From: Octopus sinensis
Taxonomy: Eukaryota
Assembly (NCBI RefSeq): GCF_006345805.1
Contig: NW_021833744.1
Location: 1 to 64,000, forward strand
Direction: 5' to 3'
DNA length: 64,000 bases
Shown here: positions 1 through 64,000 of the stretch, piece after piece
How positions within the stretch are numbered: the stretch's first letter is position 1
Layout of the letters: each line of letters opens with the position of its first letter
The notes under the pieces: model-generated
What the model was told of the DNA's origin: nothing
The model's database searches: none
What the model saw: the letters and a program-made list of their open reading frames with translations, nothing else
Translations under genes and position numbers: made by a program

Positions 1-710
1 GAAATGCAATCTTCTTCAACTTTCCCCATCCAAATAATCTGTTGCTCTATTCACAACTGACTGTCATCAGTTTAACTTAGAGCCTAAACTATTTCTAGAC
101 AACATAACACTCCCAGTTGAAAAATCCCCCAAAATCTTGGGTCTGAAATTTGATTTCTGTTTATTTTTCTCGAAACATGTTTCATACATTTGTGAAAAAT
201 CCCAAATAAACTCAATGTGTTTCAAGCTATTGCGGGGACGTCATTTGCGCAGGATAAGTAAAGTCTAATAACTGTATACAAGCAGTTTATCAGAACAACT
301 ATGAACTACGCTGTCCTGCTTGGGGCTTCTGCTTATCCATTGGAAATCTTGAAAAACTTCAGAAAACTGAAAATTCAGCATTACGAATTATTACGGGCTG
401 TTTAAAAACGACACCTACTGACCACTTACATTGGGAATCGAAAATCCTTCCTATCAGAGAATAAACAAGCTTCTGGGAAGCATTCCGCCACGAATAAACA
501 ACAACGAATCCTCCCTCTCGAGAGAAGCTTGAGTGAACTTGGCTCGTCTCCGCTGTGGCCATCATATTGGGCTACGCAATTATCGTCGAAGAATAGGCCT
601 TGCCGAATCCACGCATTCCTACTCTCTCAGTGACCTTTTCTCGTGTCCAGGCCCACCTTCTGCTTCTTCAAAACATTGGATCGCGATCGGGGATCTTTGG
701 GAACGTCTCC
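1..710 (+). mobile_element. Decayed 3' part of a Vingi/ingi-like APE-RT LINE
   Basis: Broken frames read PKILGLKFD, YKQFIRT(T)MNYA, ALRIITGCLKTTPTDHLHWES, LARLRCGHH and DLFSCP. These match the C-terminal half of the better-preserved LINE at 54.2-58.6 kb. Confidence 0.75.
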
Positions 711-2400
711 TGGTCAAATCGGGCGTTACCTACGATTTACGGAGCGATCACAATCCGTTAATTATAAAAGTCCAAGTCAAATTGCCCCTCAGATAAAAGG
801 TTCCTCAACCTGAAATACGACTACAAGCACGCAGATTGGGTCAAATTTGCCTACTACATTGACAAATCATGATTAACTTTGATTTACACGATTTCGACTC
901 TGTCGACAACGCCCTTTAGCATTTCAACCGAACAATTTTGATTGGACAAAAATCATTCTTAAGAATGAGGAAAATTTATCCAAAAACCAGTAAGAAAATT
1001 TCCTTCGAGGATTCTACCTTTAATCGAGGAACGGAACTCATTGAAAGATCGCTTAAATTTTACAAGAATCAACCGGCATCGGATCAGACTACTGAATAAA
1101 GTCATAGAACAGTCTGCAAAGGACAAACGGTACGGGAGGGCTGAAAAGTTCGCCGGAAGACTAAATGCGGAGGTCCCTCTAACAAAAGTATAGGCATCCC
1201 TAAGAAGATTCACAAACCGGGAAAGATTTAAATCGGGTGAGGATAATGCGGCTCTCTTCACCAACAAATTGATAAAGTTCTACACTGGGATCAGCAACAT
1301 CCCCCACATGAAATATGATGGACCATGCTTGAAGTCCTTGAAACCTTAAAGATGTCGGGACATGATAATCCTCACCCATGAGGAGGTGTCTCAGACTATC
1401 AGAAATTTAAGAAGCACTGGCTCTTGTGGACCTGACGGAATTCCTACTATTCTGGTGAAAAACCTAGAACAGGTGGCAATATTAGCTCTTTGTCAAATTT
1501 ACAACTTCTATATAAACAACAACTCAATATCCACATTGTGGAAAATGGCACACATTCGTCCTATTCTGAAACCAGGGAGACCAAAAGACAACCCGGCGTC
1601 CTACAGGCCAATTTCTCTCCTCTGTGTCCTATCCAAAGTTCTGGAAAACTTATACTCAACCATATCAAACAATTTCTCCCGGATTTGTATTTTCAACATG
1701 GATTTAAATGTGGTAAATCAACCACTTCGCACCTTATCACTCTGACGAACTTCATCTCACGTGGCCTATCTGCCAAAATGTATAACCAAAAAACGGTTAT
1801 ATGCTCAGTGGATATCCATAAGGCCTTTGACTCCGTTCCCAGGAAAATATATCTTAGTGAAATTCACCAAAGCTGAAAAAGTGGCTAGCTAATTTCCTCA
1901 GCGCCGAAAAGGCATTATCCACAAAACAATATAAGATCGATGTCATGATATTTTCCAAACGGAGTCCCTCAAGGCTCGCCTTTTTCACCAGCTCTTTTTA
2001 ACTTATTCTTATCGGATCTCCCGCTACCATACGACAAAAACTCAATCGTACTATCATACGCTGAGGATATTGTGATTGCTACTTGGAACGTGAGGTTAAC
2101 ACAGCAAGTTCAAAACTGCAGAAATACCTCCACAATTTCGAAAGTTGGCTTTCGATAAATCGACTATCAACGAGTCCTGAAAAATCAGTCACTACGCTTC
2201 TGACTTCAGCAGGAAGCTTGAGAAAATGGTTGTGAACTTATATCTAAACAACATGGAAATCCCCTTTAAAAAATCCCAGAAAATCCTCGGCGTGACTTAC
2301 GATAGTCATATGTGTTTTTCACAACAAGTCGAAAATGTTACAACTAACTGCATGAAGAAACTGAATATCTTAAAAGTGTTGCTCCGAAAATGCAAACATG
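711..2400 (+). mobile_element. Decayed Vingi/ingi-like LINE (end of APE plus RT domain)
   Basis: Motifs DLRSDHNPLII, GPDGI, SYRPISLLCVLSKVLE, QHGFK, VDIHKAFDSV, NGVPQGS and SYAEDI, with many frameshifts and stops. Confidence 0.8.
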
Positions 2401-2759
2401 GATAAGCTTCCCCATACGCCAATCAAATCTAACCATCAATATAAATTTGAACTATTTATAAGTTTTCCCTATACGGTCCACACCCCAGATATATATCCAT
2501 GCTCCAGTGACGACAAATTGTTAAGAGAATAATAAGCATGTAACCTGCTATCTTCGAGCTTTCATTTTCTGTTATATCCGTCTTTCGAAAGCAACAGATG
2601 AACACCTCATTTTGTTCCGGATCTTTTGCGAGTTGAAGTTTTTTGTACATGTGATTGAGTTGTCTAACGTTAGGGTGTCAATGTAAAAGGCGCTAGCGAT
2701 ATCAAACGTGATAAAGACATTTTATCAACCAACATAACCTGAAACTCTTTATTAAAATA

Positions 2760-5700
2760 TAAAGTTTAGTTATTTGATAGTTTAGGTATAGTGTTACTAA
2801 TTTGGTCATTCCAATCTCTGTCTCTTGTTTCCGCTCTGGGACATATTGGCTCTGGGAGTGCGGGCATCGCTAGTATCGACACACAATGTATCGGTGGTGT
2901 CTTTTCCGACGCTATTGGTAAGCCCAAATTTGTATTCTATGTTCATACTTTGGTAGATTGCTCTGAGAACAACAGACTGTATGTATGATTTAATTTTATC
3001 CGGTAACTTCAGTTTTTGGCAATATTTCGGGTAGAATTTAGTTGTAATTGCATCCCACGTCAAAACAATTGGTACAATTTGTACTTTGGCACTATGTAAC
3101 AGTCCGATCTCACTTGCAAGTAGGTCGTATTTGTGGAGTTTTTCCACTTCCACCTTTTGCAAGTTGTCTTTCGACGTAATTCCTACTTCAATGATTGTTA
3201 TGTTTTTTTTATCATATACAAAAATTTCAGGTTTATTGAATTGTATCTTTGGTTCTGTTTTTATCGTAGTGTCCACTCTGATTTCTACCACATCGTTTGA
3301 TGTGACTGACTTCTTAGCCAGTTTGCAGTGCGGACAATTTACATCTCGTTCTGACCAGAACAGATTTTTATTTTGCAGTAAGGAATATAGACCCTCACTC
3401 CTTGGGCTTATATTGCCCTTCTGCAACACAAAGAAGATTCTTTATTTATTTATTTAGCCGCCAAGACCACGGTAAGAGTCAAACAAAAGTCACGTGATCC
3501 AGATGCACTCGACTAGGGACCTCATATTCGCCCGATGATCTTTCCACGAGCCCACACAAGATCGCACCGGACGGCAGGCCGTTTTTGGCGGAGCATTCGC
3601 TGACGGGCCGAGGTTCAGCTTGATGAGGTCTTCCAGAGAAGCTGGACCGGGGCGTTGGCTATCATGCGACCAACGATCGGTTAATCTGAGGGCCCTTTGT
3701 TGGGCCTCCTCGATTCGCCTCCTGTTGGACCACGATAACCGCGGACCCCATGATCCGCAAACGTAGGCAATACAAGGTTCGAAGTACTGGCGGTAGATAT
3801 TCGCCAGTACCGGGTGCGACCCGTTTTTCCATATTCCGGATAGAGTTCGAAGGAGGTTGTCTGCATGAGGGGAGAAGCAGAGGTGCATGTCGAGGGTTAC
3901 CCCTAGGACCGTCTGACTCCTGTGGAAGGGTACGGACATATTATTCAGCTTTAAGTCGACTGAAGTCCTTCCCAATCTTTTGTCCGAAGTGAAGAGGGAC
4001 GTGGCGGACTTCGCCGCGTTTACCACGAGCCAGTTGTTCGTCAGCCATAGGTTCAGCCGATCCAAGTTAGCTTCGTTAGGTAGAAGACGAGATTTGGACT
4101 TCAGACCACCGAGGCACACCCTTCCCCTTCGTTCACTTAGGAAGTTGGTAATCCATATTTTTAGCTTCAGAGGAAATTCGGATTGGAATATCTTCATTGA
4201 GTGGAGCTTCCTCGAGACGGAGTCGAAGGCTTTATGTATGTCGACGGAGCAGAGCACGGTCTTTTGGTGCCTCGGTTTGCTGGCAAAACTGGTACAGGTG
4301 AATTTTGATAAGGATTGAAGGTACGAAGACGTGGACTTTGCCTTCTTTAATATCGGAATGAATGTTTTTGTTGCATTTGTAAAGTGATGAATGTAAACTT
4401 TTCGTTTCGATTATATCAAGAAGGTATTTGAGTTGAATTTCCTTTAAATTTTTTATGTTGATTTCATTGTTATATTTGGTGTATTTATGCTTTAAGTAGT
4501 CTGCGATGGTGACCAAATCGATTTGCATTAAATTTTCAGTCCGCAGAATACCAGCATTTCTCAGACAGCCTACCGATTTTCCAGTAACATTCTTTCGCTC
4601 TTCATCTATATTGATTCCAATCCTCTTCCAAGGTATGTACGAGGGAGATATAGCCTCTGACAATTTGCAGGTCTCAAATGTATGTGATATGAATTTAGTT
4701 GTAGATGAATTTCTCTATCAATAACTTCAAACTCATCAGATTCTATGTCTATCAATCCAATGTAATAATTGTAAAGGGACAAAGCGTGCTCGTTCAAGGC
4801 TTTAAAGAGATTAACAGCATTCAGTTTTGTGCTTGTTAGTCTCTTTATACGTGCTTTGATCTCTGCACTTATTTTTTCCATCATCTCATTCTTCATGATT
4901 TTATTTGACTTGTTCTCCAAGACTCCCAAATATTGGTATCCGTCAATTCCGTCCAGTATAGTCTCTTTATTAGCAAGAGTTGTACAATTGGTGGCAGATT
5001 TTTCTAAATTTTCTTCAAGGCCAATATCAGCAAAAAACATGTCAATGTCATTTATCATTCCGCCAAAATTTTTAGGTCATCAACGAATAATAGGTGGTTT
5101 GTTAAATATATTTCCGATTCTCCTTTGGGTTCATGGATACTCAATCTGGGATACTTTGCAGAGAGAAATCGGCTCAATGGGTCCATTACAAGCGTAAATA
5201 ACTGTAGAGATAAAGCATCTCCCTGTAGGATCCCGGACTTTATTCGAATTTCTCCGATTATTTTTTGTCCAGGTTGAGCTTCAGCTTCCACTGGATCAAA
5301 ATCACTTTTACGAACCTGGTGATCCAAGTTGGTAGCCCGGAGCAGTCCAAGATCATATAAAGAAAGTTATGATCCACACTATCAAATGCTTTCTTCACAT
5401 CTATCCAGAAAGTAAACAGATTGTTTCTGTAAGCCAGTGCTAATCAAGACCTGTTCTTTGGCTCTATGACATTTTCTTTTACATAAGTTGATTATCCGAA
5501 ACAAGCGAATAATATTCCAAATAATCTGTTAATTTCATGTTTACGCATTTGCGGGTCTGAGGTCTTTTGGCAAATTCGAGTTAGGCTTCTTTGGGATGAG
5601 ATAAGTAATCCCAGTGTAAAACCAATTGTTCGGTATGTACTCTCCTTTACAAATTTTTAAGATTTCAGTATAGATATACGGATGTAAAGATTCGAAATGT

Positions 5701-6440
5701 TTAATGAAAAAATTATACATCCCGTCGCAGCCACAGGATTTCTCCCTTTTTTTATTTTTTGTAGCTCAACGAATTGAAAATATCATAGGTGATCTTCTTC
5801 TCATCATCTGTAATTCGAAGTTCAAAGTGCTTTCGAACAAGTTCCAATTTTTTCTTCCAGTCGTTGATTGGCCTGACATTTTTTGTCATTTCTTGATAGG
5901 CACATTGTCCCGCGTATATTACTGTTGAGATTTGATTAATAGATAGTGAAGAGAATGTTTGACAATATTTTTTAATCGGCAAATTTAGTCCATCAATTAA
6001 GTCCTTTTTGACTTTGATGATTGATATTTTCCTTGTAGGCGGCCTTGAGTCATTAGAATTTCATCATATCTTTTAAGTTGGATAAAAAAACTCGTTTTCA
6101 CATTCTCTAAGGAAAGTTAAGGAATTACCATTATTTTCCGTAGTCTGCTTTTCAGTGTATGCTTTTGAAAGACTGAGTAGGTTAGCAATAGATTTATTCT
6201 GCCAGAATTTAGCCGAAAATGCATCTCGTATAGCGTTCCATCCCCCTCTGGGCACACGGTTCATGGGCGTTTTATTGACTGAACGACGGAATATACCCAC
6301 TCTCCACGATCTCCGTCCATAATGGCACGGAGAACAGAGATTTTAAGTGACTCAGAATGATGAAGATTGATCTTTATGTTAAAATGCCCCCGGCCCGACT
6401 GGCCTATCCCTCTTTCCGTAATTATAGTTGTTTCTCCGAT
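2760..6440 (-). mobile_element. Decayed R4/NeSL-like RLE non-LTR retrotransposon, interrupted by a LINE fragment
   Basis: GILQGDALS, NHLLFVDDLK, YQYLGVLE and RLYLPRTYLGRGL, then CPHC and the RLE motif KPEIFVYDKK..IIEVGITS..EKLHKYDLL. Homologous to 32764-36309. Confidence 0.85.
3445..4342 (-). mobile_element. 5'-truncated Vingi-like LINE fragment inserted into the R4-like element
   Basis: RT motifs (VDIHKAFDSV, LGVTLD). (TAAA)n tail at about 3445-3455. A 7-bp duplication ttcttta (3438-3444 and 4343-4349) splits the host motif SDIKE|SS. Confidence 0.75.
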
Positions 6441-6449
6441 AGGTGGGCC

Positions 6450-6932
6450 CATAGGTAGAGTAATCGATATATGTTTTGAATCTGACATTTGGCACCACAA
6501 GATCAATTCAGTACACACGTTAACCAAACATAGAAAAATATTTTGGAGTATTTTTTCATTGCGGTTGACATTCAGACATTTTGGCAAGCCTCATTTCACT
6601 TCCTGACTAATAACAGTATGTTTTTATTGTTTTATGCCAAAAAGATAATCTTTTTGGAGAGAAGAAGAATAAATTCATAAATGTCAAATCAAAAGAGATT
6701 AGCTTTCGCAGACAAATTGAAGAGATCGTAGTCGACAAATCGCCTTTTTTTCCGATAATTTCTAGAGTCGCGATTCTATTGATGAAAGAAGGGAATGGAG
6801 TTAGGTAGAGATACCGAAAAGTCAACTACAAATATAATAGTTATGGACAAAATTAAGAGATATAGGAAAGTCCAGGGTAATTATTTCAATAGAGAAGTTA
6901 GCAAATACAGAAAAATAAAAAAGATTTTGTAA
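6450..6932 (+). pseudogene. 3' portion of an unidentified intron-containing host gene, 5' end lost or displaced at the R4-like element
   Basis: Three plausible GT-AG mini-introns (23, 29 and 22 nt) give an open frame ...ICFESDIWHHKINS/KNILEYFFIAVDIQTFWQASFHFLTNN/NNLFGEKKNKF...KYRKIKKIL*. No family recognised. Confidence 0.4.
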
Positions 6933-7472
6933 ACTCCAAATACACGGTCCTTCTGTAAAATATAATTGTTCGGAAATATATCAGAATTATGAATCAATTT
7001 AAATATTAAAAATGTTGAGAATTACTGACGATGGTGAGATATGATTAAGTAAGATTATGTCAATTTGCATATTTTCAGATAAGGTTGTCAAAGATTATAT
7101 TAAGTAAATAACCATCAGGGAAATATATCAAGCTGTGGGACTATATCACTTATTTAGTAGATTTCATCGTCTTGTTTATTCTTCAGTCTTAATCGCTGTT
7201 CCTCTCCTCTTTTTCTTACAATAAAAATTTTTCGTTTTTTAGATTTCTTGCAAATGAAAATTGCTCTTTCAGGGGTGGGAAGTCTGGCACACAATTGGCG
7301 GAACTTGGTCTCTTGGAAAAACGCAAGCACAAGAGAGTCACAGTACAAAAATATAATTTCAAAATTATTTAATTCTATTTCTTAATATTATTATTTTTGT
7401 CGGATTAGTGACTTATTGTGGTTAACCTTTTTTAATTTATTAACAATAGTATTGCGCCAATATTTTGTTGTT

Positions 7473-8858
7473 ATGTGTGCCGCTTCAACGAACAAACTAA
7501 AAGTGAGATATTCTATCACAGTTAGGTATACTGTCGACTCCGAGGTCTATCAAACACGGATATATTATCAAATTACACAACAGACGGGAAGGCTATAACA
7601 TGGGAAGAGAGAGAAGGCAAATCAAGGACATCTTACCACTTTGACGCTGTATACGACCGAGAATGCCCTCAACAAGAACTTTTTGAAAAATGTTGTCTCC
7701 CTTTAGTGAGAAGCTATTTTCTGGAGTGGACAGTGTATTCATGGTCTACGGAGTGACTGGATCTGGGAAGACACACACAATGATTGGGGACAAAAACAAG
7801 GGAGGTGTACTCCCAAATTCTCTCAAATACATCTTCGACTGTCCAAAGACCCAGGAAGTGAGTATATCTTACATAGAAATCTACAATAATCTCATTTATG
7901 ACCTACTGGACGAAGAGTAAGTGTATTTCTTTATCCTTAGACATATAGTCTCCAAGAATATACGTGAAGATAAATCCCGACGGTGTTATGTACAGAATGT
8001 GGTAGAGAAAAGAGTAGCCGACTACTCCCAGACGATGGACGTGTTGGCCCAGGGTTAGTAATCCTTTCCAATGGCAGGCAATAAACGACGGAGGGTGTGT
8101 TCGACTGCCCTAAATACCTCATCTTCCGAAGTCATGCAATATTCACTGTCAAATTGAATGGAGTATTTATTTTTATATATTTATAGGGCACTGAGTTGTC
8201 TTTTGTGGACTTGGCTGGGAGTGAGAGAGCAGCACGAACTAATAATCAGGGTGCTACACTCCGTGAGGCAGGTCCTCTCTTTTTTACACGAAAGGCTCTA
8301 TCAATAACTCCCTAATGGCACTTCGGCATTGTATTGAGTATATAAAAGACAATCCTACTGACCTTACTATGCTTCCCTACAGAAATTCAAAATTGACTAC
8401 TCTTTTTAAGTCGTATTTCCACGGGGTAGGCCATATGGCTATTATTGTGTGTTGTAAACCTTCTGTTCCTGACTATGAGGAGAATATGGTAGTTTATTGT
8501 GATTATTTCAGAAAGTTATGCAGTTTGCACAGACTGCTACACAAGTCAAATTGGTGGCTCCCAGAGTTTATAATTGTTGCAGTATTCTCTCTTGTTTTTA
8601 ATTGTAGAAATTGCTCAGTTGAATATTCCTGTGACAGTCACACATTTTGACACTGTTTGTGACGTCGGAAAATTTTGTGTACTTCTTCAAGACGTTATTG
8701 AACGGGCAGAGGCTATTTTTGACTCTTCTCGTATTCCTTCTACGAGTAAGGCAACTCCTGGAGCTCTGCTTTCAAAGACACCAGTAAAAATGACCCGTCT
8801 TAGGTCTCCTAAAAAGTTTATGACGCCGGCACCAAAAAGATTCCATTTTATTCCTTAA
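7473..8858 (+). CDS. KIF23: Kinesin-6 (KIF23/MKLP1/Pavarotti-like), miniaturised, about 400 aa, 7 mini-introns
   Basis: Spliced product has KVYCRLR, YGVTGSGKTHTM, SYIEIYNNLIYDLL, VDLAGSER, LREAGSINNSLMALRHC and PYRNSKLTTLFKSYFHGVG..DYEENMKVMQFA. Introns are 23-26 nt GT-AG, the first at 7503-7525. One base is missing in SSRSH at about 8126 (likely sequencing error). Confidence 0.85.
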
Positions 8859-9169
8859 CTTTTTATCTGTTTGTTTTTAAGCTATTAACGCCTTTATTTC
8901 ATAGTCTGTCCATGTTAAGACACTTTTTGGTAGTGTCGCCCTCTTAGGAGTAGTTAGGCATAGAATTAATGTCAAATTTGAAAGTCTCTCAACTAAAAGA
9001 TTTTTTAACTTTTGGATGGAAAACTTTTATTTGGAATGGTATGAGATTAACGCACTTATGAGATTATATCCAGTTAATTTTCTATAAGGAGTAATTTTGT
9101 CGAAAATGTATCCGATAAAATTTAAAAATTTTTTAGTTAATAATTTTCCTAACATGAGTAACAAAAGGG

Positions 9170-9408
9170 TGTAGATGGCGCTGTGCAACCGCTATCAATG
9201 AAAAATAACATGCTATCAAAGAAAAATACACGAAATCGGTTATGCAGATGACGTGGACTTTATATCCAAATACCTCACTGATATAGAAGCCCTCACTGAT
9301 ATGATGAGAAATGCACCAGATAAATTGGGGGAATGGTTCCTTTTTGTCAATAAGGCCAAAAAGGAAATCACCGAAATCAAAAGAATGGACAATATCCTTA
9401 ATGTATCC
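9170..9408 (+). mobile_element. RT fragment of a non-LTR retrotransposon (RTE-like)
   Basis: EIGYADDVDFI..LGEWFLFVNKAKKE, i.e. the YADD region. Confidence 0.55.
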
Positions 9409-9869
9409 TTAGTTTTGAAAAATTATTTCTTATATTTGGCAAACCATCTGTTTTTTGGCGGTAAATTGACGTCTTTTGGGCATATTATACGCAAAAATGT
9501 TACAAGGGCGTTGATTGCGGCAACACGGACGGTCGAATCAACGTCGAAAAAGCAGTTTATAAACATTTTAATCATTTCAAATGGCTTTATCCCAGAACTG
9601 ATGTGAGTTTCTGTCAAAAGGGTGATGGCGTTGATTCTGAGTGATGGTTTTTTGTTGTGAATGTACTAAAATGGTGTTTTGAGTGTGAACTTGGAAAGCA
9701 GGTGATATAATGAGCTCGATTTGGTCAAAGTCGGGTTTTTTCTTTGCTATTTTTATGAGGGCTGGGATGTCATTTGGTGCTTGAAATATTTATAAAAATG
9801 TTTTATACATATTTTTGTCGTTTTTAAATCGATTAGATCTTTCAGATCTGCAGTAATATTTGTATTCAT
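9409..9869 (-). pseudogene. 5' fragment of a HEAT-repeat gene (INTS4-like), truncated at a LINE fragment
   Basis: ATG at 9869. GT-AG introns of 29, 25 and 31 nt give MNTNITADLK...YIHNKKPSLRINAITLL...FFDVDSTVRVAAINALTSIYRQ, resembling the INTS4 HEAT motif FSDQDPRVRTAAIKAM. The frame stops at the retroelement junction. Confidence 0.5.
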
Positions 9870-9927
9870 GGTTAATAGGTAAAATTATATGCAGGGATCA
9901 CGTTCAATATAAGGGTTCTATTATTTA

Positions 9928-11464
9928 CTAGCTCGGCAGCTCGCTTCGCTCACCGCGACCTAGCTCCTGCGGAGGGCCTGTTTCATCAAACAACTATAAG
10001 TTTATGTAGATGTATAAAATAAATTCTAGCTTTACGAAAAACTTAACTAAATAGTTAATATTTTTACGCAAATTCTTCTGATTGCGCTGTCAATTGGTGG
10101 TAAATTGTGTTAATGATTGTGCTAATGTGGTTTCAACTATCAAAGTGTTTTTCAAAATCTGTTGATTGCACACTCAATTCAAGGTCGTGCGTCAATTGGT
10201 GGTAAATTGTGTTAATGATTGTGCTAATGTGGTTTCAACTATCAAAGTGGTTTTTCAAAATCTGTTAATTGCACACTCTATTCAAAGTCGTGCAATCTGT
10301 AATTGCACATTCTGTCAAAGTCAAATATGATAATAGCTTTAATTTTGATTCATGGTCGTTAATGATATATGCATTTAATTTTAAAGAGAAAAACATAGGA
10401 TGAATTGAATTTCTTTATCGCGAATAATTGGGAGTTCATCATTGTTAATATTCTCGCTATCGTTTTCATCAAGGATATTCTTAATACGTGAGATTTTTGC
10501 CTGGAAGGTTTAAATGGACCTCATCATGAATATTGAGGACATTCGCGTTGTTCATTTTAATCAAAATGCAGAAAATAATTTTTTGATTTTTTGGGGGGAG
10601 GTTTTAAGGACCTCATCATGTAAGTCGAGGACATCGTAGTTGTTCATTTTAACCAAAATGCAGAAAAATTTTTTTTAATTTTTTTTTGGGGGGAAGGTTT
10701 TAAGGACCTCATCATGTAAGTCGAGACATCGTATTTTTCATTTTAACCAAAATGCAGAAAATTTTTTTAATTTTTTTGGGGGAAGTTTTAAGGACCTCAT
10801 CATGTAAGTCGGGACATCGTAGTTGTTCATTTTAACCAAAATGCAGAAAATTTTTTTTTAATTTTTTTGGGGGGAAGGTTCAAGGACCACATCATGTAAG
10901 TCGAGGACATCGTAGTTGTTCATTTTAACCAAAATGCAGAAAAATTTTTTTTAATTTTTTTGGGGGGAGGTTTTAAGGACTCATCATGTAAGTCGAGGAC
11001 ATCGTAGTTGTTCATTTTAACCAAAATGCAGAAAATTTTTTTTTTATTTTTTTGGGGGGAAGGTTTTAAGGACTTGATCATGTAGTCGAGGACATCGTAG
11101 TTGTTCATTTTAACCAAAATGCAGAATTTTTTTTTAATTTTTTGGGGGGAAGTTTTAAGGACTTGATCATGTAAGTCGAGGACATCGTAGTTGTTCATTT
11201 TAACCAAAATGCAGAAAATTTTTTTTTAATTTTTTTGGGGGGAAGGTTTCAAGGACCACATCATGTAAGTCGAGGACATTGTAGTTGTTCATTTTAACCA
11301 AAATGCAGAAAATTTTTTTTAATTTTTTTGGGGGGAAGGTTTTAAGGACCTCATCATGTAAGTCGAGGACATCGTATTGCCAATTTGAAGTTGGTGTGCA
11401 CACACAGACAGACAGACACACAGACAGACAGACAGACACACACCATACCATTTTATTATTAAGA
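9928..11464 (-). mobile_element. Non-autonomous Helitron-like element
   Basis: On the minus strand it starts A^TC-ttaataataaaa followed by a (GTCT)n microsatellite. It ends with a GC-rich hairpin containing GCGAAGC, then CTAG^T. Inserted in an AT dinucleotide with no TSD. Confidence 0.75.
10495..11375. repeat. About 91-bp minisatellite, about 9.5 copies, inside the Helitron
   Basis: Unit tcatcatgtaagtcgaggacatcgtagttgttcattttaaccaaaatgcagaaaa(t)n aa(t)n(g)n aaggttttaaggacc repeated head to tail. A separate ~103-bp duplication lies at 10089-10293. Confidence 0.95.
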
Positions 11465-11859
11465 TTTAAAAATAATATAATTTTTAAAATATTTGAATTA
11501 TTAAAATAAATTTGAATAATTTTGATGCGTATTTTTTAGTTAATAATTTTCCTAACATGAGTAACAAAAGAACAGAAAAAGCAAATATTTTTACGTTGAT
11601 TTAAGGAAAAAAAGAATTACTGATTCGAAATTAATTGAAGGATGTTTTATAGAAAAGTAAGCAAGAACAATAATATTAGGCTGGTGAACGAGACTAATGA
11701 CCGGAGGGGACGAGCTGTTTCTCGATCTCAATTCTCCGCGGGAACTGCCTTTCAATTCGGAGCGTATCTTTTGCCGGACTGACCCTCAAGTCTTGACACT
11801 AGTTATTTCCTTTTCTTTTCATTAAATAAACTAATTCTTCAAAAAATAATATTAGTGGA

Positions 11860-12440
11860 TACGGATATGATGATGCCTTTTTTAAAAACCACAACCACAG
11901 TAAAAAAGAATAAATTAATCATCGGATCTCAATGCACTTCACAAGCGACCTTATCTTCGCTCGGGAATCTTTCTACGAGCACACACCAATCGTACTTAGT
12001 GGCTAGTCGATTTTTGAAAAGCATAGACAGGAAATCTACATATTCTAGAAGAGCCGGCCTGGAATGTTTATTTCCATATTACCGTTTAGTTAATTTCCAC
12101 GCCCTTAAATAAGCTTTCTCGATTTTCCTCCTGTTTTTCTACGATAAAAGCGATCCTCATAAGAAAAGCATAGTTCAACGTATTGACAATATCTGACTTT
12201 TGTTGAAAGGTATGAATATATTGTTCGACTTTAAAGCAACTGTCTTCATTCCCAATCTTTTATCAGATGCGAAAAGTAACGTAGATGATTTTGCAGCATT
12301 CACAACAAACCGATCATCAATTACCTAGGCATTGAGCCGATCCAAGTTAAATTGGAGTCTTTTAGTGGCCTTCTAGAGTAAAATTTCATCAGCATAAGAC
12401 AGTACTTCAGAGGATTGGTTCTACACTGGGATACTTACCT
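11860..12440 (-). mobile_element. Highly decayed Vingi-like LINE fragment
   Basis: LSYADEI and NLDRLNA..VNAAKSS resemble the 3445-4342 element. Confidence 0.5.
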
Positions 12441-12459
12441 TATACCAAAAAAATATTGT

Positions 12460-12900
12460 TTATCCACGAAAGATTCACGTCCGATTACATGCATTGACAA
12501 CATTACAAATTAGCAATGAAACACGTCAAGAAGAAATTAATGGTTTTCTTTGGCGTCTATCAAATTATCTCAACTGGAAGTAGAAGAATGTGCCAGGAAG
12601 CGAAAAATTGGCATCACTATATTAATCGAGAATCCGAAAACTGTTTATATTTTACTTGGATTAATACATGTTTCATGTAATTGATTCTTAACAAGTATGA
12701 AATCGGGACAATAAAGATATCAACGAATTATCAAAAGAACTAATTGTCGTCTCAACTCTTTGCTTGGGTTATGAACCTGTTTAGTATTAACTCAACAATT
12801 TATGAAAGTGCCTACCAGACTCATCAATGATTATTTATGCCACGATTGATGACCTAAAAATGATATAAGATATTAATAAATCAGCTAAAAAAACGTCTAC
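12460..12900 (+). mobile_element. Highly decayed R4-like RT fragment
   Basis: KDSRPITCI..QLEVEECARKRK resembles the DLRPITCM..QLGTRRMCQGAKEQ region of 32764-36309. Confidence 0.45.
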
Positions 12901-13139
12901 TAATCTAAGTAGTAAACGGACAAGTAAGTAACTAAAAGGGTAGTTGAAACGCCATGCAGCGTTTTGACCTAGATTCGCTGGAAAAGCCAGCTAGTCTCCA
13001 TCCGGTCGTCACCTTTCGTCGAAATTTGTCAACCAATGTCAGAAAGAAGTTGAGTCACGGCCTTGCCGACGATTCCAGAGTTCTATCAGTAGATTATGAT
13101 AATAGTCAGAAAACTTTTAAATTATCATTTCTTAATCAA

Positions 13140-14450
13140 CATAAATTTCGGAATAATAATTTTTCGAACCAATATAATAATTTTTCGAATCAATATAAAA
13201 TTTTAAATTAAAAGAAAAAAAGATCAAAAAGAGTAAATTATCGTTATTCTTGAATCACTTCAGAATTTGAGCATCTATTCAAATACGTTAACATCTTTCT
13301 GTAGAAGGATCCGCAATGTTCACTTGTTATTTCGTTGAGTTTAGATGTAATTAGGCATCTAAGATCTTTTCATTCTTGGCTTTACCACGGACTACCATTT
13401 TTTTCCATACTGAAAAAACATTTTCAATAGGATTTAAAATGGACAGTATGGTGGCAAAAATTTCCTGATTATAGTTGATACTTCAGTATCATTTTCCAGT
13501 CCACGGCAGTGATGAATCCTCGCATTATTTATAATAAAAATAGGATTAGTAATATCTTTCGATAAACATAATGCTTTTATTTCTAGTAAAACGGTTTTGA
13601 AATCTTCTCCGTTAACTGCCTTATCATGAATTTTATGGAATAACATCCCATATTTATTCATTGCAGCTACCACCGATATGTTTCGACTGCGGGATGCCGA
13701 AACTGATAAATATGCAGCGTATTGACCTAGATAAATATGCCGAATGTCCAGCTTTACTTCTTCCTCGAGAAGGTCTTGTAACGACCTTAAAGCCAACTTC
13801 ATCCAAAAATATTAAAGCTTTATCATTATGCAAAGCTTCCAATTTTGTGAAATCTGTTGCATATTGTCTTCTGCTTTCTATAGTTGAAACTGAGTTTCTT
13901 CTAACTCTTTTAAGAGTATAATGAAAAGAATTTAAAGCCTTGGCGACGGTGCTCAGTGATAATTTCAAATTAAATTTGAAAAATATCCATTCGCTCAAAT
14001 CCTTCAAAGATCTGGTGCAATCTTCATCAACATATTCAACTAATTCTTGTTTCATTTCGTCTGTTAGCTTAGACCTTCTATCTCCACCACGTTTAGATGG
14101 AATAACTTCCTCCGTTTTAAAGAACTTTTTCAAAATACTGTTAACGGTTTGATATTTCTTGTCGAACAGTTGAGCAATATCTTTGGTTGAATATCCATCC
14201 AAAGATTTGATTATTATACTTTCTCTCACATCATTAGATATTATTTGTCGGCGAACCAGCGCTGGTTCGATTGAATATTCAGAAGCATTTTGATTATGTG
14301 AATCCATTAACAGTAAATTCAGGTCAATAAAATTTAAATTTTATTTAATTTAAAAATTATTATATTGATTCGAAAAATTATTATATTGATTCGAAAAATT
14401 ATTATATAATTCGAAAAGTTATTATATTGGTTCGAAAAATTATTATAATA
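13140..14450 (-). mobile_element. Tc1/mariner-IS630-like DNA transposon, decayed
   Basis: HTH region (KRGGDRRSKL), IFLDEVGF, FIINNARIHH and FLPPYCPF*NPIENVFSVWK. About 21-bp subterminal repeats ttcgaaaaattattatattga at 14350-14450, inverted at 13150-13200. Confidence 0.8.
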
Positions 14451-15796
14451 GGGTTTTCCGAAAGCGCAAGCATTAGTGCTGACACATCAAGCATTAGTGT
14501 TAATTTTCGCATATAAGCAAGAATTTTGCGCTTTCGACGCTAAACCGAAAAATCATATATTACCACTGAAATGAAGTAAAAACAAATTTGTCCAGAAATC
14601 AAGTCTTCTAGTCTTCCGTCAAGTTGTATTGGGTAAGTATTTCAATGCGAAACGTCTTGTCTTTGATCAAATAGTCACTCTTCTTTGTACCGAACCAGCT
14701 TTCGTAGCCATATGTGAGGACTCGCTGTACATTATAAAATATTAAATGCCCCATAACGGGGTTTATCTTTTAAAAATAAACAAAAACTTTCTGATATAAC
14801 TTTGAAGTCCCCCAAACCCGAAAATATCCCAATAAGGATTTTCATTGTATAATGATTCATATTTAAACCTGATAATGTGGAATTCGTCCAGAAAAGCCGA
14901 AACAAACAGCCGGATTGTTACTTTCTAATGAATCAGTTTAACTTGGCGTTTGTTTGAAATTTGGAATAAAGAGCATCTTTGTCGTTATAAAAAACATACA
15001 GTGTCTCATGTCGCCTTAGTACATGCAGAATCCTTTGAAACCCCTCTTTAAAAATGTCGTCAAAAAGGCACTCTGCTGTGGTGGTTTCCTTTTGATCTTA
15101 AAACCACTGACTCAGCAGAAAACCCTCACACAGGATGACTACACTCCTTTTCCATGGGTAAGTTTTTCTTTGGGAGTCTAAATCCCTCGCAATCTCCGTA
15201 AAATGCCTTTTGCCGAACAAACATATTCTCTGCCCGAAATTAGAATTAGTTTCACTTGCATTCTTAAAGAATGATTTAAAAACGCACTCTGAAGAAGAAA
15301 GAGACGGTATGGCTGTTCTAGAGGATCTCCCTGGTAAGGAACCGCATGGCTAATCGCGGCATGACCGATTCTCTAATCCTGCAATGATTTGATAAAAGTT
15401 ACATTAGTTTTTTTGATTATTATAATTCTTTAATAAAATAAGAATGAAATTTTATCAATAAATCGATACCCGTTTTTTCTTTTTTAATTCAGGCTTTTTT
15501 GGTAAAAAAAGAATACACAAAAAGAGAAAAATAGATTTAGCGAGAAATATTTTAGTCAAACAATTCAGCAGTTTTCTTTAATTTTCTTTCTTTTGGTTTT
15601 CGAACTTTACGTGGCCAATCCCAGGCACAAAGTTGGAACTATAAGATTTGTAAACATCTGAACAGGTGAAAATACAAATTGCTCCTCCAGGCTGAAAAGG
15701 ATAGAAATTGTAAATTAGGATTATTAAATTGATTTTAATTGAATTAAAACACTGGTCGGCAACCTTTTTGTGGCAAATAGTCACTTTTTACTTATA

Positions 15797-16834
15797 CAGT
15801 AAAACCTCTCGAATCCGCCGTCTCTCGAATCCGCCACCTCCCGAATCCGCCGCATTTTTAGAAATATATATTTTTTATTTTCTTAATTATTATTATTTTT
15901 TTTAATTCAAAAACACTTTTACACGAGACATTATCATTTAATTGCGTGGTTGCTCCTGTTAATCGTAATGAAACGTAATTGTACCAGATTGAAAAATCCC
16001 GAAAAACAACAAATTATTAAATTTATCGATCAAAATCCAGGGATTTCGCTTACAAGAGTGTCCGCTATCTTTTCCGAAAGATTCAGACGCGTTATTTCAA
16101 GACGATCCTTAAACGACCTTAGGAGCAGAAGGAATGTATCTGTCTTGCTTTTTTCAGAATTATCTCGGAATCCATATTTAAAGTTCAATGAAATTGATGA
16201 AGATACTATGTCATGGATTGAAATTGAAGAAACTTTATGGAGAATCTTCGACAGAGAATTTCTCAAATTCTGAAGTTAATGATTTTCTCATTAATATAAG
16301 AGCAAAAATTAAATTATATGGTCGCGAAAATGTCTATAATGCAGATGAGACAGGATTATTTTATAAAGCTCTTCCATGTAAAAGTATTTGCAAGATCAAG
16401 AGATATGGGCATAAATTATTGAAGGATCGAATATCGATAATGTTCTGATCAAATATGACTGGTACCGATAAACTAACACCATTCATAATTGGAAAATTCA
16501 TAAAAAAGAATGAACAAGTCGTTTTAGACCACGATGCTTTGAATGCTCTCCATACATTGAGGAAGTACTTCAAACAAAAGGATGAAACTAATTTAAATGT
16601 CTTCAATCACCTTGATGATGTTAGTAGAAACATCAAAATAAATATTAAAACTAAAATAACTGACTATATTTAAAGAAATTAATGTCTTCATTTTGTAATT
16701 AGTCTATAAAATTAAAAAAAATGCATTTTATTAACAAATAAAAATATTCAAATTTGTCTTTCGAATCCGCCAAACTCTCGAATCCGCCGTAATTTCCCAG
16801 GTCCCAAATTTGGCGGATTCGAGAGGTTTTACTG
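15797..16834 (+). mobile_element. pogo/Tigger-like element, internally deleted
   Basis: Perfect 23-bp TIR cagtaaaacctctcgaatccgcc, TA TSD, CENP-B-like N-terminus and the VYNADETGLFYK motif. Confidence 0.9.
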
Positions 16835-17949
16835 TATGTACTTAAACAGCAATTAAGCATAATTAAGAGCCACCATATAAAAATTTTTTTGTAAAGAAAA
16901 CATGAAGGAAAATTTAAACATAGAAAGTATAAAATAATTAATGCGACGATTGTCCCTGTATCAACGAAAATAATAGCCACAAATGAAAGGAAATCGCCAT
17001 TTCTATAGCTGATTCGTACCTTTTGTTAAATATTTTGCTGAAAAGCCTGATGACCTACTGGGTTGAAACCAATAATAGCAATAACTACGGAATGTACATG
17101 CAGGGAATATATTTGTCGAATTATTTTAGGAATGAACGACCAAACATACTTTTTCGAACAATTTCCAAATGAGACATGGAGAAGCTGTTTCGGCACGATG
17201 CATTGATTGAATGTGACCAATCTGGGCCTATCGATTTCCACTTGTGTTTTAATTTTCGGAAATAAATTCCCACCTGTGGTGTTCGTCGGACACAAAATCT
17301 GCGGTCGTAGAGTACAATTGATAAATAGATATTGTGAACATATTAGCCGGAGGAGTGTTTGTCCGAAATGGAGTAGTAGAGTAGAACCAACATACCTATA
17401 GTATCTGTACAATCCGGGAAGGGCTTTCATACCACATTGGATTGTCCTTTCTGCACATTTTGTACTCGCAATAGTCATGTTCCACTATACTTGCAAAAGA
17501 CCTTACAAAGGATAAAATTAAAAACCCCTAATCACCGTTTTCACTGAAATTGTATTCATTTCCAACATGTAAAGCCACAATTCAAAAAAATAAACAAAAT
17601 CGGTAGGATAGTCTCACACTATAGACACAAAATGACTATCTCTGAACCGACAAGTAATACTTCCTAATAAGTAACAACAAAACAGCCAAAATGATAACGG
17701 AAATTAATTTATGCCGACTAAATCTGCCTGCGAAGACTACTGCGGTTATAAGCAACAAAATATTACTCTGCACGACCATAACTTGTATTCCTCCCCATCA
17801 CTGCAATTAAACAACAACCACCAACCGACTTGGCAAATCACGGACTTTCCTCTCACTTCGGTCATACCATCTACAATAGAGAACTTGAATAACCTGAAAT
17901 CAGAACGGAACTGCCTCCCTGCTGATCTAAGACACACCAATTCATTATT

Positions 17950-18090
17950 TAGAAAGGAAAAGCTAATATGACACAGCAGGCAACAAAACTACGACCTCCG
18001 TCCCCACAGTCGCAAGCAAAGTGTCCCGGATTGCCACAATTATAACACCGCATGTCCAATCCGGGCTTCCCCCTCTCATTAGTCCGCGGT
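17950..18090 (-). mobile_element. Gag-like CCHC zinc-knuckle fragment
   Basis: CYNCGNPGHFACDC (CX2CX4HX4C). Confidence 0.55.
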
Positions 18091-18099
18091 TTTGCGACA

Positions 18100-19735
18100 G
18101 TCACTCGAATTCGACTCGACTTGATGACTCTGAACATAAGTATGGGATATCTCATTTAACAGTGTTAATAACTCTTGAATATAGTTAGTTATTTTTAATT
18201 TTACACAAGAATTAAGTCTTTTGTTGGTTAGGTGACTTTTCAATTTTGATTTTATTGAATTCATTTTTGAGAATGACTTTTCACAAATATATGTTGATCC
18301 AAATATTGTTATAATTCCAAATGCGAATTTTTTAATAAATAAAATGACTTAGGAAGGCTATTCCATACATCAAATATTAACAAATCTTGTCTTTCTATTT
18401 CGTGTTTTGCACGATTATTTTTATTTAATTCTTACTTCAATTATTGAGGAATATTTTTCCTTTTCATGGAATCTGCTGCAATTTTTTTATTTAATTCTGA
18501 CCTGTTCTGAAATAATTTGCTAATTGATAAAAGAGTTTCTTTAATATAGAAAAACTCAATCGTTATAATCTCCATCGCATATTTAAGTAATTTGAGGAAA
18601 TGCGATAAAATCCCATTATCTGCATCATCTACAAACAATCATAGTTTTTTCTCAAATAAGACAATTTCCTCTAACATAAATAATGCGATATTTCCAGCTC
18701 CTTATAGTTTTAAATTTAAATGATTGAGTTTTTAGCATAGATTGGTCATAGAATATAGCTTATGTAACGATAATTTGACCGTCAATTCTAAATATTCAAC
18801 TCGTTGCTACCAAGAAAATATCTTCAATAAGGGAATTAATTAAGAATATCCCACCTATAAAGCCATCTTACTTTATTGTATTGAAGAAGATCAATATATT
18901 CTGAATCAGTTTTAATTAACAAATTTTTAAAGAGTATATCCTTTTTATTTTGTTAATAACAGCTTCTGCTCTGCTATGTTTTCACCACGGATGTGAAGTA
19001 AGAATGCCAGAAATTCTTCTTTGAAAAACCCAGACAGTGAAATATTATTAAAACAATTGACGATGTCTTTTTTGTTTCCAAATTCTTGGAATATTTCGTC
19101 AGCTGCTTTAATAATACACGTTTTTATGTACTCTCCGTCACTAAAAGGTTTCCCCCTTTTAGCAATCTCTTGACTGATAATAAAACTGGCAATAGTAGAA
19201 GTCTGATAACTGTCTTAAATTTTTAAACGTTGACGTTAAACATCCAACATTTCTTTTAAGCTCCACAACAGCCTTTTTTCGAATATCACAAAAGGATAAT
19301 TTTTTGAAAATGCACCATGTTTAGAATTAAAATGTTTTTCAAAGTCGGATGTTGTCTTGTTCTTTAAAGTCGGTGACACGTAGGTAAGTTTTTAAAATTT
19401 ATGCCAAATGCAAAATCTTTAGTCCAATTGGATTGAAAAAACGAGTCTTTTGCTTCATTTTTTATTATTAGAAATCAAACAAATATCAATTGTGATATCA
19501 ATTGTAAAAATTTATAAGATTTAATTTTAAAATGATTAATAAGTTTTGAAGAGCCACCTAAATATAAGGTAAAAAGAGATCCGTTTTTAAATGAACAAAG
19601 TATACGCCAGTTTCTATATATATATATTCAAATATTTTCGAAAGAACCAATTATATCTCAGTCTCTAAATATATTCAGAAAATTTCGAAAGAGCCACTTC
19701 CTGAGCTCAACCGGTGACTCTGACCCGACTCCTGA
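18100..19735 (-). mobile_element. Decayed hAT (SPIN/GTF2IRD2-like) transposon
   Basis: Remnants KGKPFSDGEYIK, FGSTYICEKSFSKMNSIKSKLKSHLT and gagccac subterminal motifs. A related copy lies at 63025-63530. Confidence 0.7.
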
Positions 19736-19841
19736 ATTAACAAAATGAGTGTTGTAAAATAATTTATTTCTGACAATATTAACCTATTTAAAATTGCATT
19801 TTTCAAAAGCAGTTAGTGAATAAAGAAATATATTATAAATA

Positions 19842-22800
19842 CTACATTGTCAGTTTAGAGTACGACGGGGGCGAAAATTTAATGCGGATTATTTTAATGA
19901 TGATTAATGGAATACAGGCCACCACAGTGAGCAAACCCACCTTCCAAAAAAAGTTTGGTCCCCCCATAAATTGCAAATCTAAATATAAACCACTGACACC
20001 ACAACCAAACACATCGGGAATCACATAAATCGAAGCAATATACGACAACATGCTCACAGTGCAGGGTATCAACATCCACCAAATCACACGATATGCAATC
20101 AGAGGGATCATAATCAACTCAGTCAGCAAGAGAGAAGTAAAAGTAATCCCCACAATGTGCGAAAACTCCCCAGAAAAGAGAGAAAATGATATAATCATGA
20201 TTGTACTCCCCTGGTAGACTCCAATCAAGACCCACCAAAACAAAGACTTTAGATTGAGCAGACGACCCTTCTGCATTTGTCTGTACAACTCGGGGTACTG
20301 CAGTGCCACCTCGGGACTCACATCCCTGTCAAACAACAATGATAAAATCGGCAGCTGTGCCAAAAATATAGAAAAACTAAAACTTAACCACAAAAAATAC
20401 AGAACAACCAAAATTCCGGGAAACAACGAGAAAGATATAAAATAAAGAACAGACGAAAAGATTGCTTGGAGAGTTGTCAATATTATCGACCGATGGATCA
20501 CAAATTGGGTAATAAGTGAACTTCTCAGGTAGCTATAACGTCCATGTACTAACAGAAGACGGCCAATATATTTGAATTGCGTCAACGAATAGTCCGCAGC
20601 CAACGCCGCCTGTTTTCCTTCCATTCCAAATATTCCAATACCCACATCCGCCTCCTGAATCATACTCACGTCATTCCCACCATCTCCTACCACAGTCAAC
20701 ATTCCTTCCAACCAATAGCACATATCTGCTTTTGAGAGTTGTGTTTTAACACTCGAGCTATCGTTGCTTTCTGGGCAGGCGAACAACGATACACCACCAC
20801 ACACGGCACAAGGCAAGCCAACTCAAAAAACTCTTTACTGTACTCCGGAGTGGACAACGAAGTGAATTTCTAAAAATACAAATAAAAACAACAACATCCA
20901 AACAATCACCGGAAATGACCAAAACCGAGTTTGTCCTCCGTCTGAACTCATTAAGAGACGGTCGGATGTCCTGATAGCTGAATATATCAGGGAATGTGTA
21001 GATTTGCTGGGACTTGGAAATAAGTCGGGAACTTTTGCCCACGGAAACTGCAGTCTCCTCCTTGTCTCCAGTCAACATCCAAATCTACGTTGACTAAATG
21101 TGCCACAAACTCGAATTCCTGCGTTTGTGAGTAGTTCTAAAGTGGATGGAGCCCCTTCTTGTAACTGATCCTCCACTCCTGTGAGACAAACCATGTCCAT
21201 ATTCCATTCCAATGTCTCCACCACTTCCGCACACTTCAATTCTCTGTTCACCATCGAGAAACGAGCAATGTCATGTCGAGACTTGATTATAGCCAGAAAA
21301 TACTTTAAATTCATAATATTGCTCTCTTGTCAGTTCCTTCTGTCCATATACCAATGTCCGCAGTCCTTCTCGAGCAAAATCAGAGATCTGAGAATATTTG
21401 GAGGACTCACCTGCTCTCTAATAGAGTCAGAAGAATTGACAATCCTGTTCATCACCGAATCCGCTCCTTTAAGTAGGAATAAAATACGTTTTGTCTTTCT
21501 ATTCTAAAAAATGATTTTTTATTACAAAACCTCCACAATTATTCCCATCCTCTTTCTGTATGAAGTGAAAGGAAATAACTCGATCAAGTCAAATTCGAGC
21601 TCCGAATCTGTTGGGGTTCTCAGTCTTAGGAGAGTTGGGGTTCTTTCGATTATAAAAAATCCGTGATTCTCTGCCCAGGACACCAAAGCCATCTCGTCGG
21701 GAGAAGCCGCGTTATATTTCCGTGAGTCATTATCAACCGGGGTAACATCATGGCATAATGATATAGCCATCATTGCCTCCATCAAACTCCCAACTCCACC
21801 ATTCTCTCTTATCAAAACAGGTATCTAAACATTCTAGAACATTCGAGAACATTCTGGGCACTCTCCGTCGTAAAGAAGTCAGTCTCCGTGGCGATTTTCC
21901 GCACAACCATAACATTTTGAGTAAGAGTCCCAGTTTTGTCACTCAAAAGAAAATCCACTCGACCCAACTGCTCAGGAATGGTGGTTGACCTGGCCACAGT
22001 CCCGGGAATATCCTTATCCAGCTGAATCATAAACGAATAAAGTATTTTAATCACATCCAGATTAACCCTCAGGCTTAGTGGAATTATTGACGAAAATAAC
22101 ATCAAAAATCTAAACCAATCCACCAACCAGCCAGAATACTTCTAAATAAAACGAAGACATCACCTGTTTAGTCAAATAAGTCTTCAAAATCATCACAGTA
22201 ACGGCTAAAGTCACCATCACGACAAAAAGGGCTTTAATCATTCTGTTTACCTCCAAATCGACCATCCCGATCTACAAATATGCCCTCAAATCTCACTTTG
22301 CTGGTTGGTTTAGATATATTAAGAGCAGCTCTGGTCTCCCTGCCTGTGTAGATGACAACACACGTGGCAGACTCGGATACCACCACTGTGTTGGCCCATA
22401 ATGTGTTTTCCAAGTTTATTGGCACACTCAGACCACCTCCAGACTAAAAAATATACAAAAAACAGTCAAAACTTGAGAAATTGTCCCATAAAATCGGCCA
22501 ATGTCCTTCACAGGCTCAGGAATCATCAATTCAAGGGAAATCAGCCCAATTGACTCATCCGAACTGAGTTTTTGAGTCATATCCACAGCCACACGGACTT
22601 TCCAGTCTGTTTCTCCATCCAACTGATCTGTCCTTATACAAATCCTTCCAGAACATTCCACAGTCCTTAAAAGAACAACATCCGCCGGCACCCTTTGATC
22701 CTAAAAATTATTTCAAGTCAAAAAAACGCGGGAAAGTCGAATAATGTTTCCAACAATTAATTCTGAGCTGGAAACTTGAGAGAATTGGCCAAGACTGTTG

Positions 22801-23342
22801 AGGACTCGATATTGCTGAGAATTGGCTTCCCGATCTCTCAAATGCCTTCTGAAATCGTCGATTCCTTCTTTCACCAAATTGACCGAAATTACAAACATCA
22901 AAAAATCAATAATGGCGGGAAATACCAGTGGGGTCCAAAAGGTGTAAAGACTGTTTATTCTAAGAGGTGGATACAGCTGGATAAAGGCCACAGCGAGGAA
23001 GAAAAAGTTCATAAACAGACTGAATTGATTATATAAAACCTATCAGATTTGAATTGGCAATTACTTTAGGAATGAAGCTCCAAAATGTGTATTTTTGATT
23101 TCTTGTTATGTTGGGAGGATATTTTACATTGAGGGGGGTTTGGAGGTTTAGGTGGATTGTCCGTGACTCAGAATTGGCTGGGATTTTACCACGTTTTAAT
23201 ATGTTTTTGCCACTTGGATTTAATAATTGAATTATTACTTGTGGACTATTCTTTTATATAGAAATTTTGGAGAGTATTTAGTAATTGGTTTACCATCAAG
23301 TGAATCACAGTCACCACTATGCAAAATAGGAATCATTTCCAT
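19842..23342 (-). CDS. ATP9: P4-ATPase phospholipid flippase, ATP9/Neo1 class, about 15 mini-introns (22-29 nt)
   Basis: Spliced product has [97 protein letters not shown] and the terminal SPPSYSKL. Start inferred at 23342 via a 26-nt first intron. Confidence 0.92.
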
Positions 23343-23393
23343 TCAAAATTAATTATTAATTAATTAATAATTAAATAGTAATTAAATTTAATT

Positions 23394-23753
23394 TTAATAT
23401 AAAGAATCAAATATTTTGGACAATTCTCCACTCTCCTCCATTTCCTTAACCAAGTCAAATCCTCCCACTAACTCCCCCTTAATGTATATTTGAGGGAAGG
23501 TAGGCCAATTGCTATAATCCTTCATGGCCTGTCTCATCTCGCTGTCCTCCAATATGTCAAAATGTCCCATTTCTCTGCAGCCATTTCGTTCTAGAATTTG
23601 CACTGCGGCCTTGCTGAATCCACATTTGGGAAATTCCGGGGACCCTTTCATGAAAATAATCACGGAATGTGCATTGCAGTATTCCTCGCACTTTTTTCTC
23701 ATCTCCTGAGTCAGTTTTCTCGTTGGGATTAAATTGATTATTTTTCGTAGCAT
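23394..23753 (-). CDS. GLRX5: Monothiol glutaredoxin-5 (mitochondrial), intronless
   Basis: FMKGSPEFPKCGFS active site, MKDYSNWPTFPQIYIKGELVGG and a basic N-terminal targeting-like peptide. Confidence 0.95.
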   Translation of the reverse strand: MLRKIINLIPTRKLTQEMRKKCEEYCNAHSVIIFMKGSPEFPKCGFSKAAVQILERNGCREMGHFDILEDSEMRQAMKDYSNWPTFPQIYIKGELVGGFDLVKEMEESGELSKIFDSLY

Positions 23754-23777
23754 TTACCTACTAAAATGATTCTATTG

Positions 23778-24875
23778 CAGCGGTTCTCAACCTTTTTTAG
23801 ACTGGGGACCACTTTTGCACTATAAAATTTTGTGGGGACCACCTTAAATAAAATAAACATTTTTTGGTATTAGCGCACAATTTTTGGCCTCGCCAGGGCC
23901 AGGTTTAGACATGTTCGAATATTTATTATAAAAATAACATGAACATTATGAAAATAACAGAAAATTTAATAGTAATTTAGTGAGATTTCTGATCTTGTTT
24001 GCTCAGAATAATTTTACTTATATCAGGCTCTATGTTCGACAAAGCTACTCGCATATCATCTTGTACCCGTAGTCTATTTCTATATTTTGTTTTTAGAAAA
24101 GTCAGACACGACATCGCCATTTCACAGTGATAAGTGTGGGGAATGCAAGTATTGATTCCAATGCAGTTTTACTCAAAATGGGGAATTCTTTCGCCATCTG
24201 ACACTAACAATAAAAAGTAATTATTAATGAGAATACCAAAAATCTAATAATGAAGTACATTTGAAAATAATCTGAGCAGACTGATTACATTGAAGTTCAA
24301 TCAAGCTCTGCTGAAATTGAGTTCCTGATATTCTTTAAATGAGGTCAAGAAAGGTTGAACGATCCAGTTTGGAATTGGGTCTTCAACAGGAATTTTCTGG
24401 GTGTACAGACTCTTTGTGGCGCCTAAGTTGAGAAGGTTTCAGTGAATTGTTTCCCAAAATTTATGGCAAATCATGCATTTTGCCTTTATTTCATTATTTG
24501 GGGCAATGAATTTAGTGAATCCAAATTGTACGTAAGAATCCGACCAAAGACTACGATTCTTGTTAACCATAACTAGAATGATAAACCACGCTAATCAAAT
24601 CAGATTAATTTCAATGTTTTTGATTTATACTAAATTGTACAATTAGTTTTAAATTAATATATTGTTTTTTTGCGAAAATTCCTGGGGACCACTAAAAATT
24701 TTCTGGGGACCACGATTGAAAACCGCTTGATTAATTTCAATGTTTTTGATTTATACTTAATTGTACAATTAGTTTTAACTTTAATATATTTTTATTTTTC
24801 GAAAATTCCTGGGGACCACTAAAAATTTTCTGGGGACCACTAGTGGTCCCCGGGGACCACGGTTGAGAACCGCTG
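23778..24875 (-). mobile_element. Non-autonomous hAT (Buster/Charlie-like) element
   Basis: 15-bp TIR cagcggttctcaacc and repeated ggggaccac subterminal motifs. Dimerisation-domain remnant KTKYRNRLRVQDDMRVALSNIEP. Imperfect 8-bp TSD (ttctattg / ttctttgt). Confidence 0.85.
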
Positions 24876-25625
24876 TTCTTTGTAGTATTTATATTTTTTG
24901 TTAGATTTAAAAATATTGTTTTATAATATTTAAAAATACAAATTAATTAGCTGAGGTACTCCTAATTATAAATGGAATATTTCCAATTTGATATTTATAT
25001 ATCGATGCACTCCCATCTTTTTATTCGCCTTTTATACTAAAAATTCAAGTCTACTCGAGGAAAATTAAATCTGTAATCAACTTTTGTAAATAATATATTT
25101 GGGGTGTTTTTAACATCTGGCTATTTGATTTATCAATATTATACACCTTCTGTGTTTATTAAATCTGTGGAGTCAATTAGTATTTCTCAGTAATTATTTT
25201 ATAAGTTTCTTTTGATGTAAAAGAATGGAATAACAACTTTGGTAACAAATTTTAGTAGTGGATAGCTTTTCAACGTTTTCCAGGTTATTAATGTGCTTTT
25301 GAAACAGTTTCTCGGTAGTAATAACGATTTTATAAAAAAAATTTCAAATGAAGATCAAATCAAAAGAGCAGCAGCATTTAAATTTTTAGCAACGTGACTT
25401 TAAAAATTTTAAAACTATTTAAAAAACTTCGATTTTTTTCAGTATTTTGAGGTTTTTGGGTGGTCGATTTCTATTTATTATATCTTTGTTAAGGAGATTG
25501 GGTCCCGCATGTCCGCTCTCACAGGCGACGCCCGCGAATCGAGATGGTTTTTCGAACGGATATCCTTCGCGATAGTACGCTCTAATTCTTTCTCGATCGC
25601 GTCGGCTTCCCGTTCATGAAGATTA

Positions 25626-26290
25626 CACTCCTCGACAAAAAAAATGATTCAAAATTCATATTTAGTTTTTCTTTGAAAATCTTATAAATATTATAATTTC
25701 AAAAAATTTAATAGATTAGTTGTAATTATTATTATTTAATTTTAATAAAATATTTGTTAATTACATTAATTTGGAAAAATTAAAAGCATGACACACAATA
25801 TGTTAGTATATGTCAGTGACAAAAAAATGATTCAAAATTAACCCATTCCTAATTAATATCTGGTATGCTCTCCTTTTGCCGTAAAAATTTCCCAGCATCG
25901 TTTTTTTAACTGATAGAATGAGTTTTTCAATAAAATGTTTTGGAATATATTCCCAAATATGGAGAAGTTCATGCTTTAGTTCTTTGACATTTTTTACATC
26001 GACTTTGCGTAATTCAGCCTTCATATGAGCCCATATATGCTCAATTGGGTTCAGATCATGTTTTCTTTTTCGAAATAATCCACAGTTAACTTAGCAGTAT
26101 GACAAGGTGCATTGTCCTGCTGAAAAATGAAATCGCAAAGTCCCATTTTTGCAACAGATCTCTGTAACTTGTTGGCTAAAAGGTTTAAATATTTCGCCGA
26201 ATTTAATGTCCCGTCAACAAAAACTAGTTCTCCAACCCCGTTAAAAGAAAAACATCTCCATACCATGAGTTTCCCTATTTTTTGTTTTGT
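25626..26290 (-). mobile_element. Tc1-like transposon 3' fragment
   Basis: MVWRCFSFNGVG, FQQDNAPCH and DLNPIEHIW. The motif gacaaaaaaatgattcaaaa is repeated at about 25633 and 25818 (IR-DR-like end). Confidence 0.8.
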
Positions 26291-26426
26291 AAAATTTCAG
26301 ACCAAATCAACCTGTTCCAATTGTAGTTTCGGATTAGTTTTTCTTATATGATTTTTCAATTAAAGGGCAGTTTCAAAAAAATAAATAATAATAAGAAAAT
26401 ATTATCGGAAAAATAGAGAAACCAAA

Positions 26427-26689
26427 TTAAAAAGAATTATTTTTTTCTTGAAAAATTTTATGTAACATTGCGAATTTTGGATATTCTGTTCGATGAGGAT
26501 CATCGTATTTTTTCTAAAAATATATAAGATTTTTAAAACCATCGGAAAACAGAAATGAAATGTCTTATTAGATTCATCCATGTCAGGAAAAAAGTTATCC
26601 AAATCGAAATCATGGTCATGTTCATTAAATTTGTTATCCTTTTCGTCTGTATCGCTGTTTTTCTTACTTTTGAATGCTCCGTTTCCCAT
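26427..26689 (-). CDS. Orphan small protein, array copy A1 (78 aa, 2 exons)
   Basis: MGNGAFKSKKNSDTDEKDNKFNEHDHDFDLDNFFPDMDESNKTFHFCFPM|KKYDDPHRTEYPKFAMLHKIFQEKNNSF*. A 26-nt GT-AG intron (26514-26539) sits at the same position in all paralogs. Confidence 0.7.
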
Positions 26690-27962
26690 TTGATTTAGCT
26701 AATATAATTTTAGAAACGGATATTTTATATTTAAAGTCGGAATAATGTAATAAAATAACTAATTTATTAATATTTTATCAAACAATAGAAACACCAGGCT
26801 AATCGGAATTGGTATTCTGTTTAATTCTACTCTTTTGTTTATCTAGAATTTTTGAGATTCTTTAATTTTTATTTAAAATTTTAGTTAATTTTGACTTAAA
26901 ATTTTATAATAAATAGTATAAAAATCCTTTTGGATCAACACCAACGATTCTAAAGAGACAGAAGAGACAAAAAGTCAACTACACAATTTTAACGTAATTA
27001 ATTTTTTTTCGTTTATTGCAGAATTGGTTTAAAAAAAAAATTCGACCTCAATATAAGTAGATCCTGGTACAACAAAATTGTGGTTTCAATTTTAGTTCAG
27101 AGACAAAGCATTTTTTAGGTTAATGATTCTAAATAATTTTAATAAACCTTTCGTTAAAAAATTAAATATAGTTCATATTTTAACTATTATCAAACACTCT
27201 AGGTATTAGACCACCGAAAAGAATATTCTCTTTTTGTAGTTTGAAATTTGATTTTTGAAAAACCAATATCAATTGTTCAGACATCTTATTATTAACGAGA
27301 ATCAAAGTTAGAATTAATTCTGTAAGAATAATATAAGTTTACAATAGTTAAATAAACAAATTAATTAGAAAATTGCTTTTTCATTAGTCAAAAACTACTA
27401 AAATATAAATTAGTTCTTGTCTGTTTATTAGATCAAGTGGAGTACACAATAAGGTCCTAAAACTACAATTATTGTTGACTCGTAATTTGTCGAGTCATTT
27501 TAATGTTCTATCACATATAAAACCATAATATTTTTAATACATTATTAAAAAAGATTATTGGTCAATATTGAAATAAGATTACTAAGATTGGGGATTTTCT
27601 ACGCTATTCTGCTTTCAAGTTTATCATTTCAGCCTGCATATATGGAGAATGAACAAAATTATCCCCTTCCATCTAAAATAAAATTTATTCCCAAATTGTA
27701 AAATGACCGGAATAGAGTATCCTTTGGCTAACCTGTTATAGTTACGTTAAAGTCGGGTAAATGCTAGGTCTATCTCAAAATTAAAAGCCTAGTTTAAATT
27801 AATAAAAAGTTAAATCGCTTGGAAAATTTTAACTTCAGGTCTTTTGTAAAGTGAGAGTGGAGAGTCAAAATATTTAGATTTTTTTCTCGATTTTTAGAAT
27901 TAGAAAAGATAAAAAATTCTTTAGAATGCATCTCAGATTAAAAAATTAACAATTTTTTAGCA

Positions 27963-28227
27963 TTAGTCACTATCTGGAAAAAAACCAAAAGAATTCTTTT
28001 TTATGTCGTAGTTTTTTATAAATTCGTTTATAGAAGGATCATCATCGTCTTCTTCCTAAAAATATATTATAAGATTTTTAAACAATCGGTAAATAGTAAT
28101 GAAATCTTTTATTGAATTCTGCCACTTCTAAACGAGCCAAAGCAGCTTCATCGTCATTTGGTTCATAATTGACATTCTTTTTGTCTGTATCTTTGTTTTC
28201 CTTAATTTTGAATGCTCTGTTTCCCAT
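27963..28227 (-). CDS. Orphan small protein, array copy B1 (78 aa, 2 exons)
   Basis: MGNRAFKIKENKDTDKKNVNYEPNDDEAALARLEVAEFNKRFHYYLPI|EEDDDDPSINEFIKNYDIKKNSFGFFPDSD*. 28-nt intron at 28056-28083. Confidence 0.72.
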
Positions 28228-28709
28228 TTGATTTAGCTAATATAATTTTAGAAACGGATATTTCATATTTATAGTCGGAATAATGTAACAAAATAACTAC
28301 TTTATTAATATTTTATCGAACAATAAAAACACCAGACTAATCGGAATTGGTATTCTGTTTAATTCTACTCTTTTGTATTATCTAGAAATATTGAGGTTCT
28401 TTAATTTTTATTTAAAATTTTTGTTAATTTTGACTTAAAATTTTATAATAAATACTATTAAAAAAGTCAACTACACAATTTTAACTTAATCAGTTTTTCT
28501 TTTTTTGTATTTTTCGGATTTGTTTTAAATATTACAAAATATAGAATCCGACCTCAATATAAGTAGATTTTTGTTTAAATAATTGTGGTTTCAATTTTAG
28601 TTCAATTACAGAGCATTTTGTAAGTTAATGGTTCTAAATAATTTTAATACATCTTCCTTTAAACAACTAAATTTAGTTCATATTTTGACTATTATAAAAC
28701 CCTCTAAGT

Positions 28710-30220
28710 CAGTGGTTCTCAAACTGGGGTACGCCACATACAATTGCCAAGAATCTTATTATACCGTGGATTAAAGTCATTTTTGAATGTTTCCCTGGCA
28801 ATAAATTCGGGCATATTGTTCGAAAAATTTGATGTTCAAATAAAACAATCAATAGAAGAATGCGAGATCTATCCGAAAACATAAAAGAACAAGTTTTTTT
28901 TCTGATTAATGATTATTAGGTCATTACTGAAATAAAAAGTGCTGCCTTTAAAAAATTTTCAATTCAATTGGATGAATCAACAGATGTAGAAAATTGCTCT
29001 CAGTTACTCGTTTATGTGCGATATATTTATATGGAAAATATTAAAGAAGAATTTTTGTTTAATTATTCCCCACTTTTAAACAGAAAAGGTTCTGATATTT
29101 TCGATGCAGTTAATTGTTTTTTGAAAATGAAGGTATATTTTTGATTTTTTACTTATGATAGGTTTATTGTGGCAAAATCTTAGTTCATGTTTCAAAGATA
29201 GAGCACCAGCAATGCTTCGATGTAACTCTGGTTTCCGAAGTAGATTACAATCTGTTAATCTAAATGTAAAACATTTTAACATCGTTATGCTTTTGCTGTG
29301 AAGACAATGCCTCTTGAACTTAAAGACGTTCTTGACGATGTTATTAAAATTGTCAATCATTCAAAAAAGTCCTTTAGATTCACGAATTCTTTATTTAATT
29401 TGTGAAGAATTTGGTTCAGATGAAAAGGTTTTACTATATCAAACAGCAGTTTGATGGTTATCCAAAGGAAATGTTTTTTCCAGAGTCCACAGTTGGAAAA
29501 ATGAAATTTATGAATATTTTCTTCGCGAAAATAAAAATTTATATTTATCAACGTTATCAAATATGTATTGGGGTGTAATGCTATCTTATTTAACAGACAT
29601 TTTTTTGCGAATTAATTCTTTGAATTTATCGGTACAAACTTAGGGAGCTATAATTGTTGACTTTTTAGAAAAAACAAAGTTTTTTGGAAATAATATAATA
29701 TTGTAGGTCTTTTCGTATGAAGTTCCAAATGTGGATAGATAATACAACAAATTCTAATTTAATATGTCTGATAAGTATAAATATAGTTTTAACAAAGGAA
29801 TGAGCAGAGAGGAAACATCGAGGGGCTAAAACACTCGCCTTCTTCCGGAAAGTACCGCATGCGTGTTGCCACGGAGAATAGCGATAGATATCCTCTGCAA
29901 TAGCTACAAAACCTCGCGTGGCTCTTCCGTCCTGTGGGCAAGTTCCCTTCCGATGTCGCTGATGAAGGCCGAGGTGTGAGGCTCGGCGACGCCTGATGCC
30001 TCCAATGCGATTTGTGCGAATATAAAGCGGCGTCCAAGTTCTTGTATTTTTTTAACTTTGGCCGTCTCAGCCTTTTCCGCAGCAGATCCGGGGGAATTGG
30101 CAGATGACATGATTGCCGATGGAGAGAAAGAATCGATGACAAGTTGAATGATAACATTTGCCATCTAAAATTAAATGAAATAGAAAATTTAAAACATCAT
30201 ATAACTTCCCATTTGCTTTG
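28710..30220 (+). mobile_element. hAT (Buster/ZBED5-like) element, truncated duplicate copy 1
   Basis: Starts cagtggttctcaaact after ctctaagt. Remnant FSIQLDESTDV..QLLVYVRY. Near-identical to the copies at 31764 and 39455. Confidence 0.85.
29770..30135 (-). mobile_element. CRE-like RLE retroelement 3' fragment (duplicate at about 36380-36740)
   Basis: SAAEKAETAK..FIFAQIALEASG..FISDIGRELAHRTEEPRE..LQRISIAILRGN. Confidence 0.7.
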
Positions 30221-31017
30221 GATAGTTCATATTTTGTCTATTATCAAATACTCTAAGTACTAGACCGCCAAAAAAGAAGATTCTTCTTTTGTAGTTTGAA
30301 ATTTGACATTTGAAAAACCAATATTAATTGTTCAGACATCTTATTATTAACGAGAATCAAAGTTATAACTAATTCTGTAAGAATAACATAAGTTTACAAT
30401 AGTTAAATATACAAATTAATTAGAAAATTGCTTTTTCATTAGTCAAAAACTACTAAAATATAAATTCGTTCTTGCCTGTTTATTAGATCAAGTGGAGTAC
30501 ACAATAAGGTCCTAAAACTACTATTTTTGTTGACTTGTGATTTGTCGAGTCATTTTAATGTTCTATCGTATATAAAATCATAATAATTTTAATACATTAT
30601 TAAAAAAGATTATTGGTCAATATTGAAATAAGATTACTAAAATTGGGGATTTTCTACGCTATTCTGCTTTCAAGTTTATCATTTCAGCCTGCATATATGG
30701 AGAATTAACAAAATTATCCCCTTCTATCTAAAATAAAATTTATTCCCAAATTGTAAAATGACCGGAATAGAGTATCCTTTGGCTAACCTGTTATAGTTAC
30801 GTTAAAGTCGGGTAAATGCTAGGTCTATCTCAAAATTGAAAGCTTAGTTTAAATTAATAAAAAGTTAAATCGCTTGGAAAATTTTAACTTCAGGTCCTTT
30901 TTAAAATGAGAGTGGAGAGTCAAAATATTTAGATTTTTTTCTTGATTTTTAGAATTAGAAAAGATAAAAAATTCTTTAGAATGCATCTCAGATTAAAGAA
31001 TTAACAATTTTTTAGCA

Positions 31018-31282
31018 TTAGTCACTATCTGGAAAAAAACCAAAAGAATTCTTTTTTTTGTCGTAGTTTTTTATAAATTCGTTTATAGAAGGATCATCAT
31101 CGTCTTCTTCCTAAAACTATATTATACGATTTTTAAACAATCGGTAAATAGTAAAGAAATCTTTTATTGAATTCTGCCACTTCTAAATGAGCCAAAGCAG
31201 CTTCATCGTCATTTAGTTCATATTTGACATCCTTTTTGTCTGTATCTTTGTTTTTCTTATTTTTGAATGCTCTGTTTCCCAT
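31018..31282 (-). CDS. Orphan small protein, array copy B2 (78 aa, 2 exons)
   Basis: MGNRAFKNKKNKDTDKKDVKYELNDDEAALAHLEVAEFNKRFLYYLPI|EEDDDDPSINEFIKNYDKKKNSFGFFPDSD*. Confidence 0.72.
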
Positions 31283-31763
31283 TTGATTTAGCTAATATAA
31301 TTTTAGAAACGGATATTTCATATTTATAGTCGGAATAATGTAACAAAATAACTACCTTATTAATATTTTATCGAATAATAGAAACACCAGACTAATCGGA
31401 ATTGGTATTCTGTTTAATTCTACTCTTTTGTATTATCTAGAAATATTGAGGTTCTTTAATTTTTATTTAAAATTTTTTTTAATTTTGAATTAAAATTATA
31501 TAATAAATACTATTAAAAAAGTCAACTACACAATTTAACTTAATCAGTTTTTCATTTTTTGTATTTTTCGGAATTGTTTTAAATATTACAAAATATAGAA
31601 TCCGACCTCAATATAAGTAGATTTTTGTTTAAATAATTGTGGTTTCAATTTTATTTCAATTACAGAGCATTTTGTAAGTTGATGGTTCTAAATAATTTTA
31701 ATATATCTTCCGTTAAACAACTAAATTTAGTTCATATTTTGACTATTATAAAACCCTCTAAGT

Positions 31764-34700
31764 AAGTGGTTCTCAAACTGGGGTACGCCAAATACAATTG
31801 CCAAGAATCTTATTATACCGTGGATTAAAGACATTTTTGAATGTTTCCCTGGCAATAAATTAGGGCATATTGTTCGAAAAATTTGATGTTCAAATGATAC
31901 AATCAATAGAAGAATGCGAGATCTATCCTAAAACATAAAAGAACAAGTTTTTTTTCTGATTAATTATTATTAGGTCATTACTGAAGTAAAAAGTGCTGCC
32001 TTTAAAAAATTTTCAATTCAATTGGATGAATCAACAGATGTAGAAAATTGCTCTCAGTTACTCGTTTATGTGCGATATATTTATATGGAAAATATTAAAA
32101 AGAATTTTTGTTTAATTATTCCCCACTTTTAAACACAAAAGGTTCTGATATTTTTGATGCAGTTAATTGTTTCTTGAAAAAAAGTATATTTTTGATTTTT
32201 ACTTATGATAGGTCTATTGTGGCGAAATCTTAGTCCATGCTTCAAAGATAGAGCACCAGCAATGCTTGGATGTAACTCTGGTTTCCGAGGTAGATTACAA
32301 TCTGTTAATCTAAATGTAAAAAATTTTAACATCGTTATGCTTTTGCTGTGAAGACAATGCCTCTTGAACTTAAAGACGTTCTTGACGATGTTATTAAAAT
32401 TGTCAATCATTCAAAAAAGTCCTTTAGATTCACGAATTCTTTATTTAATTTGTGAAGAATTTGGTTCAGATGAAAAGGTTTTACTATATCAAACAGCAGT
32501 TTGATGGTTATCCAAAGGAAATGTTTTTTCCAGAGTCCACAGTTTGAAAAATGAAATTTATGAATATTTTCTTCGCGAAAATAAAAATTTATATTTATCA
32601 ACGTTATCAAATATTTATTGGGGTGTAATGCTATCTTATTTAACTGACATTTTTTTGCGAATTAATTCTTTGAACTTATCGGTGCAAACTTAGGGAGCTA
32701 CAATTGTTGACTTTTTAGAAAAAATAAGGTTTTTTGGAAATAGTATAATATTGTAGGTCTTTTAGATACATTAATTCTTGTGGTACGTGCATGTTCGTTT
32801 CGACTGAGCTCTGTGAAACGTTACCTGAGGGCCTACCTACGAATCAATTGAAAAGAAAAGCCAGTGAGAACGTAGATGAAGTGGCCCAAGGACTGTCCAA
32901 TGCCAAAGAATTTGCCTTATCTCACAACCCTTCTCCTAAGTAGGCCACGAAGGCCTGCTTACCTTGCAAGCAGTAATCGATCAAGTCACAAGTTCCGACA
33001 AGATTCAGTGGGCCACCGAAGTGGTTCATTCTGCCAGAGAAAGATTTGGAAGGATTCCTCGCGGTGGATTCCCTCATATAACAAGGGCGTTCAATGAAAA
33101 GTTCCAGACCACTAAGTCAATATTGAATGTGAAGTCACTTGTGAGGAGTGGTGTGAAGGAGGACTCATATCTGTCAGGGGAAACCCAGAAAAATATGTTC
33201 TCTAAAACGGAAATTTCTCTTTTTGGAAAGTGCTCAATTGAGTTTAATTCCCAAATCGGACAAGTAAAATTAATTCCGCGCGATTTACGGACGCCGACCA
33301 GGAAAGTTCCCTATCAACTTCTTAATAAAGAAATTTTGACTGGTATAAATGCCTCGATTGGAGAATTTATGAAAGCAAATCAACCGGATAATCTCAATGA
33401 CATTGCTGACATTTTCTATGCTGGCCAACGAGCATATGATGCATTGACCCACCGAGTCTGTAAAAAAAGTGAATGGATTGGAAATATGAACGCGAAGCTT
33501 GACAAACTTAGGAAGGAACTCGAGTTGGTAACACCACTAACTAATAATGAAAAAACGAGAAAATCATTTAGTGAGGAATTGAGAGACATTTTGAGCAAAT
33601 ATGGATACCGGAAGGCCAAAAAAGGAGATCTATTTAGAATTGTTACTTGCATCCAGGATGAGGTAAAGATTGTTGAAAAAAAATTGGCAACCCATGAAGC
33701 AAGGAAAAAATTCCGGAGGGACAATATGTGTTTTGAACTTAACCGAAGGCAGTTTTACAGAAACTTGACTGAGAAACAGAAGAATACACAGTTTATGTTT
33801 GATTAGAGTCAGTGTCTTTCATTCTGGGAGAGTGTTTGGGCAAAACATGAGTCCATGGGGAACTCGATTTTATTGGATAACCGGGTGACTGGTGCCGAGG
33901 ACACAATTGCTGATTTTGGAAAAGACACAATTATTGAGATCATTAACCAGCTGCCAAATTGGAGGGCCTGTGGATGCGATGGCATATACAATTTTTTCTT
34001 GAAAAAGTTTACTGCGGTCCACGATGACCTCTGTAAGAACGTCGCGGATATCATATATGGAAAGTACACACCTGATGAGTGGTTCTACACAGGGATTACC
34101 CATCTTATTCCAAAAAAAAGAAATTTGTGACTCACCCAAGGACCTGAGGCCGATTACTTGCATGTCAAATCTACATAAACTTGTAACAAAATGTGTGAAC
34201 AGAAAATTGACGGACTACATTGAAGCATACAATTTGATCAGCGACAATCAATTGAGGACGAGAAGAATGCGCCAAGGAGCCAAAGAGCAGGCATTGCTCA
34301 ACCAATGTGTCCATCAACAAAATGGGAATAATTTGCCTTCTGCTTGGATTGATGTAAAGAAGGCTTTTGACTCTGTCGATCACGAGTTTCTGTATCAAGT
34401 CCTCGATAACTCCGGCCTCCCCCATTGGATTGTGGATTTTATCAAGGCAATTGTCACGAAATGGAAGATCAAGTTGAGATTTAATCAAAAAGATATTGGT
34501 GAAGTAAAAATGGAGAGAGATCTTGCAGGGTGATTCTTTATCGCCGCAAATCTTTGTTCGTGTCCTGGACCCCCTGAGTAGAATATTGAATGCGAAATTT
34601 CCAAATGTGCTAGTGGACAAGTCAGGCAATAGTCCTCGGGTATACTCAACGAACCACTTGTTGTTCATGGACGACCTAAAATTGTTTGCTCGGAAGGAAG

Positions 34701-36990
34701 ACACTGTAATGAGAATGATGGCCGAGGTTGATCAATTCTTTCGAACTGCCGGATTGGAGCAAAACGCTGAAAAGTCTGCAACTAATCTTGAAGGGTTGAG
34801 TAGCAAAGCTAAGCTGCTTGACGGGATTGATGGCTATCGTTACCTTGGAGTATTGGAAGACAAAGATAGCAGAGTTTTGAAGAATGACACGATGAACTCA
34901 ATATCGGATGCAATCGAGGAGAGAATTAATAGCCTGGCAGACTCGAAGCTAAATTCTGCAAATTTTTTCAAGGCTGTCAATGAGCATGCATTATCGTTGT
35001 ATAATTACTACATCGGGCTCATTGATATCGAACCATGAGAATATCGACAAGAATGTGCGCAAGATTTTGATACGCCACCAAATTACACACGAAACCTGGA
35101 AACAAACATAGACTTTATCTTTCAAGAGACCGACTAGGAAGAGGATTGGTTTCTGTTGTGCATAAAAGCGAGCGAATGCTTCTTGAATTCCTCAAGGACA
35201 TTGAGATGAAGGCTTCCTATTGTTTGAGGAGAGAAGGAATCCTGAAGGCCGTCAGATTCAAGAAAACTCATATGGCCACTATCAAGGAATTCCTATGCAG
35301 AAAGTACCAATTTGCAACTCCGGAAAGCCTCAAACTGAATGTTCTGAAGGATTTGCAAGGAAAGCACTTACTTGAACAGATACGGAAAAAGCCACTTCAC
35401 TCGATTTTGTTTAATTGCTATGATGATTTGGACGTGGATCTGAAAGAATCGTCCTGGTGGTTATCTCATGGGAACAACTCTCCAAGGTCGGAGGGAATGC
35501 TGTGCATGGTTCAGGACCGCAACTTATTCTTTGACAACGGTGGTAGTTGTTGCAACCATTGCAACGCCGCCAAAAAAACTGTGGATCATCTTGCTACAAG
35601 ATGTGGCAGAATGTTGAACAGTGATTACCTACGTCGCTACAATGAGGTTGTAAGGTGCATGCACCTGCACATCTGTCGAAAATATGGAATAAAACAGTCT
35701 CGGAAGTTAAAGACCCACTCCGTTCAGTCGACTGTCTCTAATGAGGTGGTCGAAATACGTGTGGACACTACCATCAAGACGGACACTATAGTGAGTAATA
35801 ATAAACCGGACATTTTTGTCTTCGACAAAGTTCGGAATATTATTACTCTTATCAAAATTGGGATTACTTCTCAGCAATCCTTGAAGCAAGTAGAAGTAGA
35901 AAAATTACATAAATATGACCTTTTGGCGAACGAATTGAAGGTAATCCATAATGCAAAAGTGAATATCATACCTTTGGTTATTACGTGGGATGGAATAACA
36001 TCCAGATTCTATAAACATTACCAGAACTCCTTGCAAGTCCAGGAATCTACGCGAGCTTATATCCAGTCAATCGTGATAAAGAGAACATTGGAAAGCATGC
36101 GCCCGGAGTATAAACTCCTTCCTACAGCGACGAAGCATGCAATTAAATCGGACTCGAGAACAATCACAAAAGTGGCCTGCCCTGTAAAATGGATAAATGT
36201 ACCCGTCGAAGACACTTGCTCGGGCTCGAAGAGGAGGAGAATTGACTGAAAGCAGACGCAATAATTAAAAATCAATTTTATCTGGACTTTTCAAATAAAT
36301 TAAAATAGTTTGTAGGTCTTTTCGTATGAAGTTCCAAATGTGGATAGATAATACAACAAATTCTAATTTAATATGTCTGATAAGTATAAATATAGTTTAA
36401 ACAAAGGAATGAGCAGAGAGGAAACATCGAGGGGCTAAAGCACGCGCCTTCTTGCGGAAAGTACTGCATGCGTGTTGCCACGGAGAATAGCGATAGATAT
36501 CCTCTGCAATAACTACAAAACCTCGCGTGGCTCTTTCGTCCTGTGGGCAAGTTTCCTTCCGATGTCGCTGATGAAGGCCGAGGTGTGAGGCTCGGCGACG
36601 CCTGATGTCTCCAATGCGATTTGTGCGAATATAAAGTGGCGTCTGAGTTCTTAGTATTTTTTTAATTTTGGCCGTCTCAGCCTTTTCCGCAGCGGACCCG
36701 AAGGAAGTGGCAGATGACATGATTGCCGATGGAGAGAAAGAATCTATGATAAGTTGAATGATAACATTTGCCATCTAAAATTAAATGAAATAAAAAATTT
36801 AAAACATCATATAACTTCCCATTTGCTTTGATTGAAAAATGAAATTGAAAAATATATACCTGAAATTAATGAAGTAGATCTTAAATTTTTGTCAAAAATT
36901 TAAAATTGGATTATTGGATAGATAGTGTTCAATAATTATAAAATACAGTTTGAAAGACAGTATAATTTTAGAATCTGTTTTTCTAAAAAA
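31764..36990 (+). mobile_element. hAT duplicate copy 2, carrying nested R4-like and CRE-like insertions
   Basis: Same sequence as the 28710 copy (first TIR base changed) and resumes after 36322. Right end approximate. Confidence 0.8.
32764..36309 (+). mobile_element. Near full-length R4/NeSL-like RLE non-LTR retrotransposon
   Basis: RT motifs (DLRPITCM, IDVKKAFDSV, LQGDSLSP, HLLFMDDLK, YRYLG), CCHC finger and RLE (KPDIFVFDK..KLHKYDLL). 13-bp TSD ttgtaggtctttt at 32751-32763 and 36310-36322; the empty site is visible at 29701. A few frameshifts. Confidence 0.92.
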
Positions 36991-37220
36991 AATAATAATC
37001 CTAAGTCAAAAATGAATACAATTAAAAAAACATCTGCACTTTTTGATTGATCAGTTCCGGCTTAGGAAGATAAGTTGAGTCGTAGCTGATATCTTAAAAA
37101 TAAAATTTTTGTTGACAGATGTTAAATAAGGTCATTCTAGATTTTTTACTGATAAGATAAAAAAAAATAAAAAATTTGCTTTAGAATTAGAAAAAATTAT
37201 CGGAAAATAGAAAAACCAAA

Positions 37221-37486
37221 TTAAAAAGAATCATTTTTTTCTCGAAAAATTTTATGTAACATTACGAATTTTGGATATTCTGTTTGAGAAGGATTATCTT
37301 TTTTTTCTAAAAAATATATTAGAAGATTTTTAAAACCATCGGAAAACAGAAATTAAATCTTTTATTAGATTCTTCCATGTCAGAAAAAAAATAATCCAAA
37401 TCATAATCACAGTCATTTATATTAAATTTGTTATCCTTTTCGTCTGTATCGCTGTTTTTCTTATTTTTGAATGCTCCGTTTCCCAT
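37221..37486 (-). CDS. Orphan small protein, array copy A2 (exon 2 one A short in a homopolymer)
   Basis: MGNGAFKNKKNSDTDEKDNKFNINDCDYDLDYFFSDMEESNKRFNFCFPM|KK(K)DNPSQTEYPKFVMLHKIFREKNDSF*. The A8 run needs A9 to keep the A1 frame. Confidence 0.6.
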
Positions 37487-38707
37487 TTGATTTAGCTAAT
37501 ATAAATTTAGAAACGGATATTTTATATTTAAAGTCGGAATAATGTAATAAAATAACTAATTTATTAATATTTTATCAAACAATAGAAACACCAGGCTAAT
37601 AGAAATTGGTATTCTGTTTAATTCTACTTTTTTGTTTATCTAGAATTTTTGAGGTTCTTTAATTTTTATTCAAAATTTTTGTTAATTTTAACTTAAAATT
37701 TTATAATAAATAGTATAAAATTCCTTTTTGGGTCAACACCAATGATTCTAAATACAAATTCGAATATTATTAAGAGAGAAAAAGTTAACTACACTATTTT
37801 AACGTAATTAGTTGTTTTTCGTTTTTTTCGGAATTGGTTTTAAAGAAACGAATTCGATTTCAATATAAGTAGATTTTGGTATAATAAATTGTGGTTTCAA
37901 TTTTAGTTCAAAGACAAAGCATTTTATAGGTTAATGGTTCTAAATAATTTTAATAAACCTTTCGTTAAAAAATTAAATATAGTTCATATTTTGACTATTA
38001 TCAAACACTCTAAGTATTAGACCGCCAAAAAGAAGATTCTTCTTTTGTAGTTTAAAATTTGACATTTGAAAAACCAATATTAATTGTTCAGACATCTTAT
38101 TTTTAACGAGAATCAAAGTTATAACTAATTCTGTAAGAATAATATAAGTTTACAATTGTTAAATACACAAATTAATTAGAAAATTGCTTTTTCATTAGTC
38201 AATAACTATTAAAATATAAATTAGTTTTTGTCTGTTTATTAGATCAAATGGAGTACACAATAAGGTCCTAAAACTACAATTTTTGACATTATTAAAAAGA
38301 TTATTGGTCAATATTGAAATAAGATTACTAAGATTGGGGATTTTCTACGCTATTCTGCTTTCAAGTTTATAATTTCAGCCTGCATATATGGAGAATGAAC
38401 AAAATTATCCCCTTCTATCTAAAATAAAATTTATTCCTAAATTGTAAAATGACCAGAATAGAGTATCCTTTGGCTAACCTGTTATAGTTACGTTAAAGTC
38501 GGGTAAATGCTAGGTATCTCAAAATTGAAAGCATAGTTTAAATTAATAAAAAGTTAAATCGCTTGGAAAATTTTAACTTCAGGTCCTTTTTAAATTGAGA
38601 GCGGAGAGTCAAAATATTTAGATTTTTTTCTCGATTTTTAGAATTAAAAAAGATAAAAAAAATTTTTAGAATGCATCTCAGATTAAAGAATTAACAATTT
38701 TTTAGCA

Positions 38708-38972
38708 TTAGTCACTATCTGGAAAAACGACAAAAGAATTCTTTTTTTTGCCGCCGTTTTTTAGATATTTAGATATTTTTTCGGTTAAATAAGGATCATC
38801 GTCTTCTTCCTAAAAATATATTATAAAATTTTTAAACCATCGGTAAAACGTAATGAAATCTGTTATTTAATTCTGCCAGGTCTAAAAAATAATCCAAATC
38901 AGATTCATTGTCATTTAGTTCAAATTTGTCTGTATCTTTGTTTTCCTTATTTTTGAATGCTCTGTTTTCCAT
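38708..38972 (-). CDS. Orphan small protein, array copy B3 (mosaic; Gly2 replaced by Glu)
   Basis: MENRAFKNKENKDTDKFELNDNESDLDYFLDLAELNNRFHYVLPM|EEDDDPYLTEKISKYLKNGGKKKNSFVVFPDSD*. Indels relative to B1 preserve the frame. Confidence 0.7.
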
Positions 38973-39454
38973 TTGATTTAGCTAATATAATTTTAGAAAC
39001 GGATATTTCATATTTATAGTCGGAATAATGTAATAAAATAACTACTTTATTAATATTTTATCGAACAATAGAAACACCAGACTAATCGGAATTGGTATTC
39101 TGTTTAATTCTACTCTTTTGTATTATCTAGAAATATTGAGGTTCTTCAATTTTTATTTAAAATTTTTGTTAATTTTGACTTAAAATTTTATAATAAATAC
39201 TATTAAAAAAGTCAACTACACAATTTTAACTTAATCAGTTTTTCTTTTTTTGTATTTTTCGGATTTGTTTTAAATATTACAAAATATAGAATCCGACCTC
39301 AATATAAGTAGATTTTTGTTTAAATAATTGTGGTTTCAATTTTAGTTCAATTACAGAGCATTTTGTAAGTTAATGGTTCTAAATAATTTTAATACATCTT
39401 CCTTTAAACAACTAAATTTAGTTCATATTTTGACTATTATAAAACCCTCTAAGT

Positions 39455-41055
39455 CAGTGGTTCTCAAACTGGGGTACGCCACATACAATTGCCAAGAATC
39501 TTATTATAACGTGGATTAAAGACATTTTTGAATGTTTCCCTGACAATAAATTAGGGCATATTGTTCGAAAAATTTGATGTTCAAATGATACAATCAATAG
39601 AAGAATGCGAGATCTATCCGAAAACATAAAAGAACAAGTTTTTTTTCTGATTAATTATTATTAGGTCATTACTGAAGTAAAAAGTGCTGCCTTTAAAAAA
39701 ATTTCAATTCAATTGGATGAATCAACAGATGTAGCAAATTGCTTCCAGTTACTCGTTTATGTGCGATATATTTATATAAAAATTATTAAAGAAGTATTTT
39801 TGTTTAATTATTCCTTACTTTTAAACACAAAAGGTTCTGATATTTTTGATGCAGTTAATTGTTTCTTGAAAAAAAGTATATTTTTGATTTTTACTTATGA
39901 TAGGTCTATTGTGGCGAAATCTTAGTCCATGCTTCAAAGATAGAGCACCAGCAATGCTTGGATGTAACTCTGGTTTCCGAGGTAGATTACAATCTGTTAA
40001 TCCAAATGTAAAAAATTTTAATATCGTTATGCTTTTGTTGTGAAGACAATGTCTCTTGAACTTAAAGGCGTTCTTGACGATGTTATTAAAATTGTCAATC
40101 ATATTAAAAAAGTCTTGAATTAATAAATTCTTACGAGTCAAAAATTTTATTTGAATCTGCACAATTAATTGAATTGAATTTTCGAGTGCCGGACGTTTAC
40201 CGAGGCACTTGGCTATGAATGACATCATACGGAGGACCCTCGACTCGGCGGGATTTCCTTCGGTCCTCGAACCACCGGGTCTTGACCGTGTGACGGGAAA
40301 CTTCCTGACGGGATGACCCTTTTTCCTTTTGAGGGCGGAAAAGGTTTCGTATAGGACGCAACCTGCTGGGATACTTTTTCTGCTTCACATCTAATTTCGT
40401 GTGCTCTGGAGGCTAAATCTCCTGCTAAAAAGGCTGAAGATTTAAAGCTATCCAAATATTCTGCCCTTTCGGATGAGTTTTTCGTGATGCCGATAGCGGT
40501 GGAGACGTCAGGTGCTCTTGGTCCAAAGACGGAAAAATTCCGCCGCAAGCTCGGGGCCAAAATTTCCGTGCGCACTCACAATCCTCGGGAATGGACTGAC
40601 TTCTTTAGCGGTTCTCGATCGCCGTTATCCGAGAGAATAGTTTGCCAATCTGCCAGGCTGCTGGCCTTCCTTTCGATTAATCTTTTATCACTTTTGCTTG
40701 AACTTTTATTTTAAACAAATTGGTGTAAAATGATATCAAAATATCACCACATTAAATTTTATATAATTGATTTTTTGCTTTTGTTTCCGACTACATATCT
40801 CTGCGAACAAGGATTTTCATCGTTGTTTAGTTTAAAATCAGTTCATCGTGCGAGGCTGAATGTTGTTAATGATATTCATGTGTGTTTTTCGTCAAAGGAT
40901 CAAGAAATCGATAGATTAGTGGTTGATAAACAACACCATCCATCTCATTAATTAAATAATTTTGTTTCTTAATTTTTTAAAAATCGATAAGGGGTACGCG
41001 AAAAATTATTTAGATGGCAAGGGGTACGCAATGCAAAAAAGTTCGAGAACCACTG
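39455..41055 (+). mobile_element. hAT (Buster-like) element with both ends, internally deleted, with a CRE-like insert at about 40185-40690
   Basis: TIRs cagtggttctc(a/g)aact and a perfect 8-bp TSD ctctaagt (39447-39454, 41056-41063). C-terminal FPTTYLCEQGFS..HHPSH. Confidence 0.92.
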
Positions 41056-41189
41056 CTCTAAGTATTAGACCACCGAAAAGAATATTCTTCATTTTTGGTT
41101 TGAAATTTGACATGTTTAAAAACAAATATTAATTGTTCAACATATAATTCTATTCTTCCAATCCGATCGTTGTCCGCTGGAGGTTAATC

Positions 41190-41775
41190 TCCTCCTTTTA
41201 GAGGAGGAATTAACCAACACAACTTTTTAATCATCTGTCTCCAGGTTAGTTGCGACTCTTTTTCCCTCATTCTCCATATTATCTTCATACGAATGACTTG
41301 CTTTAATTAAAAGGCTACTGGCTGAATTTATTTCCTCTTCAGTGATTCGGATCCCATGCCTGTGCTCAACAATCATACTCTCCAGTGTTTTCTTCAATAC
41401 AATTGACTGTATATAGGACTGAATTCCGTCTTTGATAACCAACTTTTTAATGTAGTTCTTAAAAAACTTGTAAAAGAGCCCACCCCAAGTCAAAACCAGT
41501 GGACAATGGACAACTCCCCTGTCAATAGATCGTATTTATGGCATTTCTCGATTTCGACCTTCTTCAAGCGGTCGTGGGAAGTAATTCCAACTTCGATAAG
41601 AGTGATTTCATTCTTAATTTTGTCATACACAAATATTTCAGGCTTGTTGCACTGAATATTCGTGTCTGTAACTATTTGAGAATCTACAAGTATTTTGACA
41701 TTTTGCGTGGATATGATTGATTGGACAGAATACCCCTTCAATTTTTTGATTTTGCTGATTGAGTACTTCCTACTT
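41190..41775 (-). mobile_element. R4-like RLE 3' fragment
   Basis: NKPEIFVYDKIKNEITLIEVGITS..KYDLL and YIQSIVLKKTLES. Confidence 0.8.
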
Positions 41776-42889
41776 AATTGTTCAATAACCTAATATTTTC
41801 ATATTTAATGTCCGAATATTGTTCTAAAATTATTAATATTCTGCGAAACAATAGAAAAACCAAACTAATCAGTTGCTAGTTTTTTAATTTTTTATATAGA
41901 AATTTCGGAGATTCTTTAATTTCTATTTACAGTTTTTGTCAATTCTAACTTGAAATTATTCTAATAAATAATATAACATTTTAATTCACTGACTTTAATT
42001 CAAGAATAATGATTTGGATCTTTATAAAATGATTTTTTCAATGAGATGATCAAACAGATGTTCCAACATGATTACATTTTTGAAACAAATAATAACTTCT
42101 GCAGTCATAAACAGTGATTAATAATTCTTGTCTATTATTTAAATTTTGATAAAATTTCCAGAAATTGGTATTCTTTTATTCAAATAACCTATTGTTGCAA
42201 TAAATTGCAAATTTTTAATAAATTTTATGTTTTCAATCAAACCAAATCGGAGTGTATTTTATTGAAAATGTTTAAATTCTTTATATTCAAGCGAAAAAAA
42301 ACTCTATGTATTCTTTAAATTGAAAAGAAACTCAAAAATATCTAAAATGCAAACAACATTTTAATTCTGAGGATGACAAAATTATTGTTTTGTGACTATC
42401 TTTAACGTAATTTCATTATTTTTTGTTTATAAATGACTCAAGAATATCTATCTACTAACAATAGATAATCCACTAAATTTTCCATATTGACCTAAATTTT
42501 TCACATTTTTTTATAAAAACCTTAAATCGAAGTATAAAATAAGAACTTTCAATTTTACAATTGTTAAAGTCATCAAGAAAATTACAAAATGTAAACAGAA
42601 CTATTGTGTGTGTCATGCTAGGTTTTTTAATTAAATCTAATCTCGAACTTTGATGTTTGAGCAAACAGATAACTTTATTTCAAAATGCTAAAAAATTAAA
42701 TAAAGACTGAATATTGAATTTTTAATCCTTTTTAATCGAAAAGAAAACTGAGAGTAATTATAAGTATTTTATTGAAAAATACGTTTGCAAACAAAAATCT
42801 TTAAGTAAAAATTTAAAGTCGTCCGACCAGTAATTCTGAAAAAAATTAAATGCGGTTAATCTTTAAATTCAATTTATTAATAAAAAGTA

Positions 42890-43330
42890 ACTAATTAATT
42901 GCCTAACTAAGTCCTGAGCCTTCCAAGTGAACAAAGGGTGGCACTCCACGCATCTTCTTTCTTCCTTTTCATTTCTGACTCTAAACTTTCTCGAAGATAC
43001 AGTTAAACTACTCTCACAGACTAAATTTCATGAAATATTTGGATTGACCAGCATCAAACGAGATACTCTCCAGAGTCCTCTTAAAAACAATTGAATCCAT
43101 ATAAATATGTAGAGTCTTATCTACACCCAACTGTTTTAAGTACAATATTTGGTATTTGGTGACCAGTCCATTTAATTTCATCACACGCAGACTTTAAGCT
43201 GGTGCATTATCCCTACCTCAATTGCAAATAAGTCATACTTCCTCTTTTTATCCAATTCCACTGTCCGCAAACGATCTACGCACTTCCACAATAAAAATCT
43301 CCCCGGTGATTTTAGCGTGGACTATTGTGG
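42890..43330 (-). mobile_element. R4-like RLE 3' fragment, decayed
   Basis: GEIFIVEV..DRLRTVELDKKRKYDLFA..SIVFKRTLESISFD. Confidence 0.7.
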
Positions 43331-43621
43331 TTAAAATAGAAAAAAATATTCCGGTATATAAAGAATTCTTTTATACAATGAAATGATTAGAATCCTAGAA
43401 AAGATAATGTAAATATTTCTCAATGTCAGTTCATTTCATAATCAAATGAACATCAAATGATTGAAATAAATAAAAATTAAAAATGATCAGTTATTCCAAA
43501 TAGTTTAATTTTGTTGTTTAATTGAACAGTAAATAAAACATTTTAACTAAAATATAATTTCAAAATAAATTTTATTATATTTAAATTTGTTTCTAAACAA
43601 CAAGCATCAAAAATACGATTG

Positions 43622-44187
43622 ATGAACATTCGCTTAATAATTCAAATTTTTTTTCTTTTTGTAGATTTGGGAATAAATGTTGTTTTCAACATAATCAACT
43701 TTAACAGCAAAACATTTCTTGTTATACAAATGTACAATAAATACCACATTTTAGACTCCAATGTTTTTTGATCGTAATGCAAATATTTATTATATTTTTA
43801 TTAATGATGAGAACTCCATTTTTCCAAGCAGGAGCAATGTCAATTCTCATTAGAAAATTCCGTTGGACATTATCAACAATTACTCTTTATTTAGCAATCA
43901 CTATGACATTCAACATACTTAATTATGTTTTCGTATATATAATACATATATAGATATTTCAACAGTGCGACTCTATTTCCACGCAAGCAATATGCAAGGA
44001 CAGTGGAAAAGTAATATTGGCAATGAATGCAATCCAAAAATTAAGTATTTAGTAAAGTAAATTTGTTATAGTGTCTGTACTATACTATCAAAATGTGAAA
44101 AGAACTGCTTTCATTCTTTGCGATTCAAAACTGTTTGAAGAATCAAAATGGTTTAGTAGAGAACTCAATAATAAATTATTATATTGA
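43622..44187 (+). CDS. TMEM138: Transmembrane protein 138 (ciliary, Joubert-syndrome family)
   Basis: Introns 43732-43754, 43927-43953 and 44045-44071. Product includes FVDLGIN, FFQAGAMSILIRKFRWTL..LYLAIT and QKLMSVLYYQNVKRTAFILCDSKLFEESKWF. Confidence 0.85.
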
Positions 44188-44385
44188 CAAGACATTTTCT
44201 TTAAACATTTTGTATTTAATAACTGTCTTAATAAACATAAAATAAACCGGCAAAATATTTCTACATATTTTATTTTCAGCATTCAAAATGTTCAAAAAGC
44301 AACACAAAAAGCCTAAAACGACATCCCTCAAAATATTTAGCAAAAAAGTCAAAAAACAAATCAAAAAATAACAAGGTACAAATGA

Positions 44386-45666
44386 CTAAACATCTTCAAG
44401 TTTGATTTTCTTAGAAGGCGAATTTACATCACCCTCTACGAGTGCCGTCTTTGATGGCGAACCAACCCCTCTCTACACCAAATAACAACTTGATTAACTT
44501 TTTTCACGAGATATGAAATGTCATTAAACGACTGAGGGTCCACATTCTTATCAAAAGGACAATTCTGATTCCCATACTCCACCTTCTATCAAAATAAAAT
44601 ATTAAATCAACCTTTGGGGCATTTTTCAAATCAACTTTGGCCTCTTCACATTCGTTGATCTAAAAAATTTTAATAAAAAATTCCTTCAAATCGAGTTCTT
44701 GGACAAGTTTAGATATTTCCTCTTCTGAGTCACAAGTTTTTATTGACTCCAGCACTTTGATCGCCTCCATAAAGTCGTTTTTTGCCAAATCAAATTCTTT
44801 GGACTCCACATGGATCAGACCGTTAAAATAATGACATTCCGCCATCCCCCGGTCCGCGGACTGAATTACCGGGTTATTTCGAATTTCCATCGATTTGGAA
44901 ACGTCGATCAAAGCCTCGTCAAAATTTCCTGATTCGAGGCTAATTTGGGCCAAATTTAAATGCACTTTTGCCAGTTTCTCCAATCGAATGTGCTCTTCCA
45001 AAACAGTGTCTCTAAAAATAATCGTTAAATAAAACTTGTTTAAAATTTTTGTAAGAATTTCAAACATTTCCCAAGCAACTTGAGAATTGTTTGCTATCGA
45101 ATCCTCAAAAGTTGTTTCGTTTTCGTTTTTTTCTTCGTTTTTAGAATCATCCAGTGTCTCGTCTTTGTTAATCGAGTCTTCTGGTTTGTTTTCTTCATTT
45201 TCTGTTTGATCTTGCACGACTGGCTCATTATCTTCTTGGCTTTCCTGTTCAGAGGACTCTGACTCGGCATAATTATCCTCCAAACCCGCTAAATTTATTA
45301 AATATTTTACATATAAACAATTTTTACATAATTATTATGTAAAATAATAAATATTAACAAAGAATTAAGTATTACGAAATAAAGAAGCTATCGGGTCTTG
45401 ATCTTCGGATGTGTTAGAGGCCATGAGAGCAAGTCCGTAGTAAAAGTAGGAGTCAATGTTCTCGGAAGCCAAGTCTCCGTACTTAGAAGAACTGAAATAT
45501 ATTTTTAAATATTTAGTACATTAGTTTACAACATTTTTCTAGGTTGTCAATTGCACTTTCGATATTGCCACAGTAGTACTCTCTGATTCCAAAAGAAAGA
45601 AATTCTTTTGCTTCGGTCTCACTAAAATAATAAAAAAAGTGTCCACGTTTCAGGTATGGATGACAT
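44386..45666 (-). CDS. NASP: NASP/N1N2 histone H3-H4 chaperone (SHNi-TPR)
   Basis: Seven introns (24-28 nt, one about 87 nt). YGDLASENIDSYFYYGLAL, an acidic insert, QVAWEMFE, LAKVHLNLAQISLESGNFDEA, DRGMAECHY, NDISYLVKKR and a terminal NLS-like PSKKIK. Confidence 0.9.
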
Positions 45667-46689
45667 TACAACAAAATATATATTTTATTTATTTGATTGA
45701 ATAATAAAATAATTAATGAACTATTGAAAAATTATAAATCAATTTGAAAATTACTTTCAAAATAATATAAAAATACTGTTCCAGGCTCCAGCTGGTTTTA
45801 GTAGACATTAGCCATATGTTATTGAGTAAATAAAGGATGCTATTTGTTGGTATAAATTTGAGTTTTTGTATTTGAAAATTTACTGTTCGCGCAAAAAATG
45901 GCAATCAATATTCTTAAAGATTTGTGTGATTCATTTTTAGAAGAAGCAATTTTTCTCCTGTGGTCATAAATGAAAGCCGTGGCAAGATTATGAGACAATA
46001 TTTCTTAATCCTGTTTTTAATTTTTTGCAGTCTAGATAAAAAAACAATCCTAATTAGAATCGCTTAATTGCAATTCCCGACAATACAAATTGAATTTGAT
46101 ATAATTCGATTTTTTAACTAAATTATCTAATTAAAAAAGTCCAAATAGTCAGTGATTTTCCTTTTTGAGTGCTTTAATCAGACTTTGATGGAAAAATGAA
46201 CTAAAATTTAAAAGAATTTTGTACAAATTGTGTCTAAAAAATTTAAAATTTTTTAAAGTATCAGTAATTATCTTTCATCAAATTGATAAATTCCGAGCTA
46301 AGGTTTATTCAATTTATTTTGTCAAGAAAATTTTATTTTTATTCATTAAATCTATAGACTATAGAGTCTTGAGTATGTAATCAACGATTGTTTTGTTAAT
46401 TTTTAATGTCTAATTCACTTAATTAGGTGTCAAGCTGTCATTTGGTGCAATGTTCCACGCATCTAAGATTCCAAAAGTGGGTATTTACTGCGGAATTGAA
46501 TTGTCTAAAAAATTCACATATTAGAAAGAGAAAAATAGATGAAATTCATTTTTGGTACTACTATTAGTTATCATTAACTGTTTTGTACATAAAATAAAGT
46601 GTGTGCTATAAATCAGTATGGCTCTGCGGGAAAGACTATAATAATTCACTTTTATTTATCGACGTTTCCAATGTGAATTGAATTAAAAA

Positions 46690-47295
46690 AATTTTTTTAA
46701 CTAAGTGCATATCAGATAATGGTGGAACAAGTTAGAAATTTGTACAAATCGTATTCAAATTGGGATAATTGGACCCAAAGCCCTTAAACTTCTCTCAGAG
46801 ATTGGTTTAATCATCTCGAGGAGGAGTCACGATAGTCGTGAAACGAGCTGGCTTTTTCGGATGATATCGTTCGCGATATTACGTGGAAATTGCCTGTCCA
46901 TCCGCTCGGCGACTCATCTGATTTAGTTAACTTCTCTATTTTACTTGTTATTTTGAAAAAAAGTTAGGAATGAACAAAAAGGAATCTCCGAGGGGCTAAA
47001 GCGCGCGCACTTCTGCGGTAAGTACCGCATGCGTGTTGTTTGCGAGAATGGCGATGAATATCCTCTGCAATAGCCACGAAACCTCGCATGGCTCTTTCGT
47101 CCTATGGGCCAATTTCCTTCCGATGTTGCTGATAAAGGCCGGAGTTAGAGACACGGCGATGCCCGATGTCTCCAGTGCGATTGGTGCAAACATAAAGCGA
47201 CGTCAGAGTTCTTGGTTTTTTTTATTTTGGCTGTCTCAGCCTTTTCCGCAGCGGACCTGGGGAATGTGGCGGATGACACGATTGCCGATGGAGAG
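46690..47295. mobile_element. Two tail-to-tail CRE-like RLE 3' fragments
   Basis: Plus strand: GIIGPKALKLLSEIG..ETSWLFRMISFAILRGNC. Minus strand: FAPIALETSG..WLLQRIFIAILANN. Confidence 0.7.
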
Positions 47296-47299
47296 AATT

Positions 47300-47760
47300 A
47301 CACGCCATCGGAGGTGGAGAAAATATATTTTAAATCAAAAAAACTGTTGAGTTTCTTTTACGAACATAAATTTTTACTATCTACTTAATTGTTACAGTGT
47401 TTAATTTATTTATATAATCCAAGAACACTGTCAAGGCTAGAAAATAAAATGTATTAGGTGATCCCGAAATTCCCAATCAATATACGCATCTTCTCGTTGT
47501 GTTCAGCCAGGGATCCCACGCATCTTCTGATTGGGGGAGGATCTAAGGGTCTGGACTGTTGCCAGCATGTTCTAACATAGAACACATACCCCGTCGTTCT
47601 CACAAGCGTTTCGATCAATATGCTTAGAGAATGAGAATTTGGTGTCAAAGGTCACCTCGAGTAGTTCCTGTGTTTTTGTCTGCGGAATTTTTGTTCCGTT
47701 CAAAACAACATTGATTTCGGAGTTAGATTTTTTTTTTTCGTGAATAGAGTGTTCATGCAT
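47300..47760 (+). repeat. Dispersed duplicate of 61843-62310 (last codons and 3' flank of the GT31 gene plus a LINE fragment)
   Basis: acacgccatcggaggtg..ctgttgagttt..ttaggtgatccc..gttcatgcattt aligns with the 61.8-62.3 kb segment. Confidence 0.85.
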
Positions 47761-47907
47761 TTGTTGTTATAGCCAAGAAGATCTGTTGCTAAAATCGCAA
47801 TTTGATTAAATTCTTAATAAGGAATACATTTCCATTTTCAAAGCATGTTTTCCGGCATAGTTATCCTCCAAACCCGCTAAATTTATTAATACATTCTTAG
47901 TCTAAAT

Positions 47908-48370
47908 CAGCGGTTCTCAAATGCGGCCCCCGGGGCCGCATGTGGCCCCTAGAATTTTTTTTGCGGCCCCTCTAGAGTAACTAACTTTTTTAATTTTTTA
48001 ATAATGTTTAAATTTAATTATTCATTCTTAAGGTTAAACATATCCATAATTGGTGATTTCATTAATCAATTTGAAGCACGTTTTGGGGTAAATTTATATA
48101 AATTTAATTTTTAGAATTTTAAAGAATTCCTTCCTTTAATGAAAATATTCGCAACTCCATTCAGCGTGGAAATTAAGGATGCGCCTGCAAAGTTTCAACT
48201 AGAACTCAATAATTTACAACATGATATAGAACTGGCGGCATTGTTCAAAAATGCGTCAATTATTAATTTTTACGAATTAATTCCTCAAGACAAATTCAAA
48301 AATATAACACACAATGCATATATGAATCTACATATTTATGCGAATCAATATTTAGTAAAATGGAAAAATT
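47908..48370 (+). mobile_element. hAT (SPIN-like) fragment with left TIR
   Basis: cagcggttctcaaatgcggccc start and the remnant FATPFSVEIKDAPAKFQLELNNLQ. Confidence 0.7.
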
Positions 48371-48374
48371 TACG

Positions 48375-48497
48375 TAATTTTATTTATTTGAAAAGTCCAG
48401 ATAAAATTGATTTTTAATTATTGCGTCTGCTTTCAGTCAATTCTCCTCCTCTTCGAGCCCGAGCAAGTGTCTTCGACGGGTACATTTATCCATTTAT
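48375..48497 (-). mobile_element. About 120-bp 5'-truncated copy of the R4-like element's 3' end
   Basis: Reverse complement is essentially identical to about 36185-36305. Confidence 0.85.
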
Positions 48498-48879
48498 ACG
48501 CTTTTAGATTTTTTATTGCGTTGTATGAAAAAATATATATGCAAATTTTCAAGTAAGTATAATCCTTTTAAGGCTCTACTCACAATGTTTCCGTCCCGGA
48601 TTTGTCCCAAACAACTGAAAACAGTCACATGTATAAATTTTTAATAAGCCTTTAAAACACTTTGAAAGAACTAAGATCCTTGGACTAATATCCATTTTTG
48701 TATTTTATATGGTAAAAATTCTTAAACATTATAATATGTCGCGAGCGCTTATAGTCATCGTGCGCTGCGAGGGATCCATCAATGTCAATGATTGTCAAAA
48801 ATAAAAATAATCTATTATATCAATGTTAACTAAGGTCAATTATTGACAATTAAAAATGATAATTAACTATTATTTAAAG

Positions 48880-49530
48880 TCGTCTTAGATTTTTTTAGTC
48901 GTCTTGAATGAACCTTCTTAATAAACCCAGCACTATCTTCGGCTTTGAAAAAATTGTTAGACAATTTCTCTACAATAGTTATTAGATCGTCCCATAATCT
49001 TTTTGTACACGAACCTTTAAGTAATTAAAAATATAATACAATATCTCCAACATCTAACTCATATTTTGATCGATGGACTCCTATCTTCCTAATCATTCTT
49101 CTATAATATGAAGACTGCAAATTCATTTTCTCAAAATTAAACTGGTACTCATCACCGTTACTAATAAATAACAATAAAAAACCTTTGTTATAAATGTCGG
49201 GATTTTCTACAACTTCCAATTCTTCCATATCAAAACTTTTTGGATTTTCCTCAACACCTGATTCAACAACAGTGTTGAATCCAGAAATACCACGATATCT
49301 TTGGAATGGACTAACGCCTAGAAAATAAAAAAATGCAATTTACATGTGGATGAATGAGCTCTTTAATTGTACAAAAACACAGCTTTTCGAATGTGTTTTA
49401 TCCAATCTTTTTTATCATCCGAAGCCATCAATTTGGATAAACTCCTTGTGATTGTCTGATTAAATCTTTCAACTATCCCCTGACTCTGGGGATTGTTGGG
49501 TCGTCCATGAATTTGAATGAAGATAGAGCT
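48880..49530 (-). mobile_element. Retroviral-type integrase (Gypsy/Ginger-like) fragment
   Basis: HGRPNNPQSQGIVERFNQTITRSLSK..GVSPFQRYRG. Confidence 0.65.
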
Positions 49531-49879
49531 TTTCGTATATTAAAACGAATTTTTCAGCCTTCTTTTTTAGTTTTTACTTCCGAGAAGCTGAGATGTTCAG
49601 ATCTCAGCTGTCAAATCACCTGTCATCGCTCTCAGCACTCGCGACATAATATCCCTTTCACAGAATCTTCCCCATTATACTGAATCAGTTTTTGTGAAAC
49701 AAACGGACGCCTGTGCTAAACTTATCATGAGGAGGTCAAGATTAATCGCAAACTTTTGCATTCTATATTATTTAAATGTCTGAACGATCATAATGTTGAT
49801 GTAAAAATTTCAAAGGGTGACTATGGAAAGGAATTTTTCACCAGGATTAAGGAACTATATTGCTTACTGCAGAATATTA

Positions 49880-50520
49880 ATTTTTTTTTTAAATTAAAGC
49901 AAAAAAACCGTTAATCACTTGGAAACCCAATGCGGGAAAATGCTTAACAGCGATTATGTCAGATGACATAACAAAGTCGTGAGATGTATTCATTTGCACA
50001 TCTGGAGATAGTATTAAATCAGCAAAGTGAAGAAATTGACAAGATACTAGGTCCAGGATACTCAGTCCATTCAATCACAAAGAGTTAAAACTACTCTTAT
50101 CGAATTTGAAATCATTCCCGGATTGCCTAAAGCAGGTCGATGTTATGAAATGCAATAAATACAATGTTTTGACCTGAGAGTTTTCCAGCTTTTACAACGC
50201 TCAAGTCAAAATAATTTTACTAGTTATGCCATGGGACGGGGTCTTTATCAAGATTTTGAAGACCTATTTTGAAAAGTTGGCTATCGAGGACGGAACTTGG
50301 ACCTACATCGTGCTGAAGAAAACACGATGTTTGAGTACAGGAAAAAAATCAAAATAAATAATGTATAGATAAATTCAGCTAATAACCTCATAATTAAAGC
50401 AAATCATTATCGAAAGTGGGGAAAAAGGAGTCGTAACTGATTTGGAATCAGAAAATAAAGGAGTGGTGTTGGTAACTTCCTCACTAAAAGGAGGAGATTG
50501 ATCTTCAGCGGATAACGAGC
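49880..50520 (+). mobile_element. R4-like RLE 3' fragment, decayed
   Basis: TQCGKMLNSDYVR*HNKVVRCIHLHI..SVHSI, and VMPWDGV further on. Confidence 0.6.
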
Positions 50521-51544
50521 AGATTAATACGTCTTTAGTTATCACATAAATAATATGTTAGCAACTTTGAAATTTAATAAATTATCAGACGGGAACTTCT
50601 ACAAAAAAATAAAATCAGAATTGACAATTTACTGAAATTTTAAAATGAAAAAAAATGAAATTTTATTAAATATTAACTAATTTTATGAACTTTTAATGTA
50701 TGAAATAATTTTCAAAATGGCTAACTGTAATTGTAATAAATTTATTTGATATTTTGATATTAAATGAGGAATTTGAATTCAAGTTGATGAAAAGTATATC
50801 GGTCCAATTCTATTCTTTTTCTAACCAGTTAATTTTCATTTCTTTCTAACCAGTTTTCATTTCTTTTTAATATTTACAATTTAAATGTGTTTGATGGCAC
50901 AATATTGGTTTATTTTTATCAAATTTTCATCACCAAATTTAAAAATATTAAATTATGGTTTTGGGGTTTTATTGTGGTTTTTGATTAATAATGAAATATT
51001 GTGCTATTCCACTTTTATTATTGTTTTATTTAATAATATATTGGAAATATGAAGTTTCAATTCTATTTTCAACAATTTACAAACAATTATTCCAACTTTT
51101 GTGCCTAATATTTATTCTACAGAAAATTAATATTTCTATATATTTACTACTTGCCCCATGAATTCGTCGAAGACAGCGGATCGATGGCAAAGAAAAGGAA
51201 ATTGGAACCAAAATTCTCATGATAAGATATTTTTTCACCTCAATGAATTTGCCAAGTTGGATTTGTTCTAAAAGTTTAAACTATTTACTACTTATTAAAT
51301 AATAAATTTAGTGAGTAGGAACATTTGTTTTCATAAAAATTGTTGTTTTGTTGATTACCAGATAATTCGTCCCTCCCCTTGCCTTCTTGGGGGATGGGCG
51401 TTCTCTGTCCAAAGTTTAAAAGGAATTGAATTACGTCTTTTTTCAAACGATGTGGACTTCGAATTTTTCAATAACCAAGTTCCATTTCATAGTCAGTTAA
51501 TTAAAAAAATGCTACTTATTTCACTGAATTCCAATTATTTAAAA

Positions 51545-52240
51545 ATTGTTATTTCGGTGATTATCAGAAAATTGATAACCCGAATATTTCATAAACATTG
51601 TTCCATTGTTGAAAATCCAAGTGATAAACATTAGTTTTTGAAAATATTCCATTTTTCATAGTCTATGTGGTATTTTTATTTTTCTATTTTCATTGATTTT
51701 TTTTAAATTGTTATTATGGTGATTATCAGAAAATTGATAACCCAAATATTTCATAAAAATTGTTCAATTGTTGAAAATCCAGGTGATAAACATTAGTTTT
51801 TGGAAATATTCCACTTCTCGTAATCTAGGTGGTATTTTTATTTTTCTATTTTCATGATAACCAGAATATTCCATAAACATTGTTCAATTGTTGAAAATCC
51901 AGGTGATAAACATTAGTTTTTGAAAATATTCCATTTTTCATAGTCAATGTGATATTTTTATTTTTCTATTTTCATTGATTTTTTCAAAATTGTTATTATA
52001 GTGATTATCAGAAAATTGATAACCCGAATATTTCATAAAAATTGTTCAATTGTTGAAAATCCAGGTGATAAACATTAGTTTTTGGAAATATTCCACTTCT
52101 CGTAATCTAGGTGGTATTTTTATTTTTCTATTTTCATGATAACCCGAATATTTCATAAACATTGTTCAATTGTTGATAATCCAAGCGATAAACGTTAGTT
52201 TTTGGAAATCTTCCATTTTTGATAGTCTATGTGGAAACAT
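51545..52240. repeat. Tandem repeat with alternating ~161/~120-bp units (about 282-bp higher-order period)
   Basis: Core gataacccgaatatttcataaa..ttgttgaaaatccaggtgataaacattagttttt recurs at about 51575, 51736, 51856, 52018 and 52138. Confidence 0.9.
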
Positions 52241-52384
52241 TATTTTTACACATTTTGTTGACCTATATTTATTTATAATGCATATTCTTATATTTTTGAT
52301 TTTCATTTGTAATAAAAAACTATCAAAAAATACAAGTTTTTGTGTTTTATTAATGTGATAATTACAGTTTTAACCATCAATTAA

Positions 52385-52830
52385 AAGTGAACTTCCTTTG
52401 ATATTGAGGTAATTTTGGTATTAAATCCGGCCACTTGAATTTCATTAGCCCCAAATGTTTAAAAAAGCCAATCATCTGATAAAAGACCTCGTCAATCAAC
52501 CCAGTTCTTATTTCCGATCCCTTAGTGTTAGACTATTCCAACGGCCTGGGAGCTTTTTTAATTATCGATGTTTTTAAATGATTCTAAAACTAATAACTCT
52601 CATACATTATTTTATGGGTTTTCCGAAAGAAATTGAACTTGCTATATTTATTCCTGCTTGGAGAATTGCGACTAATTCATTAGTTTTCTTCAAAGCAGGT
52701 CCGATTGTGCAAATAATGCCAGTTTTCTTAATTTGACCTGGTTTGGAATCATCATCCAATAAGCAGCTATTGTTGTAATGTAAAACAGGCAGAGCTCGCA
52801 TCCAATTGTTGATTTTTTATGAATTAGTCA
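52385..52830 (-). pseudogene. Pyruvate kinase N-terminal relic
   Basis: KKTGIICTIGPA..ILQAGINIA.. and later RPLGIV..TKGSEIRTG, with frameshifts, stops and a mini-intron remnant. Confidence 0.75.
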
Positions 52831-53214
52831 TTATCGAATTTTATTTCAACTATACTTATTTATTTCATCAATTACGATATCTTTATGCTATTTATTATCT
52901 ATTGCTGCTTTAATGATTACAAGAAGGTTGTTGAATGTGATTCTAAAAATATTGGGTTCTTTACTGCATTCAATCTAATTATTGGAGATCAATCAGTGTG
53001 GATAATGGGAGTGCATTTTCTTGTTCAACCTTTAGTTTTATATATTTTTTTAAATACTGTCAAATTTAAATAAAAGGAAAAATTAATAGTTTATTTCATG
53101 TATTTACTAATAATTAGAGAATGTTGTATTACTAGATGTTTCAGACCCATGTTTTTTTCATAGAATATAAGATAAAAATAATTTTTTAAGTAAAAAGTTT
53201 TTTATTGATATTTG

Positions 53215-53990
53215 TCTTTTGAGGGCGGAAAAGGCCTCGATAATTTAGCATTAACGGTCTCGCAGCGCTTCATAGATCGCATGCAAGAAAATTATCCCCA
53301 CCATTGCCGCAAAGCTCAGTCCAGTCCAACTCTGGGTCGGCGTGCCTGGAGGATGTGAATCTGCTGTTCATGCTATCCGCACTTTCTCAGAAGCGTGCAA
53401 GAAATCACAATGTCCAAACATTCTGATCAAGCTTGACATCAGAAATGCATTCAACAGTATCCGACGGGACAGAGTTTTTGAGGCCTGCTCTGAGTATTGT
53501 CCTTCCTTATTTGGGCTAACTTTCGAATCATACGGCCAACCATCTTCCCTTATTTTTGATTCCGACACTATCCCGTCTGCTTCGGGAGTCCAACAGGGAG
53601 GCCCTCTGGGGCCACTCCTTTTTTTGTCTTGGAATCTCTGAGGTGACCAAGCTTCTATCTTCTCCATTAAATCTTTGATATCTCGACGACGCTACTCTCG
53701 GTAGCTCTCCGGACATCGTTCTGCAGGACATAATTAAAATCATTCCGGCTCTGGAGAAAATCGGTCTCATTTTAAATTTCTCCAAATGTGAAATTTCCAA
53801 CCTCGAATCCTCGCAATCTATTTTCGAAGACGCTGTTTCCTCTTTCTGCGATCTTATCCCGGGAGTTCAATCTACTCCCATTAACGAACTTTTTATCCTC
53901 GGAGCCCCGGTAGCTGGCAACTCTATCGATGTGGCCCTACGCAAAAAAGAACTTTTCTCGAGGAAGCTTTTGATCGTATCAGACAGCTGG
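53215..53990 (+). mobile_element. CRE-like non-LTR RT fragment
   Basis: PVQLWVGVPGGCESAVHAIR, KLDIRNAFNSIRRD, GVQQGGPLGPLLF and YLDDATL. Confidence 0.85.
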
Positions 53991-54159
53991 ATTTGCTTGT
54001 ACATAAAATAAAGTGTGTTATAAATCAATATGGCTCTGCGGGAAAGACTATAAAAATTAATTTTTATTTACTGATGTCCGCAGGAAAGTGCGTGCTTTAG
54101 CCTCCTCCGGAGTTTCCCCTCTGCCCATTCCTAACTTAATTTGTTTTCATTTGGAGACA

Positions 54160-57100
54160 GAAGATAAAGGAGACATTGAACAAAACCCTGGACCCGCCAG
54201 GAAGAACCTACTTCGTATCCTGCAAGTAAACATTAATGGGATCGCCCACAAGACCACTGAACTCTGTTCCTTCATGGAGAAGTACGACGTGGACATTGCT
54301 TTGGTGCAGGAAACGAAGCTCTCGCCCAAAAACCGCCTGCCCGATTTCCCGGTTCTCATACATCCGGCGAGACAGACCGAACTCCGTAAATGGCGGGGGC
54401 CTTTTAACCCTTATCAGAAAATCAATCCCTTACTCTAACTCAGACGTCACCAAACTACGGCCCGCGGGCCGGATCCGGCCCGCGACAACATTTTATCCGG
54501 CCCGCGCACTATTTCGAGATATTCAATTAATACCTTAATAATTAACTTAAATAAAAACTTTAATTAAAAAATTAAACTATTTTGCAAGATTTAATTCGAA
54601 AAAAAACTATCAGCATTAACGTTAAATTTTTCTTGTTGCTATGTCTAATATGAAAAGAAAGGTTGACCGCGAATGCCGTGTATTCAATAAATTATGGGAA
54701 TTGAAGTATTTTTTTGCGAAAGATGAATTAAAGCAGAAAGCTTATGTTTAATATGCCACGAACATCTCTCTGTTATGAAGGATTATAACATTCGACGTCA
54801 TTATGAAACGAATCATGCTCCGATATATCCAAGTACACTGAAAGCTACGTGAGGATAAAGTTGAATCACTGAAACGCACTTTACAAATTCAACAAGGCCT
54901 TATAAAAAAAAATTTTGAAAATAATGAAAATGTAACAAGAGCTGGATACGAGATAACGAAAATTATTTCACAACACGGGAAACCCTTTAGTGATGGGATG
55001 TATATCAAAAATTGCATTATTGAAGCAGTTAATTGTTTGTGCCCACTAAATTCTTCCTTGTGAGGCAAACTGTAATGAGATCGACATTACTTTCCAAATT
55101 GGAATTATCAAAGAATTAAAACATCATTTTTTACATAAGTTTTCTGAACTTGACAAAATTGAAAGCGATATAATTTTGTTCGAAAATCCATTTTCTTGTA
55201 ATGTTGAAAATGTTCAACATGAATTACAATTAGAAGTTATTGACTTACAATCAAATGAACAGCTCAAAGATTGTCACAGACGGACCAAACTCGCTGAGTT
55301 CTACGAATATCTCAAGGATGATGAGTTTCCGAGACTAAAGAATTTTGCGATAAAGATGATTTCTATATTTGGCACAACTTACCAATGTGAGCAAACGTTT
55401 TCGAGGATGAAATATGTTAAGTCTGCCCATCGTGCAAGATTGACTGACGGACACTTAAAATCAATTCTCATGATAGGATGCAGCAATTTAAAACCAAATA
55501 TTGATGAACTTATCAAAAAAAGATCACAGTTCCATAGCTCTCATTAAAATTTTTGTTTACTTTATTTTTGTTTAAATTAGTTTTTATTGTAAAAAACACA
55601 CTTATGAATTTCTAGTAAAATTATAATCCTATGCACGTGCTCCGGCCCGCGTTCATTGTGTTGGGGTCAATCCGGCCCGCGAGTGCAAAAAGTTTGGTGA
55701 CCCCTGCTCTAACTGTACATCACAAGCTTACACACTAATCGATAACGACCCTGTAATTGAGCTGACGGCTATAACGGTCTCTACAGGGCGCTCAACCAGA
55801 AGGCTGATCAACATGTACATCCCTCCGTGTTCATTCTGTCCTCACGGCTGGACCCCTTCAATACAAAACCTCCAGTCCCTCAGTAATGTCTTTATCTGTG
55901 GTGATATGAACGCAAAGAGCCCGATTTGGCTTAAAAATCAATGCCTCAACTCAAGAGGAACTCTTCTACTTGATCAACTTGACGGTTTAGTAATCCTCAA
56001 CAACTCCTCATCCCATACCAGAACCCCGTCAAGAAATGGCGACGCAATCTCCTCTCCCGACATCTCACTGTGTACTCCTATTCTGGCCTCTGCTACCTCC
56101 TGGAAGGTGGTTTATGACCTAACCAGTGACCATAACCCAATCATAATCGAGAATGCTCTAAAATCTAACATTGACCTACAACGCCACTGTTACACTAACT
56201 ACAAAAGAGCTTCCTGGGACGAATACCGCCTTGCCCTAGAAAACTCTCTGAATGACTTCAACATCAACAGCTTTCGCTCGACTGATGCAGCAGTCAATCA
56301 CCTTAATGCTCTCATCATTTCCACCTCCAAAAATTTCATTCCCCAAGGAAAAATTGAAAAGTTCCGCCCTAACTACAGCCACGAAGTGAAATCCCTCATA
56401 AAGACTCGCAACAAACTGAAACAGATATCAAGGCACTCTGCCGAGTCCTCCATTGAATTGGCTAACCTAAACAAACAAATCACCGCTGCCATTAACCTGC
56501 ACGCAGATTCTAAGTGGACCGAATTTATCACCGCAGATTCTAAGTGGACCGAATTTAGACCCTGAAGGACATGAATGATTTGATTTATGAAAAGCCCAAG
56601 TCCCATGAATCTGCCACTTCTAACTCAAACACCCCACTGAATCCGGTTCAGGAGGCAAACTCGCTCATGAACTACTACGCCTCCTTAAGCCACAAAACCT
56701 CAAACAAAAACGACCGAAAGGTCGCCAAATCTCGGAGGAGCTTACCTCGCACGGAATCCTTACCGCCTTTCACTGCAGACGAAGTTTCGCAGTGTATAAA
56801 AAACTCGAAGAATTCCCCCGCCACGGGGCCTGACAACATTTCTATCCACCACCTTAAAAGACTTGGCCCCAACGCCATCAACGCTATAGTGTCTATTTTC
56901 AACAATTCCGTTGTAAAAAACGAAATTCCATCTCTTTGGAAAAAATCACGTATCATCTCGTTAATCAAACCGAACAAACCGGCTGGCATTCCAAGCTCCT
57001 ACCGCCCAATCTCTCTTTTGTGCACGCTATCTAAAATCCTCGAAAGACTAATCCTTTCACGAGTCTCGAAGCACTTACCAACATCCCACACCCAACATGG

Positions 57101-58601
57101 CTTCAAACCACTGCACTCAACAACCACTCACTTAACAACGCTTTCCCAGTTCGTCCTGGACGGCTTCAATGAGAAGAGGCCCCCTAAACGAACAGTTCTA
57201 GCTTCCATCGACATATCTAAAGCTTTTGACAGCGTCCCCCGTTGCGGTCTCACCAAGAAAATTCTCACGACCGGCCTAGACTCAAACTACAAATCCTGGC
57301 TTGCTAACTTCTTATCGGGCCGCATCGGCTACGTCTCCCTCATGGACCATTGTTCCAAACAACGCTATCTTCCAAACGGGGTACCGCAGGGTTCCGTGCT
57401 GTCTCCATCCCTGTTCAATCTTTACTTGCACGACTTCCCGGCAAACGACCCTAACAACTTGACACTATCTTACGCTGACGACATTATTATTGCCTCAAAA
57501 CACGAAGACTACAAAGCTGCCTCCTTCAACCTTCAGCAACAACTCCACTCCGTTGAGAATTGGCTCAGAGAAAACAGGCTCGAGGCCTCGTCCTCCAAGT
57601 CCTCGGTCACCCTATTATCTTCCGACAGAAGACAATCAAACATACATCCCAACCTATCTCTCTTTGGCTCTGTTCTCCCACTATCAAAACACCCCACTGT
57701 TCTCGGACTAACCTTCGACCCAACGATGTCCTTCAATAAACATGTCTCGAAGATCTCTGACAAGGCTAACAGGCGTACAAATATCCTGAAAGCAATAAGT
57801 GGTCGCATCACTGGTGCGCAGAAACCACTTCTCAAACGTGTGTATAAACAATACATTCGCCCTGTCCTAAGCTACGCGAGTCCGAGTTGGGCTCCCTGTC
57901 TTTCTATGAGCTCCTCTGTGGCTCTCCAATCAATTCAAAACAAAGCCATGCGCATCATATCCGGGTGCCTGAAATCAACACCCATCGACCATCTGCACTG
58001 TGAAACCAACCTCCTCCCGATAGAGGAACATCTAAACATGAGAGGAGCACAATTCCTATTCGCTTCGCGAAAACTCTACCACCCTTGCACTGCCCTAAAC
58101 ACGCTAAATGACAACGACCGTGCATTGAAGAACACGCCTGCCAAACTATACTCCCGGGTACTTGCCAAAATCAATGGCCTAAACCAATGTTCACAGCCAA
58201 TGAAAAAAATCCACGACTTCATTTCAACGTCGTCCATTCTAAGGCTGAAGCCTAACTCTGTCCTCAACAAACTTCCTCCGGAAGTTCACCCCTCCGAAAT
58301 GCTTCTGGAGCGTTCCGCTCAGATCAACCTTGCTCATTTCCGCTCGGGCCACCACCACTCACTAAACTCCTACGCTCACTCATTGAACGTCGTGATCTCC
58401 CCGGTATGCAACCTCTGCTGTGCCGAAGATCACTCAACTGATCACCTTTTCCGCTGCCCTGTTCTCCTCCCTGTCCGCAGGAAATTTGCTGTCCACTCCC
58501 CCGAGGTCCTTTGGGAGCAACCCGCGAAGGCGCTGTTGTTTCTGCTAGCCGCCGGTCTCATACCCGAATGTGAGACCGGGGTTATGCAACAACAACAATA
58601 A
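54160..58601 (+). mobile_element. Vingi/ingi-like LINE: 2A-like motif, APE, RT and C-terminal Zn finger, no RNase H seen
   Basis: GDIEQNPGP, ILQVNING, LVQET, ICGDMN, SDHNP, SYRPISLL, DISKAFDSV, GVPQGS, SYADD and CNLC..HSTDHLFRC, with a (CAA)n tail. Interrupted by a hAT element and by a 30-bp duplication plus stop at about 56500-56565. Confidence 0.9.
54441..55706 (+). mobile_element. hAT (SPIN/GTF2IRD2-like) internally deleted element nested in the LINE
   Basis: TIR cag(ac/gg)gtcaccaaact, ggcccgc subterminal repeats and a perfect 8-bp TSD ctctaact (54433-54440, 55707-55714). BED finger remnant and FGTTYQCEQTFS. Confidence 0.92.
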
Positions 58602-58609
58602 ACATTATA

Positions 58610-60432
58610 CAGTGAATCCTCGCAAATTGGCCATTTTTGGTACATAGAGATTTTATGGCCAATTTGAGAAAATGGCCAATTTGAAAAAAATCAATATTTA
58701 AAAAATAAAATAAACACGTTTAAATTTTATTAAAATAAAATTCAATCCCTAATTCCTTTTTATTTGCTCTTTTTACATTTTCTTTGTATTTTCTTATTGC
58801 AGTAATCAGCGAAACATCATTCTCATTTTCTGCATTACAGTAAAGTTGCCTTTCTATTCTAGTTAATGTCTTTGCAATATCTTTTCTATCGAGTGGATAT
58901 ATGATTTTTGTCTCTTCGTCGCTAATTTCAGACTCTTGATCCTCTTGTAAACAATTTTCGTTTATATCTTGATCTTCTGTGTTTTCGATATTTAGAAAAT
59001 CTTCGCTCATTAGAGGATCGAAAATGTCAGTTCTTTCAATTTCAGTCTCATAATGTTCAATTAATGTATTTTCGTGATTAGATTCATTTAAAATCTTAAA
59101 ACAATTTTGAATAGTTTCAGTAGATACGTCATCCCAAGCCATATTAACAAACAAAATTGCATCTTTTAATGTCAATTTTTTGTATGAATTGTATACAGAA
59201 ATATTTTCAGTCTCCAGCAAATCAGTTAAGTACTGTAGCTTTCTTCTCATGAAATGAGTCTTGAAGGTTTTTATAATTCCAATATCCATTGGTTGTAGTA
59301 ATCCAGTAGAATTTTTAGGAAAAAATAAAATCTTAATACAATCCAAGTTTTGAGGAATAGAATGTGCAGGACAGTGGTCTATTAGCAATAAAATTTTCTT
59401 CTTTTTAATTTTAAGCTGGAGATCAAAGCTAATAATCCAATCAATAAAAATAGATCCAGTCATCCAAGCTTTCTGTGAGCTATAATATGAGACAAGACAT
59501 CCATAGTCAAAATTTTTAAAACATCTAGGCATTTTTGGTTTTCCAATCATCACAGGTTTCAATTTATGACTTCCGGTCATGTTTGAACAAAGCATAATAG
59601 ACACACGGTCTTTAAAATTTTTGTATCCTTGGAATCGGTTTCTGCATACGCTTTTCGATGGAATAAGCTTGTAGTATAATGCAGTTTCATCCAAATTATA
59701 AATTAGATCAGGCTTATACGATTTAGAAATTTCTTTAAATTCTTCACGAAAAGAATTAATGTCAACTACTTTATCTGTTCGCATCTCTCCATGTAATTTT
59801 AGCATTCTAAAACCGTGTCTCTTTTTGAATTTTGCCAGAAATCCATTAGAATTTTTAAAGTTACTAAGTTGTAGCTCTTCGGCAAAATGCGCAGCCTTAC
59901 ACGATATTAAGGAATCATTCAAAAAACCACCTAAAAATTGGTTTTCAATTAATACCTTTAGACTCTATTGTATCCATCCATTCGATCAATTTTTCTTCAA
60001 GCGTAGGAAATTTTGGTTTGTGAGCAGCTTTATACGAATTTTGATAGATTTTCGAATCCCGTAAAATAGAGTCTTTATTAAGCAGTAGATTATTGATCGT
60101 CTTTCTCGAGATCGTCTTGTGGAATAAATGTGAGAATCTGTCAGCCAGAAGCTGACACGAAACACTGTCATTTTCTTCCTTGTAGTTTATAATTTGTGTT
60201 TTTTCAAGAAAAGTGAGCCGAGTATAACGTCCACGAGAAATTTTATAAGACATGTGATTAAAAAAATAGTTTATTTTCTAATTAAAAAAAATAATAATTC
60301 AAAAATTGTGGCCAATTTGAGAATTGGCCAATTTACTAAGAAAATTAATTTTTTTCTTAGTAAATTGTGAAAAAATTGGCCAATTTAAAAATTGGCCAAT
60401 TTGCGAGGTGGCCAATTTGCGAGGATTCACTG
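58610..60432 (-). mobile_element. pogo/Tigger-like DNA transposon, apparently intact
   Basis: Perfect TIR cagtgaatcctcgcaaattggcca, TA TSD and repeated tggccaattt subterminal motifs. Confidence 0.95.
58720..60253 (-). CDS. pogo-like transposase, 502 aa after removing a 25-nt intron
   Basis: Intron gtattaattgaaaaccaatttttag (59931-59955) joins IESKG|GFLND in frame. CENP-B HTH plus the triad YNLDET / LIDHCPAH / QPMD (DD30D). Confidence 0.88.
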
Positions 60433-60833
60433 TATTTACCGATGTTTCTAATTACATTTCAATTGTTAATTATTACTTGGTCTATTGAAATATCGACTAC
60501 GACTTGGGAAAATAGATAGTCTGAAAAAGTTTTTCATTTGTTACTTTTCGAACTCCTCCTTGATTGCGGCGTGTTTGGGAAATACGACCTTTTCTACTTT
60601 TACGTACTTCAAGTTGTCTTTGGATGTGACTTCCCAATATCAATATTTGGTTCTTACTGTATTTAAAGAAAGTTGAATAAAGCAGTTTCAATTTAATGAG
60701 ATCCATTAGTTTTTTCTGTTGCCACTCATTAATAAAAATCTTGTATACAATTGATTTTTACAGAAATGAATATAAAATCAATAAACGGCTCTGTTATAGT
60801 TCATAAAATAAAAATCGGCCGTCGATTTTCATA

Positions 60834-61895
60834 ATGATAAAAAATAAAGGGCGTATTCTGACCGCATTTATAGTAAATCGATTTAAATTAATATGTAGTT
60901 GATCATTTCATCTTTCTTATTAATAGAAATCAGATATAATGTATATATTAATATTCAAAAACAACTTGAAATTCAAGAAATAAACAAAACAAGTTTTCAA
61001 AACCTTAAAAACACAAGTCAAGTTTTAGAAACATCCATTCTTGTTGTCACTATATCAGGTAGATATTTATATGGCTAAAATTTTGTAAAAGATCCAAAAA
61101 ATGTAGCAAGAAGGCAAGCAATAAGAGAATCCTGGGGAAATAGAGAGATAATGGAACGCTCAAGCGCAAAAATGATATTTTTTATAGGCACAAATGAAAA
61201 ACCAATTACTACTTCCTTGAGAAAAGAATCAGATGAGCACAATGATCTAGTTTTTGCAGATTTTGTTGAATCCTACTTTAATTTGTCTATAAAAACGATG
61301 GAAGCATTAAAGTTCATTTTGGGTGTCATTTATTAGGTGGGCAATACGTGATTTCCCAAATTTCGAATATTTTGTAAAAGTTGACGATGATATTGTTTTT
61401 AATGTCGAAGAATTAAGTTCGAAAATATCTCTCTTAGGTCCTGATTCCCACAAGAAAAATAGTCAATTTATGATGTGTCATTTGCTCTCAAGCAGTGTTC
61501 CTATTAGAGAGAACTCAAAATGGTTTATATTATCAGAAATCGTATTATAAGGGTCATTTCATATGAGGAGTATCCTTTAAATTATTATCCTCCATTTTGT
61601 TCGGGGACATGCTATGTTTTGTCTAAAGATGCGGTAACAGCGATTGTAAATGTGTGTCAAAATGAAAAATTAATTCATCTTGAAGATGTGGCTGTGACTG
61701 GTTGAGGTTTGGTTAATAATATGTTTAGGAATTTGTGGTGAGAAGGCAGGAGTGATGAAACAACACGTTGAAGGATTCTCAATCCACCAACGATACGATT
61801 ATCTATGTAATGCTAAACATTTAATTTCCAATCATTTGACTAACACGCCATCGGAGGTGAAGGAAATATATTTTAAATTAAAAAAAAACTGTTGA
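60834..61895 (+). CDS. GT31 beta-1,3-galactosyltransferase-like type II membrane protein
   Basis: Five mini-introns (25-33 nt). N-terminal TM segment, RRQAIRESWG, DFVESYFNLSIKT, FVKVDDD, YPPFCSGTCY and HLEDVAVTG. Confidence 0.9.
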
Positions 61896-61999
61896 GTTTG
61901 TTTTACGAACATAAATTTTTATTATCTACTATAATGTTACAGTGTTTAATCTATTTATTTAATCCAAGAACACTGTCAAGGCCAGAAAACAAAATGAAT

Positions 62000-62640
62000 T
62001 AGGTGATCCCGACATTCCCAATCAATCTACGCATCTTCTCGTTCTGTTCAGCCAGGGATCCGACGCATCTTCTGATTGGAGGAGGATCCAAGGGTCTTGG
62101 CTGTTGCCAGCATGTTCTAACATAAAACACAGACCCCTTCTTTCTCACAAGCATTTCGATCAATATGCTTAGAGAATGAGAATTTGGTGTCAAAGGTCAC
62201 ATCGAATATTTCTGTGTTTTTGTCTGCGGAATTCTTGTTCCGTTCAAAACAACATTGATTTCGGAGTTTGATGTTTTTTGTTAGTCGTGAATAGAGTGGT
62301 CATGCATTTTTCGAGGTTTAGGTTTAGCTGGTTTGTATATAGCTAAAAAGATATGTTGTTAACATCTTCCTGAAGTCTTTGGTCCCGTGATCCTAGGAGA
62401 ATAACATATCGTCCTGGTGATTAGAGATTGGAATGTCGCTTATATAAGAATTTTAAAGAATTGGAGACAGTGGTGATCCTAGAGAGACACCGTTTGGTAA
62501 CAGTTTAGAACCAGAGTTTATTCAGCAATGATTTACAAAGCCTCGACGTACACTCAAAAAGTTTGCTAGCCATAGTTTGAGGTTTGATTAAATATTTGAC
62601 GTAAATATTCACGAGAGGCACTTGTTGAAGATATCCACTA
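62000..62640 (-). mobile_element. Decayed Vingi-like LINE fragment
   Basis: WLANFLS, PNGVSLGS, ITRTICYS and DVTFDTKFSFSKH remnants. Confidence 0.6.
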
Positions 62641-63024
62641 TTTTATGCTTTGTTTAAATCTTAAAAATAAAAATCAAAGGGCAACCTTTCTACTTGACCT
62701 TATATACAGGGCGCCTTGATTAAATATTTTTCTGACTTTGTCAATTACAGAATTCTTTCTTTTTAGCTTAACATTATAAAAAACTGATCGAGCAAACAAG
62801 AATCCTGAATAAAAAACTGATTTTTCAACTAGGCAACATGTTTTCTAAAGGATACAAGTCCCCTGATTATGTTATCAAAAATTTACTAGCATTTACCCAA
62901 CTCTCAAAAGAAAAGTCGACCATAATTGGACTAGTGAAAGTTTAGCAAAATATTTGAAAAATATTTTGTAAAGAAAACATTAAACAAATTTTAAACATAG
63001 AAAGTATAAAGTGACTTTCAGATA

Positions 63025-63530
63025 GCTGACTTTTCAATTTTGATTTTATTGAATTCATTTCTGAGAATGACTTTTCGCAAAAATATGTTGATCTAAATAT
63101 TGTTATAATTTCATTTTAATAAATAAAATTACTCAGGAAGGCTATTCTATACATCAAATATGAAAAAATCTTGTCTTTCTATTTAGTGTTTCTGCACGAA
63201 TATTTTTATTTAATTCTAACTTCAATTATTGAGGAATATTTTTTATTTTCTAACTGATATGTCTTCACTACGGGTGTAGCCTTTAAGAGGTAAGAATGAC
63301 AGAAATTCTCTTAGAAAACCACGATAGACATAGCGGTCAATTAAAAATAAATAGGTCAAAATTAAAAATCTGTTCTATATCTTTGATATCACACAAAGCA
63401 TCTACCCATAATGAAATTGATTCTGCGACTTTGAGGTCTTGAATTTGTGGTTTTGTTATATTTGAACACATTTTAAAGTCATATCAGCAACTGTTTTCGC
63501 AGAAAGTGGTATATTATTAAAACAATTGGA
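63025..63530 (-). mobile_element. Decayed hAT fragment paralogous to 18230-19100
   Basis: Direct nucleotide similarity (gacttttcaattttgattttattgaattc...). Confidence 0.65.
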
Positions 63531-63589
63531 CTCACGATCCTCGGACTGGCTCTTTCAACGGTTCTCGATCGCCGTTATCCGGTAATAGG

Positions 63590-64000
63590 ACTGATATCAA
63601 AAAATTAAATATAAAGAGAATTCAACAACTCAAATTTAATGAAATTGATGTAGCAATGATAACATGGATTGACTTAATGGAACCTAGTGGAGTTAATGAA
63701 ACAATCAGTTTAAAAATTGAACAATATGGATTGGACAATGTTCATAATGCAGATGAAACTGGTGTCTTTTACAAGGCGATTTCTTCTAAAAGTGTGTGCA
63801 CTAAACCAAGGCCTGGGATAATGTTGTCGAAGGATCGATTTTCTTTACTGTTATGCGCAAATTGTTCTGGTTCCGATAAAAGAAGGCCTGTAATGATAGG
63901 AAGATTCAAAAATCCATAGTGTTTTAAAAATTTCAACATTCGAAAATATGTTACCTACACCCATTTCAATAAGGCATGGATGAATCGTGAAATTTTTAAA
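63590..64000 (+). mobile_element. pogo/Tigger transposase fragment running off the window
   Basis: VHNADETGVFYK, KDRFSLLLCANCSGSDK..IGRFKNP and NKAWM. Confidence 0.8.

Follow-up and report, generated by a model that had tools for sequence, protein, structure and literature searches.

A tandem array of small two-exon genes with an excess of replacement changes on a probable dicyemid contig of the Octopus sinensis assembly

Five tandem minus-strand genes (A1, B1, B2, A2 and B3), each with two exons and one predicted phase-0 GT-AG intron, were found in a window of 64,000 nucleotides, positions 1 to 64,000 of contig NW_021833744.1 in the Octopus sinensis assembly. The copies differ from one another by more replacement changes than expected by chance, which supports diversifying selection overall. 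The best reading, to which we assign a probability of about 0.4, is a birth-and-death family of small acidic cytosolic binding proteins under episodic diversifying selection, from what is probably a dicyemid. The features of the array are as follows.

26427 to 26689, minus strand: gene A1, ATG at 26689; exon 1 26540-26689, intron 26514-26539 (26 nt), exon 2 26427-26513; 78 aa.
26690 to 26830 (about -140 to -1), minus strand: conserved upstream block, which by alignment precedes every copy.
27963 to 28227, minus strand: gene B1, ATG at 28227; exon 1 28084-28227, intron 28056-28083 (28 nt), exon 2 27963-28055; 78 aa.
31018 to 31282, minus strand: gene B2, ATG at 31282; exon 1 31139-31282, intron 31111-31138 (28 nt), exon 2 31018-31110; 78 aa.
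32770 to 36250 (left edge approximate), plus strand: broken non-LTR retrotransposon (RVT_1 match, E 2.9e-13), separating the B2 and A2 units.
37221 to 37486, minus strand: gene A2, ATG at 37486; exon 1 37337-37486, intron 37307-37336 (30 nt), exon 2 not in frame as assembled.
38708 to 38972, minus strand: gene B3, ATG at 38972; exon 1 38838-38972, intron 38810-38837 (28 nt), exon 2 38708-38809; 78 aa.
39455 to 41055, plus strand: decayed hAT-type element that has terminal inverted repeats (TIRs) and is flanked by an 8-bp target duplication, inserted in the spacer 5' of B3.
41793 to 41980, minus strand: what is left of a sixth unit, comprising just the upstream region (70-74% identity) and cut by a retroelement fragment.

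The spliced reading of all five copies bore out the first-pass annotation, which had described five same-strand two-exon genes with a shared intron position. Its products of about 78 aa hold for A1, B1, B2 and B3 and not for A2, which as assembled has a frameshift directly 3' of the acceptor and a stop at 64 aa. A short-read contig covering A2 (depth 92) is in frame at this site, and exon 2 of B3 is also spanned by a short-read contig. Contig cover over the middle of exon 1 of B3 was sparse in run X1, and contig depth over the A1 and B2 regions was about half that over A2 and B3; neither difference lends itself to interpretation. Runs X2 and X3 contained almost none of the genes. No RNA dataset was listed for this stretch, which has no bearing on whether the genes are expressed. 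The B2 protein is 90% identical to that of B1. The conserved upstream block is likely the promoter or 5' UTR; Rfam gave no match at E<=1 in 25500-42500, this block included. GT..AG candidates of 19 and 25 nt exist 5' of the genes, but an additional coding exon there, encoding a signal peptide, was rejected because the shared upstream region has no in-frame ATG. A 20-nt GT..AG in exon 2, present in the A copies and absent from the B copies, was left as an unlikely intron. B3 was rejected as an A/B chimera, since codons resembling A and codons resembling B are intermingled along it and some of its changes are private.

The family is very probably a real protein-coding one. Exon lengths differ only by multiples of three, as had been noted for the A/B indels and holds for the four intact copies, while intron lengths (26/28/29 in this comparison) do not, and of the 13 flank indels a single one has a length divisible by three; this difference between exons and their surroundings supports the coding nature.

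Selection was analysed by codon models in custom code on a hand-set alignment. Under M0, omega was 2.9 (p 0.0013) with flank-derived rates, 2.5 (p 0.006) with HKY, the best-fitting model, and 2.0 (p 0.06) with kappa 1, the least favourable one; over the models it ranged from 2 to 3.3 and exceeded 1 significantly in three of four mutation models. Comparison of M2a with M1a gave p 0.0004. Omega was 2.88 in the true frame and 0.73-1.77 in the five other frames, the highest of these (1.77, p 0.037) coming from one reverse-strand frame, and nine flank tests gave 0.80-1.38, each with p > 0.3. The dN/dS comparison proposed in the first-pass annotation was thereby made, with omega above 1 across the copies and not significantly so in the flanks. 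The pairwise test of B1 against B3, which requires no tree, found 25 changed codons, 0 of them silent-only, for a neutral mean of 4.8 (P 0.0025, neutral simulations), and 21 of 134 0-fold sites had changed between these copies vs 57 of 1555 in the flank. All ten pairwise comparisons lean toward a replacement excess, and the model-free count of changes per codon position was 34/34/18 (p 0.051). A purifying site class was not detected in the site models (p0 near 0), so these models do not support a conserved function of the family.

The signal is carried by the B lineage. It becomes significant in B3 vs B1/B2 and in A vs B comparisons, and the A copies alone gave omega 1.6 (p 0.40). The stem of B1/B2 and the branch to B3 each carry replacement changes, and on that stem two Asp of the acidic patch were replaced by Ala. 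Positive selection has probably acted on at least the B lineage. The counts from which selection had initially been proposed were reproduced: B1 and B2 differ at 8 of 77 codons, all 8 non-synonymous; A1 and A2 differ at 17 of 74 compared codons, 16 non-synonymous and 1 silent; and A1/A2 exon 1 differs at 15/150 nt while the first 110 nt upstream differ at 1. Nevertheless, neither pair is significant alone (P = 0.16 and 0.11, neutral simulations), and the faster divergence of coding than flanking sequence in these pairs mostly vanishes once more flank is included. Farther upstream, A1 and A2 differ at 33/369 nt (8.9%) and 20/286 nt (7.0%), vs about 10% in the CDS, and B1 and B2 differ at 8/237 coding nt (3.4%) vs 74/2214 flank nt (3.3%). 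The earlier contrast was limited to the conserved first 110 nt upstream. Taken together, a family under diversifying selection holds overall, through its frame-specific omega, and not by way of the two pairs first cited.

Flank comparisons and a hybrid short-read contig revealed that the copies exchange pieces and that the units are mosaic, which weakens the site models and the flank comparisons. The idea that every copy must encode exactly 78 aa was dropped as unproven; the B1/B3 hybrid in the short reads would have 81 aa. Transposons are interspersed with the units. The element at 39455-41055, which we take to be hAT from the hallmarks of that family, has truncated relatives beginning at 28710 and 31764 and empty sites at 27197, 30251 and 38008. 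It had been considered that the unit itself might be part of a known transposon. This is not so for the array, whose units have neither bounding TIRs or target duplications nor a Pfam match over the cut-off; such bounds exist solely for two further copies on contig C8750, which lie inside a hAT transposon, are frameshifted as assembled and have Arg at position 2. Near-full copies in the assembly number seven in total, and transposon-captured or dead copies exist beyond the intact array members.

The contig probably derives from a dicyemid, a mini-intron animal co-assembled with the octopus. Among the matches listed, no named animal ATP9 is more than 54% identical to the ATP9 neighbouring the array; of the 13 well-supported introns in that gene, 12 measure 22-27 nt and four have GTTT donors. 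A second ATP9, with introns of kilobase size, lies on the chromosome-size C1 and is 100% identical to an octopus protein. NMT is likewise present twice: the host copy is on C28, the other one, with a 31-nt intron, on the small contig C8320. This cephalopod sample contains animal genes that have 22-30-nt introns and are separate from those of the host. The available part of PMC6543705 gives 27 bp as the median dicyemid intron. The divergent mini-intron ATP9, the separate octopus-like ATP9, the duplicate NMT and the dicyemid intron lengths together point to this source, although no named dicyemid was found among the best 120 of 2577 ATP9 matches. Dicyemid mini-intron genes have introns of 22-30 nt and reduced GT..AG signals (PMC6543705, PMC2222250, PMC13644364), as does the array, whose intron is ordinary for the organism.

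Homologue searches agree with the proposal of an undescribed, fast-evolving two-exon microprotein family. Pfam gave no match over the cut-off for the exons (DUF6714 reached E 0.068, below the cut-off), and the A2 exon 1 query had 0 matches at E <= 0.001 among 1.84 billion representatives. An exon-1 alignment run against 5.8 billion proteins, at lengths of 24-88 aa only, returned three candidates, none of which scored. PDB sequences gave two chance matches at E 0.6 and none for residues 1-20, and the ESM Atlas gave no usable match. The family is therefore provisionally an orphan, with no homologue outside the assembly; this status is provisional because the queries consisted of individual exons or of A1 read without splicing, and dicyemids seem poorly represented.

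The predicted protein has a basic N-terminus and an acidic stretch. No signal peptide or transmembrane segment was predicted, and the top 15-residue hydropathy was 0.30. The structure model consists of one helix at residues 28-47, of low confidence (pLDDT 63, pTM 0.26). FFAT- and LIR-like motifs, by their customary definitions, were set aside as not conserved across copies. N-myristoylation and membrane tethering, suggested in the first-pass annotation from the N-terminus, found weak support. Gly2 is present in four of five array copies together with Asn3; Lys7 and Lys9 are invariant, residues 1-12 carry a net charge of +2 to +5, and the parasite has its own NMT gene, that on C8320. On the other side, B3 has Glu and both C8750 copies have Arg at position 2, so that Gly2 is gone in two of six sequence types, having been lost twice. 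Position 6, usually Ser in the classical myristoylation pattern, is Phe in 6/6 sequences, and none of the six matches the PROSITE-type pattern. Myristoylated hisactophilin of Dictyostelium has a similar start and a bulky residue 6; it was not counted as support. An S6/K7 rule for N-myristoylation is set out in the accessible text of bioRxiv 10.1101/2021.06.22.449375. From these sequence features, myristoylation of the proteins appears doubtful.

In the preferred reading, the genes likely encode small acidic cytosolic proteins whose binding partner would lie within the parasite's own cells and keep changing. Binding would be through the variable acidic-aromatic patch and the modelled helix, and the basic N-terminus, myristoylated or not, would hold the protein at membranes. 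Candidates for the partner are intracellular enemies, namely hyperparasites (for example a microsporidian), viruses or selfish elements. We hold this identification of the partner only tentatively; a microsporidian hyperparasite of a dicyemid is cited in the accessible part of PMC8262960. A role in host-parasite, immune or gamete conflict had been proposed for the family and is likewise only a hypothesis.

A history free of ongoing conflict, in which duplication was followed by episodic neofunctionalisation or by relaxed constraint, the A copies drifting as young duplicates and the B copies passing through one adaptive burst, is rather unlikely. It would account for the A-only omega not different from 1, the missing purifying class, the several dead or captured copies and the double loss of Gly2. 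Nevertheless, replacements lie on the B1/B2 stem as well as the B3 branch, all 8 of the B1/B2 changes are replacements and the ten comparisons share one direction.

A host-facing role is unlikely, in which the proteins would be acylated, leave the cell with no signal peptide as Leishmania HASPs do, and meet octopus renal epithelium or immune factors in the urine. The parasite origin of the DNA fits such a role, as do Gly2, Asn3 and Lys7 in four of five array copies with a parasite NMT, and the small, hydrophilic, tandem proteins with conserved ends and variable middle resemble the HASP locus as it is described in the available part of PMC5271408. HASP export, however, requires both myristoylation and palmitoylation according to the same partial source, and in the array Cys is absent from residues 1-25 of every copy, residue 6 is Phe and B3 is without Gly2. 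Hardly probable is the extension of this idea to a first dicyemid arms-race family, with lipid-anchored, signal-peptide-free export to the kidney-gripping surface and a repertoire diversified by selection, exon swapping and hAT capture.

A gamete or germ-line protein in sexual or meiotic conflict within the hermaphroditic gonad is equally improbable. An intracellular location would fit, and reproductive proteins are often encoded by small orphan genes that lie in tandem and evolve fast, but dicyemid gametes come together within a single parent cell and self-fertilisation is believed to be frequent, which weakens sexual conflict. Lastly, a non-coding repeat or transposon cargo with frames open by chance is very improbable: the two frameshifted C8750 copies inside a hAT element, the 96 aa over which A1 is open even unspliced and low ESM Atlas family recognition scores, which are not decisive on reality, speak for it, but exon indels keep the frame where intron lengths do not, the omega signal is frame-specific, just seven near-full copies were found in the whole assembly and the hAT insertion of the array lies in a spacer, with empty sites in other units.

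Among known systems, the Leishmania HASP/SHERP locus also encodes tandem small hydrophilic lineage-specific parasite proteins whose ends are conserved, whose middle varies and which have Gly at the N-terminus, as far as the available part of PMC5271408 describes it. No sequence homology to it was found; the array lacks an N-terminal Cys and amino-acid repeats, its genes have two exons, and its variation consists of point replacement and exon exchange. MARCKS/BASP1-type proteins share the Met-Gly start, basic N-terminal cluster, acidic hydrophilic body and little predicted structure, but have Ser at position 6 and conserved single-copy N-termini, whereas the array has Phe6, Gly2 lost in two of six sequence types and omega >1. 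With birth-and-death orphan families of parasites the array shares tandem duplication, pseudogenes, exchange, transposon-rich surroundings and omega >1; members of such families are usually secreted or displayed at the surface and have a signal peptide, which this family lacks.

Fast-evolving orphan arrays in parasites are already a known kind. In the dicyemid literature searched no diversifying orphan family was found, and the multicopy clusters of D. japonicum named in the accessible part of PMC6736024 are endocytosis genes and LINE ORF2. Genes of 78 aa split by a 26-30-nt intron are missed by ORF finders and would be wrongly filed as octopus DNA. The molecular dealings of dicyemids with their hosts or their own parasites are almost unstudied; if the arms-race reading were true, these 'commensals' would be engaged in an active conflict with their hosts at the molecular level. 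According to the same part of PMC6736024, dicyemids have about 5,000 genes. They are strongly reduced animals, and a family that expands and changes adaptively in a genome of this kind points to one of the few spots at which selection favours novelty. Five short genes offer a concrete handle on that pressure, be it the octopus, hyperparasites or reproduction.

The contig that carries the window is gene-dense with tiny introns, yet the assembly to which it belongs, filed under Octopus sinensis, measures 2.7 Gb. The ATP9 flippase encoded on this contig shares no more than 54% identity with named animal ATP9s among the best 120 of 2577 matches. Spliced alignment of this gene to four guide proteins yielded 19 candidate introns. 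Three or more guides agreed on 13 of these, of which 12 measure 22-27 nt and one 50 nt, and a GTTT donor is present in 4 of the 13, as in the intron of the array genes described below. A second ATP9 with kilobase introns, one exon of which matches an octopus protein at 100% identity, was located on the chromosome-size contig C1. NMT also occurs in two versions, one with long introns on C28 and one with a 31-nt intron on the small contig C8320. In one survey of 51 animal genomes, such small introns are confined to myxobolid myxozoans and Dicyema (PMC13644364), and dicyemids, inhabitants of the cephalopod kidney, have a median intron of 27 bp (PMC6543705, PMC2222250). The source of the window DNA is very probably a dicyemid (probability about 0.9); no named dicyemid stood among the 120 ATP9 matches listed.

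The ATP9-type P4-ATPase gene (window 19845-23340, minus strand) has about 15 mini-introns, and its last third, where several introns keep the frame, is G/T-rich on the coding strand. Just upstream lies an intronless monothiol glutaredoxin (23412-23753, minus; Pfam PF00462). At 44450-45700 (minus) lies a mini-intron gene for a NASP-like SHNi-TPR histone chaperone. Short open frames at 42870-43320 and 43720-44250 (both minus), separated by intron-sized gaps and having no Pfam match over the cut-off, are probably more small spliced genes. A 93-95-bp tandem repeat occurs on both parasite contigs (window 10492-11376 and C8750 72669-81200), with 90-95% identity from one to the other.

A unit of roughly 700 nt is repeated five times on the minus strand of the window (26427..38972), in two types, A (A1, A2) and B (B1, B2, B3). 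Every copy reads as an ATG, an exon 1 of 135-150 nt, a predicted phase-0 GT-AG intron of 26-30 nt and an exon 2. The first-pass annotation had described five two-exon genes of ~78 aa; the five copies with one intron each stand, while a predicted spliced product of 78 aa is obtained for only four (A1, B1, B2, B3), A2 as assembled losing its frame just past the acceptor and ending at 64 aa. A contig from the short-read run X1 (depth 92), which runs on into A2's own downstream flank, differs from the assembled A2 at eight places: five restore the exon 2 frame, and the other three are amino-acid changes common to the C8750 copy. This contig is in frame across A2, and therefore an intact A2 version is present in the X1 sample. 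Differences in length are all multiples of three in exon 1 (150, 144, 144, 135 nt) and in exon 2 up to the common Asn-Ser-Phe (75, 60, 60, 69 nt), and are not so in the intron (26, 28, 28, 28 nt; 29 on C8750); 1 of 13 flank indels is a multiple of three, where some one-base indels may be assembly errors. Read unspliced, four of the five frames meet a stop inside the intron. Amino-acid identity is 90% for B1/B2, 79% for A1/A2, 64-67% for B3 with either B1 or B2, and 44-60% when an A copy is compared with a B copy. Ten of the 20 invariant alignment columns fall within the first 15 residues; this block adjoins the conserved upstream region, and conversion may lie behind it as much as protein constraint.

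In minus-strand order the locus comprises a remnant of which just the upstream region is left (41793-41980), a hAT element that has kept both ends and its 8-bp target duplication, B3, A2, a LINE, a truncated hAT, B2, a second truncated hAT, B1 and A1, and this order thus indicates an old A/B duplication followed by segmental copying of a hAT-B-A block. Judged from sequence, the units are mosaic. The first 480 nt upstream of B1 are 3 sites off B3 and 12 off B2, and the B1 CDS is close to B2. A short-read contig fuses the end of a B1-type exon 1 and its intron with B3 exon 2; its six differences are the same six that separate B1 from B3 there, three of them with their positions given. A restriction-endonuclease-type retrotransposon fragment (40180-40670) is nested within the hAT element. 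A repeat of ~530 nt (29688-30220, 36293-36830, 46966-47297) with a minus-strand frame of 122-125 aa resembles the end of a non-LTR element. A nearly intact LINE (55813-58601, plus strand) has endonuclease and reverse transcriptase frames and is C-rich on the coding strand.

Outside the array, contig C8750 carries two A-type copies with ~180 nt of upstream DNA, both within a hAT element:

C8750 94505-96672, hAT with captured A-type gene, TIRs and 8-bp target duplication
C8750 101626-103803, hAT with captured A-type gene, TIRs and 8-bp target duplication

The element is placed in a 74-bp satellite and occurs twice ~7.1 kb apart; the A-type gene and its upstream region within it are a Pack-type capture. 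Both copies start with Met-Arg, and both carry frameshifts in the assembly, where this contig is rich in single-base indels. A decayed copy without most of exon 1 is found on C8698, and the host chromosomes gave no copy above chance in a search scoring best candidates only.

Codon models, in our own code, were fitted to a tree of six sequences, all five copies of the array plus one from the C8750 pair, with the substitution spectrum taken from 184 flank differences; the alignment omits the start codon and break codons and leaves the ambiguous middle of exon 2 unaligned between A and B. Our recount agrees with the earlier difference counts for B1/B2 and A1/A2. The diversifying selection read from these pairs is not significant in either alone (P 0.16 and 0.11, respectively) and emerges across all six sequences, where M0 with flank-derived rates gives omega, the replacement/silent rate ratio, of 2.9 (p 0.0013). 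The accompanying contrast of faster coding than flank divergence mostly vanishes once more flank is included, the coding and flank figures being similar in both pairs (3.4 vs 3.3% for B1/B2; about 10 vs 7-9% for A1/A2). None of 25 changed codons in B1/B3 and none of 24 in B2/B3 is silent-only, with ~4.8 expected (P 0.0025); the four A-B pairs gave P from <0.01 to 0.03, varying with alignment. Omega was 2.0 at kappa 1 (p 0.06), 2.5 at the best-fitting kappa 2 (p 0.006) and 3.2 at kappa 4 (p 0.0003). M2a was preferred over M1a (p 0.0004), with ~15% of sites at omega 7 and codons 23 and 26 standing out. As controls, the five wrong frames gave omega 0.73-1.77, with one of them reaching p 0.037; in nine tests on flank sequence omega was 0.80-1.38, none significant. 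Omega was 3.6 for the four intact genes only (p 0.003), 9.5 for B copies only (p 0.0015) and 1.6 for A copies only (p 0.40). The selection signature is real yet moderate, and is driven by the B lineage. The site models of the six sequences contain no purifying class, and episodic neofunctionalisation or relaxation is a possible, if rather unlikely, account of these rates.

The array proteins have basic residues 1-12, acidic residues 13-40 (net -4 to -10) and a pI of 4.4-5.6. AlphaFold prediction of exon 1 only gives a coil and then one helix (28-47) at low confidence. Two Asp to Ala changes fall on the B1/B2 stem, in an acidic-aromatic patch ahead of the predicted helix, and look like an altered binding surface. 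The N-myristoylation signature proposed earlier fits at Gly2, Asn3 and Lys7 and breaks down at position 6, which is Phe where one preprint stresses Ser (bioRxiv 10.1101/2021.06.22.449375), and in intact B3, which has lost Gly2; myristoylation of these proteins seems doubtful. No 15-residue window of the array proteins reaches the hydrophobicity that a signal peptide or membrane span would need. HASP-like export to the host interface is unlikely. A role as a gamete protein appears less likely still, and that the units are no genes at all is highly improbable given the frame-keeping exon lengths.

Searches that used either one exon at a time or the A1 frame left unspliced as query returned no homologues. 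No description stood among the best 12 of 15 papers on dicyemids and positive selection or the best 15 of 1,008 for dicyemids and orphan or tandem genes, none of which mentions dicyemids, and the N-terminal motif gave no paper, though Dicyema genome supplements might list the cluster. The microprotein family appears undescribed; its kind, tandem orphan genes that evolve fast in a parasite, is already known. As the proteins carry no export signal, their partner would most simply lie inside the parasite's own cells, and microsporidian hyperparasites occur in dicyemids (PMC8262960). Our preferred reading is a small binder, either cytosolic or at the inner membrane, which would be racing an intracellular enemy.
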